A stretch of 64,000 nucleotides of DNA, taken from Candidatus Latescibacterota bacterium. Its GTDB lineage: Bacteria; Krumholzibacteriota; Krumholzibacteriia; WVZY01. This document shows, one piece after another, positions 1 to 64,000 of the stretch; within the stretch, counting starts at the first letter, position 1, and the number at the start of each line of letters is the position of its first letter. The notes below the pieces were generated by a model. It did no database searches. It worked only from the letters and a program-made list of their open reading frames with translations, and was not told where the DNA came from. The position numbers and the translations under genes are program-made. The stretch spans positions 52,694 through 116,693 of the forward strand of contig CAWBQK010000013.1 in NCBI GenBank assembly GCA_963791045.1, read 5' to 3'.

Positions 1-408
1 CTTCCTCCCTTAATTCGATCGATCGGCCCGGAAGGGTCGATTGGTGGTTGTCTTGTTCGAGTGATTTGGCACCGGGTCACGCGCGGGGAGGGCCCGGATC
101 TTGCATTCTTGAAAACCTGCGGCAAGTAAATCACTTATGGCGTGACGCCATAATATAAACCAAAGCAGCAAAGTTCGCAATCTGATTGAGGCGGTCCGAA
201 TTTCCCGCCCCGGGTGTCGTTTCGCGGGCGTGAACGCCGGGCCCGAACCTCAAGGTATTTCAAGTTCTTACGAGTTTTTCTCGTTCTCGCGGACCCCATC
301 GGCACGCGGGATTTGGCGCCGGTGGTGTGGCTCCGAGAAATGTGCCGGAGATCGTCCTGCGGCGGCCCGGTTTTTCGATGCGTTTATCGCCAATCCAGGA
401 GTCGAATC

Positions 409-1143
409 ATGAACAGTTTTCAGCCGCTCCTGTGCCTCGTATCCGTGGCGTTGATGGCCGTTTTTTTGCCGATATGTCCCGCTCTCGCCCAGCCGGATCT
501 CGCCGTCTGGGCGGATGACATCACTATCGTCAAAAGCTCGACCTACAATCTGACGTACGTCACGGTGACCGTTCACAATGACGGCAGTTCCCAGTCCGAT
601 GCTTCCGCGCTGCGGATCGGCGTGTCGGAGGTTGGAATGGGGCAGGTAGAGGATTTTGAAATTCCCTCAATTCCGGCGGGCCATTCGGAAACGAGGATGG
701 CGACCTTTGCGGGAATCGCGTGGACACACTCATGGGGGAATGCCGACCTCAACGAAGTTGTGTCGGAAACCGACGAGTCGAACAACTGTTCCAACCAGAG
801 CGACAACTGGATCGCGTTGGGCCCGGGGATGAACCACGACCAGTTTATCGGTGTGGTCAATCCGGGACTCCAGTCCGAAACCGTTTCATTGGACGTTGTC
901 GTTCCGGAAGGATGGGTCATAACCGTCAATCCGCCGTCGATGATCCTGGCGCCCGGCGAGTACCGCGGTGTTGTCGTTCATTTCGAAGCGCCGGATGATT
1001 TCAAGAGCTACTCTTGTGTCGAGGTGGAATGTTCGTTCCTGGATGGGACTCCCGGTCTTCTCACGTGGGAGTTTCATATCGAATCCACGGTGCCCGTAAA
1101 AATCACCACGTGGGGCATGATGAAATCAATGTTCAGTCGCTGA
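409..1143 (+). CDS. secreted hypothetical protein with CARDB/Ig-like beta repeats
   Basis: ORF 214..1143 trimmed to ATG at 409, which gives a signal peptide (MNSFQPLLCLVSVALMAVFLPICPALA). The body is beta-rich repeats of the CARDB type (DLAVW..ITI...VTVHNDGS). TGA stop. Confidence 0.65.
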   Translation: MNSFQPLLCLVSVALMAVFLPICPALAQPDLAVWADDITIVKSSTYNLTYVTVTVHNDGSSQSDASALRIGVSEVGMGQVEDFEIPSIPAGHSETRMATFAGIAWTHSWGNADLNEVVSETDESNNCSNQSDNWIALGPGMNHDQFIGVVNPGLQSETVSLDVVVPEGWVITVNPPSMILAPGEYRGVVVHFEAPDDFKSYSCVEVECSFLDGTPGLLTWEFHIESTVPVKITTWGMMKSMFSR

Positions 1144-1247
1144 GCCGCTGAGTCGAGCTCGTGTCATTCGTTCAGCGCCGGCGCCGTTCGGACCTTTTGT
1201 CGCTTGCAATTCAACGGCGTCTTGCAACGGCAACCGTCAACGACGCC

Positions 1248-1769
1248 CTACAGCGATGCGGCCCGTATAAGTTCGGTGATTCTCGAGAGATGGTGATCGT
1301 CATGCTCAGCGGCGAAAAACGCGAGGTCAATGACCCGCATCGTGGCATCCAGCCGCGGATGATGCGCCGGTCTCACCACCATCGCCTCGTCATAGCTCTC
1401 CAAACGCTGGACGAAATCCCCGCGTTCCGTGCGAAACGCCGCGAGTATATCCTCTATTGATTTTGAATTGTGCTCCGCCGCTTTGCTACGTGCATTGCTC
1501 ATGTCGGCCGGGGTCAACTCGTCCAAACCTTTTTCGAAATCATCCAGTCTGTTCCGCCACAGCTCTTCCACGTCGGCGAGATGACCGGCGTTTTCCTGTA
1601 TCGACCAGCCGTCGTGCAGTCTCCGCGTCAACACCTCGGGGCCAACGTACTTTATGCGGTCTTCCAGCCTTGCGGGTGTTCCGCGCAGCCGCTCCACAAT
1701 ATTTGGAAACATCCATACCGGTAGATCGAAGACGAAACGCCTTTTGATCCACGCTTCTCTCTTTACCAT
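1248..1769 (-). CDS. DinB-like (DinB_2/YfiT-type) metal-dependent protein
   Basis: ORF 1248..1925 trimmed to internal Met (MVKREAW..). His-rich helical-bundle motifs (HLADVEELW, AHHPRLDATMRVIDLAFFAAEHDDHH) are typical of the DinB/YfiT family. Confidence 0.55.
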   Translation of the reverse strand: MVKREAWIKRRFVFDLPVWMFPNIVERLRGTPARLEDRIKYVGPEVLTRRLHDGWSIQENAGHLADVEELWRNRLDDFEKGLDELTPADMSNARSKAAEHNSKSIEDILAAFRTERGDFVQRLESYDEAMVVRPAHHPRLDATMRVIDLAFFAAEHDDHHLSRITELIRAASL

Positions 1770-2234
1770 CGGACACCTCTCTTTTTTGTCGGGCGTGGCA
1801 ACGAGTAAGCATACATGAAATACACGCGCTCGACAACCGATTGTGCGCGGCTGCCTGGGTGGATTCGTTGTCGTATGCGCGATGTGGCGAGGTGTTTCTT
1901 TTTGTTCGGCGGTATTGTTCGTCATAGCGCGATGTCACACCGCTGCTTACGATCACACATGCGTTATGTTTTTTCGTTGTGCGCGACATGTCCGTATTCG
2001 TGTCACCCAGAAAGCGTGAGCGTCATGACAGCCATCGAAACTTTTTTGTTTTTGTTTTAATTTTTTCTTGACGGCTTTTTGAACGCATCTTTTTGCGGGC
2101 TGCAATCGTGTCGTGTTTTTGTGTTGCGCGCCTGTCTATGCGTGATGTCGGCGTCTTGATTTTATCGAGACGTTTTTGTTTTGTCGGGTCGTGTTATGCG
2201 TTGTCGCGCGTCGTGCGAACGCCAAAAACCCTCG

Positions 2235-2263
2235 TGTTATAATACTAGTGTAACCATGGGAGG
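2235..2263 (+). promoter_or_regulatory. extended -10 promoter (TGtTATAAT, 2235-2243) plus GGGAGG RBS (2258-2263) for the HNH gene
   Basis: TGtTATAAT followed by GGGAGG 6 nt before ATG 2270, at the end of a T-rich, lower-GC intergenic stretch (1930-2260). Confidence 0.4.
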
Positions 2264-2266
2264 TTG

Positions 2267-3608
2267 ATGATGATCGCACGTGAACAACTTCGTCTCAAGA
2301 AGCTCTCCGACAAGACACTCCTCCAGTCGCTCGACTCCCTCGTCGGAAAAGAAAAGAACTCGACCCTCGCCGTTCTTCTTCATCTGATCGAACTCGATCG
2401 CCGGCGAACGTATCTCAATCTTGGATTCCGTTCGCTCTTCGAGTACTGCACCCAGCATCTCAAGTACTCTTCCTCCTCAGCGGGGCGCCGTATCCATACG
2501 GCACGGTGCGTCGCTCGTTTTCCCGAGATCTACGAACTTCTCGTCAAAGGATCGGTAAACCTGAGCACCGTCTCGCAGGTCTCGGCGATTCTGAACGAGA
2601 GAAACAAGGATGAACTTCTCAAGGGGATCCAGGGCAAGTCGCAGCGTCAGGTCGAGCGTTTAATTTCGGTATTTCAGCCACCGTCGGCGTATCGCGATAC
2701 GGTGAAGCCTGTTCGAGTGGCCGTCGCGGCGAAACCACTGGAGGCCTCGGCGACTCACAGAACCACGGCAGAGCCTGGATTGGCCATCGACCCGGCCGGG
2801 GCCCAAAACTGGACATCTTTGTCCAATTCCTCCCGCAGCGGGAGTAAACCGATTAATGGGTATATGGCGCAATCATCTGCAGGGGAACAAGATAAGACCC
2901 AGAATGACAATGGGACAGGGGATTCTGGGGCGAAAAGCTGTTACGAACAGAAGCTTCTGATCCGGTTTTTGGCGAGTTGTGGCTTCAAGAAGAAGTACGA
3001 CGAGGCCTGCTCATTCCTGTCAAACCGTTTGCCCAATCAAACCTTTGAGACGGTCTTCGAGGCCGTACTTAGATGAGTTCATCGATCGTCACAGCCCGGA
3101 GGCGCGCCACAAACGACGGGAGAAACGCCGGACCAAGAAGCTCGAAAAACCAAAAGAGATTCGATGCGCCGGAACCGGGGCCAACGGAAAGATCGGCGAA
3201 GGCAAACGCCGAACCGAGAAGCAGAAGCCCACGGGAAAAGGAGGGGCTGTCGGGAACGAACGACGAACTGAGAAGCGGCAGCCCGCTATTGCTCGTATGG
3301 GCGCCGAAAACAAACGCGCGCGACACATCCCTGCGGCCGTACGAGACAACGTGTTCAAACGCGACGGTGGGAAGTGCACGTTCATCGGCAAAGATAACAA
3401 ACGCTGCAACTCAACTTGGGGGCTCGAGATCGACCACGTCAAGCCGTTCGCAAAGGGCGGCGGAAATACCAAAGACAACCTGAGGCTTCTGTGCGGGAGA
3501 CACAACCGGCTGGCCGCGGAGAAGGTTTACGGCAAAGAATTCATGGAAGGCCACTATGTCGAGACACGGAGGTTGAATATTGTTGAGGGAGACGTGTACT
3601 CTAGCTAA
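2267..3608 (+). pseudogene. DUF222-like N-domain / HNH endonuclease, split by a +1 frameshift near 3070
   Basis: ORF 2264..3076 carries the DUF222-like N-terminal region. The overlapping ORF 2979..3608 in another frame carries the HNH motif (VRDNVFKRDGGKCTFIG...EIDHVKPFAKGG..NLRLLCGRHN). Removing one A in CTTAGATGAG restores ...FEAVLDEFIDRHSPE. Confidence 0.6.
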
Positions 3609-3692
3609 AGCGCGCGGAGCGGCCGACGGCGAGTCCCGGAACGGCGGCGACCAAGTAGTCTAACGCGAACAACAACAAGGAGTTATAAAACA

Positions 3693-3902
3693 ATGCATGG
3701 CCTGCAGTACAGATGTGTGAAGTGCAAGAACGACAAGTGCGACGTCGGCGAGTTCAGGGCGACGGGCGGATTTCTCACAAAGATTTTCGATATCCAGTCC
3801 AAGAGATTCTCGACGGTAACCTGCACGCGCTGTAAGTACACGGAAATCTTCAAGACCGACAGCAGCATGCTCGGTAACGTTTTTGATTTCTTCACGGATT
3901 AA
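3693..3902 (+). CDS. small Zn-ribbon protein (two CxxC pairs)
   Basis: AAGGAG RBS 8 nt upstream. CVKC...C..G and TCTRCKY zinc-ribbon motifs with a central GGFLTKIFDIQ. Confidence 0.75.
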   Translation: MHGLQYRCVKCKNDKCDVGEFRATGGFLTKIFDIQSKRFSTVTCTRCKYTEIFKTDSSMLGNVFDFFTD

Positions 3903-4505
3903 TCAGGGTCGTTCGAGATACTTCCCTGACTCAATGTAAGGTTTGAGTTGTTCGACGAGGAAATGGGTCCAGACCTTGTCGACGGTTTCGGGCCATCCCT
4001 CTTTGACATTCCCCGATGCATCCACGGTAAGTTTGACGACGCATGCGGCGGCTCCGCCCGCGGTTTCCGGCGACACGGGCAACGACACCTGCTGTTCGAT
4101 GGTGAACCCTGAGGGCGTGGACTGGACGACCTTCGCCTCGGCATGGCCAACGCCCACCGCGGAGAGCCCGCCAAACCCGATCAACCCGAAGACAACCACC
4201 GGGAACACCCGTCGCGTCCATCCGAAGAGAAACCGAATCATTGCTTTCTCCTTCTTCCAGAAGAAGCCAAACTGCCCGAGGAGCGTCCCATAAGACAGCA
4301 GGCAAATCTGATAGAGGGGAAATATGATAGCCAGGTAGGTCACCCACCAGACCCACGTGGGGGCATCCGGCGGCAAAACGTAACCGAGCACCAGCTTTCT
4401 CAGCCGGACAACGGTCATTCCCGCAAGCGAGAAAGCGGTCAAAATGGCGATAACGCCCCAGACTCCGACGCCCCAACGGGCCTTCATACGCGCGATAAAT
4501 GCCAT
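3903..4505 (-). CDS. hypothetical membrane-anchored protein
   Basis: ORF 3903..4688 trimmed to MAFIARMKARWGV. Two or three TM helices are followed by a soluble beta-rich C-terminal domain. Start is uncertain. Confidence 0.5.
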   Translation of the reverse strand: MAFIARMKARWGVGVWGVIAILTAFSLAGMTVVRLRKLVLGYVLPPDAPTWVWWVTYLAIIFPLYQICLLSYGTLLGQFGFFWKKEKAMIRFLFGWTRRVFPVVVFGLIGFGGLSAVGVGHAEAKVVQSTPSGFTIEQQVSLPVSPETAGGAAACVVKLTVDASGNVKEGWPETVDKVWTHFLVEQLKPYIESGKYLERP

Positions 4506-4795
4506 AGTTGTGTTTTCTTCCAGCGTGTGCAAAAATGTGCAAATCAGAATTGTGGCGAATGCGGCACGGCCACCATGCAGCGATCGCCGGTAATTGAGTG
4601 GTGAATGCTGGAAGTTAATAATCGACGGTGCGATAGTCAAATTATTGATGCCTGAATCGCACCGTGTTCGCGGAGTTTGCGGCGCCACGGGCGGCCCGGC
4701 ATCAGATTCGACGACGGGTCAACTAGAAGTCGAGCGACCGCCCCGGCCGCTCGAACAAGCCTTTTGGGGCCGGATTTCAACCCGGAATTATAACT

Positions 4796-5914
4796 ATGAA
4801 TATTTTTGAAACGATATCTGGATTTCTGACCGGCAAGGAACTTCTTGGAATCACCCTCGGCAGTTACGGACTGGCATTCCTCGCGATCCTGCTGTCCGTG
4901 ATTCTCCGGAGGGTGTTCAGTACGATCGTCGTTCGGATGATCCAGCGCTTCACGAAACGAACCGCGACCAAACTTGACGACATGATCGTGAATGCCATCG
5001 CACAACCGTTGGGTTTCGCGTTCGCAATTGCCGGGTTGTATGCGGCGGCAATAATTCTCCGTCTGCCGAACGAACCGGTGGACGTCAACAGGATCGCCTT
5101 TTCGATCCTCGGAATTCTGATTGTGATTGATCTCACATGGCTCTTTTTTCGCCTGGTCGACGCCATGGGCACATATTTCGCCGAAGCGGCCAAACGGACT
5201 GAGTCGACGCTGGACGATCAGCTGATCCCGATCATCCGCAAATCGCTCAAGGTCTTCATCGGAGTCCTCGCGTTTGTCTTCGCCGTTCAAAACCTCGGCT
5301 ACTCGGTGGCCAGCCTTCTCGCCGGCCTTGGAATTGGCGGGCTCGCGCTCGCGCTCGCCGCGAAAGACACGCTGTCGAACTTCTTCGGTTCGATCGTCAT
5401 CCTTCTCGATCGTCCGTTCGCCGTCGGCGACTGGATCGAGACGGGCGGACAGGAAGGCGTCGTCGAAGAAATCGGTTTCCGTTCGACACGGATTCGCACG
5501 TTCGGCAAAACCGAGTTGTCGATACCGAATAACAACCTTGCGAACGCCGTAATCAACAACTGGTCGAGGATGCCCATCCGGCGCGTGAAGATGACTCTGG
5601 GAGTAACATACCAATCATCGGCCGATCAGATGGAAAACGCCGTCGAGGCGATCCGTAAGCTTCTGCGCGAACATCCGGATGTTTACCAGGATTTCTTCCT
5701 GGTGAACTTCACCGAGTTTGGATCGAGCTCGTTGGATATTTTCGTCTACTATTTTACGACGACAACCGTGTGGGCGGAGTACCTGCGGATCCGGCAGGAA
5801 ATCAACGTGGGCATGATGCGGTTGCTGGAAGGAATGGGTTTGGAGGTCGCTTTCCCGTCGCGGACTGTTTATCTCAAGAACGAACCTGAGTTTGAACCGC
5901 CAACCTCTCCCTAG
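4796..5914 (+). CDS. mechanosensitive ion channel, MscS family
   Basis: Three N-terminal TM helices, then the conserved MscS beta-domain (FAVGDWIETGGQEGVVEEIGFRSTRIRTFGKTELSIPNNNL). Confidence 0.9.
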   Translation: MNIFETISGFLTGKELLGITLGSYGLAFLAILLSVILRRVFSTIVVRMIQRFTKRTATKLDDMIVNAIAQPLGFAFAIAGLYAAAIILRLPNEPVDVNRIAFSILGILIVIDLTWLFFRLVDAMGTYFAEAAKRTESTLDDQLIPIIRKSLKVFIGVLAFVFAVQNLGYSVASLLAGLGIGGLALALAAKDTLSNFFGSIVILLDRPFAVGDWIETGGQEGVVEEIGFRSTRIRTFGKTELSIPNNNLANAVINNWSRMPIRRVKMTLGVTYQSSADQMENAVEAIRKLLREHPDVYQDFFLVNFTEFGSSSLDIFVYYFTTTTVWAEYLRIRQEINVGMMRLLEGMGLEVAFPSRTVYLKNEPEFEPPTSP

Positions 5915-6066
5915 AGCCGGCCACGCCGGCGGCGGAAGCGGCGGTGCGCACCACGCGCACGCCGCGCCCATCAAGACCTGCGCTCATGGAGCGCCCTCGT
6001 GGCACACCACATACACCCCGTGCGGGGTCAAAACCAGCGCGACGCGGGGTCACGGCAAAAACAGCA

Positions 6067-6498
6067 TCAACCACCCCGAATATAGCTTTCGAGCTGATCG
6101 ATGATGAACTCTTGTTTGGAAACGATCGCTTTGATGCAGTCGCCGATCGAAACGATTCCAACAAGCCGCCCGTCATCAATGACGGGAAGGTGACGGATTC
6201 TCTTGTCGGTCATCAGCGCCATGCACTCATCCATCGTTCGATCCGGCGAGACGACACATACGTTGTCCGTCATAATGTCACGACAAGATGTGTCCTCGGC
6301 AGATCGGCCTTCAAGGGTGACCTTACGGGCGTAATCCCTTTCGGACATTATCCCGGACAGCTCTGTTCCCTCCTTGACCACGAGCGCACCGATTCCTTTT
6401 TCCGCCATGATCTTGATCGCCTCAAAAACAGACGCACTGGGAGCGATTGTGACGACGACCCCGCCCTTGCTTTCAAGAAGTTCGCGGACTGTTATCAT
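6067..6498 (-). CDS. CBS-pair domain protein
   Basis: Two CBS motifs (VVTIAPSASVFEAIKIMAEKGIGALVV; CVVSPDRTMDECMALMTDKRIRHLPVIDDGRLVGIVSIGD). Confidence 0.85.
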   Translation of the reverse strand: MITVRELLESKGGVVVTIAPSASVFEAIKIMAEKGIGALVVKEGTELSGIMSERDYARKVTLEGRSAEDTSCRDIMTDNVCVVSPDRTMDECMALMTDKRIRHLPVIDDGRLVGIVSIGDCIKAIVSKQEFIIDQLESYIRGG

Positions 6499-6637
6499 AT
6501 GAATTCCCTTTCTGATTCAATCGAGAAAATATCAATCGGCATAGATCTCATACCAATTGTGTATAGCAATAATAAAGTATGTTTTGGTAACGAGTTCAAG
6601 CGGCAAGGAGACTTTTGGCGCGTTGCGGGTGAGTTCT

Positions 6638-9600
6638 TTATTTCACAATCACCCTGTATACCAGCTCGCCCGTCTCCCCAGGCGCTAGAACATAAGCTGA
6701 ATTTCTGGAGAAAGTGACGCGAAGGAGCCGCTCGCTCACACTGTACTCGCATTCGTCACCGTCGGCCGGGTCGAGAGTGAGATATTCGACGGGCGCGGCA
6801 TCTTTGTGCCACTCGACATCGAGACCCGCGCCAAAAGCGTCGCTCATGGGATCGACGAACGCTGAAACAGCATCGAGTATGAGAACACTCTGGACACTGT
6901 CCGCGCCGGTGTTTGTGTAGGAAATGGTGTAGGTCAAAACATCGCCCGGTTGCGCTTCGTCCAGGTCCACCTGTTTTTGCAGGACGAGCAACCCGACGGT
7001 TCCGTCGACAACGAGCACGGCATCCGCCGCCTGCGCGGTCGCGACGAGCGGGGTACCTCCGATTGACTGCACCGCGTCGATCAACACCTGATGGGTCGTG
7101 CCCGGCGTCGATGACGTCGGAACAAAAACGCGGAGGAACAAATTCACGTGATCGCGGCCGGCGGTCGGATCCATGTCGAGGTCACCCGGCTGCAACGCGC
7201 GATCGGCGCCATCGAACACACCGTTCCCATTTTCGTCGAGGAGGAACATCGTAACCACGCCGGAGTCCGCCGCGGCGGATAGCACAACGGCTCCGCTCGT
7301 CCCCGCGTCCAGCCGGTGCGGGAAGTCGACATACGACCCCGCGACACCGTTCAGCACGGCGCCGGTAGACAAACGAATTCCAAGAACATCGGCAAAGTTC
7401 ACAGTCAGGGTATCCCCCGCGTCGACGGTAGCCGGACCCACCGTATCGGGCGAAATCGAAACGAAACCGGGGAGATTTTGTTCAAACAACGTGATCGGCG
7501 CACCGCCGCCGTTGACAAAGGTAAACCGGCCGTCGCCGCCCGTGACCAGAGTCAACCCGCTGTTGTTCTCGACAACCGTCACCCCACCGATGCCGGCTTC
7601 GCCCGGATCATAAATGCCGTCGTGATTTTCATCGTCGAACACGATACCCGTCACGACCGCACCCGTCTGCGTCACCAGTCTCACGCTCTCCGGTGAGTTC
7701 GGCGGCAACGACGAATACGCATTGATGATCGAAGGAAACACTCCCGCCACCGCCGTCACGGGCACCTGAACATCAACAGTAAAATTCAAGGACCCACCCG
7801 CGCCGATCATGGTCGTCCAGAACGGACCGCTGTAGCTTGCAAAACCGTCACTGAGAACAACGCTCCCCGCGGGCCATCCCGCCGGAAGCTCCCAGTACAC
7901 GTAAAACGAATCGGCAAAGCTTCCAACATTCCGGGCTTCGAGAAGAGCTGAGTAACTCCCGCCGGCATTTGCCGGACGAATGGATTGACCGCCGTCTCCG
8001 GTGCCGAGTTCGCCAAAGATTCCCGACCCGCTGCCGTCGATGATGAGATCGATTCTCGGAGGACCGACCACGGTTATTCTTGCCTCGACGCTTTCGACCA
8101 CGGTGGGATCCGAGTCGGCGACAACGTCGATCACATAAGAGTAGTCGCCGGGGAACGCACCCGAGGGAAGAACAACCTCGAACGTATACAACCCAGTGGC
8201 GCCGGCGGGAATCAAACCGGTCGTGTACGGCGTCGAGCTCGAATTGAGCGCGGCATTCCAGAAGGGAATGTCGTTCCACGTAACCGTGTATTGATCCGGG
8301 TCGCCCCCTTCGTTCTGAAGCTCGAGCGTAAAGTTCAAAACCGACGGCGCCGCCTGCGTCTGAAGCGACAGCCCACCGCCCCCGCTGCCCAACAAACCGA
8401 AAACGCCATCCCCGTTTCCATCGATCACCGCATCGACAACCGTCACCGGATACACCTGAAGCCGGCCCAACACGCTGTCCATGTAGTATCTGCGATCTGA
8501 TTTCTCCGCATCGACGATAATGTCGACCAGACCACCCGTCGCGTCGAGGGGCACTACGGCCTTGAGCTCGTATACGCCTTCGGGATAACCGGCAACGGGC
8601 GATGTGCGGTTATCGAACGTCACGCGCCAACCCGGCGGCGTGTTCCACGAAATGTCGGCCGCGTCCGCGCCGCTTGGATGCAAAAGTTCCACGATGAATG
8701 TAACGGAGTCGCCCGGCGCTACGGTCCGAAGCGAGTTGCCGCCAAGCCCCGTTCCGACCGGCCCAAAAACGCCCTCACCGGACCCATCGATAATCATGTC
8801 AACCTGGCCCTCTTCGGTGATGCTCACCGCGGCCGTGACACTTTCCGACACGCGCGAATCCACGCCCGACTCCGCATGAAGGAATGAACTCCATGTCCCG
8901 TTCTTCGCATTGCCGGGAACGATAATCTTGAGTTCGACACTAAGCTCCCCGTGCGCGGGAATAGTCGCCGTCGTGTATGGGAAGGAGTAATCGACACCGC
9001 CGACAACAAGGACGGCTTTCCAGTTACCCGTCGGACGATCCCACGTCAGGGTGAAAGCATCGCTCACGCCCGCCTCATTCTGGATCGTTACGGGAAATAC
9101 AACTTCTGTGCTTTTCTGGCTGACACTCGAACTCGAACCACCCAATCCCGACTGGGTGTCGTCATAGATACCGTCGCCGTTCGAACCGACGATCATGTCC
9201 ACTCGCGGCGCATCGAGTCTCAGTGTGGCTTCGATCGAGTCATTCTTCAACGGGTCCTGGATCACGGCGGCGGCGACAATTGTCGAGTAATCGCCACCCG
9301 TCTCCGGGCTGGGCACAGTGACTTCGAGCGTCATCACGGCAGTCGCGCCGGCGGCCACAATCTGTGTGGTAAACGGCGACGAATAGGTCGCGCCCGCATA
9401 AACGATTTCCGAAACCGCGCCGGGGTCGGCCGCCCAGGTCACATCAAAAGTGGCCGGCGCCATTCCCGTATTCCTCAACTCGATCGCATAGCTCACCGTG
9501 TTGTTCCACACGTCGGTTTGTATCGAGAATCCGCCCGCGCCGTCATCACCAACCACACCAAACCCGTTCCCCTCGACGGCCATATCGGCGCCATAAGTGG

Positions 9601-10669
9601 CGAGCAGCACATCGGCGCCCAGATGCACGCTGTCGTACCGGTTGCCGAACGTTGCACTGGCAGCGTCGAGCGTGACACCATAGCTTCCCGCCGCCGCGCC
9701 GACAGGCGCGACCACAACAACGCGGTAGTCCGCCGTCTCACCGGGCGAGAGAGTCCCGGTTGTGAACGGGAACGCGGAGAGGCCGCTACCCGTATCGAGC
9801 CACACGTCCCAACCAGCGGGAGGCGTAACCGAAAGTTCATAAGTGTCCGCGTCAAGACCTTCGTTCTCCACGCGGAGATCATAGAAAATCGTGTCGCCGG
9901 GCAAGGCGCTCCAGATCGAGAATCCGCCCCCACCGGATCCGATCGCGCCGAATTCGTCATTACCGTTTCCATCCACGGCGAGGTCGACAAATTTCCGAAA
10001 GATAACCGACACATCGTCGACATACGACCACGTTTCCCAGAGATGATCGTTGGTATTTGCCTGCTGGAAGTAAACGCGAATCGTCTGCCCCGCATAGGCG
10101 GACAAGTCGAACCCGGCGGGCGCGACGCCATCGTCGCTAAACCATCCGCTGTCCTTGAAAATGTAACTTGGGTCTGTGAACATCAACGACAACACCGACT
10201 CCAGCGTGTTGTTCGCCGTGTCCCTGATCTCGGCGTCGAACGGATCGTACGGGTCCGTGTCATAACCCTGCTGCCGGACCTGGTAGGACAACGTGGCGAT
10301 GGAGATGTCCGCCGGAATCGTGACGTCCTGATACATAAAGCCGACGGCGCTCTTACGTTCGCGCGAGTACTTGAATCCCAGCCGCGCCGAGTAGCTGCCC
10401 GTGTAAGGCATGTCGGGAACAACGAGATGATCGGCAAGCGCAGGATTGAAATTGGTCCCGCGGAATGCGCCGTGAACCCAGTACGGCCCGAAGTCGCCGG
10501 TCTCGAATGACCCGTTCTGGATTAGCTCTCCCGCGAACGCGACATGGGGAATCAGAACCAGCCCGATGATCACGAGACACACGGCGGCGCACACGATTCC
10601 GGAGTTTCCACTCCGGCGCTCCACGCCGTTTACTGCCGTTGAAATATTCATCCTAGAACTTGTAATCAT
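6638..10669 (-). CDS. giant secreted surface protein with N-terminal CBM4_9-like domain, six tandem Ig-like repeats, SdrD-B-like domain and C-terminal DUF11 (OmcB-like) module
   Basis: 1343-aa ORF with signal peptide (IVCAAVCLVIIGLVLIPHVAFA). NGSFETGDFGPYW is the CBM4/9 hallmark. Six ~130-aa repeats share (V/I)DGxGxGxFG..G.GGxS...ELxNxG...W..P.GW. DENHDGIYDPGEAGIGGVTV is SdrD_B-like. The C-terminus TYTISYTNTGADSVQSV is DUF11. Start could be 10651. Confidence 0.85.
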   Translation of the reverse strand: MITSSRMNISTAVNGVERRSGNSGIVCAAVCLVIIGLVLIPHVAFAGELIQNGSFETGDFGPYWVHGAFRGTNFNPALADHLVVPDMPYTGSYSARLGFKYSRERKSAVGFMYQDVTIPADISIATLSYQVRQQGYDTDPYDPFDAEIRDTANNTLESVLSLMFTDPSYIFKDSGWFSDDGVAPAGFDLSAYAGQTIRVYFQQANTNDHLWETWSYVDDVSVIFRKFVDLAVDGNGNDEFGAIGSGGGGFSIWSALPGDTIFYDLRVENEGLDADTYELSVTPPAGWDVWLDTGSGLSAFPFTTGTLSPGETADYRVVVVAPVGAAAGSYGVTLDAASATFGNRYDSVHLGADVLLATYGADMAVEGNGFGVVGDDGAGGFSIQTDVWNNTVSYAIELRNTGMAPATFDVTWAADPGAVSEIVYAGATYSSPFTTQIVAAGATAVMTLEVTVPSPETGGDYSTIVAAAVIQDPLKNDSIEATLRLDAPRVDMIVGSNGDGIYDDTQSGLGGSSSSVSQKSTEVVFPVTIQNEAGVSDAFTLTWDRPTGNWKAVLVVGGVDYSFPYTTATIPAHGELSVELKIIVPGNAKNGTWSSFLHAESGVDSRVSESVTAAVSITEEGQVDMIIDGSGEGVFGPVGTGLGGNSLRTVAPGDSVTFIVELLHPSGADAADISWNTPPGWRVTFDNRTSPVAGYPEGVYELKAVVPLDATGGLVDIIVDAEKSDRRYYMDSVLGRLQVYPVTVVDAVIDGNGDGVFGLLGSGGGGLSLQTQAAPSVLNFTLELQNEGGDPDQYTVTWNDIPFWNAALNSSSTPYTTGLIPAGATGLYTFEVVLPSGAFPGDYSYVIDVVADSDPTVVESVEARITVVGPPRIDLIIDGSGSGIFGELGTGDGGQSIRPANAGGSYSALLEARNVGSFADSFYVYWELPAGWPAGSVVLSDGFASYSGPFWTTMIGAGGSLNFTVDVQVPVTAVAGVFPSIINAYSSLPPNSPESVRLVTQTGAVVTGIVFDDENHDGIYDPGEAGIGGVTVVENNSGLTLVTGGDGRFTFVNGGGAPITLFEQNLPGFVSISPDTVGPATVDAGDTLTVNFADVLGIRLSTGAVLNGVAGSYVDFPHRLDAGTSGAVVLSAAADSGVVTMFLLDENGNGVFDGADRALQPGDLDMDPTAGRDHVNLFLRVFVPTSSTPGTTHQVLIDAVQSIGGTPLVATAQAADAVLVVDGTVGLLVLQKQVDLDEAQPGDVLTYTISYTNTGADSVQSVLILDAVSAFVDPMSDAFGAGLDVEWHKDAAPVEYLTLDPADGDECEYSVSERLLRVTFSRNSAYVLAPGETGELVYRVIVK
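7819..9994 (-). repeat. six tandem ~390-nt coding repeats (Ig-like modules) inside the giant surface-protein gene
   Basis: Six consecutive protein-level repeats beginning (I/V)DG(N/S)GxG(V/I)FG and ending ..W..P.GW. Confidence 0.55.
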
Positions 10670-13600
10670 TGAACATCCAGTCAGAGAGAATCAGTTGAAC
10701 CCTTATGCCAAATCCTTTTTGCCACGCGTCGTTTTCTGAAAGATCCCGATCTTCGAATCCGCCGACACTGTACCCGGCGCCGATCCTCACGCGATCGAAG
10801 AAGAGATAACCGAGCTCGGCGCCCGACCCGATCTGCCTCGTCCCAACATCGACCTGCCCGAGGAACCGCACCCACAAATCCACGTCCCAGTTACGGGCAA
10901 ACCGGAACACGTACTGGGACAACAAGAGATAGTTGCGGCTCGTCTCCGAAATTCCCGTGCTGTAATTCTCGACACGTTTCGCGGCGAGTTTGAAACGCAA
11001 TTCGTGCGCGTTGTGCGGTATCACGTTGATATCCGTCGACGCGATCAGCTTCCACACGATCGCCTCGGGATCCACCGGCGAGTAGCGGTCGTACTCGGTT
11101 CTCAAGAGGAAGAGAGACCGGAACGGGGTAACCAGCGGGCGGTACACACCGGCGAGCCGGCCGTCCATGCGAAGCGACGTCTCCCGGTCATCGAATGTTG
11201 AAATCGATATCGCATCTTTAAAAATCACCGACATACCCTTGTCAAATTCTTTTCCCGCATTGAGCTTCAACACATGACGGTTGGACGCCCGCTGCCAGCG
11301 GTATTCGTATTGGGCCTCGACGAGCGACTTGCCCCGCTTGATCCGGTTGAGCCCCGTCTTAACAGCGACATATTCGTCGTCGACCTGGCTTGAGAACGAC
11401 CGGTACCCCTCGATATCAAACATCGCGGCGAGATCCCAGGTGATCGGGAACGTTTGTTTCATTCCCATGATTGTTCCCATTCGCTTGTCGTTCGCCGTCC
11501 GGTTCATCGCGTACTTCGTATACAGCTTCGAATTCTGACCCGTCTGCGCCTCGATGCCGGTGAGCAGCTGGTGGGTCGCAGGCCGGTTGTGCGCCGACAA
11601 GTACTCGTGCGTCGCCACGACCCGGTATCTCTGGAGGAAGCGGTACGACAAAGCCGAAGTCAAACGGTCGGGATACTCATCGACAATATCCGCGCCCTGG
11701 TTCCGCTCCCAATGCGTCCGAAGTTCCGCGCTGCGGCCGGCGCGGACGCCGGCGTCAAGCATGGTGAGAAAACTGCTGCTCTCGATACTTTCCTTGTCCT
11801 GCGTCGCCGCCCTGAGGCCCGCGCCAAACATCAGGGTCTTCCCTTCGTACTTTCCAAGCACGTCCACATTGCCAAGACGGTCGCCGCTATTGTCATTCCG
11901 GTGTTTGAAACCGTGCGAGTCGATGGACAGGTCGTTGCTTATTCTCAAGTGCGAGTCAAACCCCGCCTTTTCGCTGTAAAGCTCGCGCGAAGCTCCGGCA
12001 AACGACGGGTTGAGGAAATTGCCGTCGACCTTGCGGAGATAAACCGAGTGCTCACCCATGAGTTTTTTCGTGCCCGCCATCACGCGAAACGCGTTGCCTT
12101 CGCCGGCGATGTCGTCCTCGCTTCGAGCAAACTCGCCCCCCAGATCGAGCCAGCCTATCGAGTATCCGCCATCGAAGCCGTAGAGCGAATAATCCGAAAG
12201 ATGCCCGTCCTTGGCGATCGCGGTCACGCCGAGCTTGAAACGGCCGCTCTGTGCCAGTGCGCCTCGGATCCCGTAGAGATAGTCTCCCTCTTCCGACGAT
12301 TCCGCCTCGTAGATGGCGACGATCCTTACCGGGTTCAATTCGCGCGTGAATGCGGGAATCGGCTCTTTGAAAAGAATCGCGCCGTTGAAATAGTTGACGG
12401 TGAAGTCCCGATGTTCAGTGAGGGGCCTGATCTCTAGAATTCTCTCGGACTGGTAGCGGTCGCGCACCTGGAGCATGAGGTTTACAGAGTTTTCCACGAC
12501 GGGCGATTTCGACAGGAAGTAGAACCCGCTGGTGCCGTCACCCTGGATTTCATCCTGGACGGTAAAGAAATCCGTTTTGGTCACGAACGCTTCGACACCG
12601 GCGTTCCCAGAAACGATGGCGCCGTTGAGGCCGGTGGCTGATTTCTTGTAGGTGAGAAATTCTCCCTCGGTAAACGGCGACCGGAAGTCTCCGTATCGCA
12701 AGAAGGACTGCCCCTTCTCGAGGGCGATGTAATTGCCGCCCTGCGCGGGCGCCTCGTAGTGAAGCTCGGACGCGTCGCCGTACGCCGTGTACTGACGCTC
12801 GGGGTTGAAAGTCTGAAGGAGCGGATCGTCGTAGCGCTTATCGGTGTCGATACGCGCGGTCAAATTGATTCCCGCGTACGACGTCCCCTGGATAAAGAAA
12901 CGCGACTCGCCTTTGAATCGAACACCCTCGTAGTAATCTTCGAGACCCAACGGATCGCCGCTCCCCGATGAGCTGAAAGCGCCGAGACGCCCCTCGATGA
13001 TTCCCGACATAAACATCGACCGGTGTGCCGGAACAAAAGCGACAACACATGTCGCCCTGTAACCGTGCGACTCGACGACAATATTCCGGCGCCCCGTTGT
13101 CAGGCTCGGCCGGATGTGCACGAGGAACTGTCCGTTCTCGCTCGAAATCTGCAGGCCGCGCTGATCCGGATCTTCGTCGGAGTTAGTAACAAGCGAATCG
13201 CCTTCGATCACGGTGGCTATGAGACCGTTTATCGTCGGGAGACCGAGTTCGTCGCGGAGTTCGACCAGAATCGTCTCGCGTGACTGCCCGTCCGCGGGAA
13301 GGATGACACGATCGGGCACTATCGCGATATCCACGGGTTTGCCCGCGAGCGCGACCGACACGCTGTCGACAATCGTTTCGGCTCCATTGACGGGGGTCGC
13401 TTCGAGTCGAGGCGTGTTCCAACCGTTCTTGATGCGCACGGCGTAATAAGTGATCTCTTCGAATCGTTCGTCGAGATGGATTTCTTTTTTACCGATCCGG
13501 TCCGCGGGAACGAGTTCGTCACCGCTGAACAATTCGTACTTGCTGCCCAGCGGGACCCGGGCCGTGACTTCGATCTGGTCGCGCTTAATCACAACCGATC

Positions 13601-13976
13601 GGTCGGGCGGGTCAAGGAGTCCGAGCGCCTTTACCTTGTCCTGGCCGCCGCGTTCGTCCGGCGGACTCTGTTCAGCATCGCCGGCAACTCCGTTCGCTCC
13701 GCCAACGGAATAACTCGCCGTGCTGTCCCCGGGGGCAAAACCGACACCGGCGGCGCGCAAACGCATGGCGAGATCTTTGTCCTCTTCCCACGAAACCAGC
13801 GTGTAATACTCCGTCTCTTTGCCGCCCCATCCGTGGGCGAATGGCTCGAGGACGACCGTGGAATCGAGCCACGATGACGAAGCGTCGGGAACGTCCGGCC
13901 ACGCGGGCTCGGTAATCGACCGGTTTGCTTCACGCCACGGGACTTTGCGGCTCGTGCTTGTCTCCACGCTTCCCAA
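10653..13976 (-). CDS. large predicted outer-membrane beta-barrel protein (family unassigned), C-terminal ...NDYKF
   Basis: 1107-aa ORF with long alternating amphipathic beta-strands and a C-terminal aromatic residue (F), typical of OMPs. No signal peptide. The first start is TTG, only 12 codons after an in-frame TGA that ends the upstream OmpA-domain ORF. Start and independence are uncertain. Confidence 0.7.
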   Translation of the reverse strand: MGSVETSTSRKVPWREANRSITEPAWPDVPDASSSWLDSTVVLEPFAHGWGGKETEYYTLVSWEEDKDLAMRLRAAGVGFAPGDSTASYSVGGANGVAGDAEQSPPDERGGQDKVKALGLLDPPDRSVVIKRDQIEVTARVPLGSKYELFSGDELVPADRIGKKEIHLDERFEEITYYAVRIKNGWNTPRLEATPVNGAETIVDSVSVALAGKPVDIAIVPDRVILPADGQSRETILVELRDELGLPTINGLIATVIEGDSLVTNSDEDPDQRGLQISSENGQFLVHIRPSLTTGRRNIVVESHGYRATCVVAFVPAHRSMFMSGIIEGRLGAFSSSGSGDPLGLEDYYEGVRFKGESRFFIQGTSYAGINLTARIDTDKRYDDPLLQTFNPERQYTAYGDASELHYEAPAQGGNYIALEKGQSFLRYGDFRSPFTEGEFLTYKKSATGLNGAIVSGNAGVEAFVTKTDFFTVQDEIQGDGTSGFYFLSKSPVVENSVNLMLQVRDRYQSERILEIRPLTEHRDFTVNYFNGAILFKEPIPAFTRELNPVRIVAIYEAESSEEGDYLYGIRGALAQSGRFKLGVTAIAKDGHLSDYSLYGFDGGYSIGWLDLGGEFARSEDDIAGEGNAFRVMAGTKKLMGEHSVYLRKVDGNFLNPSFAGASRELYSEKAGFDSHLRISNDLSIDSHGFKHRNDNSGDRLGNVDVLGKYEGKTLMFGAGLRAATQDKESIESSSFLTMLDAGVRAGRSAELRTHWERNQGADIVDEYPDRLTSALSYRFLQRYRVVATHEYLSAHNRPATHQLLTGIEAQTGQNSKLYTKYAMNRTANDKRMGTIMGMKQTFPITWDLAAMFDIEGYRSFSSQVDDEYVAVKTGLNRIKRGKSLVEAQYEYRWQRASNRHVLKLNAGKEFDKGMSVIFKDAISISTFDDRETSLRMDGRLAGVYRPLVTPFRSLFLLRTEYDRYSPVDPEAIVWKLIASTDINVIPHNAHELRFKLAAKRVENYSTGISETSRNYLLLSQYVFRFARNWDVDLWVRFLGQVDVGTRQIGSGAELGYLFFDRVRIGAGYSVGGFEDRDLSENDAWQKGFGIRVQLILSDWMFNDYKF

Positions 13977-14012
13977 ATCCGCCCGCGTACTCGAACCACC
14001 ATACGAACTCGA

Positions 14013-16589
14013 TCATCCGCCCCCGTGTCCCCGACCGTCGAGTTGAATCCGACAACGGAACGAATCTCGCGCACCCGATGCGTGTCGGACGCCGCCGCGG
14101 TAAACGACACCTTGCACTCGATTCCGCGCGATCGGGCAAATCCACCGACGACATATCGGCCATCGACTTCGGCGATCCTCCCCGCCGCACGTGACGCGCG
14201 TCTTTGCGTCATCGAACACATCCGGGATTTCGAGCGCGAGATCAATCTCGACCGGGATTATCGCGTCGGAGGAGATTCCCCAAATCACAAACACGTGGAA
14301 CGAATCGGCGACGGTTGTCACGTTACTCATGTCGGCTTCGACACGGTCGATTTCCGCATGGTCCTCGACACCGGTTCCCGGCGGAACAAAACTGACCTCG
14401 ACACGACGGTTCTCTGCGCGGCCTTCGCGCGTCGTGTTCGTCGCCACCGGCGTAGTGTCGCCGTGGCCTCGTGCGACGATCCGCTCTTGGGGAATCCCTT
14501 TGGCGGACAGATACCGCTTAACCGCGCCGGCACGCGCCTCGGAGAGTTCCTGGTTCGAAGCAAATTCCGCGTTGTGGATCGGAATGCTGTCGGTGTGACC
14601 TTCCAGATAGACGATCCAACCAGGATTCTTCTCGAGAAATTCGACAATCGGGTTGAGATAGTGCAGCGTCCCGGTTTTCAGATACGATTTGCCGATTTCG
14701 AACAGCGAACTTGGAATTGACGGCATCCGGTAAAGGGCCTGTTGTTGTTTCCGGATGCTCACCATTTCCTGGCAGGATATCTGACGCGACACCCGCGGCC
14801 TTTCGCGGGCCCGTTCGGGCATCGGGAATGACACCACCGCGTGGCCGCTGGGGATCATGTGGACCAACCGTTCGGTGCCGAACACTGCGTTGGTTTTTGT
14901 GGATATGGCCTCGATGTCGACGATGTCGGGCGCGAGCGTGCTTTCATCGATCCGGATTACACGAAAACCGGAAAACACCCACGGGACCGAGAAGCGCCCC
15001 GTCGAGTCGGTCAACGCGTACTCCCCGCTCTCGAGAAATACGCCGACCCTCGGGAGTCCCCTCTCTCCGTGATCACGCTTGCCGTTTTTGTTTGCGTCGA
15101 CAAACACATCGCCAAGGAGGAAACCCTCGTCACCAAACATATCGTTTGCAATCTTGAGCGCGTTGACCACGGGCCCCGCGTAAAGATTGCGCGCGAGCGC
15201 CGTGCCGACAGCGTTTCCGGTGATCTTCGTCCAGCCGTTCTTGACGCGACTGTTTGCGACAAACTTGATCACCGCCTGCCGGCGTTCCCCGGGAGCGAGT
15301 GATCCAACCTGCCATGCGAGGGTCTTTCCGTCGAGCTCAAAATCCGGACTCGAGAGAAACTCGAGTGTCGGCTGAACCGTTTCGTCCACAACGACATTGT
15401 CGGCGCGGACGCTGTCGCTCCGGTTGGCAACCGCGACAACCAGGGTGACGATGTCACCGAAGGCCGCCGTGTTTTCTTTGAAAGTTTGTTCGAGACTGAG
15501 AACCGCCGACGGGTTGAACGGTTCGGCAAGAACAATCCGGTCGATTGTTTCGTTCGTCCGCGTCGTGTCGAGGAGCGAACGCGCTCGCAGACGAATCGAT
15601 AACGAGTCCTGCCCGACGTGATAGAACGACTCATCTTCGGTGGTGACGTGAACTTGAAGCGTCCGTCTTTCACCGCTTTCCAGCTGACCGAGAAGCACCG
15701 CGCCCGAACTGGCAGGAACCGTTCGAAGCCCGTTGCCGGCGCTGTCCCGCACGGTTACCTGAACCCCGGGCGGCCAACCGGTCGAATCGGCGGGCTCGAT
15801 CCGAATTATGTCCGGATCGCGGCCATCGTTAAGAATTTCGTTTTCAAAAACAAGTGTCTGCGTCGACACTCCAACGCTGCGGCGCGTGACGTCATCGGGA
15901 CTACCCTCTCCGCCCGGCAACGCCTTCGCGTTCTCGAGCGGTCCGACGTGAAGCGGTTGGACTGGATCCGCCTGTGTGAGAATGTGAACAACGCTCGATG
16001 CCCGGCGCTCGAGCGTGTCGACACCCGTGGCCGCCGAAATATCGACATAACTATCCCCACCACCCTGCCCCGAAGTGAGAACGTACATCGTTCCCAGGTC
16101 CGTCGACTCTCCGGGCCCGAGGTTGAGGAAGGATCGGTCTTCCTCTCCGGGATCGAAAGCGGAATTCCCGTTCGAATCGTGATAGAAAACGACATCACTG
16201 ATTCCAATCGTCGACGCGGACAAGATCGCGTGATCGACCGAGATCGAATCGGCGACGTTCCCCAGGTTTCGCACCACGAAACCGCACTGAACGGTATCCG
16301 CCTCGAAACCGAACAGCGAATACGCGGGACTCGCTACCGTGCCGGCCGGCGTAAGCGAAATCTGGAAGAAAGGACCCACTGGTGTGGTCGCCGGATTGGA
16401 CCGAACGGCGTGTCGGAAGCCGTTCTGAGTGTACTCGGCGCTGGACTGGGAAATGATTTCATAACCAAGAGGCGGGACGGCGGCCTGCACGTTTTGCCAA
16501 ACAAAAAACACCCCTACGACGACCCAACACCATAACAGGCGCTTTAACAATGGGTTATAGGGATGAATTCTCACTTGATGATCTCTCAA
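14013..16589 (-). CDS. secreted protein with SdrD-B-like domain and OmpA-like peptidoglycan-binding domain
   Basis: Signal peptide (LLWCWVVVGVFFVWQNVQAA). DANKNGKRDHGERGLPRVGVFLESGEYALTDSTGRFSV is SdrD_B. aa 620-735 (WIVYLEGHTDS...NQELSEARAGAVKRYL...NRRVEVSF) is OmpA_C-like. The last ~60 aa are an R/G-rich, junk-like tail. Confidence 0.8.
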   Translation of the reverse strand: MRDHQVRIHPYNPLLKRLLWCWVVVGVFFVWQNVQAAVPPLGYEIISQSSAEYTQNGFRHAVRSNPATTPVGPFFQISLTPAGTVASPAYSLFGFEADTVQCGFVVRNLGNVADSISVDHAILSASTIGISDVVFYHDSNGNSAFDPGEEDRSFLNLGPGESTDLGTMYVLTSGQGGGDSYVDISAATGVDTLERRASSVVHILTQADPVQPLHVGPLENAKALPGGEGSPDDVTRRSVGVSTQTLVFENEILNDGRDPDIIRIEPADSTGWPPGVQVTVRDSAGNGLRTVPASSGAVLLGQLESGERRTLQVHVTTEDESFYHVGQDSLSIRLRARSLLDTTRTNETIDRIVLAEPFNPSAVLSLEQTFKENTAAFGDIVTLVVAVANRSDSVRADNVVVDETVQPTLEFLSSPDFELDGKTLAWQVGSLAPGERRQAVIKFVANSRVKNGWTKITGNAVGTALARNLYAGPVVNALKIANDMFGDEGFLLGDVFVDANKNGKRDHGERGLPRVGVFLESGEYALTDSTGRFSVPWVFSGFRVIRIDESTLAPDIVDIEAISTKTNAVFGTERLVHMIPSGHAVVSFPMPERARERPRVSRQISCQEMVSIRKQQQALYRMPSIPSSLFEIGKSYLKTGTLHYLNPIVEFLEKNPGWIVYLEGHTDSIPIHNAEFASNQELSEARAGAVKRYLSAKGIPQERIVARGHGDTTPVATNTTREGRAENRRVEVSFVPPGTGVEDHAEIDRVEADMSNVTTVADSFHVFVIWGISSDAIIPVEIDLALEIPDVFDDAKTRVTCGGEDRRSRWPICRRWICPIARNRVQGVVYRGGVRHASGARDSFRCRIQLDGRGHGGG

Positions 16590-16683
16590 GGATACAATCC
16601 GCCATATACGGGGCTGGCGGATGAATGGCTGAAGCCACTCATCCGCCTGCCTTGCTCAAATATTGTCCGTCTTGTCGGACGAA

Positions 16684-19386
16684 CTACTCGGCAATGATCC
16701 GAACTATAAAACTCACACCGGTTGCTGACGCTCCACCGGGTTCAAGAACTCCGGCGAGAACAAAACGCACATGCGTAACGTTCGCGTCGAAGTTGACCGG
16801 TGCACCGCCACCACCGCTGACCGGCGTGTACGTCCACGACGTACCGCCGTCATTCGAATACTGCGGCGTTACGCCGGTAATCGAAGCCGGTGGTGTGCCA
16901 GGGTCAACGGAACCGACACGGAACTGCGTGAACGCCGGAACCGCGTCTATGACCGCAAGGGTCTGAAGCGAATCCGTTCCGAGGTTCTGATAGTCCGTGG
17001 TGTATGTAAGCTCCGAGCCCGGTGTTTGCGGGCCCGCGGGAGCCACTGCCTTGGTGATCTGGAGATCACCGGCTGTTATCAACGTGATGTCGATCGCGTC
17101 GTCGCTCACGAGCGTGACGTTGCCTGTAGCGGTCAACGTGCCCGTCTCAACCGTTCCAACGGTCGCCGTACCGGGAACCATGACCTGAGCGATAACCGTA
17201 ACGCTGGCGCCGGGGTTGAGCGTTACATCGGCCAGAGGGTTGTTGAGCGTATCGTAGAACAGATACGTCCATCCCTGCGACGAGACGTACGACAGCGCGA
17301 ACGTATCGGCCACGTTACCGGTATTGGTTACCGTGTGCGTGTAGCGGATCGTCCCGCCGGGTGTCGTGCTCCCGTTCTGATCGGGAGAGAAATCAACCGC
17401 CGCAAAGTTGTTTATCGTAACTGTGTTGGCGATAGTGTCCAGAATGGTTCCGTTGGCAACCGAGGTCGCTGTAAACGACACGGGGTTGATACCCGGAGCC
17501 GCACCCGCAGGAACATCCACACGGGCGACGATATTTACCTCGGCTCCACCCGCGATCGGTCCCACCGATACCAGTGTCGTGGTTTCGCCGGGATCGAGCA
17601 CACCGTTGCCGTTGGGATCGTCGTAGAACGTGACGTTCCATCCCGCGGGCACCGCATAGGTGAGCGTGTAGGAATCGCTTCCCCCACCCGTATTAACAAC
17701 ATCGAGCGGGAAATCAACCGACGTCGCCGGGTCGGCGGGCAGATCCAACGGATTGTTGTCCGTGCCCGGACCGGCAAGGTAGTTACCGATGTCCACGCTG
17801 ACCGGCGTCACGTTGAGGACGCGATCAGTCGTAAGGTTGAACTCGGTTGGATCGATCGTCGACTGGGCACGGATAACCGCGTCAAACGGTCCGCCGGCAG
17901 CCTGGCTGCCCGGGATTACCAGTCGAACGATAATGTCGACACTGTCGCCCGGCGCAACGGGGCCCACATCGGGGAGTCCGTCAAAACCGGTATCGGCGAG
18001 CGGAGTCACGCCATCTGACTGGAGCAAAAGAACGCCCCAGGTGGCGGGAAGTGTCGACGCCGGATCGGTGAGAATATTGATCTGATCGGCGGCATTGCCG
18101 TCGTTTCTTACGGTATTGACGAAGTCCACGGTCGTGCCCGCATCGGCGTTGGCGAGAGTCTGGAGATCGTCGTTGTACAGGGGAGGCGTACCGGCACCGG
18201 CGTCACCGGCAGGACCGATTACGATGTCCGCGAGACCGCCGATGGTCACCAGCGCGTTATTCGAAACGATCGTTGTCGGATCCGGTGTCACGGCGGTGTT
18301 GTCGATATAGGTCACGGCCGCGGTGTTACCCAGTGAACCGGCGCCCATGCCGATCGGAACGGTCGCCTGATACACAAAGTTGTAACCCTGACCCGGAATG
18401 ATCGCGCCGTTGGTCACATAACCGACGGCAAGGTCGCCCGGCCCTGCTACGAGGCCCCAGTTCCATGTTTCGGGATCTCCAGCGGTCGACTCGCCGGCGG
18501 GAAGATAAAGAACCGTTCCACCCGCTGGCGTACCAAACGGCACACCGGAAATTGCGAGAGGATTTCCCGTCGAAGGATCGGTCGGAATAATATCCCAGAG
18601 CAACACACCGGTAAGACCAACGGAACCAACGGTTACGCCGTTCGCGTTGTTGTTACCCGTGTTTGAACCGGAAAGCGTGTAGGTTACCTGGTTGCCTTCG
18701 AATACGATCGCGGGCGCGGCGGCGAGATTGGCCGTCATTACCGCGTCGTTCACAACGTCGGTCCTGTGATAATTGCGTGTGTCGATCTGTGCCGCGTCTC
18801 CAACAGAGACACCGGTCACACCGACGTAAGCAAGTTCACCCGAAACGGCGGCCGCGGGCACTGTGTAGGCGACGATAACACTGATTGTCTGCCCGGCGGT
18901 GAGAATCCCCGTATTGCCCGAAATGCCCCCGGCGCTCAGAACGGGTTCACCAAGATCCACCATGCCGTTCGAGTTGAGATCGTGATAAATCGTGACATCG
19001 ACGTTGTTGAGCAACATTGTTGAATTCGCAACGTCAACATTGGGAGACAACGTAAAGTCATCGTCGTCATTACCCGTGTTGGTCAGATCGTATCTATAAT
19101 ATACGGTCATGCCGGGCAGTGCATTCTGAGCCATCGCCGGAGTCAGGGGAGGCGTTTCACCCGAATCATCGGGGAGAATCGACACACCAAACACCGGAAG
19201 AACGATGGTGATGACTTCATTTGATGTCGCGGAATAATTGTTCCCACCCATGTCCTGGTAGGTCGCAGATGACCGGTTCCGGATCTGCGTACCGGCAGGC
19301 GTTGCCTGCGCAAAGACAGTTGTTGCCGTGACCGCGACGATCAACAGCAACATCACGGGAAGGGTGATGTAGACTCGTCTACTCAT
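16684..19386 (-). CDS. secreted 900-aa surface protein with multiple Ig-like/DUF11 repeats and C-terminal DUF11 module
   Basis: Signal peptide (MLLLIVAVTATTVFAQA). Repeated YxDxNGNG.DPGE and TNTGN motifs. The C-terminus LTYTTDYQNLGTDSLQTLAVIDAVPAFTQF is DUF11. No T9SS CTD. Confidence 0.85.
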   Translation of the reverse strand: MSRRVYITLPVMLLLIVAVTATTVFAQATPAGTQIRNRSSATYQDMGGNNYSATSNEVITIVLPVFGVSILPDDSGETPPLTPAMAQNALPGMTVYYRYDLTNTGNDDDDFTLSPNVDVANSTMLLNNVDVTIYHDLNSNGMVDLGEPVLSAGGISGNTGILTAGQTISVIVAYTVPAAAVSGELAYVGVTGVSVGDAAQIDTRNYHRTDVVNDAVMTANLAAAPAIVFEGNQVTYTLSGSNTGNNNANGVTVGSVGLTGVLLWDIIPTDPSTGNPLAISGVPFGTPAGGTVLYLPAGESTAGDPETWNWGLVAGPGDLAVGYVTNGAIIPGQGYNFVYQATVPIGMGAGSLGNTAAVTYIDNTAVTPDPTTIVSNNALVTIGGLADIVIGPAGDAGAGTPPLYNDDLQTLANADAGTTVDFVNTVRNDGNAADQINILTDPASTLPATWGVLLLQSDGVTPLADTGFDGLPDVGPVAPGDSVDIIVRLVIPGSQAAGGPFDAVIRAQSTIDPTEFNLTTDRVLNVTPVSVDIGNYLAGPGTDNNPLDLPADPATSVDFPLDVVNTGGGSDSYTLTYAVPAGWNVTFYDDPNGNGVLDPGETTTLVSVGPIAGGAEVNIVARVDVPAGAAPGINPVSFTATSVANGTILDTIANTVTINNFAAVDFSPDQNGSTTPGGTIRYTHTVTNTGNVADTFALSYVSSQGWTYLFYDTLNNPLADVTLNPGASVTVIAQVMVPGTATVGTVETGTLTATGNVTLVSDDAIDITLITAGDLQITKAVAPAGPQTPGSELTYTTDYQNLGTDSLQTLAVIDAVPAFTQFRVGSVDPGTPPASITGVTPQYSNDGGTSWTYTPVSGGGGAPVNFDANVTHVRFVLAGVLEPGGASATGVSFIVRIIAE

Positions 19387-19396
19387 AGTCCTTACC

Positions 19397-19888
19397 TCAC
19401 TTGATTACCGTTCTGTACGTTACAGTGATGCCTTGTTTTGGCTGGACGGGCTCCGAGAGAGCCCAACGGAGATGCGTCACCATGTCCGGTGTTGCCTCCA
19501 CCAATTCTTCCTCGCCGTTCTCGTTCGTCTGTTTGACGAGAATCGGCCAGGCCTGGTACGTTTTTCCTCCATCGATGCTGTACTCCACGTCGCCCGTTTT
19601 GAGCTCGGTGGCTGACGGATGGACGAATTCGGTACCCAACGGGATTCCGTCCGTTATGAAAATATTCTGTATGGGCTGGTCGCCGGTGTTGGTGTAGGTC
19701 AACCGATATTCAATTGTATCGTTTGGCCTCGCGTTATCAGCGGGAAGAAAATCTTCCACTCCCTGGTCGGTAACCACCACCCGAAAAGCCTCGAGACTGC
19801 CCGCCAGATCCCCCCCGGCGGCAAATGCCATCGATGCGGTCAATCCGAGAACAAGCAGAAACACCGCAAAGAAGCGCTTCTCTATCAT
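19397..19888 (-). CDS. small (164 aa) secreted DUF11-domain protein, first gene of the surface operon
   Basis: ORF 19397..20101 trimmed to ATG 19888, which is preceded by the perfect RBS AAGGAGG. Signal peptide (FFAVFLLVLGLTASMAFAAG). TIEYRLTYTNTGDQPIQNIFITDGIPLGTEFV is DUF11. It lies 10 nt upstream of the next gene. Confidence 0.8.
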   Translation of the reverse strand: MIEKRFFAVFLLVLGLTASMAFAAGGDLAGSLEAFRVVVTDQGVEDFLPADNARPNDTIEYRLTYTNTGDQPIQNIFITDGIPLGTEFVHPSATELKTGDVEYSIDGGKTYQAWPILVKQTNENGEEELVEATPDMVTHLRWALSEPVQPKQGITVTYRTVIK

Positions 19889-20147
19889 AAAGAGCCTCCT
19901 TAAAAACTCCGGTCCGTGGATAATTTGAAACGTCGCGGCGAGGATCGATGACGTACCGAGGGGTAAGATTTCTTCCCCGCCTGTCCGGTCAGGGAGACAG
20001 ATAGCAAGGAGTGAACCACCTATGAGAAGTGTCAAGGAACGATGACACCTCATGAGAAATCCCGCGTCGCTGTGGGGCGACCGACGGCGGTTTCTCCCCA
20101 ATCACGGAACGACGGGGTAATTCAAGACGCAACACGAACGCGCAACC

Positions 20148-20164
20148 CCTTGCAAGATGCAAGG
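20148..20164. promoter_or_regulatory. perfect 7-3-7 inverted repeat CCTTGCA-AGA-TGCAAGG in the divergent intergenic region
   Basis: It sits between the surface operon (start 19888) and the HK/NtrC operon (start 20236). It is a candidate regulator-binding site. Confidence 0.35.
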
Positions 20165-20235
20165 TTTCTGGCGAAGACACCCGGAACAGGCCGAAAAGTG
20201 TTGAATATTCTCCACCCAATGGCAATTATTTGGTC

Positions 20236-21300
20236 ATGGACTTACCATCGCGCGCATCAAGGTACAGGCTGGCAATAGTCCTGGTGGTGTCACTGGCGAC
20301 CGTGGCCTTCCATTACGGCCTCATCGTCAAGCCATCGGCGGGAGATGACGGATTTTTTCATGCGATACACGGGCGTCTCTGTTATATCCCGATCATCCTC
20401 GGCGCGATCTGGTTTGGGGTTCGCGGCGGCCTCGGAATCGCTCTTTTTATAACGGCGCTCACAATCCCATACGCCCGGTACGGCCCGCACGCCCAACACG
20501 GCGCGGCGATCGGCGAATACACCGAGATGATTTTCTATGTCGCGATCGGCCTCACGGCGGGGTTTCTTATCGAACTTCAAAGACGAGAACGTAAAAGGCG
20601 GGAGGAGATGGCCGACGAACTCGCCCGCCAGGAACACCTCTCATCGCTCGGGCAAATGGCCGCCGGTCTCGCCCATGAAATCAAAAACCCGCTCGGTTCG
20701 ATAAAAGGATCCGCCGAAGTCATTGGCGACGATTATCCCGAAGGCACGCGCAAACATGAAATCGTCGAAGTGCTTTCGAAGGAAACCGACAGGTTGAATC
20801 GCGTCGTGGAAGATTTCCTCAAATTCGCGCGGCCGCGGCCGATAAACAAAGAGATGCGCGGGTTGAACTTTCTGCTCGAGGAAGTCGTGTTGCAGATTGG
20901 AGTGGATGCAAACGCCCGCAACATCACAATCAAAAAAGACATCGACGTCGCACTTCCTGTGGCGCGGGTCGATCCCGAGAAAATGCGCCAGGTGTTTTTG
21001 AATATGCTGCTCAACGCCGTGAACGCGATGCCCGACGGGGGCACTATCCGTGTCGAAACCAAAGTGGACATCCGTGACGGCAAGAACGTCTTTCGCATCA
21101 CATTCATGGACGAGGGCGTCGGAATACCGCCCGAGGATGTCAAAAAAATATTCGATCCGTTTTTCACGCGGACGGACGGCGGGACGGGTCTTGGACTCTC
21201 GATTTCACACTCCATCGTCCAGGAACACGGCGGCCATATCGAGGTCGAACCCAACCACCCGCGGGGGACGTCGATTTCCGTTATCCTGCCCTTTAAATAA
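20236..21300 (+). CDS. sensor histidine kinase with membrane-embedded N-terminus (intramembrane-sensing type), HisKA + HATPase_c
   Basis: Four or five TM helices and no periplasmic domain. H-box LGQMAAGLAHEIKNPLGSIKG and N/G-box MLLNAVNAMPDGG...GTGLGLSISHSIV. ORF-track start 20230 is TTG. ATG at 20236. Confidence 0.9.
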   Translation: MDLPSRASRYRLAIVLVVSLATVAFHYGLIVKPSAGDDGFFHAIHGRLCYIPIILGAIWFGVRGGLGIALFITALTIPYARYGPHAQHGAAIGEYTEMIFYVAIGLTAGFLIELQRRERKRREEMADELARQEHLSSLGQMAAGLAHEIKNPLGSIKGSAEVIGDDYPEGTRKHEIVEVLSKETDRLNRVVEDFLKFARPRPINKEMRGLNFLLEEVVLQIGVDANARNITIKKDIDVALPVARVDPEKMRQVFLNMLLNAVNAMPDGGTIRVETKVDIRDGKNVFRITFMDEGVGIPPEDVKKIFDPFFTRTDGGTGLGLSISHSIVQEHGGHIEVEPNHPRGTSISVILPFK

Positions 21301-21311
21301 GAAAGCTGAGA

Positions 21312-22661
21312 ATGCCCAGGCCAACCATACTCATAGTCGATGATGACGCGAGCATCCGCAAAGTCCTCGGATTTATCCTCGAGGAGGCGGGCTATGCGAT
21401 TCGCACGGAATCGTCGGGCGCGGCGGCAATCGCGGCCATTGAGAGCAAACGGCCCGACCTCGTAATGACCGATATCAAGATGCCCGGGATGGACGGGATT
21501 ACGCTTCTCGGCGAAATTAAGAAAATCGACGACGGCATCCCCGTCATCGTGCTCACCGCGTTTGGCTCGGTGGAGACGGCCGTCGACGCCATGAAACTCG
21601 GGGCAATCGATTATCTCACGAAACCAATCAGCCGGGATGAGCTTACACTCACCGTCGAGAAAACGCTCCGGATACGACAACTCGAAAAAGAGAACGTGTC
21701 GTTAAAAGAATCTCTCGCCGACAAGTTCGATGTGGCGAACATCATCGGACACTCCCCCGCCATGCAAAGCGTATTTGAAATCGTCCGGAAGGTGGCGGCC
21801 ACGGACGCGTCGGTCCTGATAACCGGCGAAAGTGGAACCGGGAAGGAACTCATTGCAAGGGCAATTCACTTCAACTCCACCCGCAAGGATGCGCGGCTTG
21901 TCACGGTAAACTGCGCGGCGATTCCCGAGGACCTTCTTGAAAGTGAGCTTTTTGGGCATGTAAAGGGCGCGTTCACCGGAGCCATCAGGAAGAAGGACGG
22001 CAGGTTTCACCTGGCGCACAACGGGACCATTTTTCTCGACGAGATCGGATCGCTTCCCCGACCCCTCCAGGCAAAACTCCTTCGAGCGCTTCAGGAACAA
22101 GAAATCCAAAGGGTCGGCGAAGAAGAACCCACAACGGTCGACGTTCGTGTGATTTCAGCCACCAACCGTCCCCTGCCCGAGCTGATTCGCGACGGGGAAT
22201 TTCGCGACGATCTTTTTTACCGATTGAATGTCGTACCGGTCACCGTGCCACCGCTGCGTCAGCGCCGATCGGACATACCGCTTCTCGTCGATCACTTTAA
22301 GGGGGACGGAGGAAAGGTAACGTTCACCGCCTCGGCGCTCGCGGCGCTCGAGGAGTACGAATGGCCGGGAAACGTGCGCGAGCTGGAAAATTTTTGTGAA
22401 CGCATCGTGTTGATGTCAGGCTCGGGCACGATCGACGCCGCACCAGTACGGGAGCAGATCGAATTGATGAAAGCGGAACAAGCCCATATCGGATCACCGC
22501 AACAGGCAACGCTTCCCGAGGTGGAACGCCGCGCCGTGGTCGAAGCGCTTATCGACTGCAACTGGAACCAGTCGAAAGCCGCCCGCCGCCTCGGCATCCC
22601 ACGGCACGTTCTTCTCTATCGCATGAAGAAGTTCAACATCCACCGCGACCATTCCGACTAA
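21312..22661 (+). CDS. sigma-54-dependent response regulator, NtrC/AtoC family (REC-AAA+-Fis HTH)
   Basis: REC domain (LIVDDD...D at MTDIKMPGMDG). Sigma-54 activation AAA+ domain (GESGTGKELIARAIH, GAFTGA, ESELFGH). C-terminal HTH (NQSKAARRLGIPRHVLLYRMKK). Confidence 0.95.
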   Translation: MPRPTILIVDDDASIRKVLGFILEEAGYAIRTESSGAAAIAAIESKRPDLVMTDIKMPGMDGITLLGEIKKIDDGIPVIVLTAFGSVETAVDAMKLGAIDYLTKPISRDELTLTVEKTLRIRQLEKENVSLKESLADKFDVANIIGHSPAMQSVFEIVRKVAATDASVLITGESGTGKELIARAIHFNSTRKDARLVTVNCAAIPEDLLESELFGHVKGAFTGAIRKKDGRFHLAHNGTIFLDEIGSLPRPLQAKLLRALQEQEIQRVGEEEPTTVDVRVISATNRPLPELIRDGEFRDDLFYRLNVVPVTVPPLRQRRSDIPLLVDHFKGDGGKVTFTASALAALEEYEWPGNVRELENFCERIVLMSGSGTIDAAPVREQIELMKAEQAHIGSPQQATLPEVERRAVVEALIDCNWNQSKAARRLGIPRHVLLYRMKKFNIHRDHSD

Positions 22662-22732
22662 TAGCCCGGGACCATGATATACTGTTGAACCGCTCCCCGG
22701 AGACAAATACAACTAACGCTAATGGCCTGAAA

Positions 22733-23812
22733 ATGAACAAAATCGAAATCCTCAACTGGAAAACCAAAGATCTGTCGACGGATGGACCCTTTGATTTCCG
22801 GCTCGACCGCGGACCGGCCGGGCTGACGGAAACCGAAAATGCGGGCTCTACCGGCGAGCGTCTTCCCATCGGGGTTCCGGCGAGCCCGCCGGCGCTTCTT
22901 GAGACAGACGCGGGTCACATTGTCATCCACGGACACAGGCAGATTGACGCGGCACTTTCCGAAGGCGCCGCGTCGATACCTTCAATCGTTTATCCGGCAG
23001 ACACGCCCAGACAAACTGTCGTCACCCTGGCGCTCGAACAGTGCGCCATCCAGGGCGCCGGCCACCCGAGAGAAGAGAATAAACACAGCGGCGGCGCTCT
23101 TTCGGGCATCGAAAAGATCCTGGCGATTTACAAAACGAGTTTGTACGCAGGCGGCGGCCTTGCGGCGGCAGGCGAGCCGCTAAAATTGGACACGCCGGTG
23201 TCCCCCCCCGACTGGATCGTTCCATTGTATGCAAATCTGCTCGGACGGCGGGTCTCCAAGCCATACCTCGCAAGGACCTGCACGGCTCTTGCATTCCCGG
23301 CGTCCGAACTTCTCGCACTCGCGCGTTTCAATTTTACGATAGACCAGATCGCATCGATTCTCGTTCTCTCGCCGAAAGAGCGTGCCGCGGTCCTCGCCCT
23401 TCTCCGTGCCACCGCGTTTACGACGGCCGACCTCAGACAACTCGTCCGGCTCCTGATCCTGGCGCGCGGACGCGCAAAATTCGATCTCGAGCCGACGGCG
23501 GCGGCTGCGGCGAAGAACCAAAAGGGCGGTTCGGCGATCACCCGGGCAATTGAGATGGAGATTTATCCGGCGTTAACGGCCAGGAAACGGCGAATAGAGA
23601 CCAGTCTCCGGGAGATGAGGCTGCCGAATCGGTTACGGATCAAGCCACCGGAAAACCTAGAAGGGGATTCGTTTTCGTGTTACTTTAGGTTTTCTCGGCT
23701 CGAGGAACTTGCCGGTTATGTGGAATTACTCGGGCGGGCGGTGCAGGACGGCAGTGCGGGGAAGCTCCTCGATCTGTTGAATGACGGTGATGCGGACACG
23801 GAGGCACAATGA
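22733..23812 (+). CDS. hypothetical protein with weak ParB/sulfiredoxin-like N-domain
   Basis: ORF 22685..23812. Start chosen at MNKIEIL. HIVIHGHRQIDAALSEGAASIPSIVY resembles the ParB N-domain core. The rest is Ala/Leu-rich helical. Confidence 0.5.
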   Translation: MNKIEILNWKTKDLSTDGPFDFRLDRGPAGLTETENAGSTGERLPIGVPASPPALLETDAGHIVIHGHRQIDAALSEGAASIPSIVYPADTPRQTVVTLALEQCAIQGAGHPREENKHSGGALSGIEKILAIYKTSLYAGGGLAAAGEPLKLDTPVSPPDWIVPLYANLLGRRVSKPYLARTCTALAFPASELLALARFNFTIDQIASILVLSPKERAAVLALLRATAFTTADLRQLVRLLILARGRAKFDLEPTAAAAAKNQKGGSAITRAIEMEIYPALTARKRRIETSLREMRLPNRLRIKPPENLEGDSFSCYFRFSRLEELAGYVELLGRAVQDGSAGKLLDLLNDGDADTEAQ

Positions 23813-26730
23813 GGCGTTTGTTCTTTCTACTGATTCTGGCGGCGGTCACTACCCCCTCACTGGCGGGAGCGCAGGAGTATTTCCAGCAAACCGTCGCCTA
23901 CAAAATAAACGTTCGGCTCGACCCAAAAGAACACATGCTCACCGGGACCGAGGAGATCGTCTATACAAACAACTCTCCGGATACGCTCAAGGAGTTTTAC
24001 CTCCATTTGTACCCGAACGCGTTCAAGTCAAAAGACACGGCGTTGATGACCGATGTACGCAAACGCTTCAACAGAACGATCTCCGACCTCCCCAAGAAAT
24101 ACAGAAGCTACCTGAACATCTATGACGTCCTGATCGACACAACACAAGTCTCTCCAATAATTGACGATACCATCGCCAAGTTCTTCCTGCCCCGTCCTCT
24201 GGCGCCGGGGGCAACCATGAAGATCTCGCTCCGATTCGAAGAAAAGGTTCGAAGGCACGCCGGTCGAGCCGGGTACCGCAAGGAGCACTATGACATCGCC
24301 CAGTGGTACCCAAAAGTCGTCGTCTATGATGAGAAGCGATTCCATCCGGACAAGTTCCGGTTGGGAGAATTCTACGGCGAGTTCGCGGACTATGATGTCT
24401 CGATCGATATTCCGATAAAGTACGTCATCGCCGCCACGGGAGTGCTCGAAGAGGGTGACGCAGGTTGGACGTACAACCCCGTGAAAGGCGACAGACGAAA
24501 GGGAGAGCGCGGGCAGGACAAAAAGTTCAAAACGGTCCGTTTCCGCGCCGAAAACGTCCACGATTTCGCGTGGAGCGCGAATCCGCGATTCAGCGTCCAG
24601 ACACAAACACTCAATGATGTCGAAATAATGAGCTTTTTCGACCGGGGCAACAAGTCGTGGAGAGACTCCACGCTGGCGCACGGAGTTCGCGCCGTCGAGT
24701 GGCTCTCAGAGAGGGTCGGGCTGTACCCGTATCCGCAGCTTTCCCTGGTCCAGGGACTGTTGCGCGGGGGGATGGAGTACCCGATGCTCGTCATGGACGG
24801 TCACGTGAGCGAATCGCTCGTCGTTCACGAAGTCGGCCACAACTGGTTTTACGGCGCTCTGGCGAATAACGAAAGAAACTCGGCATGGCTCGACGAAGGA
24901 CTGACAACATTCCAGACCGATTGGTACCTGACCGAACGTTACGGCAAATGGGGCAATAAGAAGAAGTGGAACCTGTACGAAAAAATCACGCCTCAATACA
25001 CACTCGTCGAAAAACAGAGGCGACGGGTTCTTCCCCTCATGCGCAGAGGATATTCCGAGCGCCTATCCAAGCCGGCGGAGAATTACAAACACGATTACGC
25101 GGCGATGGTTTACGGCAAAGGCTCGTTGATGTTCAACGCGCTGCGTTATGTCGTGGGCGAAGAGGATTTCGAAGAAATACTCAAAACTTACTATGAACGC
25201 TGGAAATTCAAACACGTCAACGAGGAGAGATTCCAGGCGGTGTGCGAAGAAGTCAGCGGCATGGACCTCAATCTGTTCTTCGAGCAGTGGATCCACACGA
25301 TCAAGGTTTGTGATTACAATCTCTCCAAAATGAAAACCACGGTCAATGAAAGCGGCGACGGCTACGTAACGGAGATAACCATTTTCAGACTCGGCGAAGT
25401 TGTACTGCCGCTCAATCTCAAGATTACGTTCCGCGATGGAACCACACAAACAACGCGAATCGAAGGCCGGCTGCGGACTATCAAAAAAACTTACTCGTTT
25501 CCGTCGAAGCCAAAGAAAGCGGCGCTCAACCCGGAAAACGAGATCCTCGACATTAACATGGCGGACAACTTCCTGCCGCGGCGCTACTCGCTTCAGATCG
25601 ACTGGCCAAACAACCGATACTACCCGGAGGATTCGTACCAAATCAGGCATCACCCGTATGTTTGGTACAACGATGTGGACGGCCCAAGAGTCGGTCTTCA
25701 TTTCAAGGGAAGCAACGCCGAGTGGAGCCGCCGCTTCAAATTGGGATTGTACTACGGCGTGGACAGCGGCCGGCTTGATGTCGCCGCCAAGTGGATACGT
25801 CCCTCGTCCATTTTCGGCACGCACACATTCGGCATTTTGTCCGGTTACAAACTTGAAGGCCGCCAGGACATAAACGTTGAACTCGCGTATCGCCGTCGAA
25901 AAGAACTGTCGCGTCCGCCGACTCACAATTTCGCGATCGGCATGAACTACCACGAACTCCGGCGCTCGCAGTACATCTCCAACCCGGAACAGTACCAGGA
26001 AAACTCGGACGTCGCGCCGTACATAAATTACCAGGTCGACCCGCAGTTCGATCTCTTCTCGACCGACCTCGACTTCGGCCTGCGGTTCGGACGAGAGTGG
26101 TTCGGCGGCCGATCTAAGTACACCCGGTTCAACAGTTCGGTTGGCTTGAAATCACGCCCCGAGCTCTCTCGCTTCGACACGCGTTTTCGGATGTTTTTTG
26201 GTGTCGTGGATGCGGAATCCCCGTATCAGCAGAAGTTCTATCTTGCCGGCGGCGGCCCTCTTGCCGAGGAAAAGGTATTCTTCCTCCGAAGCCCCGGCGC
26301 CATCCCCAAGGATCTCAATTACCACGAGCCCGGACACGGCAACCTCAGAGGTTATTTCACGGGGAATTTTGGCGTGAATCGTCTGTTCTCGCTCAATCTT
26401 GAAATGGGCGGCAAGGTGCCCCTGATCTCGAGCAGCAAAAAGAAATTTCTCGGCGAGATTAAGGTATATGCTTTTGGAGATGCCGGGTGGGTTATGGATT
26501 CAACAAATCCCATCGGGACGAGCGAACGGATTGGAGATCTCGTCAACGATGGGATCTTTGATGACACACTTGCCGATGCGGGGATCGGTTTTACTCTCGC
26601 GCGGGATCTTCCCTTCTGGAAAATGCTGCTGAGACTCGACATCCCCTTCTGGGTGGGGCAGCCAAAGATAAACGGCGAAACCCAACAGACCCAACACCGC
26701 TACGTTTTCAGTCTCAAAACATCATTCTAA
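23809..26730 (+). CDS. secreted M1-family zinc metallopeptidase domain fused to a C-terminal Omp85-family beta-barrel
   Basis: Signal peptide (MRRLFFLLILAAVTTPSLAGA). Gluzincin motif HEVGHNWFYG...NSAWLDEG (HExxH-x18-E). The C-terminal ~420 aa have amphipathic strands and an Omp85-like KFYLAGGG...LRGY motif, and end ...YVFSLKTSF. Confidence 0.8.
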   Translation: MRRLFFLLILAAVTTPSLAGAQEYFQQTVAYKINVRLDPKEHMLTGTEEIVYTNNSPDTLKEFYLHLYPNAFKSKDTALMTDVRKRFNRTISDLPKKYRSYLNIYDVLIDTTQVSPIIDDTIAKFFLPRPLAPGATMKISLRFEEKVRRHAGRAGYRKEHYDIAQWYPKVVVYDEKRFHPDKFRLGEFYGEFADYDVSIDIPIKYVIAATGVLEEGDAGWTYNPVKGDRRKGERGQDKKFKTVRFRAENVHDFAWSANPRFSVQTQTLNDVEIMSFFDRGNKSWRDSTLAHGVRAVEWLSERVGLYPYPQLSLVQGLLRGGMEYPMLVMDGHVSESLVVHEVGHNWFYGALANNERNSAWLDEGLTTFQTDWYLTERYGKWGNKKKWNLYEKITPQYTLVEKQRRRVLPLMRRGYSERLSKPAENYKHDYAAMVYGKGSLMFNALRYVVGEEDFEEILKTYYERWKFKHVNEERFQAVCEEVSGMDLNLFFEQWIHTIKVCDYNLSKMKTTVNESGDGYVTEITIFRLGEVVLPLNLKITFRDGTTQTTRIEGRLRTIKKTYSFPSKPKKAALNPENEILDINMADNFLPRRYSLQIDWPNNRYYPEDSYQIRHHPYVWYNDVDGPRVGLHFKGSNAEWSRRFKLGLYYGVDSGRLDVAAKWIRPSSIFGTHTFGILSGYKLEGRQDINVELAYRRRKELSRPPTHNFAIGMNYHELRRSQYISNPEQYQENSDVAPYINYQVDPQFDLFSTDLDFGLRFGREWFGGRSKYTRFNSSVGLKSRPELSRFDTRFRMFFGVVDAESPYQQKFYLAGGGPLAEEKVFFLRSPGAIPKDLNYHEPGHGNLRGYFTGNFGVNRLFSLNLEMGGKVPLISSSKKKFLGEIKVYAFGDAGWVMDSTNPIGTSERIGDLVNDGIFDDTLADAGIGFTLARDLPFWKMLLRLDIPFWVGQPKINGETQQTQHRYVFSLKTSF

Positions 26731-26797
26731 CGCTTTCGCCGGCCGGGCTGTTAGACGCACGACCGGCTCCGCACCTTCGGGCTCCGCACGCAGACGG

Positions 26798-27910
26798 CTA
26801 CCCTAGTATGTCTTTGACCGCTGCAACGACCTCATCGACCATCTCGTCGGTGAGCTCGGGGTACATCGGAAGCGAAACGATTTCCTTGGCCGCTTTCTCC
26901 GCCACCGGAAACGCGCCTTCGCCAATCCCAAGGTCCTCGTAGGCCTTCTGCAGATGAAGCGGCACGGGATAATGGATCCCGGCGGCGATTCCGCGTTCGC
27001 CAAGCCCGTTGAGCAGCTTGTCCCGATCCGGCGTCCTTACAACATAGAGATGATAAACATGGTACCGTCCGGGGCCTTCCCTGACCGGACGAACCGGCCC
27101 GTCGGCAAATCCTTCGTCGTATCGTTTCGCGCGGCTGCGGCGGCTTTCGTTCCAACCGTCAATGTAACCCAGCTTGACATCGAGAACCGCCGCCTGGATT
27201 CCATCCAGACGGTAATTAAAACCCACGTGTGAATGTGTGTACTTGTCGAAACGGCCGTGATTGCCCAGGCGCCGCATAAAGTCCGCCTGGTCGGCATCAT
27301 CGGTCACGATCATACCCGCGTCCCCGTACGCGCCGAGATTTTTGCCCGGATAAAAACTGTAACAGGTGAGGTCACCCAAAAGAGCCCTCCGGCTCCCATT
27401 GAGATTCGCGCCGTGGGCCTGAGCGGCATCGGCAACGACCTTTATGGAGTGACGCGATGCGATATCCATAATCGCCTCCATGTCCGCGCTCTGGCCGTAG
27501 AGGTGGACGGGAACAATCGCCTTGGTCTTGTCCGTGATCGCCGCCTCGACTTGTTCCGGATCGATCGTCAGCGTATCGTCGGTTACGTCCACAAGAACCG
27601 GGCGCGCGCCGGTGTGTGAAATCGCCTCCGTTGTCGCAATAAACGTGTTGGTCGCCGTGATGACTTCATCGCCGGGGCCAATGCCGAGCGTGGTCAGCGC
27701 CAGGTGAAGCGCCGACGTACCGCTGCTCGTTCCGACGCCGTATCCGGCCTCGACATATTTCGCATAATTCTTCTCGAGAGTTTCCAGCTTCTTGCCACCG
27801 ACGAATGCCGTGTTCTCGATAATTTGCGCGATCGCGGGATCGACCTCGCTCTTAATGCTCTGGTACTGGGCTTTGAGATCGACAAACGGGATTCCCATGA
27901 CTGGTATCAC
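26798..27910 (-). CDS. DegT/DnrJ/EryC1/StrS-family PLP-dependent sugar aminotransferase
   Basis: Family-wide conservation (FVDLKAQY, GTSSGTSALHLAL, ...FYPGKNLGAYGDAG, HYPVPLHLQ). Confidence 0.9.
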   Translation of the reverse strand: MIPVMGIPFVDLKAQYQSIKSEVDPAIAQIIENTAFVGGKKLETLEKNYAKYVEAGYGVGTSSGTSALHLALTTLGIGPGDEVITATNTFIATTEAISHTGARPVLVDVTDDTLTIDPEQVEAAITDKTKAIVPVHLYGQSADMEAIMDIASRHSIKVVADAAQAHGANLNGSRRALLGDLTCYSFYPGKNLGAYGDAGMIVTDDADQADFMRRLGNHGRFDKYTHSHVGFNYRLDGIQAAVLDVKLGYIDGWNESRRSRAKRYDEGFADGPVRPVREGPGRYHVYHLYVVRTPDRDKLLNGLGERGIAAGIHYPVPLHLQKAYEDLGIGEGAFPVAEKAAKEIVSLPMYPELTDEMVDEVVAAVKDILG

Positions 27911-28127
27911 CTTTCGATATGAATTCTAATCTTTATGAAGGATGCATCCGGCGGAGGAACTTCACCACCAATCCACCCAAATATCAGCTATGCAGAATAC
28001 CACATATAACCTGACGCGGCAAGGCGTTACGTGCATAAAACGCGCCAGAAAGGTTTGACAACCGCGCAAAAACACCGATAGAATGGATTTTCGGTGAGGA
28101 TGGGAGCACACTCACGATTGGAGCCCA

Positions 28128-29300
28128 ATGTCCGCAGAACGAAGAACGATGCTGATATTGTTTGCCGTGGCGCTGGGATTGCGAGTTCTTTACGGCGCAT
28201 TTCTCGCCAACCAACCCGACCTCGTTCCCAGCCCCATAACTTCTGACCTGAGTTATGCGAAGGAAATAGCCACGGGAACTCGATGGTTCAACGAGCCGTT
28301 GTCACCGCGATCGCCAGGGTACCCCCTGGTTCTGGCGTCATTCTACGTCGTTTCGGCCAAGCATTTCTGGCTGATGATATTTCTCCAGGCAATCCTCGGG
28401 GCGTTGACGGTCGTTCTTCTCTACCGGATAGGGACGAGAATGCTGGGCCCGGTCTTCGCGGTGGTCGCCGCGCTCTGGTTCGCGTTCCATGTCTTTCATA
28501 TGCATGTCGGGCATTTCTTCCACAGGGACATCCTGAGTGTTTTCCTTTTGACGCTCCTCGTGTACATACTGACACGGCCATTCAAGCGGATGTGGTACGG
28601 ACTCATCGCTGGAATCATCTTCGCGGCGCTCGCGCATGTCGACCCGCAGTTTCTTCTCCTCCTCCCCGTGTTCGCAATTTTTATTCTGTTCAAATCACGG
28701 CACGGGTTTCTCAACATTCAGTATCTCTTTTTGTTTTTCTTCGCCGCGATCGTAATTTCGCTGCCGTGGACCATGAGGAACAACACCATCTACGGGCAAC
28801 CCATCCCCATTGGACTCGAAGCCAGAAAATACCTGCGACCGGCCAAATCCGTCGTGACAAATCCCGACAAGGGTTTGTCCGAACTCGAAAGCAAGATCAC
28901 GCGGGCGTCACGTGCCCGGCTCATCGAGAGAAACACCGTCGAGTTCTGGCGTTTCGCGAAATTCGAAGGGGACGTTGTGGAGTCCGCCGATTCAACGTTT
29001 GGCGGAGGGCTGGAGCCGGCGTGGTCGTTCCGGCACAATCTCGTCAGCATCCTCAATTACGGGATTCTGCTACCGTTCTTCGCCTTGGGGCTCGTGCTGG
29101 TCGTCCGCGACCGGAACAGAACCGGGCTCATGCTCGCTACGGTCACGGTCGCCTTTTTTGTCATGAGGATGTATCTCGGCGGGGATGAACGCATAAGGCT
29201 CGCCGTCGACCCATTTATTGTGATTCTGGCTTTCTACGGAATCTCATGGATGATCGGCACGCTGTGGAAACCCAGGTCGGCCGAAGACACCCAGGACTAG
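28128..29300 (+). CDS. GT-C fold membrane glycosyltransferase domain protein (ArnT/PMT-like), standalone homolog of the N-domains of the 47283/49439 paralogs
   Basis: Multi-TM. Motifs are shared with the TPR-fused paralogs (..LPWTMRNNTIYGQPIPI vs ILPVIIRNYVVGRDFVPI). Confidence 0.75.
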   Translation: MSAERRTMLILFAVALGLRVLYGAFLANQPDLVPSPITSDLSYAKEIATGTRWFNEPLSPRSPGYPLVLASFYVVSAKHFWLMIFLQAILGALTVVLLYRIGTRMLGPVFAVVAALWFAFHVFHMHVGHFFHRDILSVFLLTLLVYILTRPFKRMWYGLIAGIIFAALAHVDPQFLLLLPVFAIFILFKSRHGFLNIQYLFLFFFAAIVISLPWTMRNNTIYGQPIPIGLEARKYLRPAKSVVTNPDKGLSELESKITRASRARLIERNTVEFWRFAKFEGDVVESADSTFGGGLEPAWSFRHNLVSILNYGILLPFFALGLVLVVRDRNRTGLMLATVTVAFFVMRMYLGGDERIRLAVDPFIVILAFYGISWMIGTLWKPRSAEDTQD

Positions 29301-30838
29301 ACGTCCGCGCGGATGTCCCTTCCAGTCATCTCTTCCGGCGGCGAAATCCCAAGATAGTTACAGATTGTCGGGGCGATATCCCTCAGGGAGCCGTCCTTTA
29401 TGAGCTCGCCCCGGTAATTTGCATCCACAAGGACACAAGGCACTGGGTTGGTGGTGTGCGCGGTTTGAGGGCCACCGGTCACCGGATCGATCATCTGCTC
29501 GGCATTCCCGTGGTCGGCCGTCACGATGGCGACATCACGATTAGGATCCAGCGCGGCGAGCACTCTACCCACGCACGCGTCGACCGTTTCAACGGCCTTC
29601 ACCGCCGCGTCGAAGACACCCGTATGACCGACCATGTCTGGATTGGCGAAGTTGCACACGATGAAATCGTGTTTGTGTTCGCCAAGGATGCCGATCAGGG
29701 TGTCAGCGACTTCAGATGCGCTCATATCAGGTTTCATATCGTAGGTCGCCACTCTCGGGGATGGAATGAGGACACGTTCCTCTCCCCCGTATTCGACTTC
29801 GTTCCCGCCGTTAAAGAAATAGGTGACATGAGCGTACTTCTCGGTCTCGGCAATCCGCAGGTTGGTCATCCCCTGCTCTGACGCCACTTCGGCAAGAATG
29901 TTCGGAAGGCGTACCGGGGGAAACGCGACGGGAAAATCGAACCGTTTGTCGTACTGGGTCATTGTGACAAACGTGGTCTTCGGGAATACGTCCCTCTCGA
30001 AGCCATCGAATCCCGGGTCGGTCAGCGCGGAAGAGATCTCACGGGCGCGGTCAGCGCGGAAATTAAAAAACACGATTGCATCGCCGTCAATGATATTACC
30101 CACCGGAGAACCGTCGTCGCCGACCACAACTATCGGCTCGACGAACTCATCCGTCACGCCATTGTCGTAAGAGACGCCGAGGGCCGCGATCGCGTCGGTC
30201 GTGCGCACGCCGACGCCGCTTGTCAACATATCGTAACCGCGTTTGACGCGCTCCCACCGCTTGTCCCTGTCCATACAAAAATAGCGACCGACCACAGTTG
30301 CTATACTGCCGACACCCTTCTCGCCGAGCACCACCGACAGCTCGCGGAGATATTCCCTACCGCCCGTCGGCGACGTATCGCGGCCGTCCATCAACGCATG
30401 GATAAAAACATCGCGAACGCCGCTGCGTCTCGCCATCTCGACAAGCGCATAGATGTGTTCCTGGTGGCTGTGAACGCCGCCGGGCGAGACCAGCCCGAGA
30501 AGATGGAGCCGCCCTCCACCGCCGTCCGCGGCCGCGGCCATCGCCGTTTTCAACGCGGGATTCTCAAAAAAAGCTCCACTCTCGATCGACTCGGAAATCC
30601 GCTGGATGTCCTGGTACACCACGCGCCCTGCACCGAGGTTGAGATGTCCCACCTCGCTGTTTCCCATCTGTCCGGCGGGAAGCCCGACCGCGACGCCGTG
30701 AGGATCCAGACTTGTGTGCGAATAGTCTTCGAGCAGCCTGTCAAAAACAGGCGTCGACGCCGAACGAACGGCGTTGTCCGGGGTGTCTTCACCAATTCCC
30801 CAACCGTCCATAACGATGAGAAGTGTTCTGCGCTTCAA
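29297..30838 (-). CDS. gpmI: 2,3-bisphosphoglycerate-independent phosphoglycerate mutase
   Basis: N-terminus MKRRTLLIVMDGWGIGED and full-length iPGM conservation (~513 aa). Confidence 0.95.
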   Translation of the reverse strand: MKRRTLLIVMDGWGIGEDTPDNAVRSASTPVFDRLLEDYSHTSLDPHGVAVGLPAGQMGNSEVGHLNLGAGRVVYQDIQRISESIESGAFFENPALKTAMAAAADGGGGRLHLLGLVSPGGVHSHQEHIYALVEMARRSGVRDVFIHALMDGRDTSPTGGREYLRELSVVLGEKGVGSIATVVGRYFCMDRDKRWERVKRGYDMLTSGVGVRTTDAIAALGVSYDNGVTDEFVEPIVVVGDDGSPVGNIIDGDAIVFFNFRADRAREISSALTDPGFDGFERDVFPKTTFVTMTQYDKRFDFPVAFPPVRLPNILAEVASEQGMTNLRIAETEKYAHVTYFFNGGNEVEYGGEERVLIPSPRVATYDMKPDMSASEVADTLIGILGEHKHDFIVCNFANPDMVGHTGVFDAAVKAVETVDACVGRVLAALDPNRDVAIVTADHGNAEQMIDPVTGGPQTAHTTNPVPCVLVDANYRGELIKDGSLRDIAPTICNYLGISPPEEMTGRDIRADV

Positions 30839-30854
30839 TCGATTTCTCCTGAAA

Positions 30855-33146
30855 TCAAGGGTTTGTCTTCTTTGAACCCAACTCCTGGCGGACTCTCTGC
30901 AGGTTGCTCCGCGCCCGCCGGTTGTCCGGGTCGAGCTCGATTACTTCGAGGAATTCCCGCTCCGCATCCTCGAACCTGCCGACCGTCGCGTAGACCGAAC
31001 CGAGTGTCAGATGGCCGTTCGAGTATTTCGGCTCAACGCCGATGGCCATTTCACCATATTTTATCGATTCGTCGAAACGGCCCAGCTCCATGTTCATGAT
31101 CGCGAGGTTATTCATTGCATAAACATCATCCTTCTTCAGCGCCAGCGCTTTCTTGAAGGATTGTTCGGCAAGCGAAAATTGTTTCAGCCGCCCGTAACAC
31201 ACACCAATGTTATTCAACGCGCTCGGGAAGTTCGGATTCAACGCAAGGGCCTTTTTGAACTCCTCGATCGCCTCCGCATACTTGCCCTGCTCCTGGTATC
31301 TCTGCCCAAGATTGTTGTATGCATCCGGATTCTCGGGAGTGATGTACCCCAACGCTTCAAGCTTTTTGAGCGTTTCCTCATCCGCCGCGCCCGCGCCTTC
31401 CGGGACGTCACCCGTCGCGCGATTACGATTGAGTGTCGCGACGATCGTGGTATTCACCTCGTCGGCCAGCGCCGGTTCGAAAGCGTCGATAAGCACTTTT
31501 CCCGGCATGTCGGCGGCCTGCGGCAGACCCTCGAGTGCGAGAAAAGTGGGAAGAACATCGAGAACCGTTGCCCCATCGATCTTGTACCCCTTGCGAATCC
31601 CCGGGCCGTACATAGCGATGATACCGTTGAGCTGGTGCCAAAAAGCCGCGTGTCCGCCTCCAATCTGGCCACCGAGTTTTGGCCTGCCTTGTCCGCTTTT
31701 GAAACCATGGTCTGACGCGATCACCAAAACCGTCTCATCGTCACACATCTCGATAAACTCGCCGATGATCCCGTCCTGATAAATATAAGTCTGAAGCATC
31801 GCGTCTTTGTACTTTGCGAAGTCCGCCTCCGTGACCCATGACAGACGCGGCGGCGCGAAGTTCATAAAGAGATGGCCGACGGCGTCGCACCATTCGAAGT
31901 ACACCCCGAGAAAATCCGGCTGGTCGGCGGCAAGCAGATGTTTCGCGATGTTGTAATAAGACCTCGCCGACGCGTAGAGCATGATCATGTTGTTAACCGG
32001 GTTTTCAGGGTCGAACGCGACAACCTTGTTCTTGTCGAAGGTTTCGCGGTCGACATGGAGAAACCGTCTGAAATCCTCGTAATCTACGTCGGCGCTTTTG
32101 ACGATCAAATGGGACATCTCGTCGACCCTGTCGGCGGGCGACACGCTTCCCGGGGCGAGCTCGTCGCTTTCCCCCGCGTCCGCATAGGCGAGGTATCCGA
32201 CCCGGTCCGTGACCATCACGCCGTTGATCTCTTCGGCGGGATACGATGCCAGCCAACCGACGACATCCGCGCGGCGGCCGTGATCTCCAAAAATATTCCA
32301 GAGGGCATCGACCTTTCGGTACATGCGCGTGATCGGCATCCTCTTCCCCGTCTCTGGGTCGGTGACGGTGAAGTTGAGAATTCCGTGGTCCTCCGGAAGC
32401 TTCCCGGTTGCTATCGACGTCCAGATAAGAGGCGAGAGCAACGGTTCGATCGACCGTAGCCGGCCGGACGCGCCGCCTTCCAAAATCTTTTTGAAGTTGG
32501 GGAGAAATCCGGCCTCGATAAGCGGATCGATGATTTCCCAATCTCCGCCATCGACTCCCACAAAAATAATTTTTCTGAGCGGCTTTTCGGCAACGTTGAA
32601 AGTAACCCCTTCACCCGTCCCCGCAGTGACATCCCATGTGTCGACACGGAACCCATCCACGCTGATCCCAACTTTGCCGAGATCGGTTTTGATTTCGCGG
32701 AGCACGCCATTGACAAAATCATCCGGCGTTGCGATCGCCGGACCTGGGTATTCGGCAAGATTGATTTCAACGGATTCCCGGATCGACTCGGACAAACCCC
32801 GCTGCAAATCGGCTCCGTAACTTTTGTACAAGAACGCTCCCGAATCATCTTTGACGTTGAGTCGAAGTTCGAGCGCGACATTCGCTCGGCCGCCATCACG
32901 GGTCAAACCGGAATACGTCGACTCCGGAGGAAAACGCATTTCCACGGCACCCACTGGGTAAACGGCAAACGCCTGCGAAAACGGAAGGACAATATTAAAC
33001 CCGGGGCCATACTGCTTGGCCGCACCCGCCCCATCAATCCGGACCGCCTGATGCCCTTCGGGAACCCGTTTGACGACAAGCGCGGAGAGGATGGTAATCA
33101 CGGCGACCGCAACCAGCGAGAAAACAATGAATAAGCGTTTTTGCAT
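30855..33146 (-). CDS. alkaline-phosphatase-superfamily (type I phosphodiesterase/nucleotide pyrophosphatase-like) protein with C-terminal TPR repeats
   Basis: N-terminal TM anchor. AlkP-core motifs (IIFVGVDGGDWE..., ASDHGF). Five or more TPR repeats at the C-terminus (AYNNLGQRYQEQGKYAEAIEEFKKALALNP...). Confidence 0.8.
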   Translation of the reverse strand: MQKRLFIVFSLVAVAVITILSALVVKRVPEGHQAVRIDGAGAAKQYGPGFNIVLPFSQAFAVYPVGAVEMRFPPESTYSGLTRDGGRANVALELRLNVKDDSGAFLYKSYGADLQRGLSESIRESVEINLAEYPGPAIATPDDFVNGVLREIKTDLGKVGISVDGFRVDTWDVTAGTGEGVTFNVAEKPLRKIIFVGVDGGDWEIIDPLIEAGFLPNFKKILEGGASGRLRSIEPLLSPLIWTSIATGKLPEDHGILNFTVTDPETGKRMPITRMYRKVDALWNIFGDHGRRADVVGWLASYPAEEINGVMVTDRVGYLAYADAGESDELAPGSVSPADRVDEMSHLIVKSADVDYEDFRRFLHVDRETFDKNKVVAFDPENPVNNMIMLYASARSYYNIAKHLLAADQPDFLGVYFEWCDAVGHLFMNFAPPRLSWVTEADFAKYKDAMLQTYIYQDGIIGEFIEMCDDETVLVIASDHGFKSGQGRPKLGGQIGGGHAAFWHQLNGIIAMYGPGIRKGYKIDGATVLDVLPTFLALEGLPQAADMPGKVLIDAFEPALADEVNTTIVATLNRNRATGDVPEGAGAADEETLKKLEALGYITPENPDAYNNLGQRYQEQGKYAEAIEEFKKALALNPNFPSALNNIGVCYGRLKQFSLAEQSFKKALALKKDDVYAMNNLAIMNMELGRFDESIKYGEMAIGVEPKYSNGHLTLGSVYATVGRFEDAEREFLEVIELDPDNRRARSNLQRVRQELGSKKTNP

Positions 33147-33388
33147 TTACCCGTCTCCAGAGATGTGGTGTGAGGCCGCCAAAACCACAACCATGGTAGC
33201 GACTATAGGAGTCAGCGTCAAGGCGGGTACACCCCTTCGGGGCGCTTTTGTACTGGAACGACGCCGTTTTGTGGGATATAATGTGCTCCTCTCGGTCAAC
33301 CCAACACCCGGGGATGGTCATCGTCCAGGCGAGAGAATTGAGAAACTCATCAAAAGTTGAAACGCGGGTAAATCGACTGCTTTCCCGC

Positions 33389-34300
33389 ATGGCTTCCTCC
33401 AACTCGAAAAGGCCAATGCCCGAATCGCCATCATCGCTTCCAAGAGTCGCGGTCATCGTGCTCACGTGGAACGGCAAAACGTTGACGTTGGATTGTCTAA
33501 AATCACTTGCACGGCTCGAGTACGAAAATGTGGAAGTGATCGTCGTTGACAATGCGTCGACGGACGGAACCGTGGCGGCGGTGAGGGATTCATACCCGTC
33601 GCGTGTCACCGTCATCGAGAACAGCGACAACCTCGGTTTTTCGAGAGGCAACAATGTTGGCATTCAGTATGCGCTCCAAAACGGCGCCGACTACATACTG
33701 TTGCTCAACAACGATACGGAGGTGGATCCCGGTCTGATTGGCGGGATGTTGAACGAGATGACTTCAACCTCCGATATCGGAGTCGCCGGGGCCAAAATTT
33801 ACTACGCGTCCCCGGCCGACCAAATCTGGTTCGCCGGCGGGGAGGTATTTCTCTCACGCGGAACAACGAGACATATCGGAATCCGCGAAAGGGACACGGG
33901 ACAATTTGACATCGCTCACGACGTGGACTACGTCACCGGCTGCGCGCTGATGACAAAACGCGAGGTCTTGGAAGAGATTGGAGCCCTCGACCCCACTTTC
34001 GTGGCCTACTACGAGGATGTGGATTTTTGCATGAGGGCCCGGCGGGCGGGGTACCGCGTTGTCTACGCCCCGGCGGGCAAGGTCTGGCACAAGATATCCT
34101 CGAGCACCGGCGGTCAGGCGAGCGCCGCAAAAATATCGAGAAAACTGAGCAGCACGCTAATTTTCTTCAGGCGCTACGCTTCATGGTACCACTGGCTGAC
34201 GATACCGTTTTTCTTTGGCGCCGACGTAATAAGGATCTTATTTCTAATCTTTGCGGGGCGGATCCGCGACACGGGAGCAACCGTTAAAAGTGACAACTAA
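33389..34300 (+). CDS. family 2 glycosyltransferase
   Basis: ORF 33248..34300 trimmed to Met at 33389. VAVIVLTWNG...VVDNASTDGT...DNLGFSRGNNVG are GT2 hallmarks. Confidence 0.85.
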   Translation: MASSNSKRPMPESPSSLPRVAVIVLTWNGKTLTLDCLKSLARLEYENVEVIVVDNASTDGTVAAVRDSYPSRVTVIENSDNLGFSRGNNVGIQYALQNGADYILLLNNDTEVDPGLIGGMLNEMTSTSDIGVAGAKIYYASPADQIWFAGGEVFLSRGTTRHIGIRERDTGQFDIAHDVDYVTGCALMTKREVLEEIGALDPTFVAYYEDVDFCMRARRAGYRVVYAPAGKVWHKISSSTGGQASAAKISRKLSSTLIFFRRYASWYHWLTIPFFFGADVIRILFLIFAGRIRDTGATVKSDN

Positions 34301-35165
34301 ACCATCGAATATTGCTGTGTTTGGTGCGGATGGACAGTTCGGCATGGCGCTTCAGGATGTCCTGAAAAATCATCGCGTTCATCCGCTTACATACAAGGAA
34401 CTGGATATTCTCGACCTGCCGCGCGTCGTCGAGAAGCTTTCGAGAATCAAACCCGATTGGGTAATAAACGCAGCAGCGCTGACAAACGTGGACTGGTGCG
34501 AGGAAAACGATATTAAGGCTTTCCAAGTCAATGCGCTGGGCGCCAGGCACGTCGCCGAATCCTGCCGTGCGGTCGACGCACGGTTGATCCAAATCAGCAC
34601 CGACTATGTTTTCGACGGTGCGAAAGACACCGCGTACCTGGAAGAAGACGCGGCCAGTCCGCTGAACGTGTATGGGATTTCCAAGCTCGCCGGTGAATTC
34701 TACGTTCGCAACGCCCACGCCAGACATTATATTGTCCGCACGAGCGGGCTCTACGGGCTTCACCCCTGCTGGGGGAAAGGCCGCAATTTCGTTGAGGCGA
34801 TGCTCGACTTATCAAAAGAAAAAAGCCAGCTCAATATTGTCTCCGATGAGGTTCTGACACCGACTTTCGCCGACGACCTTGCCCGGCAGCTTGAAGTAAT
34901 GATTAACGCGGAGCCGCCTTACGGCATCTACCACGCAACCAACGCCGGGGAGTGCTCGTGGTACGATTTCGCAAAAACGATCTTTGAAATTGCCGGGATT
35001 ACCGTAGATGTCAGGGAAACGACGGCGGCCGAGTGGAACGCCCCCGCGACGCGCCCGTCGCGTTCGGTTCTTGACAACGCGGCGCTACGGCACGTGGGAA
35101 TTGACCTGATGCCCGATTGGAAGGACGCCCTGGGGCGATACCTTTCAAGAAAACTTGGGCACTAG
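34290..35165 (+). CDS. rmlD: dTDP-4-dehydrorhamnose reductase
   Basis: RmlD conservation (IAVFGADGQFG, ...NVDWCEEN..., QISTDYVFDG, YGISKLAGE). GTG start overlaps the GT2 stop. Confidence 0.85.
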   Translation: MTTKPSNIAVFGADGQFGMALQDVLKNHRVHPLTYKELDILDLPRVVEKLSRIKPDWVINAAALTNVDWCEENDIKAFQVNALGARHVAESCRAVDARLIQISTDYVFDGAKDTAYLEEDAASPLNVYGISKLAGEFYVRNAHARHYIVRTSGLYGLHPCWGKGRNFVEAMLDLSKEKSQLNIVSDEVLTPTFADDLARQLEVMINAEPPYGIYHATNAGECSWYDFAKTIFEIAGITVDVRETTAAEWNAPATRPSRSVLDNAALRHVGIDLMPDWKDALGRYLSRKLGH

Positions 35166-35177
35166 CCTTCGGGCTAG
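35162..35177. terminator. perfect 6-bp hairpin with UUCG tetraloop (CTAGCC-TTCG-GGCTAG), possible bidirectional terminator
   Basis: It overlaps the rmlD stop and lies at the 3' end of the convergent small minus-strand gene. There is no strong U-tract on the plus side. TTTT follows on the minus side. Confidence 0.4.
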
Positions 35178-35446
35178 CAAAGGAACTTGACGAGGCAAAC
35201 CACACCGGCGACACACAATACGACGGGGAGCGCCACAATAGTCAGGACGAGCGGCAGAGCCAGCGACACCGCGCCAAACGATATCAAAGCGATGGGAACG
35301 GCAAAGACGAGAACCAGCAGCCCTTTGACAAAAAACAAACCGAGCTTGATCGGGATCAAAACCAGGGCAAAAAGGGCCTTTGCGACAAAAACGAGAAACC
35401 CAATCGCCAGAAACATCGCCATGACCACAATGAGAAATTCAATCAT
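35174..35446 (-). CDS. small highly hydrophobic membrane protein (approx 90 aa)
   Basis: AAGGTGG RBS 5 nt before ATG (MIEFLIVVMAMFLAIGF...). Three predicted TM helices. The opposite-strand ORF 35117..35449 is low-complexity and charged. Confidence 0.4.
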   Translation of the reverse strand: MIEFLIVVMAMFLAIGFLVFVAKALFALVLIPIKLGLFFVKGLLVLVFAVPIALISFGAVSLALPLVLTIVALPVVLCVAGVVCLVKFLC

Positions 35447-35548
35447 TGAAACCACCTTCGTTGAACTTCTTACACCTTAGAATACGTAGCCATTCAATCT
35501 GAAGTTTCAAAAGAAACGATGGCTTATTTACCGACGGGAGAAGATCCG

Positions 35549-37678
35549 ATGCACGCGAATCCAGCAAAACACCTAAAATGCTTTATTGCAGTGGTTTGTC
35601 TGGCCGCCATGCTTATACCGGCGAGCCCCGGCGACACTCTGGCAAAAATCATCGACCTCGAGACCGAGGCCCCGAATTTCCGGCTGACCGGGGTCAACGG
35701 GGATGATTTCGCCGGTCAAACCGTTCTTCTTGGTGACTTCAATGGAGATAACCGGGATGACATGATAATCGGGGCGAGGGGTGTGGATTTTGATGGGCGG
35801 AGTTCGTGCGGCGCTATCTATATTGTACTCTCGAGCGACACGCTGACCTCTCCCATTGATTTCGCTGCCGATCGCCCGGATCTCAAACGAATTTTCGGCC
35901 CCACGGCCAACGCACAGGCCGGATCGAATGTCGCTTGCGGCGATGTCAATAATGACGGTCTCTCTGACATTGTCTGCGGAATCCCGACGGCGAACCCGAA
36001 CGGGAAATTCTCGGCCGGCGAGGTATACATTATATATGGAAGCGACACCCCGGCCGACACGCTCGATCTCGGCGGACCTGCGGCGGGATTCACGGTGATC
36101 CAGGGCGAAAACGTTTTCGACAAGCTCGGGGAATCCGTCGCCGTCGGTGACATCAACGATGATAATTTTGGAGATATTCTCGCGGGAGCGCCTTTCGCCA
36201 CCGCCGCGGGAAGGCAGTTCACCGGTGTTCTGTTCGTGATGCACGGGGCCGCGTCGCTCGCCCCGGTCATCGATCTGACCGGGTTGACGACGGGTGTCAC
36301 ACGAGTTTTTGGAACCCACGATAACGACACCTTTGGGACGAGTTGTTTCAGCGCGGACGCGACAAACGACGGCGTGGATGACATTCTCGCGGGAGCCCCG
36401 CAAGCCACGGTTCTTGGGCGGTCATTCGCCGGCGCGGGATATCTTATCCCCGGATCGACCACGCTTCCCGACACGATCGATACGCTCGCCGATACCTCGA
36501 CCGGTATCGTACGATTCCTGGGCGCGGACGCCGACGTTCTTGCCGGTTCCGGGTTCGCCGTCGCGGATCTGGACGGCGATCTGAACAATGAACTGCTCGT
36601 ATCGTCTCCCGCGTATCCGACAAGCGGCAGGATCGGGGCCGGGGCTGTCTACTCTTTTAACGGAGCAACCAGCCTGCCCGATACCGTCGATCTGGCCTCA
36701 CCACCGGCCGGGACAGTCCGAATCGACGGACCCACGCGGGGACTGAAAATCGGCTTCCATCTGGCGACGGGCGACTTGAATTTCGACGGTATCGATGACC
36801 TCGTAATCGGTTCACCCGAGGCCTCGCCCCCGGACATACCCAACCCAAGAAATCAGGCCGGGATAGTCTATATTGTCTTCGGGCGCGAAGTATTCCCCGC
36901 CGTGGTGGATATCGGCGTCGAACAGACAGGTATTACAACGATTTATGGAGCCGCCCCTCTGAACGCGACTGGGGTGTCGGTGTCGGTGGGGCGTATTGAC
37001 GCCGACGGATTCGACGACCTTCTCATCGGGGCCAACACAACCGATCAGGATGCCGCCTTTTCGGCGGGCGAAGCGATCGTCCTCCTCGGAAATCCCGGAA
37101 TAACGCCGACACAGGTCACATTCCACAATGCGTGGGTCGACGCGGGGAGCGTTTGGCTCGAATGGCATACAAGGGATGATATCGACCCCGATTCGCACAT
37201 TGTGCTGCGCTCGAAGGGCGGCGCGGATGGCCAACTCGTGCGTCTTCCGCTCGAGGGCGCCCTGACGCGAACCGGGCCCGGGCAGTTCGTTTTCGAAGAC
37301 AAAGAGGCAAGTTTGGCGGGTTCGTATTCGTATACGGTAGCGACGGCCGGGGCGGATCCACAAACCTTCTTTACCGCAACCGTCGACGTCCCAACCCCGG
37401 ACGGGGCGTTTCTCCGCGCCAACGCTCCCAATCCTTTCCGACACGAGACATCATTCTTGTTCGAAATCCCAAGGGCCGGGCGCGTGGCGATTCGTATATA
37501 CGACGTCAGCGGCGCTCTCATCGCCACACTTGGGCCCAGGAACTACGCGGCGGGCAGCGCGACGGCAACCTGGAATGGCCGGACTCGAAACGGAGGACTC
37601 GCCCCCACGGGGATATATTTTGCCCGTATGGAGTACGAGGGAGGGGCCTTCCAGCGGAAAATATTGCTCCTTCGCTAA
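35549..37678 (+). CDS. FG-GAP-repeat secreted protein with T9SS C-terminal sorting domain
   Basis: Signal peptide. Multiple FG-GAP repeats (GDFNGDNRDDMIIG, GDVNNDGLSDIV, GDINDDNFGDILAG). The C-terminal ~80 aa (PNPFRHETSFLFEIPRAGRVAIRIYDVSGALIATL...GIYFARMEY) match the T9SS type-A CTD. Confidence 0.85.
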   Translation: MHANPAKHLKCFIAVVCLAAMLIPASPGDTLAKIIDLETEAPNFRLTGVNGDDFAGQTVLLGDFNGDNRDDMIIGARGVDFDGRSSCGAIYIVLSSDTLTSPIDFAADRPDLKRIFGPTANAQAGSNVACGDVNNDGLSDIVCGIPTANPNGKFSAGEVYIIYGSDTPADTLDLGGPAAGFTVIQGENVFDKLGESVAVGDINDDNFGDILAGAPFATAAGRQFTGVLFVMHGAASLAPVIDLTGLTTGVTRVFGTHDNDTFGTSCFSADATNDGVDDILAGAPQATVLGRSFAGAGYLIPGSTTLPDTIDTLADTSTGIVRFLGADADVLAGSGFAVADLDGDLNNELLVSSPAYPTSGRIGAGAVYSFNGATSLPDTVDLASPPAGTVRIDGPTRGLKIGFHLATGDLNFDGIDDLVIGSPEASPPDIPNPRNQAGIVYIVFGREVFPAVVDIGVEQTGITTIYGAAPLNATGVSVSVGRIDADGFDDLLIGANTTDQDAAFSAGEAIVLLGNPGITPTQVTFHNAWVDAGSVWLEWHTRDDIDPDSHIVLRSKGGADGQLVRLPLEGALTRTGPGQFVFEDKEASLAGSYSYTVATAGADPQTFFTATVDVPTPDGAFLRANAPNPFRHETSFLFEIPRAGRVAIRIYDVSGALIATLGPRNYAAGSATATWNGRTRNGGLAPTGIYFARMEYEGGAFQRKILLLR

Positions 37679-37769
37679 CCGAATTGTTAACATTGTCAAT
37701 TGTTGAACGTGTCACTTATGCCGCACATCGAAATCGCCGCGAACGAATGCCCCAACGTCAATTTGGGTA

Positions 37770-37798
37770 TTGACTTTGGCAATGAATTCACGTATCTT
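37770..37798 (+). promoter_or_regulatory. candidate sigma-70 promoter for the atp operon (TTGACT-17-TATCTT)
   Basis: TTGACT at 37770-37775 and TATCTT at 37793-37798, about 115 nt upstream of the atpZ-like start. Confidence 0.35.
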
Positions 37799-37911
37799 GC
37801 CGTGGCTATTTTGAGCGTTGTTATCCTATCGGTAACGCTGGCGGCCGGGCCCTTTTGGATCGGTTTGTAGTTCCCTTGCAAAAGAATAATCAAGAAGACC
37901 ACTACTGGGCG

Positions 37912-38130
37912 ATGCGCCAGGTTGGTCTGCTTACAACGATCCCCGTCCTGCTCGCGGTATCTCCATTAATTGGTTTTTTTATGGGTCAGTTTCTCGACAA
38001 GAAACTGAATACGGATCCGATTTTCACAATCGGATTTCTCATTCTCGGTTTCATCGCTGGTGCAAGACAGACCGCGCGGGTCATCAAACTCGCCAGCAAA
38101 GAAAAGAAGAGAAACGACGATGGGTCTTGA
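37912..38130 (+). CDS. AtpZ/AtpI-family small membrane protein (F-ATPase-associated)
   Basis: Two TM helices (MRQVGLLTTIPVLLAVSPLIGFFMGQFLD...IGFLILGFIAGARQTARVI), directly upstream of atpI/atpB. Confidence 0.6.
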   Translation: MRQVGLLTTIPVLLAVSPLIGFFMGQFLDKKLNTDPIFTIGFLILGFIAGARQTARVIKLASKEKKRNDDGS

Positions 38131-38527
38131 ATTCCTGACACGAGTGAGAAAGACATCCATCGTATCGGGTGCCGTCGTAGCTCTTATCATGTTCGTTTAC
38201 GCCAGCCCCGCTGCAGCCATCGCTTTTGCCCTGGGGTGTGCGTGGTCGCTCGTTAACCTGCACATGATTCTGGTTCTCGTCCGGCTCGTCGTCAACGATC
38301 CGGAAAACCATAAGATCCGAATAGCCGTAGTGACGATAATTAAAGTCCCTGCGTTGTACACGGCAGGATATTTTCTTCTCACAACCGGCTACTTGCCTGT
38401 CATGGCTTTGCTTTCGGGTTTTATCTGGCCGCTTTTCGTGGTGTTTCTCAAGGCGGGAGGGCGGCTGGTTCTCGGTCTGGACCACCCCAACCGGGGCGCT
38501 CAAACCCAAAAAGGTATTCGACAATGA
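38120..38527 (+). CDS. atpI: ATP synthase protein I-like membrane protein
   Basis: Approx 135 aa, 3-4 TM helices, immediately upstream of atpB, overlaps the previous gene by 11 nt. Confidence 0.6.
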   Translation: MGLEFLTRVRKTSIVSGAVVALIMFVYASPAAAIAFALGCAWSLVNLHMILVLVRLVVNDPENHKIRIAVVTIIKVPALYTAGYFLLTTGYLPVMALLSGFIWPLFVVFLKAGGRLVLGLDHPNRGAQTQKGIRQ

Positions 38528-39384
38528 CACGATACGTGACGAACAAGCTCTACGCTCTCGCCGCCGCGACATCGATCTTTCTCGTGTCGGCGAGTGGTTA
38601 TGCCGCCGCATCCGGCGAAGGCGAGGCGCACGAACTCCCCAACTTTATCACGGTTATATATCACTTCCTCGTAGGTACCACTGTCGGCGAATTTCTCCAC
38701 AAGTGGGAGAACCTGATCTTTTCCTTTCTCATCGCCGGCCTTCTTATATTGATCGTTAGAATCGCCTCAAAGAATCCCAAGATGATCCCGGGGAAGTTCC
38801 AGAACGCCATCGAGTTCGTCATCGAAGAGCTGGAAAAGTTCATCGTCGGCATTCTAGGTCCACGCGGCAAAAAGTTCGTCCCGTTTCTTGGCACCCTCTT
38901 TCTCTATATTCTTCTGATGAACTACATGGGATTGATTCCCCTTATGAAAGCGCCCACAGCCGGGATCAACCAGACCATTGCCCTGGCCTTGTGCGTTTTC
39001 GCCTATGTCCAGTTCACCGGGCTCAAAGAAAACGGTTTTCTTGGTTATCTCGACCATCTCGCGGGGCAGCCGCGGTCGATGATGCAGTACTTCTTCGTAC
39101 CGATGATGTTTCCGCTTCACATCATCGAGGAACTTGCCAAACCGATGAGCTTATCGCTTCGTCTCTTTGGTAACGTAACCGGTGAAGACATTCTGATTTT
39201 CATTTTTGTCGGTCTTGGGGTTGGATTGATGAGTTTTTCACACCTCCCCATCGGTATCCCGCTGCAGCTGCCGTTCTACTTTCTTGCGCTGCTTACGGGA
39301 TTTATTCAAGCACTCGTGTTCATGTTGTTGAGTACGATTTATTTCTCAATGATGCTTCCGCATGATGAGGATGAGCATCACTAG
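38524..39384 (+). CDS. atpB: F0F1 ATP synthase subunit a
   Basis: Conserved R-containing helix (LSLRLFGNVTGEDILI) and overall subunit-a topology. Confidence 0.95.
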   Translation: MTRYVTNKLYALAAATSIFLVSASGYAAASGEGEAHELPNFITVIYHFLVGTTVGEFLHKWENLIFSFLIAGLLILIVRIASKNPKMIPGKFQNAIEFVIEELEKFIVGILGPRGKKFVPFLGTLFLYILLMNYMGLIPLMKAPTAGINQTIALALCVFAYVQFTGLKENGFLGYLDHLAGQPRSMMQYFFVPMMFPLHIIEELAKPMSLSLRLFGNVTGEDILIFIFVGLGVGLMSFSHLPIGIPLQLPFYFLALLTGFIQALVFMLLSTIYFSMMLPHDEDEHH

Positions 39385-39406
39385 TCCTTAAAAGGAGGAT
39401 TCTACA

Positions 39407-39646
39407 ATGGACTATCAAGCAATGTTGGGTTTGTCTCTCCCGATCGGACTCGGTATCGCCGCTGTGGGTAGCGGTCTCGGTCTTGGCAAGGCCGTCGGTT
39501 CGGCAATGGAAGCCATCGGTCGTCAGCCTGAAGCTTCGGGTAAGATCCAGGTCGCGATGATCATCGGCGCCGCGCTCATCGAAGCGCTCACCATTTACGC
39601 GCTGGTAACCGTCTTCTTGCTTCAGGGCAAGATTGGAACCCACTAG
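39407..39646 (+). CDS. atpE: F0F1 ATP synthase subunit c
   Basis: 79-aa hairpin protein with the conserved carboxylate helix ([13 protein letters not shown]). AAAGGAGG RBS. Confidence 0.95.
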
Positions 39647-39680
39647 TAAATCAGTCGCCACAGTCATCCGATTGACCGCA

Positions 39681-39710
39681 GGCCGAGGGCGGCACGCGTT
39701 CGCCTTGGCC
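39681..39710 (+). other. imperfect stem-loop between atpE and atpF (GGCCGAGGGCG...CGCCTTGGCC)
   Basis: It lies in the 89-nt atpE-atpF spacer with no U-tract. Possible attenuator or processing structure. Confidence 0.3.
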
Positions 39711-39735
39711 CGGTTGAATCGATAAGGAGCTTATT

Positions 39736-40221
39736 ATGCAGATCGAGTGGGGACAGATCGTCACCCATATTGTCGGCTTCCTTATCGCTGTGTGGTTGGT
39801 GAGACGATACGCCTGGGACAAACTCATGGCGTTTATCGAGCACAGGCGTGAGACCATCGCGAATTCGTTCTCCGAAATCGAACAGGGTCGGGAGGACGTT
39901 GCCGCGCAGAAGCAGCACTACGAGCAGGAACTCGAAAACATCGAGGCCACCCGCCGCGTCAAGATTCAGGAAGCGGCCCGCGAAGCGGAAACATTCGCCG
40001 GCGAGATCCGTGAAGAGGCCCGCAAAGAAGCCGTAGGAATGCGGCAGAAGGCCAAGCAGGATATCGTGGTTGAGATCGACAGGGCCAACGTGTTGTTCAA
40101 GGAAAACATGGTCGAGGCGGTTTTTTACGCCACCGAAAAGATCATTAAGGACAAGCTCGACAAGGATAAGCACACCGCGCTCATCAACGATTTCCTCGAC
40201 GAGGTAAAGGTGGATCAATAG
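39736..40221 (+). CDS. atpF: F0F1 ATP synthase subunit b
   Basis: N-terminal TM helix followed by a long charged coiled coil (EQELENIEATRRVKIQEAAREAE...). Confidence 0.9.
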   Translation: MQIEWGQIVTHIVGFLIAVWLVRRYAWDKLMAFIEHRRETIANSFSEIEQGREDVAAQKQHYEQELENIEATRRVKIQEAAREAETFAGEIREEARKEAVGMRQKAKQDIVVEIDRANVLFKENMVEAVFYATEKIIKDKLDKDKHTALINDFLDEVKVDQ

Positions 40222-40277
40222 CGCGAACCGCCCCGGGGCGGACCGCCAGGAATCCAGACAAGGAAGAGGTTTCCGCA

Positions 40278-40871
40278 GTGATAATCAGCGGGATAGCACA
40301 ACGATACGCAAAAGCGTTACTCCAGGCCGCCTTGAAACAAGACGTGGTCAAGGAAGTGTACGAGGACACGCAGGGTTTTCTCTCACTATTGAGCGAAGAG
40401 CCCGCGTTCCGGAACTTTCTGCTGGCGCCGCAGGTGTCGACCGAGAAGAAGCAGGATGTCATCAAGAAGGCCATTGGCCCGCACGCTTCCCGCCTGGTAG
40501 TGGAAATCATCGATCTTCTCATCGAGAAGAAGCGGCTGATGTTTGTCGAGGAGATCGCCGAGGCTTATAAGGTTCTCTACGAAAAACACATGGGAATCGT
40601 GGAGATTCAAGCGGTTACCGCAATACCACTGGATGATGCGCTCGAGACAAAGCTACGCACGAAACTCGAGAGCGAAACGCAAAAGACCATTCGGATCAAG
40701 ACGGTGGTCGATCCGTCGATTATCGGCGGCGTAGTTTTGCGAATGGAAGACAAGGTTATCGACGGAAGTATCCGCCACAAAATCGATATGCTCAAACGGC
40801 ATGTCGGGGAAACAAGAGTCGAATCTCTCTCCGGTGCCGGTGGCACGCCTCCCGCTGAAAACGATGAATGA
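40278..40871 (+). CDS. atpH: F0F1 ATP synthase subunit delta (OSCP)
   Basis: OSCP conservation (RYAKALLQAA..., ...AVTAIPLDD..., IIGGVVLRMEDKVIDGSIR). GTG start. Confidence 0.9.
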   Translation: MIISGIAQRYAKALLQAALKQDVVKEVYEDTQGFLSLLSEEPAFRNFLLAPQVSTEKKQDVIKKAIGPHASRLVVEIIDLLIEKKRLMFVEEIAEAYKVLYEKHMGIVEIQAVTAIPLDDALETKLRTKLESETQKTIRIKTVVDPSIIGGVVLRMEDKVIDGSIRHKIDMLKRHVGETRVESLSGAGGTPPAENDE

Positions 40872-40937
40872 TATTTAATATGAAAGACGCACACGCGACA
40901 CGCACGAGTTGAAAACGTCCGAACAGGAGAAATCAAG

Positions 40938-42464
40938 ATGGCTTTTAGACCGGAAGAAGTGAGCTCCATCATTCAAAAAGAAATCGAGGGATACGAAGCC
41001 AGCCTCGATACCGAATCCGTAGGGACGATCCTCCAAATCGGGGACGGAATCGCGCGAATCTGGGGACTCAGAGACGCGATGGCCGGCGAACTCCTCGAAT
41101 TTCCCGGCGGAATCATGGGGATGGTTCTCAACCTCGAGCCGGACAACGTCGGCGCCGTGCTTTTCGGACCGGAATCGAACATCAAGGAAGGCGACACGGT
41201 CAAGCGGACCGGCAAAGTGGCGCAGATCCCAGTCGGCGACGCGCTTCTCGGGCGTGTGGTGGACTCGCTGGGCCAGCCCATCGACGGCAAGGGCCCGATC
41301 GTGACCGAAGAGTCGCGGTTGATCGAGAGCATCGCGCCCAACGTCGTGCAGCGGCAGCCGGTCAAGGAGCCTCTCCATACTGGACTCAAGGCCATCGACT
41401 CGATGATTCCGATTGGACGGGGTCAGCGAGAACTCATCATCGGTGACCGCCAGACCGGTAAGACGGCGATCGCAATCGATACGATCATCAATCAGAAGAA
41501 TTCCGGCGTCATATGCGTCTACGTCGTCATCGGCCAGAAAGAATCGACTGTCGCGCAGGTCGTAAAGACACTGGAAGACCATGGCGCCATGGAATACACC
41601 GTCATTGTAGCCGCCACGGCGAGCGACCCCGCGCCATTGCAGTTCCTTGCCCCCTATGCGGGCTGCGCGCTGGGCGAATACTACCGAGACAAAGGCGGCC
41701 ACGCCGTCTGCTTCTACGACGATCTTTCCAAGCACGCGCAGGCATACAGACAGGTCTCGCTTCTGCTCCGGCGGCCGCCGGGACGCGAAGCGTTCCCCGG
41801 CGATGTGTTCTATCTCCATTCGAGACTTCTCGAGCGCGCCGCCAAGCTGAACGACGAATTGGGCGCCGGGTCACTCACCGCGCTTCCGATCATCGAAACC
41901 CAGCTCGGTGACGTCACGGCGTACATTCCGACAAACGTCATCTCGATTACCGACGGACAGATCTTTCTTCAGAACGATCTCTTTTACTCGGGCGTTCGTC
42001 CGGCAATCAACGTGGGTATTTCGGTCTCGCGAGTCGGCAGTAACGCGCAAACCAAGATGATGAAGCAGGTAGCCGGCGGGCTCCGCATGGACCTTGCCCA
42101 GTACAGAGAGCTCGCCAGCTTCGCCAGGTTCGGTTCGGATCTCGACAAAAACACCGTCGCACAATTAACGCGTGGCGAAAAGATGGTCGAAATCCTCAAG
42201 CAGGATCAGTACGTGCCGATGCCCGTGGAAAAACAGGTCATGATCATTTTCCTGGCCAACCGCGGCTATCTGGACGACATCCCGACCGAAGAACTGAAAC
42301 GCTTTGAAAGTGAGTACACGACGTTCGTCGAGGCCGAGTACCCGGACCTCGTGCGCACGCTTGCCAAGGAACTCAAGATCAGCGACGCGGCCGAACAGCA
42401 GATGATCCAGGCGGCCGAAAAGTTCAAATCAGGTTTTATGCAGGCGATCCAGAAGACCGACTAA
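40938..42464 (+). CDS. atpA: F0F1 ATP synthase subunit alpha
   Basis: Walker [19 protein letters not shown] and full alpha conservation. Confidence 0.97.
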
Positions 42465-42482
42465 ACGAGACGGACGACTAAA

Positions 42483-43421
42483 GTGCCTTCAATTCTCGAC
42501 ATAAAAGATCGAATCAACGCGATCGAAAACATCAGGAAGCTCACGCGGGCGATGCAGCTCGTCGCCGCGTCCAAATTCAAACGCGCCGAGAACAGAACCA
42601 AAACGATGCGGCCGTACAGCGAAGAACTCGACGGGATCCTCGGGATTCTCGCCGGGCAAACGCAAGACGCGGATGATGGCGGTTCGTCGGAGACGACGTT
42701 TGAATTGTCGTTTGGAGAGGATGAACCCTCCATCGAGGTCGCCGTGGACGATTTCTTCGAAAAACCGGACGAACCGGAACCGAAGCGCCCCGGCCTGATT
42801 ATAGTGACTTCGGACCGCGGACTCTGCGGCGCGTTCAATACGCGGTTGATCCGAGCGGCCCTCGAATTCGTCAAGACCCACCCGGAAATGGATGTCCAGT
42901 ACATACCCATCGGGCGAAAAGGAAACGCTTACTTCAAAGCGAGACGGATACCGGTGCTTTTCTCCGAGGAAGGATTGAGCGACAAACTCGACCTCAAAGA
43001 GATTAAGAATCTGACGACCAGGCTCGTTCAACTTTACGTTTCGGGCGAAGTCGACGCTCTGTATCTCGTGTTTGCCGAGTTCAAATCGGCGATGGTTTCG
43101 AAGATCCGGGTGGACAAGTTTCTCAGTATTCCCAGAGTCGAAACCGACGACGAGAAGCAGCAGGATGATTACATTCTGGAGCCCGACCGCGACGCGACAT
43201 ATGAGACCCTTCTCCCTCTTTATGCATCGACAAAGATATTTGCGACGCTCGCCGACTCATTTGCATCAGAGTTCGGCGCGAGGATGTCGGCAATGCAGCT
43301 GGCGACCAAGAACGCGGAAGAGCTGCTGGACTCGCTCGTCATTCTCCGCAACCGGATGCGGCAAACAACAATTACGACTCAGCTCACCGAAATCGTCGGT
43401 GGCGCTGAAGCGCTCAAGTAA
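42483..43421 (+). CDS. atpG: F0F1 ATP synthase subunit gamma (with ~45-aa acidic insertion)
   Basis: Gamma N- and C-terminal helices (IKDRINAIENIRKLTRAMQLVAASKF...; ...LTEIVGGAEAL). Insertion QTQDADDGGSSETTFELSFGEDEPSIEVAVDDFFEKPDEPEP lies before LIIVTSDRGLCGAFN. Confidence 0.95.
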   Translation: MPSILDIKDRINAIENIRKLTRAMQLVAASKFKRAENRTKTMRPYSEELDGILGILAGQTQDADDGGSSETTFELSFGEDEPSIEVAVDDFFEKPDEPEPKRPGLIIVTSDRGLCGAFNTRLIRAALEFVKTHPEMDVQYIPIGRKGNAYFKARRIPVLFSEEGLSDKLDLKEIKNLTTRLVQLYVSGEVDALYLVFAEFKSAMVSKIRVDKFLSIPRVETDDEKQQDDYILEPDRDATYETLLPLYASTKIFATLADSFASEFGARMSAMQLATKNAEELLDSLVILRNRMRQTTITTQLTEIVGGAEALK

Positions 43422-43431
43422 AGAGATTTGA

Positions 43432-44916
<1,485 letters not shown>

Positions 44917-44920
44917 GAAG

Positions 44921-45217
44921 GTGTGCCCCGCTGTGGACCCGACATTCAGTTTCAAAATCCTGAGCCCCAAGGCTCAAATTCTCGACGAAGAGGTCGTTTC
45001 GATAGTCGCCCCGGGCGCGGCCGGTTATCTCGGTGTCCTCGCCAATCATGCTCCATTGATCACCACAATGACCGATGGCGAGTTAAAGGTCCGTTTTGCC
45101 GGTGGCAACGAGAAACGGTTTCATATAACGGGTGGGATTTTGCGCGTGTCACACAACACCGCTGTTTTGCTGACCGAATCGATCGATGAGGTTGGAGGGT
45201 CAGGGGCTACAGGCTAG
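44921..45217 (+). CDS. atpC: F0F1 ATP synthase subunit epsilon (short form, beta-sandwich only)
   Basis: [49 protein letters not shown] is the epsilon N-domain. GTG start at 44921 or 44933. About 95 aa, lacking the C-terminal helical hairpin. Confidence 0.8.
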
Positions 45218-46966
45218 ACGTCCGCCACTTCGACTTTCTCGGATTTGTTTTCTTTGAATTCTCCGCCCCCAGAAGCTTCGTCAAGAAATACCTGCTCGGT
45301 CTCCAGAGGCAACGCCACGGTAAAGGTGCTCCCGTGGCCGTATTTGCTTTCTACCCAAAGACGACCCTTGTGAAGCTCCACGATATGCTTGGCGAGAGCC
45401 AGACCTATCCCAAGCCCGCCCCATCGACGGGATCGAAGACCCATCCACCTGCCTGAAAGTCTCGAAGATGTGGGGGATGTCTTCTTCGGGAATACCCATA
45501 CCCGTATCCGTCACCTGTATCCTGATTTCCTTCCCCGTGAAAACTGTGTCGACACGAACGGCGCCGTCGCGACCGGTGAACTTGATCGCGTTCTGGATGA
45601 GACACGAAATCACCTGGACGATCTGGTTGTTGTCGAGATATGTCACTGGGACTTTTGTGTCGGGCGTGAAAGTCATTTCGATGTTCTTGGCGGCGGATCG
45701 TTTCTCCATTTTTGGCCACACCGAGTTGATCACGTCGTGGATGTGCGACAGGGACATGCTTAGCAGCTGACCCGACACCTCGAGCTTGGAAAGATCGAGG
45801 AGGTTGTTGATCAACTGGAGCAGACTCGCCCCATTCTCGACGATGACATCGAGAAACTGCTGTTTACTATCTTCGGGGAGTTTTGGATCCTTGAGGGACT
45901 CCGAATACGCGATGATGATGCTCAGCGGCGTTCGCAGTTCGTGACTTATGTTCGCCAGGAACTCGGTTTTCATTTTGTCGACGTCCGTGAGCTTTTTGTT
46001 GATCTCCTGAAGGTTCTTGTTCTGACAGATGATCTGCTGTTCGAGCATTCGTCTCTGTGACACATTGTGAACGATCATCTGGACGAAAAGCCCGTCCTTC
46101 AGCCGGATAAGATTGGCGTTGATATCGACAAATACGAGGTTGCCGTCGTGGTCGACCATCTTGCGGTCGACAAAGGTCATCGATCCCTGGCTGAGCAGAT
46201 TGATAAAGTCGCGCCGGACCTGGTACTTGCTCCTCCTCGGAAAACAACTCGAAGTACGACTGGTTGATGAGCTGGTCGCGCGTGTATCCCAGAACGCTTT
46301 CGCACTTCCTGTTGACTTCCGAGAGTCTCGCCGAACCCTTGTCGACGAGCATGATGAGATCGTTCGCGTTTTCGAGGAGTGTCTTGTAGCGCCGGCTGAG
46401 AACCTCGGCTTCGAGACGAAGCTGCGTATGGGCGATCGCCCGGCTGGCGAACTGCGCGCAGTGTTCGATGAACCTCAACATCGGTTTTCGAGAAAGCGTT
46501 TACCGTGTAACTGCCGATGTTGAGCGTCCCGATAAGCTTCCCCGCGCGAGACCAATGGAACAACCATGTCCGCGCTGAGGGGTTCCTCGCTGATAACTTC
46601 TTTGAAACGATCGCATGTCTGCGATGTTCGGGCGATGGACGGACTCCTGATGGATAACAACCCACCCAAGAACCGAGCCCTCGTCGACGGGAATCAAACG
46701 CCCCTCGCCGAACTTCTCGGCGGCGCTGTCCCCTTTGTGAATGCCCTGTGGACCAGCGTTTTTTTGTCGGGATTGAGAATCGCCACACTGGATACGTCGA
46801 AATCAACGAGACGTGACACTTCCTTGGTGATGGCGGCGAGGATGCTTTCAAGACCCGTGGCGGCGAGCATCGCGTTGGCGATTTCGACGAACGCCAGGAC
46901 GTGCTCCGTCTTGGACATGCCGTTGTCTTTTTGAATCGTGTCGTTGCTCATGTGTCGAAGTTGCAC
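45214..46966 (-). pseudogene. GAF-PAS-HisKA-HATPase sensor histidine kinase disrupted by at least six frameshifts
   Basis: Domain pieces lie in successive frames: GAF (46694..46966; 46500..46697; 46475..46669), PAS (45867..46481), HisKA + HATPase N-part (45281..46180, FLANISHELRTPL), G2 box (45214..45444, [19 protein letters not shown]). Confidence 0.6.
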
Positions 46967-47282
46967 GTATTTTGCCCGACAACGCGCGATATTGCATTCG
47001 AGAAGAAAAGAAACCAGCCCGTAACTTGTTTATATTCGGTGCATTACGGAATACATTACCCCGGCATTGCAGGAAATGTTCCATCCCCGGGCGAAGCAGC
47101 CAATTCGCTTTGCAGAAACCAGGATCAGGCCGCGACGCGCTCTTCCCCGGAACAAGCGCGCCGTCGACGTTGTTAAAGTTTTTGATTGGAAGTGTAAACT
47201 ACGTTAGAATAGCCACTTGTCAGACGCCCCAAACCCAGCAGTGGCGGTCGAGGGCGAGGCCCCAAACCACGAATGAGTTTCG

Positions 47283-49430
47283 ATGGCCAAAAAAGCCAAG
47301 AAGAAAACAGCGCAAACGGACGCGGTCCGAAAAGCGACCACGCGCGAAGTTGATTTCGACAGACTGATGTCACGCTCCTCGATAGGAAAAAGCGAGATCA
47401 AGTACGTCGCCGCCGTGTTCGTGATCGCGCTCGCCGTGCGTCTTGTCTATTTCTTTTTGAACAAGGCAAACAACCCGCTCTTTTATCACCCGATACTCGA
47501 TGCGTTGTTTCACCACGAGTGGGCGGGGGAAATACTCGCCGGCAATTTCTGGGGAGACGAGGTTTTTTTCCGGGCACCCTTCTACCCCTATGCGCTTGCC
47601 TTCTTCTATAAGCTAAGCGGCTCCAGCATCGCCTTCGCCACTTTTGTTCAACACATTACAGGATCGTTCAGCGCCGCACTCCTCTACGCGCTCTCGCGCC
47701 AGTACTTCTCCGTCCGGGTGTCACTGCTCGCCGCGGTTCTGGCGGCGCTGTATTGGCCTCTGATTTATTTCGAAGGCGATCTATTGATCGTCACCTTTGT
47801 TGTCTTCTTTGACATCTCATTACTGCTCTGCCTTGCCGTCGCGATCCGCAAACAATCGACGCCTTTGTATGTCGCCGCGGGGTTGATTCTCGGGCTATCC
47901 GCCATCGCGCGGCCAAGCATTTTGATCTTCGTGCCGGTCATCCCCATTGTTTTTCATGTGTCCTCGATGATTCAACAGCGCGGTCAATCACGCACATGGC
48001 AGAAACAAACGGTTCTGCTCCTGTCCGGCGCTATGGTCATTATTCTTCCGGTCATCATCCGAAACTATGTCGTCGGACGTGATTTTGTGCCCATCGCGTC
48101 ACAGGGCGGGGTCAACTTTTATATCGGCAACAACCCACAATCGAATGGGAGTCTCGCGATGGTGCCCGGCGCGCGGGCCGATATGTACGGCACCTATCAC
48201 GGCGCCATCGAGCTTGCCGAGCGGGACAGGGGCCGTCGTCTCAAACCCTCGGAAGTCTCCAGTTACTACACGGGGAAAGCGCTCGGTTTTTTCGCGGAAG
48301 CGCCGGGCGACGCTATGGCCCTTACATCCAAGAAGCTGTATATGTTCTGGGCCGGAGTTGAAAGATCTAACAACAAGTATATCCAGTTCTTCTGGGAACG
48401 ATACGGTCTCGGGAAGATACCCCTTCCCGGCTTCTGGCTGATCGGACCCTTTGCGCTCCTCGGAGGCGTTCTGCTATTTCGGAGACGGCGCGAAATGTCG
48501 CTCCTCTATCTTTTTGTGTTGAGCTATATGGTTGGCGTCGTGGCGTTCTTTGTAAACGCGAGATTCCGGCTCCCCGTCACTCCCGTTCTTATCTTGTTCG
48601 CATCCTTCGCCATTTTTTATCTGGTGGAGTGCGTCCGCGCAAGGAGCGAGAGCTTCCTTCGAGCGCTGCTTGTTCTCGCGGTGTGTGTTTTTATTGTCGA
48701 CTATGATTACATCGCGTTTCGCGGTGTTAGGGCCATCGATGAGGCAATTTCGCATTACGAACTGGCCAACGCTTTCCTCAAGATGGATAACAAGGACGGG
48801 GCGCTGCATCATTTCGAGCAGGCCAGGGAGATACAGGAGAAATATCCGACGCGTGCGTATCTTCAAATCTCAGGAACCGTCGATTTCAATCTTGGCTCGA
48901 TCTATTTTGAAAACGGACTCTATTCTCGGGCCGTTCAGGCGTTGGAACGTGTCCCCGACACCGACCCGCGTGTCTATCAGGCAAAGACCCTCCTTGCCGA
49001 CTGTTATGTCAAAGGTGGCCGCTATGCCGACGCGATAGACGTATACGTCCGCATCCTCCAGGCGGACCCGAACCATGCGCGAAGCCTCTTTGGTCTCGGC
49101 ATCGCCTACCGGATGACCGGCGATCTCGACCGCTCGCAGCAGGCCCTGGAAGAGGTACTGCGAAAGCACAAACCACCCGACGGTAGTGTAAACCTCGAAC
49201 TCGCTCGAACGCTCCAGGCCCGCGGCGACACCGAGGGAGCCATCCGCAACTACCAGATTGCGTCGGCCAGCAATCTTCAACGGCGCGACGCCTACCTCGA
49301 ACTCGCCCGGCTCCACAAGACACAGGGAGACAGGGAGAAAGCGATCGAATACTACGAAAGGCTTCGTACGGCGTATCCGAACGACAGATCCATCCAGATG
49401 GAAATCAACGCGCTCCGTTCGAACAATTAG
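47283..49430 (+). CDS. GT-C fold glycosyltransferase (ArnT/PMT-like) fused to C-terminal TPR repeats, TMTC-like architecture
   Basis: Ten or more TM helices with GGVNFYIGNN and YYP.LD..FHHEWA motifs. Six or more TPR repeats at the C-terminus. Tandem paralog of 49439. Confidence 0.85.
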   Translation: MAKKAKKKTAQTDAVRKATTREVDFDRLMSRSSIGKSEIKYVAAVFVIALAVRLVYFFLNKANNPLFYHPILDALFHHEWAGEILAGNFWGDEVFFRAPFYPYALAFFYKLSGSSIAFATFVQHITGSFSAALLYALSRQYFSVRVSLLAAVLAALYWPLIYFEGDLLIVTFVVFFDISLLLCLAVAIRKQSTPLYVAAGLILGLSAIARPSILIFVPVIPIVFHVSSMIQQRGQSRTWQKQTVLLLSGAMVIILPVIIRNYVVGRDFVPIASQGGVNFYIGNNPQSNGSLAMVPGARADMYGTYHGAIELAERDRGRRLKPSEVSSYYTGKALGFFAEAPGDAMALTSKKLYMFWAGVERSNNKYIQFFWERYGLGKIPLPGFWLIGPFALLGGVLLFRRRREMSLLYLFVLSYMVGVVAFFVNARFRLPVTPVLILFASFAIFYLVECVRARSESFLRALLVLAVCVFIVDYDYIAFRGVRAIDEAISHYELANAFLKMDNKDGALHHFEQAREIQEKYPTRAYLQISGTVDFNLGSIYFENGLYSRAVQALERVPDTDPRVYQAKTLLADCYVKGGRYADAIDVYVRILQADPNHARSLFGLGIAYRMTGDLDRSQQALEEVLRKHKPPDGSVNLELARTLQARGDTEGAIRNYQIASASNLQRRDAYLELARLHKTQGDREKAIEYYERLRTAYPNDRSIQMEINALRSNN

Positions 49431-49438
49431 CAAAAGAC

Positions 49439-51544
49439 ATGGCGAAACACTCCAAAAAGAAGCCCGTAAAAGTACCCGACCAGGCCCCATTGACCGCGCA
49501 TTTCGCCGCAACCGAAACGTGGAACAAATTGGACTGGCGGAACGCGGCCATTGTTCTTGCGGTTGCCGTCGCCATACGCCTCGTTTTTTTCTTTCTCAAC
49601 AGGCATAACAACCCGCTCTTCTACTACCCCATCATGGACGGCAAGTACCATCTCGAGTGGGCACAGGAGATTCTTTCCGGCAACTTCTGGGGCAACGGCG
49701 TATTCTTCCGGGCACCGCTGTACCCTTACTTTCTCGCGTTTCTCTACAAGATCGGCGGGACACATATTGGCTTCGTCATTTTTTGCCAGCATTTGATCGG
49801 CGCCGCAAGTGCGGGGCTTGTTTATCTCGTAGCCCGCTTGTTCTTCCGCCCCGGAATTGCGCTACTCGCCGGGCTGTTCGCCGCGCTTTACTGGCCGTTT
49901 CTGTATTTTGAAGCCGACCTGCTCATAGTGACGTTGATCGTATTCTTCGACCTTCTCAGTCTGTATTTTCTTATTCTCGCGCTTAAGACGTCGCGAGCCG
50001 GTTATTTTATCGCCGCCGGGCTCATCCTCGGATTGTCGGCGGTCGCGCGCCCAAATATTCTCGTGTTGATCCCCGCTTTGCCGTTTGTGTTCTGGTTGTG
50101 GCCGGACGGTCGAAACAAAGACACGGCCACACGCCGGAAAGTATGCTTCCGCCAAACCGTTTTTGTTTGTGCCGCCGCGGCGCTGATGATCTTGCCGGTG
50201 CTCGTCAGGAACTGGGTCGTCGGCCGCGACATTGTTCCGATCGCGTCGCAGGGCGGTGTGAACTTCTATATTGGCAACAACCCCGACGCCGATGGGCGCA
50301 CGGCGATAGTCCCGGGCACAAGATGGGACTGGTGGGGTGGCTACGAAGATGCGATCCGGATGGCGGAAAAAGAAGCGGGCCGCAAACTCAAACCGTCCGA
50401 GGTATCCAATCACTACTTTCGAAAAGGCGCCGGGTTCGTATTTACACAGCCGGATCGTTCCATCCCGCTCCTCGGCAAAAAGCTGCACCTGTTCTGGGCC
50501 GCGGGGGAACGATCGAACAACAAATATATCTATTTCTTCTGGCACCAGGGGGGAATGGGAAAGGTCCCGCTGCCCGGGTTCTGGCTCATCGCACCCCTGG
50601 GACTCCTCGGAGGGGTTCTCTTGTGGCCGCGCCGTCGTGAACTCTCTCTCTTCTACCTGTTCACCGTGACTTACATGGCTGGGGTGATCGCGTTCTTTGT
50701 CAACGCGAGGTTCAGACTGCCTATAGTTCCCATACTCATCATGTTTGCCGCCTATGCGTGTTTCCATCTGTGGCATGTCGCCCGCCACAGAAGATCCGAA
50801 CTCTGGAAACCGCTGGTTGTTTTTGCGTTGTGCGTTTTCGCCATCGATTTTGACCTCGTCGGTTTCGGTGAAAACAAAATCAATGAGGACGCACTCTCGC
50901 ACTACACTCTTGGAAACGCCTATCTCAACCGCGGTGACACCAAGAACGCCATCGCCGAATATGAAGAAGCGCTCGACCGATATAAGCAATACGGAAGAAA
51001 AGGTTTTCTCGTTGTCGCTCGCAATGTCGAGTACAACCTGGGGCGACTGTACTGGTCGGACAAGCGCTGTGAAGAGGCAATACCGCACCTCGAACGAGTG
51101 GGAGGAAACGACCAGTTCGCCGTCGTTGCGCTCGAGATGCTCGCCGATTGTTACGAAAGCGAAAAACGTTACAACAATGCAATCGACGCCTATGAATTGA
51201 TCCTGAGAGCCGTACCCAACAACGACAAGGCTCGTTTCGGTCTGGCGAGAACTCACCGTTTGATGGGAAATCTGGAAGAGGCGGAAACGCTATTCCGATC
51301 GATCGTGTCCGACGGAACGGGGCAAAATGCGGAAGCCTACATGGAACTGGCCGCAACACTCGAAGCTCTTGAGAAATGGGATGAAGCGGCGGCCGCCTAT
51401 GAAAACGCCGCGAGAAGCCCGGCATATCGCGTCCGCGCCCTTATAGGCGCGGCGAGGATGTACGCTCGAGGGGGGAGACGGGGAAAAGGCCTCCGGCTGT
51501 CTCGACCGCGCAAAGAGTTTCGCCCCCGACGATCCTGCCGTTGA
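49439..51544 (+). CDS. second TMTC-like GT-C+TPR glycosyltransferase paralog (3' end frameshifted in a G6 homopolymer; true stop probably 51577)
   Basis: Collinear similarity to 47283..49430. After MYARGG the called frame becomes R-rich junk. Frame +1 gives GDGEKASGCLDRAKSFAPDDPAVDKAIDALRADG*, which aligns residue-for-residue with the paralog's C-terminus. Confidence 0.8.
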   Translation: MAKHSKKKPVKVPDQAPLTAHFAATETWNKLDWRNAAIVLAVAVAIRLVFFFLNRHNNPLFYYPIMDGKYHLEWAQEILSGNFWGNGVFFRAPLYPYFLAFLYKIGGTHIGFVIFCQHLIGAASAGLVYLVARLFFRPGIALLAGLFAALYWPFLYFEADLLIVTLIVFFDLLSLYFLILALKTSRAGYFIAAGLILGLSAVARPNILVLIPALPFVFWLWPDGRNKDTATRRKVCFRQTVFVCAAAALMILPVLVRNWVVGRDIVPIASQGGVNFYIGNNPDADGRTAIVPGTRWDWWGGYEDAIRMAEKEAGRKLKPSEVSNHYFRKGAGFVFTQPDRSIPLLGKKLHLFWAAGERSNNKYIYFFWHQGGMGKVPLPGFWLIAPLGLLGGVLLWPRRRELSLFYLFTVTYMAGVIAFFVNARFRLPIVPILIMFAAYACFHLWHVARHRRSELWKPLVVFALCVFAIDFDLVGFGENKINEDALSHYTLGNAYLNRGDTKNAIAEYEEALDRYKQYGRKGFLVVARNVEYNLGRLYWSDKRCEEAIPHLERVGGNDQFAVVALEMLADCYESEKRYNNAIDAYELILRAVPNNDKARFGLARTHRLMGNLEEAETLFRSIVSDGTGQNAEAYMELAATLEALEKWDEAAAAYENAARSPAYRVRALIGAARMYARGGRRGKGLRLSRPRKEFRPRRSCR

Positions 51545-51583
51545 CAAGGCAATCGACGCGCTCCGCGCGGACGGCTGAGATCC

Positions 51584-52309
51584 CTATCCAAAAATCCCAG
51601 AGCCACCGGACTCGAATTTTTTCCACGGAAATATTTTTGGCGGTGGCGCCGCGAGGTGAACCATCTGTTCTTGTGTGGGGTGTTTGACGGCGAGACTTCC
51701 CGCGTGCAGAGCGATCGTCCTGTCGGAAAGCGGCTCCGACGCTCCATATTTCATGTCGCCGACGACGGGATAGCCCATGTCGGCGAGTTGGAGCCGGAGT
51801 TGATGATGGCGGCCGGTGCGCGGGCGAAGTTCGAGTAGTGTAAGGCCGGGCTTGCGACCAAGCACGCGAAACGACATGACCGCCTCCTTCGCCCCTTCGC
51901 TCTCCGCGGTCGCAATTCTCGAAGATTTTCGAACACGCTCGATGTAAGCGACGAGTTCGCCCGAATCGTCGGCGACGCGACCGACAACGACGGCGAAATA
52001 CACTTTCTCGACCTGCCGCAATCTGAATTCGTTGGTCAATCGCGACGCTGCTTTGGAGGTCCTCGCAAACAGGACGACACCGGAGACGGGGCGGTCGAGA
52101 CGATGCACAAGGCCGAGAAAGACTTTGCCCGGCTTGTCGTATTTTTCTTTTATGTATGCCTTTGTGATATCGAGAAGAGTCTCGTCGCCAGTGTCATCCC
52201 CCTGGACGAGGACGCCGCCCGGCTTGAGGACACCGATTAGATGGTTGTCTTCGTAGAGAATCCTGATCGGACCGTGCCTGTCGTGTCCATCGTGATTTTC
52301 AGCCGGCAT
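51584..52309 (-). CDS. RluA-family pseudouridine synthase
   Basis: Catalytic motif HRLDRPVSGVVLFARTSKAASRL and family-wide conservation. No S4 domain. Confidence 0.9.
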   Translation of the reverse strand: MPAENHDGHDRHGPIRILYEDNHLIGVLKPGGVLVQGDDTGDETLLDITKAYIKEKYDKPGKVFLGLVHRLDRPVSGVVLFARTSKAASRLTNEFRLRQVEKVYFAVVVGRVADDSGELVAYIERVRKSSRIATAESEGAKEAVMSFRVLGRKPGLTLLELRPRTGRHHQLRLQLADMGYPVVGDMKYGASEPLSDRTIALHAGSLAVKHPTQEQMVHLAAPPPKIFPWKKFESGGSGIFG

Positions 52310-52703
52310 TTCGTTTCATCCCTTCTCTTCTACTCAGGCACGGCTGCGCATGGTGCGCCATGAGCGATCGGCGGTTGGGCCCGCACTACGCTTCGCTAGG
52401 GTCCTGTCGCCGATTACCCGGCACAGGTCATGTCATCGGTCACCCCGAGCGAAGCGAGGTGCGGGGTATCATGCTCAAAGGCTTCAACAACCCAGAACGC
52501 GAGCCGCCACCCGCGCCTACTCTCAATGAGGACGGTGCGGTCTTTCGATAGGCCCTTTCGCGGGAGCGAGCGAGGATCCGGCGCCGGTTCCGCCGGCGGC
52601 TAGCGGAGCGAGGGCCCGAGAAAGATCGCGCCGACCTCAGCACAACACAATAGGAGTATAGTACAGTAATCCAGGGGATGTCGGAAAGGGGGAAAGGAAT
52701 GGG

Positions 52704-53375
52704 CTAGTCGGCTTTGTAGAGCTCTTTGATGCTGCCCCACGTCTTCGTGGCGGTCGGGACCGTCCAGTCCTCCATCATCACGCTGTAACAGGGTTCGCCG
52801 TCGAACACCCGGTTTGCATTCTTATCGGCGTACACGATGATGCCAATAAACTGGCTGCCGAGCCAACGAAGGTTGAACGTAAAAGTATCCGAGTAGAAAC
52901 CGTCTTCGGTCTCGGTCGACACCACCATCCGCGGAATCACATAACGCAATCCATCGATGCGCTCACCATTGACATAAACATCCGGGGAAGAGTTCACGGG
53001 AAATGGAACGAACTCGACAACGATGTCATTCAACTGTCTGGGGTATTCCGAGAAACCGTCGACACAAATCTTTGTCTTGTTCCCCACCGTGAAGAACTCG
53101 CTCTTGCCGTCGTACGACGTTTCGAAACCCACGAGCCCCGGTGCGCGGTAGATCTCGGTAGCGATCCGTCTCTCCGCGACGTTCCACAACACCTCGCCGG
53201 ACACGGCATAGGCTGGATCGAACCCCGGATCGGAGGGGCTTACGACTTCATATGTCAACGGGTCATAACGGAACACAACAACATCGAGAGGATACACGAG
53301 CAGGCAAGGGTCGGCCAAAACCGCGGCCGGCGCCAGGAGGAATAACGTCAATAATACAGCCAGAATCGGACGCAT
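52704..53375 (-). CDS. hypothetical secreted protein
   Basis: ORF 52704..53462 trimmed to MRPILAVLLTLFLLAPAAVLA (signal peptide). Beta-rich body. No recognisable family. Confidence 0.5.
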   Translation of the reverse strand: MRPILAVLLTLFLLAPAAVLADPCLLVYPLDVVVFRYDPLTYEVVSPSDPGFDPAYAVSGEVLWNVAERRIATEIYRAPGLVGFETSYDGKSEFFTVGNKTKICVDGFSEYPRQLNDIVVEFVPFPVNSSPDVYVNGERIDGLRYVIPRMVVSTETEDGFYSDTFTFNLRWLGSQFIGIIVYADKNANRVFDGEPCYSVMMEDWTVPTATKTWGSIKELYKAD

Positions 53376-53631
53376 AAGATGCCAAGTACCCAGTGCTGAA
53401 AACCCGATGGGGTTCGACTCTAACGCAACGGCGGCCGGATAGCGAACCGACCGGACCAACAAAAGGACCGGTCTGTGCTTCCCGCGTCTTCACCTTTATT
53501 TTGAGGGCTGCCGGACGTGTGTGGCACCCCTGCCCTTAGCAGTACCCTTAGATTATAGCATACCGGCGCGGTTTCTGTGAAGTGCAATTGAAACGGAACT
53601 ATGGAGGAGAGAGTTGGGCTTGCCGCGAAAC

Positions 53632-54850
53632 CTATTCGATCACAATAACTTCTGTGGGTATACTACCGGTCGATGACACGCGCGACACCAGGTAAAGGCC
53701 GGGAACCCCGTCTATCACGGATTCGATGTCACGCCGTGTCCGCCGACCGGAATCAGCCGAAAATCTAGCAAGGACTCGGCCTCCGCATGACAACTCGGTC
53801 GTACGCCCATCGATGGCCGGGAGACTATCAACCACAATCTCGCCGACGAGACGGTTGGCAATGCTCACGTTCTCTCCACCCGGGACATTCGCGCCCCTTT
53901 CCGGCCGGTCCGGATTCGCTCCCAGACTCAGACTCGCCGACACCACAAGTCTTGTGATCTCGATGAGAAACCGGGTGGTAAGGATCTCCGGTGTGTCGAG
54001 AACCGTGCAGTGATACGGGTTGTGATCGTAACCTTCCCATATCGAGACGGCGGGCAGACCTTTCCGCCAAAAAGAAACGTGATCGCTATTCCCCGAAGCC
54101 ACGATGGTGGTATCGACGACGAGACGCGTCGAGCGCACCGCACACTCGATAACTTCAACAGCCAGGGGAATCGATTGCGAGTCGGCGAACAACACCGCGT
54201 CCATCGGTCCATATTCGTCGTACCCAACCATGTCGACATTGATGACTCCGCGCAGATCCGGGTGATCATCCAGCGCGTTTTCCGCAAACGCCTTCGACCC
54301 GAGCAGGCTGTCCTCTTCCCCACCAAAGAATGCAAGCGTCACGGAGGGCCGACGACCGTCCACCGACAAAACCCGAGCCGTCTCGAGAAGAACAGCCACG
54401 CCACTCGCATTGTCATCGGCGCCGGGGGCCGGTTCCCGCCAATCCTCGCCACGGCTGTCGTAGTGGGCGCAAACCAGAATAGTGTTGCGCTCGAACCCCG
54501 AGCCGCTCAAATCGGCAAGAACGTTTGTAACAACTACCGAGTTGCCCAGCCGATCTTTTACATTAACGTAGTGGTATTCGACGGGAATTCCGAGACCAGT
54601 CAACCGGCGCGTAATATACGACACTGTCGAGGCCGCCCCCTGCGATGTAAATCGTCTCTCCGTGCGCCGCGAGAAACTCGACCGTCGCGAGAAGACTGTC
54701 ACCGGAGATATTGGTACAAACCGCCTCGTGGTCACCGTGGCCATTCGGGCCGTCGCTCTCGCGAACAGGATCAACAACGACAAAAAGACCCAGCACAACC
54801 AGTGCGAGCACGCAGACATGCAGGATATGTAGCGGTAATCTGGCAGCCAC
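53632..54850 (-). CDS. M28-family zinc aminopeptidase (apparent single-nt frameshift near 54645 within a G5 run)
   Basis: M28 motifs (DDNASGVAVLLE, NVDMVGY, FFGGEE). The signal-peptide N-terminus (MAARLPLHILHVCVLALVVLGLFVVV) lies in ORF 54563..54850. It joins ORF 53632..54819 if one G is removed from CAGGGGGCGG. Confidence 0.75.
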
Positions 54851-54988
54851 GAACCGTCCTCCGTTCGGGATTCAAGATTTCACACATCATAGAAACGGCG
54901 GGGTTGGCCGTAAAGCTAATTTTGCCATGAAAGCGCCCAACGCTCTTATGCGGGCACGTCCACCGAGCCCGGGAACCGACCGTCTCTT

Positions 54989-55021
54989 TTGACTTTACAA
55001 AGCCCCCTCACATGTTATAGT
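54989..55021 (+). promoter_or_regulatory. candidate promoter (TTGACT ... TGtTATAGT) upstream of the ABC substrate-binding gene
   Basis: TTGACT at 54989-54994 and an extended -10-like TGTTATAGT at 55013-55021. The spacing is slightly long. Confidence 0.3.
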
Positions 55022-55065
55022 AAAAACAAGGTGGTTTACTCTCCCGGTCTTGGTTTGCCGGGAAA

Positions 55066-56719
55066 ATGCGGTATCGAGGAGGACGACAAATGAGCCGGTT
55101 ATATACAAATTCGATTGCGGTCTTTTTAATCCTGGGCGTGCTACTTTCACTGTCGTCCTGCGGTGGGGACACCGACGTCCAAAAGGCCGCGCCTACCGGC
55201 ACTCCCATAGTGGGCGGAGTCGTCTACCGCCATCTCGAATCAGACTGCAAAACATTGAACTGGGTGCTTTATAACACCATATACGAAAATCACGTTCTCC
55301 GCCATCTTTACGACTATCTTCTCGACTACGATGAGAACCTCGACATTGTACCCGTGCTCGCAAAGAACTATGACGTCAGCAAAGACGACTTCGTATCACG
55401 GTAACCTTGAGAGACTCTCTCTTCTGGCACGACGGTGTCCCGATAACCTCGCAGACGTCAAATTCACCGTCGACAAGATCCTTGATCCCACGATACCCGC
55501 GGTCAACAAAGAGGGCTGGTTCTCGCGTCTCGACAACGTCGAGATCGTTGACGACCCAACATCGAGTTCATATGGAAGGAGCCATATGGGCCCTAGTCTC
55601 CACGCACTCACCCAGCTCGCCCCAATTCCGGAGCATATCTATGGCAAGGGTAATTTCCGTGAACACCCCGCCAACCGGCACCGGTGGGCAGCGGCGCTTT
55701 CAAATTCGAAGAATGGCGAACGGGCCAAATCATCAGCGTCGTACGAAACGAAGACTACTATGGACCTCCGGCCCATCTCGATCGCGTCGTTTTCAAGATC
55801 ATCCCGGACAGGATCCGTGGCGCTCGGCGCGCTCAAGACCGGCGAACTGGATGAAATGCGGGTCAACCAGCCCCAGTGGGAAACCAAACCGATGGCGGCG
55901 ACTTCCCGCAAAAAGTTCGACAAGAATCACTATTATGTGCCTCTATACAATTACATCGCCTGGAATTGCCGATCGATTTGGTTCCGAGACAAACGGGTGC
56001 GCCTGGCGATGACGATGCTTTTTGATCGGGAGACGATCAACGAGGAGATTTATTCGGGTCACGCCAAGATCGTCACCGGGCCGTTTTATATAAACTCATG
56101 GGCCTACGACTCATCGATCGAACCGGTGCCATACAACCCCGATGGGGCTCGACGTATCCTCGATGAAGCGGGTTGGACGGACAGCGACAGCGACGGCATT
56201 CGCGACAAGGACGGGATAAAATTCGAATTCGATTTTTCGTTATCAGCGGAAGCAGGACGGCGCGACGGTTCGCGGAACTCCTTCAGGAAGCATGCCCGAA
56301 AGTGGGAATCGTAGTCAATATCAGGCGACTAGAGGGAGCGACGTTTTTTGACAAAATGTTCAAAGGCGAGTACGACGGGACGGCGTCTCGGATGGCGCCT
56401 GGACAACGATCCCGACATGTATGACACCTTTCATTCAACGCAGGTTCCCCCGATCGGCATCAACCATACGTTCTACAGCAACCCCGAAGTTGACCGTCTC
56501 CTCGAACAGGGACGCGTCGAGTTCGACCACGACAGGAGAAAACAGATTTATCACCGTGTTCACCGGTTGATTCACGATGACCAACCTTACACGTTTATAA
56601 ATTCGGTCCCCGAAAAAAGACCGATCAGCAAACGAATCGAGAACGTAACGTTTTCACCCGACGGACCGTTCAATTTTTACCCCGGCGCCAATTACTGGTA
56701 CACCAAAGACGAAGAATAA
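55066..56719 (+). pseudogene. ABC transporter substrate-binding lipoprotein, family 5 (Opp/Dpp-type), broken by at least five frameshifts
   Basis: Lipoprotein signal (LSLSSCGG). SBP_bac_5 segments lie in alternating frames across ORFs 55066..55404, 55407..56012, 55331..56314, 56173..56424 and 56348..56719. Confidence 0.65.
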
Positions 56720-56755
56720 AAGGGCCGACCACAAACATCTCCATCCCGGATAAGC

Positions 56756-57733
56756 ATGCTTACATACACGCTTCGGCGTTTGGCATATTTGATCCCCACA
56801 CTCTTCGGCATTACCGTCGTTACTTTCGTCATTATATCCCTCGCGCCTGGGAACCCGGTTGAACTCATCCAGTCGGGGAAAATGAGCAGCGGGATATCTC
56901 TCGAAGCCTACAACGAGATGCTCCATCTCTACGGTCTCGACCAGCCCATTCACGTCCGCTATCTCGTTTGGCTCAAACGGCTCGCAACATTTGACTTCGG
57001 CAACTCCTTTCTCGATCACCGTCCGGTTATGGACAAAATCATCGAGCGGCTGCCCCCAACACTGATACTGAACCTGGTGTCGCTCGTAATCGCGTTGTTC
57101 CTGGCCATCCCGCTCGGACTCCACTCCGCGGTACGCCAGTTTTCGTTGTTTGACAAGCTTGGAGGCACCGTTCTCTACATGCTCTATTCGCTTCCCGAGT
57201 TCTGGGTGGCACTCGTTCTTATTATGGTATTTGGGGTCAAGCTGGGGCTCCTCCCGTTTATAGGGCTGGAATCAACCGGGGCGCGCGACCTCGGATTTTT
57301 CCCGCTTCTTTGGGATAGAGTCCTCCACCTGATCCTTCCGACAATATGTCTCGTTTACGGTTCACTGGCGTATCTGTCACGTTTTGTTCGGGGATCGACA
57401 CTCGAAATCATTCATCAGGATTACATAAGGACTGCGAGGGCCAAAGGGCTTGATGACACGACCGTCGTTTACAAACACGTATTCAAAAACACGTTGATAC
57501 CGGTATTGACGCTTCTTGGAATACTGCTGCCGACGTTGATCAGCGGCAGCGTGATCATCGAGTATATTTTCAGTTGGCCGGGAATCGGCCAGTTGTTCTT
57601 CGAGGCCGTCATGTCGCGCGATTACCCTACAGTAATGGGACTGAGTTTCATGACGGCCGTGCTCGTGCTCCTCAGCACGCTCGTTGCCGATTTGCTTTGC
57701 GCCTGGGTCGACCCACGGATAACCTATGACTAA
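56756..57733 (+). CDS. ABC peptide/nickel transporter permease (DppB/OppB-like)
   Basis: N-terminus MLTYTLRRLAYLIPTLFGITVVTFVI and EAA-loop region (IRTARAKGLDDTTVVYKHVFKN). Confidence 0.9.
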   Translation: MLTYTLRRLAYLIPTLFGITVVTFVIISLAPGNPVELIQSGKMSSGISLEAYNEMLHLYGLDQPIHVRYLVWLKRLATFDFGNSFLDHRPVMDKIIERLPPTLILNLVSLVIALFLAIPLGLHSAVRQFSLFDKLGGTVLYMLYSLPEFWVALVLIMVFGVKLGLLPFIGLESTGARDLGFFPLLWDRVLHLILPTICLVYGSLAYLSRFVRGSTLEIIHQDYIRTARAKGLDDTTVVYKHVFKNTLIPVLTLLGILLPTLISGSVIIEYIFSWPGIGQLFFEAVMSRDYPTVMGLSFMTAVLVLLSTLVADLLCAWVDPRITYD

Positions 57734-58769
57734 AAAACCGGCGCGCATAAAACACCCGCCGGGATACACTGGGTTTGTATGGCGGAACTTCAGACGGGAC
57801 AAGCTCGCCGTCGCGGCCCTCTTTGTAATCGCGATTATGTTCGTCGTGTCATACCTCGCACCCGTTCTGGCGAACAATAAACCGTTGTTCATGCGAATGG
57901 ACCAGAAAACCTACTTTCCCGCCGTGGCCGAACTCTTTCCATTCAACCTTTTTATCAACTACCCCGAGCTGCGCGCGATTGATTTCTCAGTCCTGAGAGA
58001 CGACTCGTCGATTAACGGCATGATGCCGGTCGTCCCCTTCTCTCCGTTTGAGACGAGCCTTGCGGAAATTGTCGACCCCCCGAGCCTGCGCCACTGGATG
58101 GGGACGGACGATCTCGGACGCGATGTATGCAGCAGAATGATCCACGGCGCGGGAGTATCGCTCAAAGTGGGGTTTGTCGCCGTAGGAATCGCACTGATCA
58201 TCGGTGTTCTTTTTGGTTCGATCGCGGGGTACTACGGTGGATGGATTGATGTTGTAATCTCCCGCTTTATCGAAGTGGTGATGTGCTTTCCATTCTTCTT
58301 TCTCATTCTGGCCGTTATCGCGTTCTTACCACCGAGCATTTACAACGTGATGATCGTGATCGGCATAACGCGCTGGACAAGCATCGCCCGTTACGCCCGC
58401 GCGGAGTTTCTCAAGATAAAGGAACAGGAATACACACACGCGGCACGTGCGCTCGGTGCAAGCGACAGAAAGATCATCTTCCGGCACATCCTTCCCAATT
58501 CGATCGCGCCGGTTCTGGTCACGGCAACATTTGGGATAGCGAACGCAATTCTCATCGAGGCAGCATTGAGTTTTCTCGGGCTGGGTATTCAACCGCCGTT
58601 TGCAAGCTGGGGGGGGATTCTCTCCACGGCGAGGGAGTTCATCGATGTGGCATGGTGGCTGGCCGTATTTCCGGGTCTCGCCATATTCCTGACGGTGACC
58701 GCTTACAATCTCGTCGGCGAGGGCCTCCGCGACGCAACCGATCCACGGCTCGCACTTCCCGAAAAATAG
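57726..58769 (+). CDS. ABC peptide/nickel transporter permease (DppC/OppC-like)
   Basis: OppC-type N-terminal extension plus TMD (...THAARALGASDRKIIFRHILPN). Confidence 0.9.
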   Translation: MTKKPARIKHPPGYTGFVWRNFRRDKLAVAALFVIAIMFVVSYLAPVLANNKPLFMRMDQKTYFPAVAELFPFNLFINYPELRAIDFSVLRDDSSINGMMPVVPFSPFETSLAEIVDPPSLRHWMGTDDLGRDVCSRMIHGAGVSLKVGFVAVGIALIIGVLFGSIAGYYGGWIDVVISRFIEVVMCFPFFFLILAVIAFLPPSIYNVMIVIGITRWTSIARYARAEFLKIKEQEYTHAARALGASDRKIIFRHILPNSIAPVLVTATFGIANAILIEAALSFLGLGIQPPFASWGGILSTAREFIDVAWWLAVFPGLAIFLTVTAYNLVGEGLRDATDPRLALPEK

Positions 58770-58836
58770 TCTCGGCATGCCCGCCGCACATACCAAACAG
58801 ACCTCCCACAGGCAGAAAAAGCCGCAACGCGCGATT

Positions 58837-59662
58837 TCACACTTCGTCATCCGCCTGACATACCGGGCAGAAGTGTGTGCCGCGCCCACCAAGAACGATT
58901 TTCTCAATTGGCGTACCGCACTCAAGACACGGCTGTCTTTCTCTTCCGTACACCGCGTGACGCTGTTGAAATCCGCCCGCCGTACCGTCGTGACGCCTGT
59001 AGTCGCGAATTGTCGACCCGCCCTCGGCAATCGCACGTTTGAGAATGCGCCCTCGCCGATGCAAGTATCTCCCTCGTATTCGCGGCGGCGCGGGTTCCGG
59101 GCATCCGCGGATTCACACCAGCGTCGAAGAGGAGCTCATCGATGTAGATGTTTCCAAGCCCCGAGACGATACGCTGGATGAGAAGCAGTGATTTTACCGG
59201 CGCGCTTCGCCCTTCAAAGACGCCACGGAGGTATGCTGTGCGCACCGCAAACGCATCGGGGCCGATGTTGAGATCCTCGAGGAAATCGCACCCGTCTGCG
59301 ACATAAACGTACCCGAACCGCCGCGGGTCGTAGAACCTGAGCTCGCCCCCGCCATCAAGGACAAAACGGCCATGAAGGTGTTTGCCGCGTCGGCGGATTT
59401 CGTCATCCCCCCGTTCGCACAAGATCAACCGGCCGGTCATTCCCAGATTAACCGTCATCAAGGCCCTGGGTCCAAAACGGAACACGGCGTTTTTGCCCAC
59501 CCGTTCGACCCGTGTGACCACCCGATCGTTTAGCCAACCCACATGGAGGCTCCCCCGCCGGTACATCGTGGCGGGCGATAACCGCCCCTTTAAGATACGG
59601 CGCCCACGGAGGGGCCGGTCGAGCCCCCGGACGATGGTCTCAACCTCTGGAAGTTCCGGCAT
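58837..59662 (-). CDS. mutM: formamidopyrimidine-DNA glycosylase (apparent single-nt frameshift near 59070-59110)
   Basis: N-terminus MPELPEVETI. H2TH region in ORF 58922..59662. C-terminal zinc finger (CLECGTPIEKIVLGGRGTHFCPVCQ) in overlapping ORF 58837..59064 in another frame. Confidence 0.8.
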
Positions 59663-59868
59663 ATCATTGTCCTTACGGTAATTCGGCCGTTTCTCATACC
59701 CCCGGGCAAAACCGGTTTCGCCACTCTCGGAGATTGGTTATACTCTCATATAATCGAAGTCGGGCGGAGAAACAAGAGGGACCCCTCGCAGCAGGGGTCT
59801 TTCGCATCGGTGGACGCCGACGACGCACAAGGCCGACGTTTTCAAGTTGTTCGGAGAGGACATCACGC

Positions 59869-61641
59869 GTGCCGCAATCCTTCAAAAACAGAATCCTGAA
59901 CACCGTCCTTCCGCGAGTCCAGACCCCCGGTCAATATATCGGCAGCGAGAGGAACCAGGTAGTCAAGGATCCCTCGTCGGTAGACCTAAAGGTCGCGCTC
60001 TCGTTTCCCGACACATACACCGTCGGGATGTCGCATCTCGGGTTACAGATTCTCTACACCATGCTCAACGGCCGCAATGACGTTCTTGCCGAGCGTGTCT
60101 TCTCTCCCTGGATCGACATGGAAGCGGAGCTACGGAAACGTGAACTTCCACTTTACACACTCGAGTCCTTCACACCGATCGGCGAATTCGACATGATCGG
60201 ATTCTCGATGCAGTACGAACTCTGTTATACAAACTTTCTCAATATTCTCGAACTCGGCGGCATCCCGCAGGAGACGGCAAACCGGTCCGCCGGAGACCCG
60301 GTAATCCTGGGCGGCGGCTCGATAAGCTCCGCGATGGAGCCGGTTGCGCCATTCTTTGACGCCGTTCTCGTGGGAGACGCCGAAGACGTTCTCGACGAAA
60401 TTGTCGATCGTGTCATCGATTGGAAAAAGAGCCGACAGGAACGACGGGGCCTCCACGAGTCGCTTGCGCGGGTGCCCGGTGTGTACGTTCCGTCTCTTTA
60501 CACCGTTGATTACAACCCCGACGGAACGATCAAGAGCATCGAAAACGACGCGCATGCCCCGAGGTGGATTTCAAAAACGACGGTGTCCGATTTTGAAAAC
60601 GCGCCCTATCCTACGCGCCCTATCGTCCCGAACGTTTCTACAATCCACGAACGCATAAATGTTGAAATCATGAGGGGCTGCCCGAATCAGTGCCGTTTTT
60701 GCCAGGCGGTCAAACATTACAGACCGTTGAAGCGACGATCCATAGAGAAGATCGTCGAGATATGCGAGGAGACGTTCCGGAACACGGGTTATGAGGAGAT
60801 TTCACTGACAAGCCTGTCGGCGGCGGATTATCCCGGGATACAGGAACTGATTCCCTCGATAGCCAGCCGGTTCAACGAGAGGCGGGTCAACGTCTGTCTG
60901 CCGTCGCTACGAGTCAAGGGTGAGCTCGAACACCTGCCCGGGCTGGTGAGCACCGTGCGAAAATCCGGGCTCACAATGGCGCCGGAGGTGGCGACCAACC
61001 GGCTCAGATCGATGATCCGCAAGCCGATCCTCAACGAGGATTTACTCAACGGTTGTGCCGCCGCATGGAAAGCGGGCTATCAGCTTATCAAGTTTTATTT
61101 CATGATCGGCATCCCTACAGAGACCGAGGAAGATCTCAAAGCGATCGTCGATCTTTCCGACGAGGCGAGCTGGACAAGAAAAAAGACCGGAGGCAGGCGA
61201 AAGGGCAAGATCAATGTCTCCGTGTCATCGCACGTCCCCAAACCACACACGCCGTTTCAGTGGGAGGCAATGGACGCTCGCGACCAACTGAGATCGAAAC
61301 AATCATTAATTCGATCCTACAACCGATCGTCTTTTCTCAATCTCAAGTTTCACAACGTCGATGAAAGCTATCTCGAGGCGGTTTTCTCGCGGGGCGACCG
61401 ACGGTTGTCCCACGCCCTTCTTAGAGCCCGCGAGCGGGGGCTGCGGATGGATGCGTGGTCGGAATGTTTCAATTTGCAGGCGTGGCAAGAGGTGTTCGAA
61501 GACGCTCGTGTCGATCCGGATTTCTACGCGCTTCGGGCGCGCGGCACGGAAGAGATTCTCCCGTGGGATGTCATCACCGTCGGCAGCCCGACCCACTATC
61601 TTATGAAGGAGCGCGATCGCGCGCATGAGTCGGCAGGTTGA
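59869..61641 (+). CDS. radical SAM protein with N-terminal B12-binding-like domain and C-terminal DUF2344-like extension (TIGR03960/TIGR03936-type fusion)
   Basis: GTG start with GGAGAGGA RBS. CPNQCRFCQ radical-SAM cysteine triad. Conserved ...HVPKPHTPFQWE... C-domain. Confidence 0.85.
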   Translation: MPQSFKNRILNTVLPRVQTPGQYIGSERNQVVKDPSSVDLKVALSFPDTYTVGMSHLGLQILYTMLNGRNDVLAERVFSPWIDMEAELRKRELPLYTLESFTPIGEFDMIGFSMQYELCYTNFLNILELGGIPQETANRSAGDPVILGGGSISSAMEPVAPFFDAVLVGDAEDVLDEIVDRVIDWKKSRQERRGLHESLARVPGVYVPSLYTVDYNPDGTIKSIENDAHAPRWISKTTVSDFENAPYPTRPIVPNVSTIHERINVEIMRGCPNQCRFCQAVKHYRPLKRRSIEKIVEICEETFRNTGYEEISLTSLSAADYPGIQELIPSIASRFNERRVNVCLPSLRVKGELEHLPGLVSTVRKSGLTMAPEVATNRLRSMIRKPILNEDLLNGCAAAWKAGYQLIKFYFMIGIPTETEEDLKAIVDLSDEASWTRKKTGGRRKGKINVSVSSHVPKPHTPFQWEAMDARDQLRSKQSLIRSYNRSSFLNLKFHNVDESYLEAVFSRGDRRLSHALLRARERGLRMDAWSECFNLQAWQEVFEDARVDPDFYALRARGTEEILPWDVITVGSPTHYLMKERDRAHESAG

Positions 61642-61706
61642 CGTTGAAAGCAACTCCGGGTACAATCGTTTCGCCGAACGGCGTTTCTGGATCCACGCTG
61701 TGGGGC

Positions 61707-64000
61707 AATGAACCGAAAGAGGTGTGGACGCTTGGAATCTTATGAAAAACTCGGCGCCTTCTATCTCGGCAGGTCATCCGACCCCACCGGGGACTCCCTC
61801 GGGGACGATCTCGTTCTCTACGACTCGCGCGACCTCTTGACCCACGCGTTTTGTGTCGGAATGACGGGAAGCGGCAAGACGGGCCTGTGCATAGGACTTC
61901 TCGAAGAAGCGGCGATCGATGGTATCCCCGCGATCGTCATCGACCCAAAAGGTGACCTGGCGAATCTACTCCTCACGTTTCCCGACCTGGCGCCCAAAGA
62001 TTTCCGGCCATGGATCAACGATGCCGCCGCCAGCCGTAAAGAAATGACTCCCGACGCTTACGCCGCGGCGCAGGCCGAACTGTGGCGGACGGGTCTCGAC
62101 AGTTGGAATCAATCGGGGGACAGGATTCGCAGGCTCAAAGAGGCGGCCGACTTCCGAATTTACACGCCGGGCAGCGAAGCGGGCTTCCCCGTTTCGATCC
62201 TCTCATCGTTTGGCGCCCCCCCCAAAGAAATCCTTGGGGACTCCGATCTTCTGAACGAACGCATTAGCTCAACGGCAACAAGCCTTCTGACACTCATCGG
62301 ATTCGACGCCGACACGTTGACGAGCCGCGAACACATTCTGCTTTCAAAAATCTTTGAACACGCATGGAAAGAACGAACGGATCTTGATCTAACGAGTTTG
62401 ATCCGGGGCGTCCAGGTGCCCCCGGTGTCTCGGATCGGTGTCCTTGAACTCGAAACGTTCTTCCCGGCAAAAGAACGCTTCGAACTGGCGATGGCTCTGA
62501 ATAACCTGCTCGCCTCCCCCGGTTTCGAGACATGGCTATCCGGCGAACCGCTTGACATCGATCGCATTCTGTACACGCCGAAGGGCAAGCCGCGTATTGC
62601 GATTTTCTCGATCGCGCATCTTCCCGAAACTGAGAGAATGTTTTTTGTCTCGCTCCTTCTCAACCAGGTTCTTGGTTGGGTAAGAACCCGTCCGGGGTCG
62701 ACGAGTCTTCGCGCGATGATCTACATGGATGAGATATTCGGGTACATTCCGCCCGTAGCCGAACCTCCGTCGAAGAGACCGTTGCTCACACTGCTCAAAC
62801 AGGCAAGAGCGTACGGGGTTGGAGTCGTACTCGCCACGCAGAACCCGGTGGATATCGATTACCGCGCGCTTTCGAACATCGGAACGTGGTTTGTCGGCAG
62901 GCTTCAAACCGACCGTGATCGCGACCGCGTCCTCGATGGAATCGCCGGTTCCGCCGCGGGATCCACAACGGGTTTTGACAAGAAGTCGCTGGGCGAAATC
63001 ATCCGCGGACTCGGCAAACGTGTTTTTCTCATGCATAATATTCACGAAACCCAACCTGCCGTTCTGTACACACGCTGGGCGATGTCCTACCTTAGTGGTC
63101 CATTGACGAGAACTCAGATCAAAGAGTTGATGGACCCGATCAAGGCCGGCCGCGCGGAAGCACATCATACGAGCACGACCGCCTCCGCAAAAAGACCGGG
63201 TGCGCCATCGCGCGTGTCACCAGCCGATACGCCCTCGACACGGCCCATGCTGCCCCCGGGTATTCCCGAGGGCTTCTTGCCGATCGACGCGGCTACCGGA
63301 ATCAAGGATGTCTTTTATAGTCCCGGTCTGCTCGGCATCGCGAATATCCGTTTTGTCCACGGTCGAAGCGGCCCGGAACACTCTGCGACAATTGGATTAT
63401 GGACACCCCTCGATCCGGATTCCAGGACGGTTGACTGGGAAAACGCGGATATCGTCGATATTGGCGTCGATGATATTGAAAATACCCCCCTTGCCAATGC
63501 GCAATACGGGGCACTCCCGCCCAAAGCGTCCAATATGAGGAGCTTTGCCGGCTGGAGAAGAAGACTCATCACCACCCTGTATCAAACCCAGCGGTACGAG
63601 CTTTTGAAGAGCTCGAGGTTCAAAACAATTTCGAACCCAGGTGAGAGCGAGCGTGACTTTCGCATCCGGCTGGGCGATGTCGCCCGTGAAGATCGTGATT
63701 TCGCCGTGGAGCAATTGAGGAAAAAGTATACGAGCAAGGTGAGAACGATCGAAGATCGGATTCGACGCGCCGACCTGGTGGTCGATCGTGAAAAAGAACA
63801 GGCAAAACACCAGAAACTGCAGACGGCCATCTCATTCGGGGCGACTATGCTTTCCGCTTTTCTCGGGCGCAAGAAGTTCGGTCGATCGACGGTGGGACGG
63901 GCGACCACCGCCGCACGGGGCGTGGGAAGGTCGGCCAAAGAAGCTCAGGATATCGAACGCGCCCAAACACGTCTCGACTCGTTGCGAAAACAACTCGCGA
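61707..64000 (+). CDS. HerA/FtsK-superfamily (DUF87-type) P-loop ATPase, 3' end beyond window
   Basis: Open frame from ATG 61707 to the window end. N-terminal YEKLGAFYLG motif. Walker A GMTGSGKTGL. Walker-B/sensor region VLATQNPVDIDYRALSNIGTWFVGRL. Absent from the ORF track because no stop falls within the window. Confidence 0.75.

Follow-up and report, generated by a model that had tools for sequence, protein, structure and literature searches.

An out-of-frame TGA between an OmpA-domain ORF and a predicted beta-barrel ORF lies within a single long gene, most likely split by consensus indels in a metagenome contig

Introduction

Two long minus-strand ORFs of a metagenome contig, one with an OmpA-type domain and the other predicted to hold a very large beta-barrel, are separated by a single TGA and 12 sense codons, raising the question of whether the UGA is read through, whether two proteins are made, or whether one gene is broken in the deposited sequence. 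The layout was first noticed in a first-pass annotation of the 64 kb stretch of DNA analysed here (the window), and its description of the two ORFs is sound. The ORF coordinates place both in one frame (coordinate mod 3 = 2), the earliest Met of the barrel ORF is residue 70, in agreement with the claimed lack of an ATG for ~70 codons, and a signal-like hydrophobic N-terminus is not visible there. The final ~58 codons of the OmpA-domain ORF do read as R/G-rich junk in frame mod 3 = 2, including EDRRSRWPICRRW, and TGA is indeed an ordinary stop in the window, where it ends 4 of 25 confident ORFs. The sharing of a frame by the two ORFs is a 1-in-3 chance event and has no weight by itself. Both halves are called apart on one public contig of 334,932 bp (P0079, 853 aa; P0001, 1104 aa), so the lesion belongs to the deposited assembly and was not introduced in our analysis.

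Results

Protein searches found 78 homologs, of which the complete ones are nearly all 1,800-1,940 aa long, with PF00691 and PF01345 in the N-terminal half and the barrel part following in the C-terminal half. In MAGs of Krumholzibacteria and Latescibacteria, about 50 orthologs occur as single proteins of ~1,800-1,940 aa whose parts are ordered in the same way from N to C terminus. Residues 1-1938 of one of them, P0005, cover window positions 16589-10656 at 58% identity in tblastn, residue 1 aligning to 16589, and at a Krumholzibacteriia ortholog locus (L001) a single 1,923-aa ORF spans the junction. The window gene is thus collinear over both halves with single-ORF orthologs of an unnamed family of ~1,900-aa OmpA-barrel proteins. 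L001 was the sole true ortholog in a scan of genome contigs with an alignment query, which otherwise returned mostly generic OmpA-domain matches; the same kind of scan with a single-protein query, as well as a scan of metagenome contigs for close relatives, gave no matches. A protein search with the upstream ORF returned P0079 (the protein itself) and four partial or distant homologs, with no near-identical independent fragment over the junction.

Members of this family are found next to other DUF11 giants and are conserved in Krumholzibacteria and Latescibacteria. Split or truncated versions occur in other MAGs: P0066 has junk at its end, P0056 starts mid-domain and P0004 is without the OmpA region.

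The conserved frame was tracked by ungapped tblastn with seven orthologs (P0003, P0005, P0006, P0007, P0008, P0011 and P0066). Matches run in frame mod 3 = 2 to 14175, the homology of the N-terminal part extending to ...VTCGGE(D), pass into frame mod 3 = 1 for 14176-14051 and restart in frame mod 3 = 2 at ~13868 (STVVLEPF). The first-pass annotation had proposed such an alignment, and its outcome is that the orthologs are fused and that their frame leaves that of the two ORFs and later returns to it. Because the ortholog frame differs across 14176-14051, the TGA is out of frame. The same annotation had judged the remaining two minus frames at the junction to be unlike protein. This is wrong: frame mod 3 = 1 encodes IAEVDGRYVVGGFARSRGIECKVSFTAAASDTHRVREIRSVV (14176-14051), a segment with 50-61% identity to orthologs and the best codon-usage score among the three frames. 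Being as conserved as its flanks (~40-55%), this segment gives no sign of decay. The repaired junction aligns continuously with P0005 by BLASTP (E = 2e-32).

The shift at site 1 is +1, the window having either one extra base or two missing bases. The codon-usage optimum for this switch is 14176, and a Viterbi frame segmentation assigns 14189-14012 to frame mod 3 = 1. Return to frame mod 3 = 2 requires either one -1 shift at ~14012 or two more +1 shifts, for which ~14026-14013 (with a G5 run) and ~13980-13935 are candidates. Codon-usage path scores are 34.3 for two shifts, 41.0 for three and -42.8 for the unshifted path; the 6.8 nats that separate three shifts from two are about the cost of one added switch, so that by codon usage the number of shifts would stay at two or three. 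The junction linker is ~37 aa longer than that of P0005, and the third frame resembles ortholog linkers at chance level. A search of the junction for repeats or an inserted element found no tandem repeats, and short repeats were merely at chance level.

Table 1. Coordinates of the ORFs, of the segments of the single gene and of two further genes in the window
Feature	Position	Strand	Frame, extent or evidence
OmpA-domain ORF	16589..14013	minus	858 aa; coordinate mod 3 = 2
Barrel ORF	13976..10653	minus	1107 aa, TTG start; coordinate mod 3 = 2
N-terminal part of the single gene	14175..16589	minus	mod 3 = 2; Pfam domains, ortholog alignment
Putative signal peptide	16589-16482	minus	By inspection and alignment with ortholog N-termini
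DUF11 (PF01345)	15500-15252	minus	Pfam 39.8 bits, cutoff 24.6; above gathering threshold
SdrD_B-like, weak	15113-14997	minus	Pfam 21.7 bits, below cutoff
OmpA peptidoglycan-binding domain (PF00691)	14705-14406	minus	Pfam 68.3 bits, cutoff 27.2
Frameshift site 1	14161..14184	minus	Ortholog frame switch 14175/14176; context GGCGGGGAGGATCGCC, with G4 run
Conserved coding segment	14012..14176	minus	mod 3 = 1; IAEVDGRYVVGGFARSRGIECKVSFTAAASDTHRVREIRSVV, then linker start GFNSTVGDTGADD
TGA ending the upstream ORF	14013..14015	minus	Out of conserved frame; GAT GAT CGA in mod 3 = 1
Frame-return zone	13870..14026	minus	Back to mod 3 = 2; non-conserved linker, site approximate
C-terminal part of the same gene	10653..14012	minus	mod 3 = 2; ends ...MFNDYKF-stop
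Two Ig-like beta-sandwich domains	~13622-13032	minus	AlphaFold2 model of downstream ORF
Very large beta-barrel, predicted	~13013-10686	minus	AlphaFold2 model and Foldseek
GAF-PAS-HisKA-HATPase_c kinase	46950-45270		Full-length Pfam matches only with six frame corrections
SBP_bac_5 gene (solute-binding protein)	55160-56720		About eight frame changes

In the upstream ORF the PF00691 match (residues 629-728, E = 7.4e-19) covers profile positions 1-98 of 98, and the NCBIfam OmpA-type models all scored under their cut-offs. The C-terminal part matched no Pfam or NCBIfam family. An AlphaFold2 model of the downstream ORF has a mean pLDDT of 78.8, with residues 1-115 below 50, and contains a continuous ladder of >30 consecutive strands over residues 322-1097 (pLDDT mostly 80-95), from which a very large beta-barrel is predicted. 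Foldseek matches of this model are LptD, MtrB, SlpA, SprA, TonB-dependent receptors and FimD, all with low TM-scores. As a whole the minus-strand gene would encode a secreted outer-membrane protein of ~1,980 aa with, in order, a signal peptide, DUF11/Ig-like repeats, an OmpA-type peptidoglycan-binding domain, a linker, two Ig-like domains and a giant C-terminal beta-barrel.

Clustered frameshifts are found in at least two more genes of the window, a histidine kinase (~6) and a solute-binding protein (SBP) gene (~8). These >14 further frameshifts have no common motif. A methylation- or restriction-linked systematic error at GATCG was considered, because four of the inferred shift sites have the motif nearby, but the link was rejected as not significant and post hoc: the 64 kb window holds 463 GATC and 388 GATCG/CGATC sites, and ~10% of positions are equally close by chance.

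An independent assembly of the same population was available in Logan (run ERR11523668). One of its contigs, L081, matches window positions 22386-15688 without gaps and with a single mismatch. In another, L082, the SBP gene is one intact ORF; four 1-nt indels and ~49 substitutions distinguish it from the window, all of them within 55814-56411, and the 2.5 kb beyond this patch has just 4 mismatches. The substitutions lie at the third codon position in 29 of 49 cases and 28 are synonymous; this third-position bias indicates that the patch is a real divergent allele and not simply noise, so that a real minor strain with true indels is conceivable. The Logan contigs found stop at 15,688 and 7,365, so that the absence of the indels is established for the SBP gene alone. 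Exact-product look-ups with P0001, P0079, the 1343-aa neighbour and a guessed partial product returned no Logan contig over the junction, and those for the kinase neighbours no Logan contig.

Discussion

Taken together, our results show one gene at 16589..10653, and its indel lesions probably arose as consensus errors in the MAG assembly. Two or three single-base indels displace the frame over ~165-250 nt (14176 to ~14012-13935), and the displaced stretch, read in the original frame, gives the R/G-rich nonsense that runs into the out-of-frame TGA. Restoration of the frame soon after the TGA then lets the second long ORF open in the frame of the first. That the junction indels are artefacts as well we infer by analogy with the SBP gene. 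Their likeliest source is a wrong contig consensus where quality is locally low or strains are mixed, and in the real organism a single intact protein is most likely made. The first-pass annotation had listed among its options one ~1980-aa protein interrupted by a lesion; frame tracking with orthologs bears out the single gene and the indels, and the nonsense codon falls away, the lesion being two or three frameshifts.

The indels could instead be genuine, the giant OmpA/barrel gene, the kinase and the solute-binding gene being recent pseudogenes in this strain. The product would then be, at most, a periplasmic or surface OmpA-DUF11 protein truncated to ~800 aa, and no barrel would be made. 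The lesions are present in the sequence as deposited, the third-position bias of the SBP patch implies that a distinct strain exists, and the long gene is split or truncated in other MAGs too (P0066, P0056, P0004), although assembly error accounts equally well for those calls. Neutral decay, however, would spread lesions across the whole gene, whereas here the two or three indels are confined to 250 nt and the rest of the 5.9-kb gene is without frameshifts or stops. The shifted segment is fully conserved as protein, the same clustering is seen in three unrelated genes, and the single case that could be tested, the SBP gene, is intact in the independent assembly. We therefore regard recent pseudogenes as unlikely. 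Less likely still is that the clustered indels are real and belong to a minor strain of this Krumholzibacteria-like population, with short imported, divergent and frameshift-riddled tracts in three or more of its surface or sensor genes. If true, this would amount to a patchy, recombination-linked inactivation of OmpA-barrel, sensor kinase and peptide-binding genes, with the truncated OmpA-DUF11 half possibly made.

An OmpA-domain protein followed by an independently started barrel, from TTG 13976 or GTG 13967, is very improbable. Gene callers did give two products (P0079 and P0001), and two very distant homologs with 21-27% identity, P0070 and P0076, stand alone at ~1,100-1,170 aa with signal peptides of their own. 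The barrel start as called, by contrast, has no signal peptide, the first ~115 residues of the barrel ORF form a disordered linker, which in every ortholog lies inside the protein, and the conserved segment 14176-14051 would fall in neither gene. Each ortholog with >40% identity on a long contig is either fused or cut short by a visible lesion. The first-pass option of two genes with an internal start therefore fails, the close orthologs being single fused ORFs and the barrel ORF opening inside the linker. We give next to no credence to a joining of the ORFs by recoding, be it UGA read-through, selenocysteine at 14015-14013 or programmed ribosomal frameshifting, even with both ORFs in one frame around a single TGA and an SD-like GGAGG directly 5' of shift site 1. 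Read-through, the remaining first-pass option, and selenocysteine are rejected since the conserved frame bypasses the TGA, the orthologs matching another frame from 14176 at least as far as 14051; the ~55 codons before the TGA are conserved in that other frame and read-through would yield ~58 nonsense residues. A programmed frameshift of the prfB-type +1 or -1 slippery-heptamer kind is rejected as well: at 14177 the sequence GAG GAU CGC has no slippery codon or re-pairing potential, and the orthologs are unshifted and do without recoding. The >14 motif-free frameshifts in two other genes and the use of TGA as an ordinary stop in the window also speak against recoding. The apparent in-frame TGA is not an unusual translational feature.

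An in-frame stop between long ORFs of a metagenome contig thus calls for caution and for a three-frame comparison with orthologs first, a test which here turns the puzzle of read-through and of a signal-less barrel into a frameshift-split gene. The contig has several low-quality patches, and other oddities in the window deserve suspicion accordingly. The uncharacterised ~1,900-aa family that combines OmpA and a giant barrel could be of modest interest in itself.

Like the PF00691 proteins OmpA, Pal and MotB, the window protein has the full-length domain, and it is a predicted outer-membrane beta-barrel protein. OmpA itself has a small 8-strand barrel ahead of the peptidoglycan-binding domain, whereas in the window protein this domain precedes a barrel region of ~780 residues; unlike OmpA the protein is ~1,980 aa long and has DUF11 and Ig-like domains. 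Its C-terminal model resembles, by Foldseek, the giant outer-membrane barrels of Deinococcus SlpA (8AE1), LptD (5IV9), MtrB (6R2Q) and SprA (6H3J), at TM-scores of 0.1-0.3 and ~8-10% identity, a likeness of fold class only. In Deinococcus SlpA, too, a wall-binding module at the N-terminus is joined to a huge C-terminal barrel. The window protein has no SLH domain, and its membership of the SlpA, LptD, MtrB or SprA families is not supported. With the prfB +1 frameshift and selenocysteine UGA the locus shares a superficial likeness, an in-frame UGA between coding stretches and an SD-like motif near the shift, but it differs from them in that the shift site has neither a slippery codon nor a stop, the shift is not conserved in orthologs and the UGA lies outside the conserved frame.

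The closer parallel is with error-prone assemblies, where indels fragment genes (PMC12007338, Kastor; PMC9262707, Sereika et al. 2022). As there, single-base indels split a long conserved ORF, several of them at short G runs, and the lesions are missing from an independent assembly, as tested on the SBP gene. Unlike a uniform homopolymer error, the window lesions are tightly clustered and the SBP patch also carries ~8% substitutions, which points to a poorly supported strain-variant path as their source.

Results

The split-ORF layout is present in the deposited sequence, and on a single public contig of 334,932 bp the two halves are annotated as separate proteins (P0079 and P0001). As the first-pass annotation had described, the upstream OmpA-domain ORF and the downstream barrel ORF share one frame and are parted by a TGA (14015-14013), which is followed by 12 sense codons. 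The upstream ORF begins with a stretch resembling a signal peptide (…KRLLWCWVVVGVFFVWQNVQA/AVPP) and in Pfam matches DUF11 (39.8 bits) and a complete OmpA domain (68.3 bits), with an SdrD_B match below threshold. Its last ~58 codons are R/G-rich nonsense, bearing out the junk-like end noted earlier. No family in Pfam or NCBIfam was matched by the downstream ORF, which indeed lacks a credible start or signal peptide, its first Met being residue 70. TGA was also rightly said to terminate other confident genes: it ends 4 of the 25 confident ORFs and is thus an ordinary stop in this genome.

Features of the split gene and of other frameshifted genes in the window
Feature	Coordinates	Strand	Description
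Upstream ORF	16589..14013	-	858 aa, frame mod 3 = 2
Downstream ORF	13976..10653	-	1107 aa, TTG start, frame mod 3 = 2
Shift 1	14184-14161	-	+1 displacement, sequence GGCGGGGAGGATCGCC
GAF-PAS-HisKA-HATPase_c sensor histidine kinase	46950-45270	-	at least 6 frame segments
SBP_bac_5 (peptide/nickel-type) lipoprotein gene	about 55160-56720	+	about eight frame changes

The earlier view that neither of the other two minus frames looks protein-like at the junction did not hold. Minus frame mod 3 = 1 has no stop between 14245 and 13631 and, over 14176-14051, encodes the ortholog-matching IAEVDGRYVVGGFARSRGIECKVSFTAAASDTHRVREIRSVV. Seven orthologs were compared over their junction regions by ungapped tblastn, and all gave an identical frame path: the match runs in frame 2 down to 14175 (…VTCGGED), in frame 1 over 14176-14051 at 50-61% identity, and again in frame 2 from about 13868 (STVVLEPF…), the shifted segment and its flanks being equally conserved. 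Sliding codon-usage log-odds agreed with this path. A seven-state Viterbi frame segmentation placed 16523-14190 in one frame, 14189-14012 in another and 14011-10656 in the first again, and the codon-usage path score was -42.8 for the unshifted path against +34 to +41 for the shifted paths. Because the conserved frame reads GAT-GAT-CGA there, the ‘TGA’ is no codon of the real gene.

Queried with the downstream ORF, the protein search returned 78 homologs, and Krumholzibacteria and Latescibacteria MAGs supplied most of them. Nearly all the complete ones have 1,800-1,940 aa, with PF00691 (often together with PF01345) in the N-terminal half and the downstream-ORF sequence as the C-terminal half. 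The 1,938-aa homolog P0005 aligns end to end with 16589-10656 at 58% identity and continuously with the repaired junction peptide (E = 2e-32), and at a Krumholzibacteriia ortholog locus (L001) a single 1,923-aa ORF spans the junction. Orthologs did not show what the first-pass annotation had named as the contrary observation to seek, a barrel gene standing apart with a start and signal peptide of its own: nearly all complete orthologs are fused, and the only stand-alone homologs with their own signal peptide (P0070 and P0076) are very distant, at 21-27% identity. Of the shorter homologs, those on long contigs are visibly truncated themselves; P0066 has R-rich junk at its end, P0056 starts mid-domain, inside the post-OmpA domain, and P0004 is without most of the OmpA region. 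Gene fragmentation appears common for this ~1,900-aa protein family in public assemblies.

Candidate lesions for shift 1 are a surplus base, which could lie in the G4 run, or two missing bases; the CGG-to-GF spacing, a constant 15 residues in orthologs, is 14 or 15 in the window depending on the repair assumed. The return to frame 2 falls in a non-conserved linker and would involve either a single -1 shift, at 14012 or immediately past it, or two further +1 shifts, at about 14026-14013 (a G5 run) and about 13980-13935; the three-shift path is ahead by 6.8 nats on codon usage, a margin that is not decisive. From the conserved post-OmpA segment to the STVVLEPF motif (13870-14050), the linker is ~37 aa longer than in P0005, the closest full-length ortholog, and is either a true expansion or a piece of a corrupted patch. 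Neither repeats nor an inserted element was found at the junction.

Other genes in the window are frameshifted too. The histidine kinase carries six or so shifts (about 46735, 46615, 46540, 46480, 46230 and 45440). Uncorrected, its PAS match went no further than profile position 56 and its HATPase_c match no further than 67, whereas after six manual frame corrections the Pfam matches were full-length (GAF 2-133/133, PAS 2-109/113, HisKA 1-64/66, HATPase_c 2-110/111). The window holds at least 16 lesions, packed into about 3.5 kb of the 64 kb; its remaining long ORFs, which reach 1,343 aa, are free of them. A single HNH-endonuclease gene (2264-3608, +) with a frameshift near 3073 (…FEAVL/LDEFIDRHSPE…) appears to underlie two overlapping ORFs, 2264..3076 and 2979..3608, of which the latter carries an HNH domain. 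Viterbi segmentation also gave several short frame alternations at 37700-38530 (+), where inspection by eye suggests small membrane-protein ORFs. GATC sites abound (463 in 64 kb, about 1 per 138 nt), TCGA commoner still (688) and CTAG rare (22); GATCG adjoins four inferred shift sites, within chance expectation given the GATC count, and was rejected as a frameshift-linked motif.

An independent Logan assembly of run ERR11523668 contains the same population: its contig L081 matches 22386-15688 with 1 mismatch and 0 gaps over 6,699 bp. In contig L082, which corresponds to 55814-58911, the SBP_bac_5 gene is a single uninterrupted ORF (1-906). Compared with it the window has four single-base indels (about 55881, 55905, 56244 and 56386) and about 49 substitutions (about 8%), all inside 55814-56411, with only 4 mismatches in the next 2.5 kb. 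Of the substitutions, 29 of 49 are at third codon positions, which they favour, and 28 are synonymous. This patch resembles a strain allele that has diverged and to which indel errors were added, as would result if a consensus assembly followed a variant path with poor support. Near the OmpA/barrel gene the Logan contigs found end at 15,688 and 7,365, and the junction falls between them.

Discussion

The flagged layout is a frameshift-split single gene and no biological feature. Of the readings first proposed, one interrupted protein is the correct one, most probably through assembly error. Read-through of the UGA, the second proposal, fails because the codon lies outside the conserved frame and its reading would leave ~58 nonsense residues in the product, and selenocysteine insertion was rejected on the same grounds. 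Two genes with an internal start would leave the second with no signal peptide and with its called start inside an internal disordered linker, and would orphan the conserved segment 14176-14051. Programmed frameshifting was likewise rejected: a slippery site is lacking, the orthologs keep one frame throughout, and the window has many unrelated shifts at other loci.

Our analysis makes it likely that the junction frameshifts are an assembly artefact, and indel-driven gene fragmentation is well documented in error-prone assemblies (PMC12007338, PMC9262707). Genuine, recent frameshifts are improbable; a pseudogene in neutral decay is countered by the conservation of the shifted segment, equal to that of its flanks, and by the other 5.7 kb of the gene, which are lesion-free.

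The whole product of the single repaired gene is predicted to be an exported protein of ~1,979 aa. It would comprise, in order, a signal peptide, DUF11/Ig-like repeats, an OmpA-type PG-binding domain, a linker, two Ig-like domains and a giant barrel. One putative N-terminal signal peptide would serve the whole fused protein, which resolves the paradox of a barrel that lacks an export signal. On either side of the gene lies another large surface-protein gene of the DUF11/NPCBM_assoc/CARDB-like kind, one encoding 1,343 aa and the other 900 aa (region 6638-19386, minus strand). The family, kept across Krumholzibacteria and Latescibacteria MAGs, is uncharacterised, its C-terminal ~1,100-aa module being without a Pfam or NCBIfam model, and it may tether the OM to peptidoglycan or take part in surface assembly. 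An AlphaFold2 model of the downstream ORF (57-sequence alignment, mean pLDDT 78.8) has residues 1-115 disordered, as the internal linker, two beta-sandwich (Ig-like) domains at 119-315 and an unbroken ladder of more than 30 strands at 322-1097; the protein ends in …YKF. With low TM-scores that are evidence of fold class only, Foldseek against the PDB likened the model to large outer-membrane barrels: LptD, MtrB, Deinococcus SlpA, SprA, TonB-dependent receptors and FimD.

Follow-up and report, generated by a model that had tools for sequence, protein, structure and literature searches.

In both the T9SS and Slam/T11SS, cargo proteins carry a common C-terminal domain that marks them for their cognate barrel. 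In Slam/T11SS the cargo genes adjoin the barrel gene and the cargo share a C-terminal recognition domain. Very large outer-membrane barrels fused to a peptidoglycan-binding module are found in Deinococcus SlpA and OmpM-type proteins. DUF11, now called CLIPPER, is a stalk domain of fibrillar adhesins (PDB 9IFR; PMC12617251). The locus described here combines three secreted proteins ending in a specialised DUF11 module, the T-module, with a giant barrel protein. No description of this gene cluster was found in the literature on DUF11/TIGR01451 with outer membrane, operons, pili, OmpA/beta-barrels, or Krumholzibacteria/Latescibacteria adhesins.

The operon lies in the window, the whole 64 kb stretch of DNA that was analysed, and consists of five open reading frames that are in effect four genes. 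A, B, C/D and E are all on the minus strand, as are the positions below unless stated otherwise. Gene A (19397..19888), an S-type small protein of 163 aa plus stop, starts with an ATG at 19888, carries AGGAGG 7 nt 5' of the start and encodes a signal peptide and a lone T-module (residues 28-163, nt 19400-19807). Gene B (16684..19386) encodes 900 aa with a signal peptide, an N-domain, an Ig-like stalk and a T-module (aa 766-900, nt 16687-17091). Its N-domain (about aa 27-175, nt 18862-19308) is the most conserved stretch of the protein and has 32% identity to the N-terminus of C. Gene E (6638..10669) encodes 1343 aa, comprising a signal peptide, an N-terminal head (aa 47-230) with zero matches in a PDB sequence search, a stalk of about 8 NPCBM_assoc/CARDB-like Ig domains, an SdrD-B-like part and a T-module (aa 1222-1343, nt 6641-7006). 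A terminator-like hairpin identified by consensus scan only (6533..6559, about 80 nt past the E stop) is likely the operon end. The signal peptides of A, B and E are of Sec type, and no other sorting signal was found on any partner in Pfam/NCBIfam searches and sequence inspection.

Between B and E lie C and D (10653..16589), whose reading frame is interrupted by two frameshifts, one near 14164-14175 and the other somewhere within 13862-14051. Relatives encode C/D as one ~1900 aa protein and the two are fused in most homologs; judged by this comparison, C and D are a single gene broken by the two frameshifts. As the gene is broken in the window, this copy may not be functional. Its parts run in the order signal peptide, N-domain, canonical DUF11 (nt 15252-15500), SdrD-B-like part, OmpA-like peptidoglycan-binding domain (nt 14406-14705, aa 629-728 of C; PF00691 68.3 bits vs a cut-off of 27.2), two Ig-like domains and a beta-barrel (about 34-36 strands; nt 10686-13013) whose last residues are ...NDYKF. 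The barrel has no close solved relative; within it lies a small beta domain (aa 416-540), which may act as a plug of its own. The OmpA-like domain implies a periplasmic location for the N-terminal half of the giant protein, so that any contact between N-domain and T-module would be made in the periplasm and not at the cell surface. Among the GTDB species genomes are at least 460 relatives of the barrel family, distributed over Krumholzibacteriota/Latescibacterota, Desulfobacterota, Nitrospirota, Gammaproteobacteria, Lentisphaerota and Eisenbacteria. Its carriers in Desulfobacterota include Desulfatibacillum alkenivorans DSM 16219 and Geomobilimonas luticola (JCM 17780).

The T-module spans ~120-135 aa at the end of A, B and E, with the signatures EYRLTYTNTGDQP, TYTTDYQNLGTDS and TYTISYTNTGADS, respectively. 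There are 0 residues between the last strand and the stop codon, the proteins ending in ...YRTVIK (A), ...VRIIAE (B) and ...YRVIVK (E). The sequence-only reading had claimed that three secreted proteins of very different size end in the same DUF11 module with nothing after it; this is borne out for proteins of 163, 900 and 1343 residues, and its coordinates and sizes for the three were right. PF01345 scores are 25.1, 25.4 and 38.6 bits for A, B and E (cut-off 24.6) and TIGR01451 scores are 47.5, 35.9 and 39.1 bits (cut-off 24). The DUF11 label suits the first half of the module, whereas the second half is a distinct subtype that carries the specificity and contains an Asp-box (FSxDGGkTW) and a THxRW motif. 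Profile positions about 5-75 are common to thousands of giant DUF11 repeat proteins. An exhaustive search of 1.84 billion representatives with a three-module profile returned such proteins matching these positions only, which identifies the first half as generic and means that the result is no census of terminal modules. Searching for homologs of the second half only yielded 18 short fragments. PDB sequence searches gave no significant relative for the B module and none for the module profile, whose matches were Asp-box matches to sialidases, weak matches to FlgE and AbpX at E 0.5.

The three modules resemble one another to a degree far above chance, and far more than they resemble the canonical DUF11 within gene C. 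BLASTP E values are 1.7e-9 (A-B), 1.8e-10 (A-E) and 2.6e-10 (B-E), against 0.02 or worse for each versus the DUF11 of C, so the earlier expectation of mutual similarity held on alignment. In the whole window, a profile built from 101 collected terminal modules matches only A, B and E, with scores of 103-136 bits and in each case at the C-terminal end. On this profile no other Ig-like domain of the operon exceeds 8.5 bits, including the internal ones of B and E, and the Pfam-positive DUF11 of C reaches 2.1 bits. In essentially all full-length matches the module ends 0-3 residues before the stop (15 residues or fewer in 101/101 collected). Full-length matches are never internal and never repeated. 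The A, B and E subtypes form separate orthologous groups, each conserved. By sequence comparison the modules form a dedicated subfamily, as opposed to DUF11 adhesin domains that are scattered and independent of one another.

The module is also linked to the barrel gene. Of the 55 barrel loci with enough upstream DNA, 53 have on the same strand an upstream small gene that encodes the module alone, and the pairing occurs in Krumholzibacteriota/Latescibacterota, Desulfobacterota, Nitrospirota, Gammaproteobacteria and Lentisphaerota. Conversely, when metagenomes were searched with a degenerate DNA pattern for FSIDGGKT[YF], 10 of 12 informative loci had the giant gene downstream. The other two (L110 and L147) have no giant gene within 6-7 kb downstream. 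These counts fit the view that the modules are not scattered across unrelated loci. Among complete open reading frames, small proteins carry the T-module only (122), those of 600-1100 aa carry N-domain and T-module (26/37) and giant proteins carry the N-domain only (41). This combinatorial logic is kept across phyla: a small T protein, a middle protein with N-domain, stalk and T-module, and a giant protein running from N-domain to OmpA-like domain and barrel. The middle protein is B or a ~380 aa version, while large E-like proteins with head, stalk and T-module are optional. That a bare-module gene always comes first was correct for the window's own clade, where the order A-B-giant-E is invariant and E orthologs sit downstream of the giant gene in every locus with enough flank. 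It fails in other phyla, in which a further gene with the module often stands ahead of the small one. The distribution indicates that the T-module is inherited together with the giant outer-membrane barrel across several phyla, and this co-inheritance points to an undescribed cell-surface assembly system.

A sigma-54-type promoter, TGGTTCACTCCTTGCT (20003..20018), with correctly spaced GG and GC elements lies about 115 nt upstream of A; the chance probability of such a match is about 0.05 for the searched stretch alone. The motif TGG(A/T)(A/T)C-N5-(C/T)TTGC, allowing 2 mismatches or fewer, precedes the small gene in 19 of 24 related loci (those of L001-L035 with a small gene called) at about 100-350 nt, mostly 100-230 nt. 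The same scan did not find it upstream of the small gene in distant phyla. A divergent two-component pair on the plus strand (20230..22661) adjoins the operon, assigned by Pfam as a histidine kinase (20230-21300) and an NtrC-type sigma-54 activator (21312-22661). The pair adjoins the operon in L001, L002 and L003 as well. The operon is probably regulated in a sigma-54-dependent manner.

Of the described systems, CLIPPER stalks are related at the domain level. The modules match the domain HMMs above cut-off, A has the CnaA-like Ig beta-sandwich fold of DUF11/CLIPPER, and the B and E modules keep a strand-1 Lys and an Asp at +34/35 that match K715/D748 of 9IFR. However, CLIPPER domains are tandem internal repeats, while the T-module occurs once, right at the C-terminal end, has a second half extended with the Asp-box and THxRW, exists as a free-standing 140 aa form without the Lys and shows close linkage to a giant barrel gene. 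K779 (codon 17050-17052) is the only Lys in the 900 residues of B and does not vary across 18 orthologs, nor do D814 and D867; K1232 and D1266 of E are likewise invariant, with no clear acceptor residue. Many CLIPPER domains, though not all, hold an intramolecular Lys-Asn isopeptide with a catalytic Asp. An internal Lys-Asp/Asn isopeptide of this kind is probably formed in the B and E modules and not in A, and the lone Lys of B is probably locked in this bond.

The locus recalls the T9SS in that an Ig-like sandwich sits at the very C-terminus of cargo of very different size. As with SprA, folded domains could go through a barrel of about 36 strands, and the lineage of the window is part of the FCB group. 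However, Proteobacteria and Nitrospirota have the cluster too, the barrel here is joined to an OmpA-like domain, and searches of Pfam and NCBIfam with E values of up to 0.1 gave no match to the T9SS CTD models (TIGR04183/Por_Secre_tail and TIGR04131). Slam/T11SS offers the likeness of cargo-like genes with a common C-terminal domain beside a barrel gene. Slam cargo domains are small C-terminal 8-strand beta-barrels on what are mostly lipoproteins, whereas the T-module is a sandwich. The Slam barrel is a 14-strand DUF560 with TPR repeats, and no PF04575 match was found in Pfam/NCBIfam. Chaperone-usher operons similarly combine a small subunit, larger tip-like proteins and an outer-membrane barrel, but the fold of A is complete, the barrel here is about 50% larger and not an usher, and neither a PapD-like chaperone nor a PF00577 usher was found in the operon with Pfam/NCBIfam. 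There is no C-terminal LPXTG-type signal on A, B or E and no sortase in the operon. On these features the T9SS CTD, Slam, chaperone-usher and sortase pili were rejected as accounts of the system. Chlamydial OmcB has DUF11 domains too, but is cysteine-rich with several internal copies and no associated giant barrel. As Cys is absent from A and B and limited to 3 residues in E, two of which lie in the signal peptide, none of the three is cysteine-rich and the OmcB-like label was dropped beyond the shared DUF11. SlpA and OmpM-type proteins, compared by description, share the giant barrel with a peptidoglycan-binding module, but use SLH domains and coiled coils. Neither is known to have T-module partners.

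The reading we favour, although at slightly less than even confidence, is that the T-module serves as a handle by which proteins dock on, or are targeted to, the giant barrel protein within a surface assembly under sigma-54 control. The claim of a common handle, as opposed to independent adhesins, stands in so far as the modules are a dedicated operon-linked subfamily; the handle function itself we infer from gene architecture, and docking as a physical contact, the topology, exposure at the surface and the parts played by A, B and E are likewise inferred. The assembly, in the cell envelope or on the surface, would be centred on C/D, with its peptidoglycan-binding OmpA-like domain fused to the ~34-36-strand barrel. 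The T-module, as a specialised DUF11/CLIPPER-type beta-sandwich, would commit the Sec-exported A, B and E to the barrel protein through a contact in or on the barrel, or with the N-domain common to B and C/D. E would act as the distal binding protein and B as a stalk or linker, and A may be a minimal T-only cap, plug or adaptor in the same site, not a polymerising pilin.

Features counted for docking were the distinct always-terminal subfamily, the giant-gene linkage, the wide spread of the barrel family, the fused C/D, the OmpA-like domain and the clean N/T architecture counts. The conservation of the B N-domain and its homology to C, the signal peptides without another sorting signal, the sigma-54 promoter with its activator and the T9SS/Slam parallel were also counted. 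Counted against it were the module not being extra conserved in B and E, unlike many secretion signals, loci L110 and L147, the periplasmic N-half of the giant protein, the possible barrel plug domain and the broken giant gene.

A different proposal is that A is the major subunit of a fibre, with the T-module joining subunits by strand exchange or a covalent isopeptide, B and E as minor or tip proteins and the barrel as an usher-like pore. The small, highly conserved gene stands first in the window's clade and the gene layout is similar to that of chaperone-usher operons. A sigma-54 and two-component system beside a small structural gene recalls PilS/PilR-pilA. The fold of A is like that of Gram-positive pilin domains and its strand 1 is nearly invariant. 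AbpX sets a precedent in which ~165 aa proteins form chaperone-free donor-strand polymers (bioRxiv 10.64898/2026.01.04.697558). However, AlphaFold2 models A as a signal peptide and one beta-sandwich (residues 28-163, pLDDT above 93), which agrees with its description as an essentially bare domain. This sandwich is complete and confident, with 10 strands, none missing, and about 4 mature residues before strand 1 in place of a free N-terminal extension, although a monomer model could mask self-complementation. The chaperone, usher, sortase and LPXTG signal of such systems were all not found in the operon by Pfam/NCBIfam, which also counts against the earlier suggestion of A as a donor-strand-joined major subunit. 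Isopeptide joining through A fares no better, as the defining Lys position is Arg or variable in A and other S-type small proteins and invariant only in B and E types. The A-B gap of 10 nt holds no attenuator that was found, giving no sign of excess A, and in many phyla the small gene is not first. A pilus is therefore unlikely.

A further reading has the module bind LPS, exopolysaccharide or peptidoglycan and so retain all three proteins, the barrel being only an export pore or an outer-membrane-to-peptidoglycan tether. The Asp-box and T-H-x-R-W cluster is invariant in the small proteins of all phyla and looks like a ligand site, and the small proteins are Lys-rich vs the strongly acidic, Lys-poor B and E. 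However, Asp-boxes are structural hairpins that occur in many folds, and Pfam and NCBIfam gave zero matches to glycan-binding families. E-type modules are without the Asp-box and THxRW consensus, which leaves no single ligand site common to A, B and E, and we consider this reading somewhat less likely than a pilus. There is similarly little chance that the modules have no special role and are the last stalk domain of paralogous adhesins duplicated in an old operon, their end position a historical accident: DUF11/CLIPPER is widespread as a stalk domain (PMC12617251), the module is generic in its first half and module conservation is not above that of the rest of B or E, but a stand-alone 140 aa version is kept beside the giant gene in at least five phyla, full-length matches are never internal or repeated, and the three subtypes are conserved as separate orthologous groups.

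The docking reading can be extended to a possible, if doubtful, unrecognised outer-membrane export or display pathway in many Gram-negative phyla, formed by the giant OmpA-barrel and its T-module partners. The T-module would then mark cargo or act as an anchor signal, the T-only protein would serve as a gate or cap for the barrel, and selection may have left B without a free lysine. As a natural 900-residue secreted protein with one lysine, B is of protein-engineering interest. The system occurs in hundreds of species, most of them uncultured, and at least two of its carriers are in culture. If the handle function is true, it would give diderms a compact, self-contained route to display large folded Ig-repeat proteins on their surface, needing one barrel protein, one small protein and cargo with a common end-domain. 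CLIPPER/DUF11, so far regarded as stalk filler, would thereby gain a terminal, signal-like role.

Five ORFs follow one another on the minus strand between 6638 and 19888 of the window: gene A (19397-19888, 163 aa), gene B (16684-19386, 900 aa), gene C (14013-16589, 858 aa), gene D (10653-13976, 1107 aa), and gene E (6638-10669, 1343 aa). A and B are separated by 10 nt and B and C by 94 nt, D and E overlap by 17 nt, and a terminator-like hairpin lies 3' of E (6533-6559). A sigma-54-type site, GG-N10-GC (TGGTTCACTCCTTGCT; 20003-20018, minus strand), is found ~115 nt upstream of A. Related sites lie ~100–350 nt, mostly 100–230 nt, upstream of the small A-like gene in 19 of the 24 Krumholzibacteriota/Latescibacterota loci where this gene was called. 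Divergent genes for a histidine kinase and an NtrC-type sigma-54 activator (20230-22661, plus strand) adjoin the operon here and in relatives. These are followed by a 973 aa peptidase M1 family protein (23809-26730, plus strand), a neighbour shared with the related loci L001 and L002; local synteny thus reaches past the operon.

Judged by their homologues, C and D are one gene. Most homologues of D are single ~1900 aa proteins in which PF01345 and PF00691 are also present. In a tblastn search with a 1904 aa homologue, the reading frame of the window sequence is lost near 14164-14175 and regained at some point between 14051 and 13862. The first frameshift site contains a G-run, and a second G-run lies inside the interval containing the second frameshift. 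Together the two frameshifts (13862-14175, minus strand) put ~40–100 codons out of frame and create the stop at 14013. Sec-type signal peptides start A, B, C, and E, but D on its own has none, so the C/D split reflects either an error in the assembly or disruption of this copy. The predicted model of D (pLDDT 79.7) has three parts: two Ig-like domains (aa 119-315), a very large barrel of ~34–36 long strands ending in NDYKF (aa 322-1097), and a small beta domain (aa 416-540).

Pfam DUF11 and TIGR01451 are both matched above cut-off at the C-termini of A, B, and E. The three terminal modules align over their full length, and BLASTP between pairs of them gives E-values of 2e-9 to 2e-10. They are far more distant from the canonical DUF11 domain within C (E 0.02 or worse). 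A profile built from 101 such terminal modules (T-modules) matches only A, B, and E among the ORFs of the 64 kb window, at 103–136 bits with each match ending at the stop codon, while the remaining Ig-like domains of B, C, and E score at most 8.5 bits. The proposal from the sequence-only reading that three proteins end in the same DUF11 module is thus upheld. An exhaustive search found the first half of the module to be a generic DUF11 motif present in thousands of giant repeat proteins. By sequence, the subtype is defined by its second half, which comprises an Asp-box FSxDGGkTW, a THxRW strand, and a last, amphipathic strand whose final residue is K, E, or R. The Asp-box, a motif best known from sialidase propellers, draws weak sialidase matches. 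It is embedded as SxDGGxTW/Y in the A-type and B-type modules (A, 19400-19807; B, 16687-17091) and has been lost from the E-type.

GTDB species genomes contain at least 460 relatives of the barrel family. Krumholzibacteriota/Latescibacterota loci whose flanks are long enough share the order small gene (~163 aa), ~900 aa gene, giant barrel gene, and ~1300 aa gene, and in this clade the T-module ends 0–3 residues from the stop. Among the more distant carriers are members of Desulfobacterota (Desulfatibacillum alkenivorans DSM 16219 and Geomobilimonas luticola among them), Nitrospirota, Gammaproteobacteria, Lentisphaerota, and Eisenbacteria. There the giant gene is preceded by genes for a module-only protein of ~165 aa and a ~380 aa protein, with large module-ended proteins sometimes added before or after. 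Of 55 barrel loci in which 3.5 kb or more of upstream DNA is available, 53 carry the small gene there, in the same orientation. Conversely, a metagenome scan for the DNA pattern encoding FSIDGGKT[YF] returned 66 loci with small module proteins, and the giant gene lies downstream in 10 of the 12 whose downstream sequence reaches 4 kb or more. The three modules are thus closer to one another than to other DUF11-like domains, and module-ended proteins are not scattered without operon association. Two metagenome contigs (L110 and L147) carry a small module-only gene with no giant barrel gene within 6–7 kb downstream; these are possibly free-standing copies.

B and the giant protein also share an N-terminal domain (B, 18862-19308; C, about 16060-16490; minus strand) with 32% identity over 150 aa and the consensus TPAGTVISNTATATYTDGGNTYTATSNEVTTTVLPVYGVSITP (TPAGTxIxNxAxAxY...SNxVxTxV). 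No part of B is more conserved than this N-domain, which is not in Pfam and recurs in the ~380 aa proteins of the distant clusters. Among complete ORFs across all loci, small proteins (n=122) and E-like proteins of 1100–1700 aa (n=17) have the T-module and no N-domain, giants (n=41) have the N-domain and no T-module, and 26 of 37 proteins of 600–1100 aa have both. The N-terminal head of E (residues 47-230; 9980-10530, minus strand; starting GELIQNGSFETGDF) has no sequence match in Pfam, NCBIfam, or the PDB. It may resemble a jelly-roll binding domain.

Pfam has renamed DUF11 as CLIPPER, a CnaA-like stalk domain of fibrillar adhesins, and in crystal structure 9IFR, D748 catalyses an isopeptide between K715 and N806 (PMC12617251). 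The strand-1 Lys is invariant in B-type and E-type modules and is followed after 34–35 residues by an invariant Asp, the same spacing as in 9IFR. B also has an invariant D867 at +88, the place taken in 9IFR by its Asn at +91. K779 (codon 17050-17052) is the sole lysine among the 900 residues of B, which include only 16 arginines. In 18 B orthologues the mature protein has 1–4 lysines, that 121 residues from the C-terminus being invariant. Most window ORFs contain 1.5–6.6% Lys; lower values are seen in gene E (1.0%) and in a few overlapping ORFs that are probably non-coding. Across all phyla, middle and large module-ended proteins are Lys- and Arg-poor and small proteins are Lys-rich. The invariant Lys and Asp and the solitary K779 make an internal isopeptide likely in B and probably also in E. 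In small proteins the strand-1 position is Arg or variable, and a uniform cross-linking role for the T-module is not likely.

The sequence-only reading had likened the position of the small protein to that of a major subunit. Chaperone-free donor-strand polymers of similar size exist, such as AbpX (bioRxiv 10.64898/2026.01.04.697558), whose match to the module profile reaches only E 0.5. However, the fold of A appears complete in its monomer model, itself compatible with a strand-1 swap, the isopeptide Lys is missing, no chaperone, usher, or sortase accompanies the cluster, and gene order varies. These points weaken the pilus reading, and a fibre built from A is unlikely. A T-module serving as a polymer-binding anchor domain is doubtful, and mere paralogy of the modules is just as doubtful.

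The DUF11/CLIPPER family is already known. A literature search found no description of the T-module/giant-barrel cluster. Apparently undescribed are the terminal subtype and the form in which it stands alone, the giant fused barrel, and the association of these elements across phyla. The N/T pattern suggests a set of plug-together parts with an N anchor, an N+T linker, and T-only ends. On the reading with the most support, itself tentative, the T-module would be a dedicated handle that docks or targets proteins to the giant OmpA-barrel protein, and A would be a minimal cap, plug, or adaptor.

Follow-up and report, generated by a model that had tools for sequence, protein, structure and literature searches.

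An M1 zinc peptidase joined without POTRA domains to a 16-stranded Omp85-superfamily barrel

The window, that is, the whole stretch of 64,000 nucleotides that was analysed, contains a complete gene on the forward strand that encodes a 973-aa fusion of an M1 peptidase and an Omp85-type barrel. Its ATG start codon is preceded by a GGAGG Shine-Dalgarno sequence 6 nt upstream and overlaps the stop codon of the upstream gene (ATGA). The translated protein is identical to the public entry P0001, and an AF2 model of the whole fusion protein reached a pLDDT of 89.3 and a pTM of 0.86. We located the following features:

23809..26730, + strand: complete M1 peptidase-Omp85 fusion gene, 973 aa (ORF list and translation; end coordinate includes the stop codon)
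23809..23871, + strand: Sec signal peptide, aa 1-21, with predicted cleavage between A-G-A and Q (read from the sequence)
23890..24642, + strand: M1 domain I (N-terminal beta domain), aa 28-278, holding the invariant G186-E187-F-Y-G-E191
24652..25293, + strand: M1 catalytic domain II (thermolysin-like), aa 282-495
24766..24780, + strand: G320-G-M-E323-Y324, variant of the GxMEN exopeptidase motif with Glu retained and Asn changed to Tyr (read from the sequence)
24826..24897, + strand: zinc and catalytic motif H340-E341-x-x-H344-(18 residues)-E363, with E363 within WLDEG (read from the sequence)
25111..25113, + strand: Y435 in V-Y-G-K-G, predicted transition-state-stabilising catalytic tyrosine (alignment to 7v9n)
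25315..25527, + strand: small six-strand beta domain, aa 503-573 (71 aa; only strands and no helix in the AF2 models)
25528..25635, + strand: conserved linker, aa 574-609 (36 aa), NPxNEIxD...DWPNNxYYPED, joining the beta domain to barrel strand 1
25636..26727, + strand: 16-stranded Omp85-type beta-barrel, aa 610-973 (364 aa; 16 strands in both AF2 models)
26209..26379, + strand: loop 6, aa 801-857, between strands 11 and 12 (position from the model), holding KFYLAGGG (809-816) and N845-L-R847-G848-Y849
26473..26487, + strand: F889-G-D891-A-G893, FxDxG lid-lock motif on strand 13 (883-895; strand from the model)
26698..26727, + strand: C-terminal strand 16 with the beta-signal-like end R964-Y-V-F-S-L-K-T-S-F973 (read from the sequence)

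The preliminary description of this DNA had proposed a single signal-peptide protein of 973 aa, which the reading frame, its translation and the N-terminus bear out. The latter reads MRRLFFLLILAAVTTPSLAGA followed by QE after the predicted cut and follows the Sec signal pattern, with A-x-A at positions -3/-1. In the AF2 model, the signal region is helical at residues 2-13 and falls below a pLDDT of 50 at residues 12-21. All family members have a similar N-terminus, after which Y(F/W)QQ is conserved.

The N-terminal part of the protein is an M1 peptidase by both profile and fold. Pfam Peptidase_M1 (PF01433) matched the window protein with 64.9 bits (cut-off 27.7), and the beta domain I is followed by a thermolysin-like domain II. 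This agrees with the gluzincin active site recognized earlier in the first ~500 aa, where HEVGH is followed after 18 residues by E363. H340, E341, H344 and E363 align to HEMAH..WLNES in chain 7v9n, a solved alanine aminopeptidase, and Y435 aligns with the tyrosine of TYAKG in the same chain. To count conservation, we used 71 full-length sequences of the family, which come from different genomes and share 29-62% identity. The catalytic residues are kept in 100% of them: all four residues of the zinc and catalytic motif occur in 71/71 members, as do Y435, E187 and each of M322, E323 and Y324. The Glu of GxMEN binds the substrate N-terminus (bioRxiv preprint 10.1101/2023.05.30.542994), and E187 may be a second ligand for it. 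Because GGMEY keeps the Glu but has an invariant Tyr at the position of the Asn, we can only infer exopeptidase, as opposed to endopeptidase, action.

Between the enzyme and the barrel, structure prediction gave no sign of a POTRA-like linker, for which the preliminary description had suggested a check at residues ~500-570; a six-strand, helix-free beta domain lies there instead. A POTRA identity of this domain is ruled out by its six strands without helix and by the lack of a Pfam POTRA match in the window protein, whether searched whole or with the C-terminus alone. Most likely, the domain is the counterpart of the M1 beta-sandwich domain III. HMM alignments to tricorn factor F3 and PepN reach into residues 508-551, and the same beta domain is also found in a 591-aa M1 paralogue that has no barrel. 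The linker that follows carries the residues N577, I579, D581, N587, P590 and P600, which are invariant in the family alignment. Its pLDDT is 92-94 in the full-length AF2 model versus 50-75 in the model built without the M1 domains, which suggests that the linker packs against the enzyme part.

The C-terminal barrel belongs to the Omp85 superfamily. Pfam Omp85 (PF01103) did not match the window protein, even at E<=10 with the C-terminus alone, and no PDB chain was matched by sequence with the barrel profile. The Pfam Omp85 cut-off was passed by 14 of 39 full-length orthologues (42-62% identity); P0004 scored 31.6 bits over model positions 9-307 and P0111 47.7 bits. As a direct Omp85 HMM match is lacking in the window protein, its membership rests on orthologues, fold and motifs. 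A Foldseek search of the PDB with the barrel returned TamA, Sam50 or BamA for all of the top 50 matches, with E-values down to 2e-9, and the full-length model gave the same Omp85 picture. The barrel resembles Omp85 barrels more than other barrels, as the preliminary description had supposed, although the barrel is shorter than the ~420 aa stated there: the model leaves 364 aa after the 36-aa linker and the 71-aa beta domain. Profile searches supported the peptidase half of that description, while the window protein itself matched neither the Omp85 nor the POTRA profile.

The sequence signatures noted earlier, KFYLAGGG, LRGY and the terminal F973, are all present, and across the 71 members the Omp85 motif residues are kept in 83-99%. 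In loop 6, R847 is found in 70/71 members, G848 in 64/71 and an aromatic residue at position 849 in 70/71; conservation is 41% in this loop versus 28% for the entire barrel. In FxDxG, the counts are 70/71 for F, 67/71 for D and 59/71 for G. Both motifs correspond to the described lid-lock, which consists of (L/M)RG(W/Y) on extracellular loop 6 plus FxDxG (PMC11358297). Of the 71 members, 66 end in F, I, L or W, and R964 is invariant in the 39-sequence alignment A1; strand 16 itself is short, with low model confidence at its end. A classical type Va autotransporter, defined by a C-terminal barrel of 12 strands whose pore contains a helical linker (PMC6555100), is ruled out by the 16 strands and the Omp85-like character of the barrel.

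Taken together, these results show that the 973-aa protein is a catalytically complete M1 zinc peptidase joined directly to a 16-strand Omp85-superfamily barrel without POTRA domains, and that the barrel stands where ordinary M1 enzymes have their helical domain IV. The fusion is neither unique nor rare, but a stable, large family present in hundreds of mostly uncultured bacteria. We found full-length relatives in Latescibacterota, Krumholzibacteria, KSB1, Marinimicrobia, Gemmatimonadota and Calditrichota; the hosts are FCB-group lineages. A search with the barrel profile yielded 1026 cluster representatives at 50% identity, of which the complete ones measure 950-1070 aa and the short ones start within the M1 domain. 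PF01433 was present in 39/39 aligned members, and an M1 domain in 9/9 divergent representatives. Names in public databases are automatic ("M1 family metallopeptidase", "BamA/TamA family outer membrane protein"). The literature that we searched held no published account of an M1 peptidase-Omp85 fusion, in line with the earlier remark of knowing no M1 peptidase in such an arrangement. Comparison of gene neighbourhoods revealed no neighbour conserved family-wide, so that gene context points to no substrate or pathway. In Latescibacterota, the neighbours include a DegT aminotransferase, PMT_2 and other glycosyltransferases; in Marinimicrobia, DsbD and a TlpA thioredoxin.

On which side of the outer membrane the enzyme resides can be approached through the barrel topology. 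In the model, the long loops L4 (16 aa), L6 (57 aa), L7 (24 aa) and L8 (16 aa) all lie opposite the N-terminus of strand 1, while the turns at the N-terminal side of the barrel comprise 3-13 aa. To our knowledge, strand 1 begins on the periplasmic side in every solved Omp85 protein. The register of loop 6 gives the same strand parity as in these proteins, so the enzyme should remain periplasmic. For PlpD, the type Vd prototype and the only enzyme-Omp85 fusion that has been studied, the enzyme domain was shown to be periplasmic in 2024 (PMC11116518). The most likely reading, which we consider somewhat probable, is therefore that the protein is an outer-membrane-anchored, periplasm-facing aminopeptidase whose barrel serves mainly as an anchor. 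The short conserved linker would hold the enzyme against the barrel rim. In such a membrane-tethered aminopeptidase, E323 of GGMEY and E187 would bind the free N-terminus of the substrate, H340, H344 and E363 would hold the zinc, E341 would activate the water and Y435 would stabilise the transition state. The absence of the capping domain IV should give longer peptides or unfolded chains access to the active site, and the enzyme may trim peptides that enter or arise in the periplasm directly beneath the outer membrane. The BamA/TamA lid-lock is kept, and the barrel is therefore probably closed to the outside. One point counts against a mere anchor: it leaves the strong conservation of the lid-lock motifs and of loop 6 unexplained.

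An unlikely alternative is type V-like surface display or secretion, in which the barrel moves the M1 domain to the cell surface, where it acts as an attached or released ecto-aminopeptidase in peptide scavenging. The hosts are FCB-group lineages, which feed on peptides, and the 36-aa linker is in principle long enough for threading through the lumen. With its enzyme placed ahead of a 16-strand Omp85 barrel, the protein also parallels the original type Vd model (PMC6555100). However, the protein has no POTRA domain, its cargo would be a folded three-domain enzyme of ~550 aa, and we found no conserved cleavage or release feature in the family. The LRGY/FxDxG lid-lock is kept as well, and the long L4, L6 and L7 resemble the closing dome of BamA/TamA. 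The term "passenger" used in the preliminary description presumes export, and this part of it did not hold up against the BamA/TamA-type lid-lock and the finding that PlpD itself does not export its enzyme domain (PMC11116518).

The better conservation of loop 6 and the lid-lock relative to the remaining barrel, together with the short strand 16 and its low-confidence end, could also be read as traces of envelope quality control, where an insertase-like lateral seam retained by the barrel uses beta-augmentation to catch outer-membrane proteins that are stalled or misfolded, and the tethered periplasmic M1 enzyme degrades them. Such a protein would resemble the BepA-BAM partnership, but with both functions in one covalent chain. 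A role in periplasmic quality control was proposed by Heinz and Lithgow for the Omp85-"Metallo" group (PMC4104836), and the neighbours in Latescibacterota and Marinimicrobia are envelope-related; this synteny, however, is weak and lineage-specific. Aminopeptidases work on free N-termini one residue at a time, which makes them ill-suited to clearing whole proteins, and there is no sign of lateral opening; we regard this role as rather improbable. Very unlikely is a coupled conduit, with the barrel as a peptide channel and the enzyme docked beneath it to trim incoming peptides. A fixed enzyme-barrel arrangement is suggested by the pTM, and the linker is ordered only with the enzyme present; yet lid-lock Omp85 barrels are shut to the outside, loop 6 occupies some of the lumen, no nutrient channel is known among solved Omp85 proteins and no transport gene is conserved alongside. 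Finally, a merger of adjacent genes for an M1 peptidase and a POTRA-less Omp85 protein by sequencing, assembly or frame error found no support beyond the occurrence of the barrel-less M1 paralogue elsewhere and is refuted by a reading frame conserved across phyla, which runs unbroken over ~970 aa in 70 other genomes and hundreds of protein clusters, with a conserved and confidently modelled junction (domain 503-573 plus linker).

While we favor the anchored periplasmic aminopeptidase, there is a small chance that the barrel is more than an anchor and provides either POTRA-less export of a whole M1 enzyme or a gate that feeds the tethered enzyme. If so, the family would be an unrecognised functional class of Omp85 proteins. 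Export would constitute a new type V-like route for a whole M1 aminopeptidase and reveal the molecule responsible for some of the cell-bound "leucine aminopeptidase" ecto-activity, for example in the abundant, uncultured Marinimicrobia. Gating would imply a covalently coupled quality-control or uptake machine, with unfolded outer-membrane proteins or peptides as substrates.

Enzyme-Omp85 fusions are already known as a kind, and their M1 peptidase member appears to be unstudied. Its architecture resembles that of PlpD/FplA in that a signal peptide, an N-terminal hydrolase and a C-terminal 16-strand Omp85 barrel form a single polypeptide, and the enzyme domain of both probably lies on the periplasmic face; whether the N-terminal domain crosses the outer membrane is a matter of dispute even in the case of PlpD (PMC11116518). 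By definition, type Vd comprises a 16-strand barrel, one POTRA domain and a lipase passenger (PMC6555100). The proposed type Vd-like architecture with a protease passenger therefore stands as to enzyme and barrel in one chain, but not as to POTRA and patatin: PlpD/FplA is a patatin-like lipase with a POTRA domain and a helical linker, whereas the window protein is an M1 zinc peptidase without patatin match that carries the six-strand beta domain and the 36-aa linker. Unlike PlpD/FplA, the family is found in FCB-group candidate phyla.

With BamA, TamA and Sam50, the barrel shares the 16 strands, a long L6 with (L)RG(Y), FxDxG on strand 13 and the long L4, L6 and L7. It differs from them in its attached peptidase, the missing POTRA domains, a sequence identity of only 11-15% and an insertion of ~28 residues, including a short helix, between FYLAGGG and NLRGY of L6; in our sequence and model analysis, nothing pointed to an insertase activity. 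POTRA domains are an Omp85 characteristic for some authors but are absent from the noNterm and Metallo subfamilies, which, like the window protein, combine an Omp85 barrel with a non-POTRA N-terminal region; a periplasmic role was proposed for the hydrolase of "Metallo" (PMC4104836). The latter carries PF00149, for which the window protein gave no Pfam match, and is conserved at genus level only, in contrast to the PF01433-containing family in several phyla. M1 is absent from the ten Omp85 subfamilies described (PMC4104836).

Among M1 enzymes, the best PDB sequence match of the family profile is the two-domain aminopeptidase M1dr of Deinococcus radiodurans (PDB 6a8z). Both M1dr and the window protein lack the helical cap, and domain IV is missing or shortened in LTA4H and ColAP as well. 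Unlike the window protein, M1dr is a soluble enzyme of 474 aa without domain III or a membrane part, and the window protein has GGMEY in place of the canonical GAMEN.

The preliminary description had proposed a single signal-peptide protein of 973 residues, and this was borne out by both the gene and its N-terminus. ORF listing and translation gave an intact reading frame of 973 codons at window 23809-26730 on the forward strand, starting with ATG, and the product begins with a typical Sec signal (MRRLFFLLILAAVTTPSLAGA, followed by QE) that AF2 modeled as a detached helix of low confidence. A GGAGG ribosome-binding site lies 6 nt 5' of the ATG, which shares an ATGA overlap with the stop of the preceding gene. 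The motifs claimed for the two halves, namely HEVGH separated by 18 residues from E363, KFYLAGGG...NLRGY and a terminal F, were all present in the translation. An identical protein (P0001) is found in public assemblies, the nearest relatives come from Latescibacterota and Krumholzibacteria MAGs, and no second copy or paralogue was found within the window.

The peptidase assignment held in the HMM search, with Pfam Peptidase_M1 matching residues 335-494 at 64.9 bits (cut-off 27.7). NCBIfam returned only weak, sub-threshold matches to the aminopeptidase N and LTA4 hydrolase equivalogs, and the protein is therefore not orthologous to any named enzyme. When a full-length profile was compared with PDB sequences, the 60 matches listed were M1 enzymes only. 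An AF2 model of the full-length protein, computed with 39 homologues as input, was confident (pLDDT 89.3, pTM 0.86) and contained the following domains in the enzyme half:

Residues 28-278: beta domain
Residues 282-495: helical catalytic domain
Residues 503-573: six-strand beta domain

In a residue-level alignment to a solved alanine aminopeptidase, HEVGH, WLDEG and VYGKG paired with HEMAH, WLNES and TYAKG. Among full-length proteins of the family, 71 from different genomes (29-62% identity) were compared, and residues H340, E341, H344, E363, E323, Y324, Y435 and E187 were invariant in all of them. The exopeptidase motif reads GGMEY, not GAMEN, with the Glu kept and Tyr in place of Asn; this Glu binds the substrate N-terminus in M1 enzymes (bioRxiv preprint 10.1101/2023.05.30.542994). 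Based on the invariant catalytic residues and the retained motif Glu, we predict that the protein is an active and putatively exo- rather than endo-acting aminopeptidase. A C479-C501 disulfide was considered as a compartment marker and rejected, as the pair is unconserved (both Cys in 22 of 71 members).

The preliminary description had asked whether a POTRA-like linker lies at residues ~500-570. POTRA domains have a beta-alpha-alpha-beta-beta topology; this region comprised six strands and no helix both in the full-length model and in a model of the C-terminus without the M1 domains, and no POTRA profile matched; the segment is therefore not POTRA-like. The beta domain at 503-573 is most readily interpreted as the equivalent of domain III, a small beta sandwich in M1 enzymes, because in HMM alignments both factor F3 and PepN continue to match into residues 508-551 and because a barrel-less M1 paralogue of 591 aa matches right through residue 574. 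The barrel thus stands in place of the helical domain IV, which forms a cap over the active site in conventional M1 enzymes. A conserved 36-residue linker (aa 574-609) follows the beta domain; its pLDDT fell from 92-94 in the full model to 50-75 when the enzyme was omitted, which suggests that it packs against the enzyme. The barrel-less paralogue is a stand-alone peptidase encoded two genes 5' of the fusion in Gemmatimonadota CP070758 (L003:5193-6968). It shares 34% identity with window residues 30-574, beta-sandwich included, lacks a signal peptide as called, and is possibly a relative of the fusion's donor.

Pfam and NCBIfam scans gave no Omp85 or POTRA match on the window protein or on its C-terminus alone, and searching PDB sequences with a profile built from the last 474 residues produced nothing relevant (chance match to AvtR, E=0.39). 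The expected Pfam Omp85 match therefore failed for the protein itself and held for some of its relatives: 14 of 39 full-length orthologues passed the cut-off, the match in one of them spanning model positions 9-307 of 325. Since the window sequence has diverged too far for the Pfam model, the barrel was assigned through orthologues and structure. Both models contain 16 barrel strands, and a Foldseek search with the C-terminal model returned TamA, Sam50 and BamA only in the top 50 (E down to 2e-9, probability 1.0). Two lid-lock motifs have been described for Omp85 proteins: (L/M)RG(W/Y), located in extracellular loop 6, and FxDxG, located in strand 13 (PMC11358297). In the window protein, N845-L-R-G-Y849 falls within the loop that connects strands 11 and 12 (57 residues), the lid-lock position of loop 6, and F889-G-D-A-G893 occupies the other lid-lock position, that of strand 13. 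The motifs are conserved in 83-99% of the 71 members, and conservation within the barrel is highest in loop 6 (41% versus 28% for the barrel as a whole). BamA has a contiguous FYAGG...VRGF, whereas the motif halves are separated here by an insertion of ~28 residues that includes a short helix. Four independent lines of evidence, i.e., orthologue Pfam matches, 16 strands, fold searches and lid-lock motifs, place the C-terminal half in the Omp85 superfamily. We regard the M1 and Omp85 identities of the two domains as nearly certain; the domain assignment in the preliminary description was correct and the finding real.

A word-indexed search recovered over 100 relatives of full length (~970 aa) with 42-65% identity. 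Where these carried automatic names, the names were of the kind "M1 family metallopeptidase" or "BamA/TamA family outer membrane protein", each of which covers just one half of the fusion. Scanning a single genome per species yielded at least 565 matching stretches. Among the best 80 of these, the match extends to residue 937 or further in 74, and the carriers (Latescibacterota, Krumholzibacteria, KSB1, Marinimicrobia/Neomarinimicrobiota, Gemmatimonadales, Caldithrix and Bacteroidota-labelled MAGs) represent the FCB group and its neighbors. When the barrel half was used by itself as the query of an exhaustive HMM search, 1026 cluster representatives (50% identity) were recovered, 460 of them at E<=1e-10. 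The complete proteins among the best 150 of the 1026 were 950-1070 aa long with the barrel match C-terminal, five short barrel matches inspected were fragments beginning inside the M1 domain, and Pfam M1 was detected in 9 of 9 divergent barrel representatives; this barrel clade is therefore essentially always M1-fused. Two paralogues per genome occur in CP070758 (loci L003 and L079), JADHVV01 (L036 and L057) and CBFDBN01 (L038 and L045). A full M1-Omp85 gene (L029, DATKWS010000059.1) was also seen on a contig assigned to a "Patescibacteria group bacterium" bin, which is probably a binning error because Patescibacteria are generally regarded as having no outer membrane.

In the window, the fusion gene closes a run of four genes on one strand, preceded by those for a histidine kinase, a sigma-54-type response regulator and a ParB-like protein. 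Its surroundings are as follows:

16684-19386, reverse strand: DUF11/DUF7507 (CLIPPER-type) repeat protein, 900 aa, conserved neighbor in Latescibacterota
19397-20101, reverse strand: DUF11/DUF7507 (CLIPPER-type) repeat protein, 234 aa, conserved neighbor in Latescibacterota
20230-21300, forward strand: histidine kinase (HisKA/HATPase_c), just upstream of the fusion gene
21312-22661, forward strand: sigma-54-activator response regulator, just upstream of the fusion gene
22733-23812 (longest ORF from 22685), forward strand: ParB-like protein, 359 aa, GHRQ/GHRR motif, stop overlapping the fusion start
26798-27910, reverse strand: DegT/DnrJ/EryC1 aminotransferase, convergent to the fusion gene, downstream in 12 loci
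28128-29300, forward strand: PMT_2 (ArnT-like) glycosyltransferase, adjoining the DegT gene

The kinase-regulator pair also precedes the M1-Omp85 gene in 8-9 related loci. A sigma-54 promoter 3' of the adjacent activator gene was rejected, matches being below chance with none credible upstream of the fusion gene, and scans for sigma-70 promoters and terminators were at or below chance. The ParB-like protein had no Pfam match and has an orthologue (39% identity) at the equivalent position in Latescibacterota CP070631; it was rejected as a partner, being present in only 5 of 84 loci and absent in Gemmatimonadota. On the 3' side, the glycosyltransferases and the convergent DegT gene look like an envelope-glycan modification neighborhood. 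In Marinimicrobia (loci L049-L082; 15-18 loci), M1-Omp85 instead ends a conserved gene run on the same strand that begins ~3 kb upstream, in which the genes for a patatin-like protein (GGGxRG...GTSAGS), a membrane protein resembling DsbD and a TlpA-like thioredoxin lipoprotein (WCGPC) come first. ORF clustering over the 84 loci revealed no family-wide conserved neighbor, synteny being lineage-specific only, and neither a TamB-like nor a TpsA-like partner was seen among the neighbors examined. The neighbors are envelope-flavored yet lineage-specific and do not identify a substrate. We also noted a 1971-aa protein with an OmpA domain after the DUF11/DUF7507 proteins of a related locus (L002), and, at window 30855-33146 on the reverse strand, a 763-aa protein with an unusual Pfam combination of Band_7, Phosphodiest and TPR.

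Judged by its sequence, the window protein is exported and combines a complete M1 active site with a lid-lock Omp85 barrel without POTRA; both halves of the fusion are under purifying selection. To our knowledge, all solved Omp85 proteins have the N-terminus of strand 1 and the part preceding it in the periplasm (or intermembrane space). With the strand parity of the barrel fixed by loop 6, the long loops (L4 16 aa, L6 57, L7 24, L8 16) all lie opposite the strand-1 N-terminus, and the turns on its own side measure 3-13 aa. In PlpD, the only experimentally examined enzyme-Omp85 fusion, the enzyme domain is kept in the periplasm, docked under the barrel, which contradicts the earlier type Vd secretion model (PMC11116518). 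The solved topologies, the loop parity and the PlpD precedent favor, with moderate probability, an outer-membrane-anchored aminopeptidase that would face the periplasm and whose active site, lacking domain IV, may be open to longer peptides. Display of the enzyme on the cell surface is considered unlikely. A quality-control machine that would use the barrel seam appears somewhat more doubtful still, and a coupled peptide conduit very improbable. The reading frame is maintained from phylum to phylum, and an assembly or frameshift artefact was therefore rejected as practically negligible.

The known roles of Omp85 proteins are those of insertase (BamA, TamA, Sam50, Toc75) and translocase (TpsB), and M1-Omp85 adds a new architecture to the superfamily. 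A second, unrelated enzyme on a POTRA-less Omp85 barrel, conserved across several phyla, shows that the Omp85 scaffold has been reused repeatedly and provides a natural test case for asking whether such barrels anchor, export or gate. Marinimicrobia, Latescibacterota, KSB1 and Gemmatimonadota are abundant uncultured organic-matter degraders, and an outer-membrane-bound aminopeptidase in these carriers would bear on how cell-associated peptidases are organized in sediments and the deep ocean.

Among known systems, PlpD is most alike in layout. Type Vd is defined, among other features, by a lipase passenger and a single POTRA domain (PMC6555100); the window protein lacks both, departing from two of the three structural criteria, and should consequently not be filed as type Vd. 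The earlier view of the peptidase as an autotransporter passenger is likewise unsupported as stated, given these two absences and the periplasmic enzyme domain of PlpD. Nor does the protein fit any of the ten Omp85 subfamilies of Heinz and Lithgow, whose hydrolase-bearing "Metallo" group (PF00149) is conserved at genus level only (PMC4104836). Full-text literature searches, which covered few subscription journals and amount to absence of evidence only, found no published M1-Omp85 fusion. Both halves are already recognizable to annotation pipelines, and the protein belongs to peptidase family M1 as well as to the Omp85 superfamily, within which M1-Omp85 forms a widespread, uncharacterized subfamily of barrels with non-POTRA enzyme domains.

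Follow-up and report, generated by a model that had tools for sequence, protein, structure and literature searches.

A tandem pair of paralogous GT-C glycosyltransferase genes with C-terminal TPR domains in a Latescibacterota bacterium

The tandem pair and its gene models

The window analysed here is a 64,000-nucleotide stretch of a Candidatus Latescibacterota contig (CAWBQK010000013.1, positions 52,694 to 116,693 of the forward strand), all coordinates below being those of the window. Gene A (47283..49430, + strand) is an open reading frame encoding a 715-amino acid protein in which Pfam searches identify a GT-C glycosyltransferase domain of the PMT_2 type and a C-terminal TPR domain; the protein has an exact match in the database (P0001). 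Gene B (49439..51578 in the corrected frame, + strand) follows in the same orientation after a spacing of 8 nt and encodes a paralog with the same architecture, the two probably forming a co-transcribed pair. The PMT_2 (PF13231) match lies at about residues 92–258 and scores 39.8 bits in gene A and 48.4 bits in gene B, against a curated gathering threshold of 26.1 bits. A sigma-70-like promoter match (TTGATT-17-TAGAAT; 47182..47210, + strand) is found 5' of gene A but can be given little weight: two such sites were found and 2.3 would be expected by chance.

As assembled, gene B is an open reading frame of 701 amino acids (49439–51544, + strand) whose final ~25 residues, when three-frame translations are compared with orthologs, prove to be out of frame. 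The frame that reads from 51402 as ...GGDGEKASGCLDRAKSFAPDDPAVDKAIDALRADG* aligns collinearly both with gene A and with gene B orthologs and ends at a stop codon at 51576–51578, so that the end point originally predicted for gene B (51577) was essentially right. The change of frame, a 1-nt indel, maps to a G6 homopolymer (51470..51475, + strand). When a 712-amino acid gene B ortholog was compared with gene B by tblastn, 63% identity was seen over residues 1–675 in a single frame with no other interruption.

Divergent from gene A lies a conserved neighbour, a GAF-PAS-HisKA histidine kinase gene (45262..46951, - strand), which in the window assembly is split over four frame segments by at least three frameshifts; intact kinases of 585 and 579 amino acids are found at the two relatives' loci that were looked at closely (L001 and L003, respectively). 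The occurrence of several frameshifts within a few kilobases, in gene B and in the adjoining kinase, suggests indel errors in the assembly, and that in gene B is probably one of these.

Other neighbours of the pair include ATP synthase and RluA. Among 116 flanking ORFs of related loci, the only recurrent genes are those for the GAF-PAS kinase (17, upstream), Ppx/GppA (11) and paralogs (8), and no polyprenyl-phosphate sugar synthase, flippase or candidate substrate gene is linked. Also missing from the flanks of the pair, in the window and at the relatives' loci alike, are arn-like genes, polysaccharide genes, donor genes and pilin genes.

A distant paralog lacking TPRs

The window encodes a third PMT_2 GT-C protein, the 390-amino acid product of gene C (28128..29300, + strand). 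With a PMT_2 score of 39.9 bits, no TPR and 25% identity (E = 3e-11) to gene A in its N-terminal part, it is the TPR-less homolog that had been proposed at this position. The gene C family is lineage-restricted (54 matches), and 16 of 18 members examined have an acidic residue (D or E) in periplasmic loop 1. Gene C has a conserved, divergently transcribed partner (26798..27910, - strand) encoding a DegT/ArnB/PseC-like sugar aminotransferase (Pfam DegT_DnrJ_EryC1, 1.2e-117; NCBIfam PseC and ArnB matches below cut-off). The same arrangement is seen in the complete Latescibacterota genome CP070677.1, in which gene C and the A/B pair are 2.3 Mb apart. The original placing of gene C in an envelope-glycan cluster holds good only in a loose sense: the aminotransferase gene is adjacent, while the GT2 and RmlD genes lie 4–6 kb off, behind iPGM and a phosphodiesterase-TPR gene. 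As for the DUF11 fibre proteins that had been put forward as plausible substrates, no conserved linkage ties the pair to them: no DUF11 match was found in any called gene of either 17–18 kb locus of CP070677.1.

Membrane domain and predicted topology

The membrane (catalytic) domain of gene A spans residues 38–478 (47394..48716, + strand) and has 11 predicted transmembrane helices. In the AlphaFold2 (AF2) model (pLDDT 85), this multi-span domain can be superposed on known GT-C enzymes and has a GT-C_A type fold. Its structural neighbours are of both kinds, ArnT, which acts on lipid A, and the protein transferases AglB, Pmt4 and STT3B, and their scores hardly differ; the Pmt1–Pmt2 complex (6p2r) is also among the matches. 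Best homology, originally proposed as a way to tell lipid from protein acceptors, does not separate the two.

AF2 helices and hydropathy agree on 11 hydrophobic helices. The 37-residue N-terminal tail holds 11 lysines and arginines, and basic residues flank the short loops between TM2 and TM3, TM4 and TM5, TM6 and TM7, TM8 and TM9, and TM10 and TM11. This positive-inside distribution would place the TPRs in the periplasm and the N-terminus in the cytoplasm, on either side of 11 membrane spans.

Ten putative active-site residues are invariant in 40 homologs that include both paralogs: D73, H77, R210, R260, N261, E313, E360, R361, R427 and R429. Asp73 (codon 47499..47501, + strand; invariant in 40/40 homologs), where the first juxtamembrane helix of periplasmic loop 1 begins, is a candidate catalytic residue whose location appears to correspond to ArnT D55 and Pmt1 D77 (both per PMC7801869), a match made by position and not by superposition. 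It had been suggested that a DE or DD motif should be sought in this loop; the first Asp is indeed invariant, but the second acidic residue is not conserved, the family consensus having A, G, S or P after D73 (D-A in gene A, D-G in gene B). The second conspicuous region is the long periplasmic loop between TM7 and TM8 (residues 266–383 in gene A; 48078..48431, + strand), which carries the signature motifs GGVNFYIGNN and ERSNNKY. With mean column conservation of 0.74 in this loop and 0.77 in periplasmic loop 1, no other regions of the family are as conserved as these two, and the TM7–TM8 loop has no Pfam match, DUF1736 included.

TPR domain

Gene A ends in a TPR domain, predicted to be periplasmic, of about six repeats (residues 481–715; 48723..49427, + strand), recognised by Pfam (TPR_1/2/8/16/19), AF2 and Foldseek. 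Multiple Pfam TPR families match both proteins at about residues 485–705, and the AF2 model has 13 helices in residues 481–712, equivalent to about six TPRs and a capping helix, whose Foldseek matches are the CTPR and OGT TPR superhelices. Pfam and the model agree with the multi-TM GT-C domain and C-terminal array of six or more TPRs first proposed for these genes. Weak matches of the TPR region to PgaA, BcsC, LapB, PilW and PrsT are all far below the family cut-offs.

Paralogy and distribution of the family

The two proteins are collinear and, within the range of 40–50% first estimated by eye, are 47% identical (66% positives) over 649 amino acids by BLASTP (E = 0). This similarity is unevenly spread: identity between the paralogs is 55% in the membrane domain and 29–31% in the TPRs, where 50–64% identity is kept between orthologs. 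All 14 family members examined match PMT_2. A cut-off of E<=1e-30 gives 6,145 cluster representatives of this large family, which occurs in Latescibacterota, Krumholzibacteriia, Planctomycetota, Zixibacteria and others. Its members are listed in the databases as "TPR protein" or "GT39 family", some homologs being called 'GT39 family protein' at NCBI and many 'L-Ara4N transferase-like' at JGI.

In a phylogenetic tree, A and B fall in separate clades. A tandem of A then B with the same flanks is present in CP070677.1, and the pair with its 8-nt spacing is conserved across Latescibacterota and Krumholzibacteriia; an outgroup has one copy at the equivalent locus. On this sequence comparison the duplication is an old one that has been kept. 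The two genes need not lie side by side, since the two family copies found in CP070631.1 are about 2 Mb apart; several dispersed copies are found in Phycisphaerae.

A proposed function and its alternatives

We propose, with confidence that is evenly balanced, that A and B are paralogous inner-membrane GT-C (PMT_2 type) glycosyltransferases that act as follows. Each would have a Lys-rich cytoplasmic N-terminus, 11 transmembrane helices and an active site facing the periplasm, made up of loop 1 (Asp73, His77), short loops (Glu164/Asp166, Arg210, Arg427/Arg429) and the long TM7–TM8 loop. By analogy with every characterised GT-C enzyme, the donor would be a sugar linked to polyprenyl phosphate and flipped across to the periplasmic side, where the sugar would pass to an acceptor; the periplasmic superhelix of some six TPRs would most likely select that acceptor. 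Most probably it is a protein, either secreted or of the envelope, a preference that we infer from the analogies with TMTC1-4 and TfpW. The combination of the same catalytic residues with strongly diverged TPRs suggests that A and B probably serve different sets of acceptors.

Several observations were counted against this proposal. ArnT, whose acceptor is lipid A, scores the same as the protein transferases in structural comparison, and bacterial envelope TPRs also scaffold polysaccharide export (the PgaA, BcsC and PilW-type matches). There are no linked donor or substrate genes, the TMTC motifs and DUF1736 are absent, gene B is frameshifted as assembled and the two family copies found in CP070631.1 are unlinked.

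The strongest alternative, which we regard as a real but lesser possibility, is that A and B decorate a lipid or glycan at the periplasmic face (lipid A or LPS core, peptidoglycan, a glycolipid or an exopolysaccharide), with the TPRs as a scaffold docking to envelope or export machinery. The name 'L-Ara4N transferase-like' given to many homologs by JGI annotators is in keeping with this, as are the TPR-region matches to polysaccharide and envelope scaffolds (PgaA, BcsC, LapB, PilW, PrsT) and, where gene C alone is concerned, the DegT/ArnB-like aminotransferase gene conserved in divergent orientation beside it, which recalls ArnB–ArnT logic. However, those scaffold matches all fall far under the family cut-offs, arn-like and polysaccharide genes are absent around the pair in the window and in relatives, ArnT has 13 transmembrane helices and a different C-terminal domain (PMC7801869), and TPR divergence between conserved paralogs fits different protein partners better than one scaffold.

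A bolder version of the protein-acceptor proposal would make A and B the bacterial counterpart of TMTC and PMT: a conserved two-enzyme, possibly heterodimeric, machine for periplasmic protein O-glycosylation, with each TPR domain recognising its own class of folded proteins of the envelope or surface, and with it a widespread, unstudied pathway of the Latescibacterota, Planctomycetota, Zixibacteria and uncultured phyla related to them. We consider this unlikely. Somewhat more doubtful still is an obligate A–B heterodimer like yeast Pmt1–Pmt2 or human POMT1–POMT2. PMTs work as dimers (PMC7759382), and Pmt1–Pmt2 (6p2r) is among the structural matches; the 8-nt tandem is kept across Latescibacterota and Krumholzibacteriia and all invariant residues are present in both proteins. 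Yet some relatives have a single copy at the same locus, the two family copies found in CP070631.1 are unlinked, and Phycisphaerae have several, dispersed copies. Finally, it is very improbable that gene B, or A and B together, is undergoing decay as a pseudogene or serves as a TPR membrane scaffold without catalytic activity: although the last TPR of gene B is truncated by the frameshift as assembled and the adjoining kinase gene is broken too, the frame downstream of the 1-nt indel in G6 is intact and conserved to the orthologous stop, gene B is otherwise uninterrupted over the 675 residues at which it is 63% identical to its ortholog, the catalytic-site residues are all invariant and the several frameshifts in a few kilobases point to assembly errors.

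With this window a large, already catalogued bacterial family gains a further pair, in that sense a fairly ordinary finding. What is gained is a corrected gene B model, a predicted topology of 11 transmembrane helices with periplasmic TPRs, a list of invariant residues, an old duplication with diverged TPRs and the setting apart of A and B from TMTC orthologs. Should A and B glycosylate proteins, as we favour, a family of thousands in uncultured environmental phyla would amount to a general route of TPR-guided periplasmic O-glycosylation, parallel to the animal TMTCs and a possible source of new enzymes for glyco-engineering.

Comparison with known systems

The oligosaccharyltransferases AglB, PglB and STT3 have a C-terminal OST periplasmic domain, which A and B lack. 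Pfam STT3 gives marginal matches to two of the 14 family members (E about 0.003), and the 'DWWGGY' of loop 4 in clade B is not kept in clade A and belongs to another domain than the WWDYG motif of OST.

Resemblance to the PMT/POMT protein O-mannosyltransferases (GT39), a group that includes actinobacterial Pmt, extends to 11 transmembrane helices, an extra domain associated with TM7–TM8 and paired paralogs (Pmt1–Pmt2). A and B have neither a MIR domain nor a DE motif and carry C-terminal TPRs instead. Pfam PMT (PF02366) is absent from A, B and C among the matches listed and is found in one of 14 family members, and there is no MIR match. Assignment to PMT/GT39 was rejected on the absence of PF02366 from the matches listed and on the lack of the DE motif and of MIR.

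ArnT (GT83) is an undecaprenyl-phosphate-L-Ara4N:lipid A transferase and belongs to the same Pfam family, PMT_2. Its loop-1 Asp, loop-2 acidic and loop-3 basic residues are placed equivalently to those of A and B (PMC7801869), but it has 13 transmembrane helices and a small C-terminal periplasmic domain (PMC7801869) where A and B have 11 and TPRs. Solved ArnT gives no match to A or B at the sequence level, profile included. The acceptor of ArnT is lipid A, and there is no arn operon (ArnB/C/A/D/E/F) around the pair. Membership of ArnT/GT83 was set aside for A and B on the helix number, the TPRs and the absent operon. Of that operon, gene C has beside it only the ArnB-like DegT gene.

TMTC1-4, which make up CAZy GT105, are eukaryotic ER protein O-mannosyltransferases for cadherins, the mannose passing from Dol-P-Man to cadherin-type domains. 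They cross the membrane 11 times from a cytoplasmic N-terminus and have a long TM7–TM8 loop and extracytoplasmic C-terminal TPRs (PMC7801869), and in these respects, as in the GT-C domain and loop-1 Asp, the predicted A and B proteins resemble them. The likeness originally drawn to TMTCs therefore stands for overall architecture but not for family membership. All TMTCs match DUF1736, which corresponds to the TM7–TM8 loop, at a significant level (human proteins, E<1e-30; PMC7801869), but it was found in none of 14 family membrane domains at E<=10, nor in full-length A and B at E<=0.1 among the matches listed (the 25 best of 33 families for one protein and of 28 for the other). By inspection against PMC7801869, the TMTC motifs (a strictly conserved loop-1 DD, SHKSYRP, KET(Q)xxT, DW and ERxxY) are all missing from the consensus and invariant lists of the A/B family, in which FFRAP, R210-P211, GGVNFYIGNN/ERSNNKY and NARFR replace them and loop 1 has D-[A/G/S/P], not DD. 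With neither DUF1736 nor the signature motifs, A and B are ruled out as TMTC/GT105 members or TMTC orthologs. As bacterial enzymes, they would also use an undecaprenyl-type lipid donor, whereas TMTC uses dolichol.

TfpW, the D-arabinofuranosyltransferase of Pseudomonas aeruginosa group IV pilins, also glycosylates protein (bioRxiv 10.1101/2020.04.19.049825). It is described as carrying a DDX motif, unlike A and B. The tfpW gene comes immediately after pilA, which encodes its substrate, and has D-Araf donor genes nearby; A and B have neither, and a TfpW-like assignment by location was discarded, as no pilin gene adjoins them in the window or in relatives. Between them, TMTC (PMC7801869) and TfpW (bioRxiv 10.1101/2020.04.19.049825) provide precedents for a GT-C domain joined to extracytoplasmic TPRs that acts on proteins.

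Gene organisation

Gene A (47283-49430, forward strand), a 715-aa ORF, is followed after 8 nt by gene B on the same strand (49439-51544 as assembled, 701-aa ORF). The two are collinear over 649 residues, with 47% identity and 66% similarity. Both match Pfam PMT_2 in their N-terminal third (39.8 bits for gene A and 48.4 bits for gene B, against a gathering score of 26.1 bits) and many Pfam TPR families over residues ~485-705. Gene C (28128-29300, forward strand, 390 aa) has a PMT_2 match (39.9 bits) without TPRs, and can be aligned with the membrane domain of gene A (25% identity, E 3e-11). Together, the ORFs, the A-B collinearity, the PMT_2 and TPR matches and the gene C alignment confirm what the original prediction had described: tandem collinear paralogs with a GT-C domain and C-terminal TPRs, and a third, TPR-less homologue at 28128. 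Both paralogs (47283-47310 and 49439-49466) and the family consensus open with a Lys-rich tail, MAKxxKKK, followed by a poorly conserved linker.

As assembled, gene B ends in 25 residues (…GGRRGKGLRLSRPRKEFRPRRSCR) that look out of frame. The neighbouring frame reads …GGDGEKASGCLDRAKSFAPDDPAVDKAIDALRADG to a stop at 51576-51578, and the C-terminus corrected in this way is collinear with those of gene A and the B orthologs. The frame switch falls at a G6 run (51470-51475), and the 712-aa B ortholog from the complete genome of a Latescibacterota relative (CP070677.1) aligns with the window by tblastn over residues 1-675 without interruption. Divergent from gene A lies a GAF-PAS-HisKA-HATPase histidine kinase gene (45262-46951, reverse strand) which, measured against an intact 585-aa ortholog, is split into four frame segments (-1, -3, -1, -2). 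The broken frames of gene B and the kinase may reflect pseudogenisation, leaving several pseudogenes here, but assembly indel errors are the simplest explanation for both. An SBP_bac_5 solute-binding gene (55331-56314 and 54010-54930) is apparently truncated too: its 327-aa ORF covers no more than positions 160-288 of the 368 in the profile, against >553 aa for the relative's gene, and its shortening may be another frameshift.

Fold, topology and conserved residues

Searched against the PDB, the membrane domain as a single sequence gave no match, a 14-sequence profile of it gave no GT-C entry and only a chance lipocalin match (E 1.7), and the full-length proteins matched only TPR proteins. AlphaFold gave confident models, scoring pLDDT 85.2 and pTM 0.77 at full length, and 76.5 and 0.82 for the membrane domain alone. 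Structural neighbours ranking below the leading ones included ALG12, GPI-MT1, AftA, ALG3, Pmt2 and PglB. The GT-C fold is thereby established, and we assign A and B to the GT-C transferases with high confidence. The acceptor class, however, cannot be read from fold similarity, since the protein transferases and the lipid A transferase score in a near tie.

Model and hydropathy together give 11 membrane helices (gene A residues 38-63, 116-139, 144-157, 168-190, 193-209, 211-230, 238-265, 384-401, 406-422, 426-452 and 457-472) and two juxtamembrane helices in loop 1 (73-85 and 100-112). The N-terminal tail carries 11 Lys/Arg in 37 residues and basic residues flank the short loops TM2-3, TM4-5, TM6-7, TM8-9 and TM10-11, the alternate loops being acidic or neutral. 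Because of the helix number and this distribution, the N-terminus is predicted to lie inside, with loop 1, the 118-residue TM7-TM8 loop and the TPR domain in the periplasm. In the model, the TPR domain (481-715) comprises 13 helices in ~6 repeats.

Invariant residues in a 40-sequence alignment drawn from both the A and B clades include D73 and H77 in periplasmic loop 1, R210-P211, R260-N261, E313, E360-R361-N363, G276-N284 within GGVNFYIGNN, and F422-P431 (FFVNARFRLP, A426 excepted). All GT-C enzymes of this type have an essential Asp in the corresponding place, namely D55 in ArnT, D77 in Pmt1 and D52 in TMTC1 (PMC7801869), and we infer from position that D73 is its counterpart. A DE/DD motif in this loop was one of the checks proposed with the original prediction; its first Asp is conserved but neither full motif is present.

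Divergence of the A/B pair

In a neighbour-joining tree the A and B clades separate, and many contigs carry one member of each. CP070677.1 carries, in order, ATP synthase beta/epsilon, GAF-PAS kinase (reverse strand), A (718 aa), B (712 aa), Ppx/GppA, RluA (reverse strand), a hypothetical gene, M28 peptidase and SBP_bac_5, and the window has the same order apart from Ppx/GppA. An outgroup genome has a single copy at the same locus, which places the origin of the tandem duplication within this lineage, where it has since been kept. Two family copies were found in another relative, CP070631.1, where they are unlinked. In relatives (L001, L003; 11 flanking ORFs) the one or two glycosyltransferase genes are followed by the Ppx/GppA phosphatase gene in the same orientation, sometimes with an overlap of a few bases; in the window it is missing from that position and RluA abuts gene B.

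The paralogs in the window are 55% identical in the membrane domain, 60% in the TM7-TM8 loop and 29-31% in the TPR domain, whereas A or B compared with its own ortholog gives 69-70%, 78-83% and 50-64%, respectively. On these identities the catalytic core has been held constant and the TPR domains have each settled into a conserved form of their own, a pattern consistent with two enzymes that share their chemistry but differ in their partners. By analogy with Pmt1-Pmt2, A and B could possibly form a heterodimer.

Gene C and its neighbourhood

The gene C family is small and lineage-restricted (54 matches). Gene C has a conserved partner, a DegT/ArnB/PseC-like aminotransferase gene transcribed in the opposite direction, divergently from it, and, with an M1 peptidase gene upstream, the two form a conserved unit (26798-29300 in the window; 6625-9176 in locus L002 of CP070677.1). 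The aminotransferase hints at an amino-sugar, possibly with a lipid or glycan acceptor, and the unit as a whole at an ArnB/ArnT-like amino-sugar transfer system. In CP070677.1 the unit and the A/B pair are 2.3 Mb apart, and genes A, B and C therefore do not make up one system. Near gene C, a 763-aa protein (30855-33146, reverse strand) is an unusual fusion, with an SPFH/Band 7 domain at the N-terminus, a type I phosphodiesterase/alkaline-phosphatase-like domain and TPRs at the C-terminus.

Sugar donor and acceptor

We propose that A and B are paired GT-C transferases which face the periplasm and would draw on a lipid-linked sugar, their TPR domains selecting different acceptors, most probably proteins; taken as a whole, this reading is evenly balanced. 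That the acceptor is a protein is in itself a tentative assignment, falling slightly short of even. No support was found for mannose as the sugar.

The pair is flanked by housekeeping genes. Among 116 ORFs flanking relatives, the only recurrent ones are the kinase (17), Ppx/GppA (11) and paralogs (8); they include no recurring GT2 donor synthase or GtrA-type flippase, nor any obvious substrate. The GT2 encoded in the window (33248-34300) is not, by NCBIfam, a polyprenyl-phosphate sugar synthase of the GtrB/ArnC/DPM1 type. A scan for sigma-70-like promoters gave chance-level results.

Five large envelope-protein genes (6638-20101, reverse strand; 1343, 1107, 858, 900 and 234 aa) encode DUF11, DUF7507 and NPCBM_assoc/FixG_C Ig-like domains and one OmpA domain; Pfam gives no match whatever for the 1107-aa protein. 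These DUF11/OmpA/CARDB surface proteins are real, but the suggestion that they are the substrates is speculation and finds no support: they lie 28-40 kb away, and no DUF11 gene was matched in the 17-18 kb CP070677.1 loci that hold the pair and gene C.

Family size and distribution

The gene A product has an exact match among database proteins, and the best named relatives come from MAGs of Candidatus Latescibacterota and Krumholzibacteriota/Krumholzibacteriia, where the annotation goes no further than "tetratricopeptide repeat protein", "glycosyltransferase family 39 protein" or "L-Ara4N transferase-like". At E<=1e-30 the membrane-domain profile matches 6,145 representatives of 50% identity clusters, and at E<=1e-3 it matches 36,059; of the 150 best matches, most are 550-830 aa long, a length that corresponds to the membrane domain followed by a C-terminal extension. 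Relatives with GVNFYIGN or Y[MS]xGV[VI][AV]FFV are encoded at 508 loci of GTDB species representatives, in Latescibacterota, Krumholzibacteriia, Phycisphaerae and other Planctomycetota (several copies per genome), Zixibacteria, Eisenbacteria, WOR-3, Ignavibacteria, Chitinivibrionia, Armatimonadota and others.

With PMT_2 paralogs making up 8 of the 116 flanking ORFs, the family is prone to tandem expansion. In Phycisphaerae/Planctomycetota (L036, L043, L062, L070, L077, L078 and L080) a 540-700-aa ORF lies directly beside the family gene on the same strand, as it does in many loci beyond Latescibacterota, and some genomes have at least three dispersed copies. NCBIfam has no equivalog for A or B, its TPR families matching below threshold and gene B giving a weak LA_3751/LA_3752 match. 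No study of the family was found in the literature on bacterial TMTC-like proteins, GT39-plus-TPR proteins or Latescibacteria glycosylation, a search in which TfpW surfaced. The family is thus large, already catalogued and experimentally untouched, and the A/B pair adds to it.

Comparison with known glycosyltransferases

TMTC proteins are defined by 11 TM helices, a cytoplasmic N-terminus and luminal C-terminal TPRs, with a luminal TM7-TM8 loop corresponding to Pfam DUF1736 and the motifs DD, SHKSYRP, KET(Q)xxT, DW and ERxxY (PMC7801869). The predicted architecture of A and B is the same, and to this extent (GT-C domain, TPRs, 11 helices) the original prediction of TMTC-like enzymes stands. 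Membership of the TMTC family does not: DUF1736 was matched in none of 14 family members, even at E<=10, only the first Asp of DD is kept, and motifs specific to this family stand in place of the others. A and B therefore have a TMTC-like layout outside the TMTC family. ArnT differs in its 13 TM helices and C-terminal domain, and A and B lack arn context; nor are they GT39 PMTs, having no PF02366 among the Pfam matches listed, no MIR domain and no DE motif. A bacterial precedent for their layout is TfpW of Pseudomonas aeruginosa, a pilin O-arabinofuranosyltransferase with 11 predicted TM helices and TPRs in the periplasm (bioRxiv 10.1101/2020.04.19.049825); unlike genes A and B, the TfpW gene adjoins that of its own substrate.
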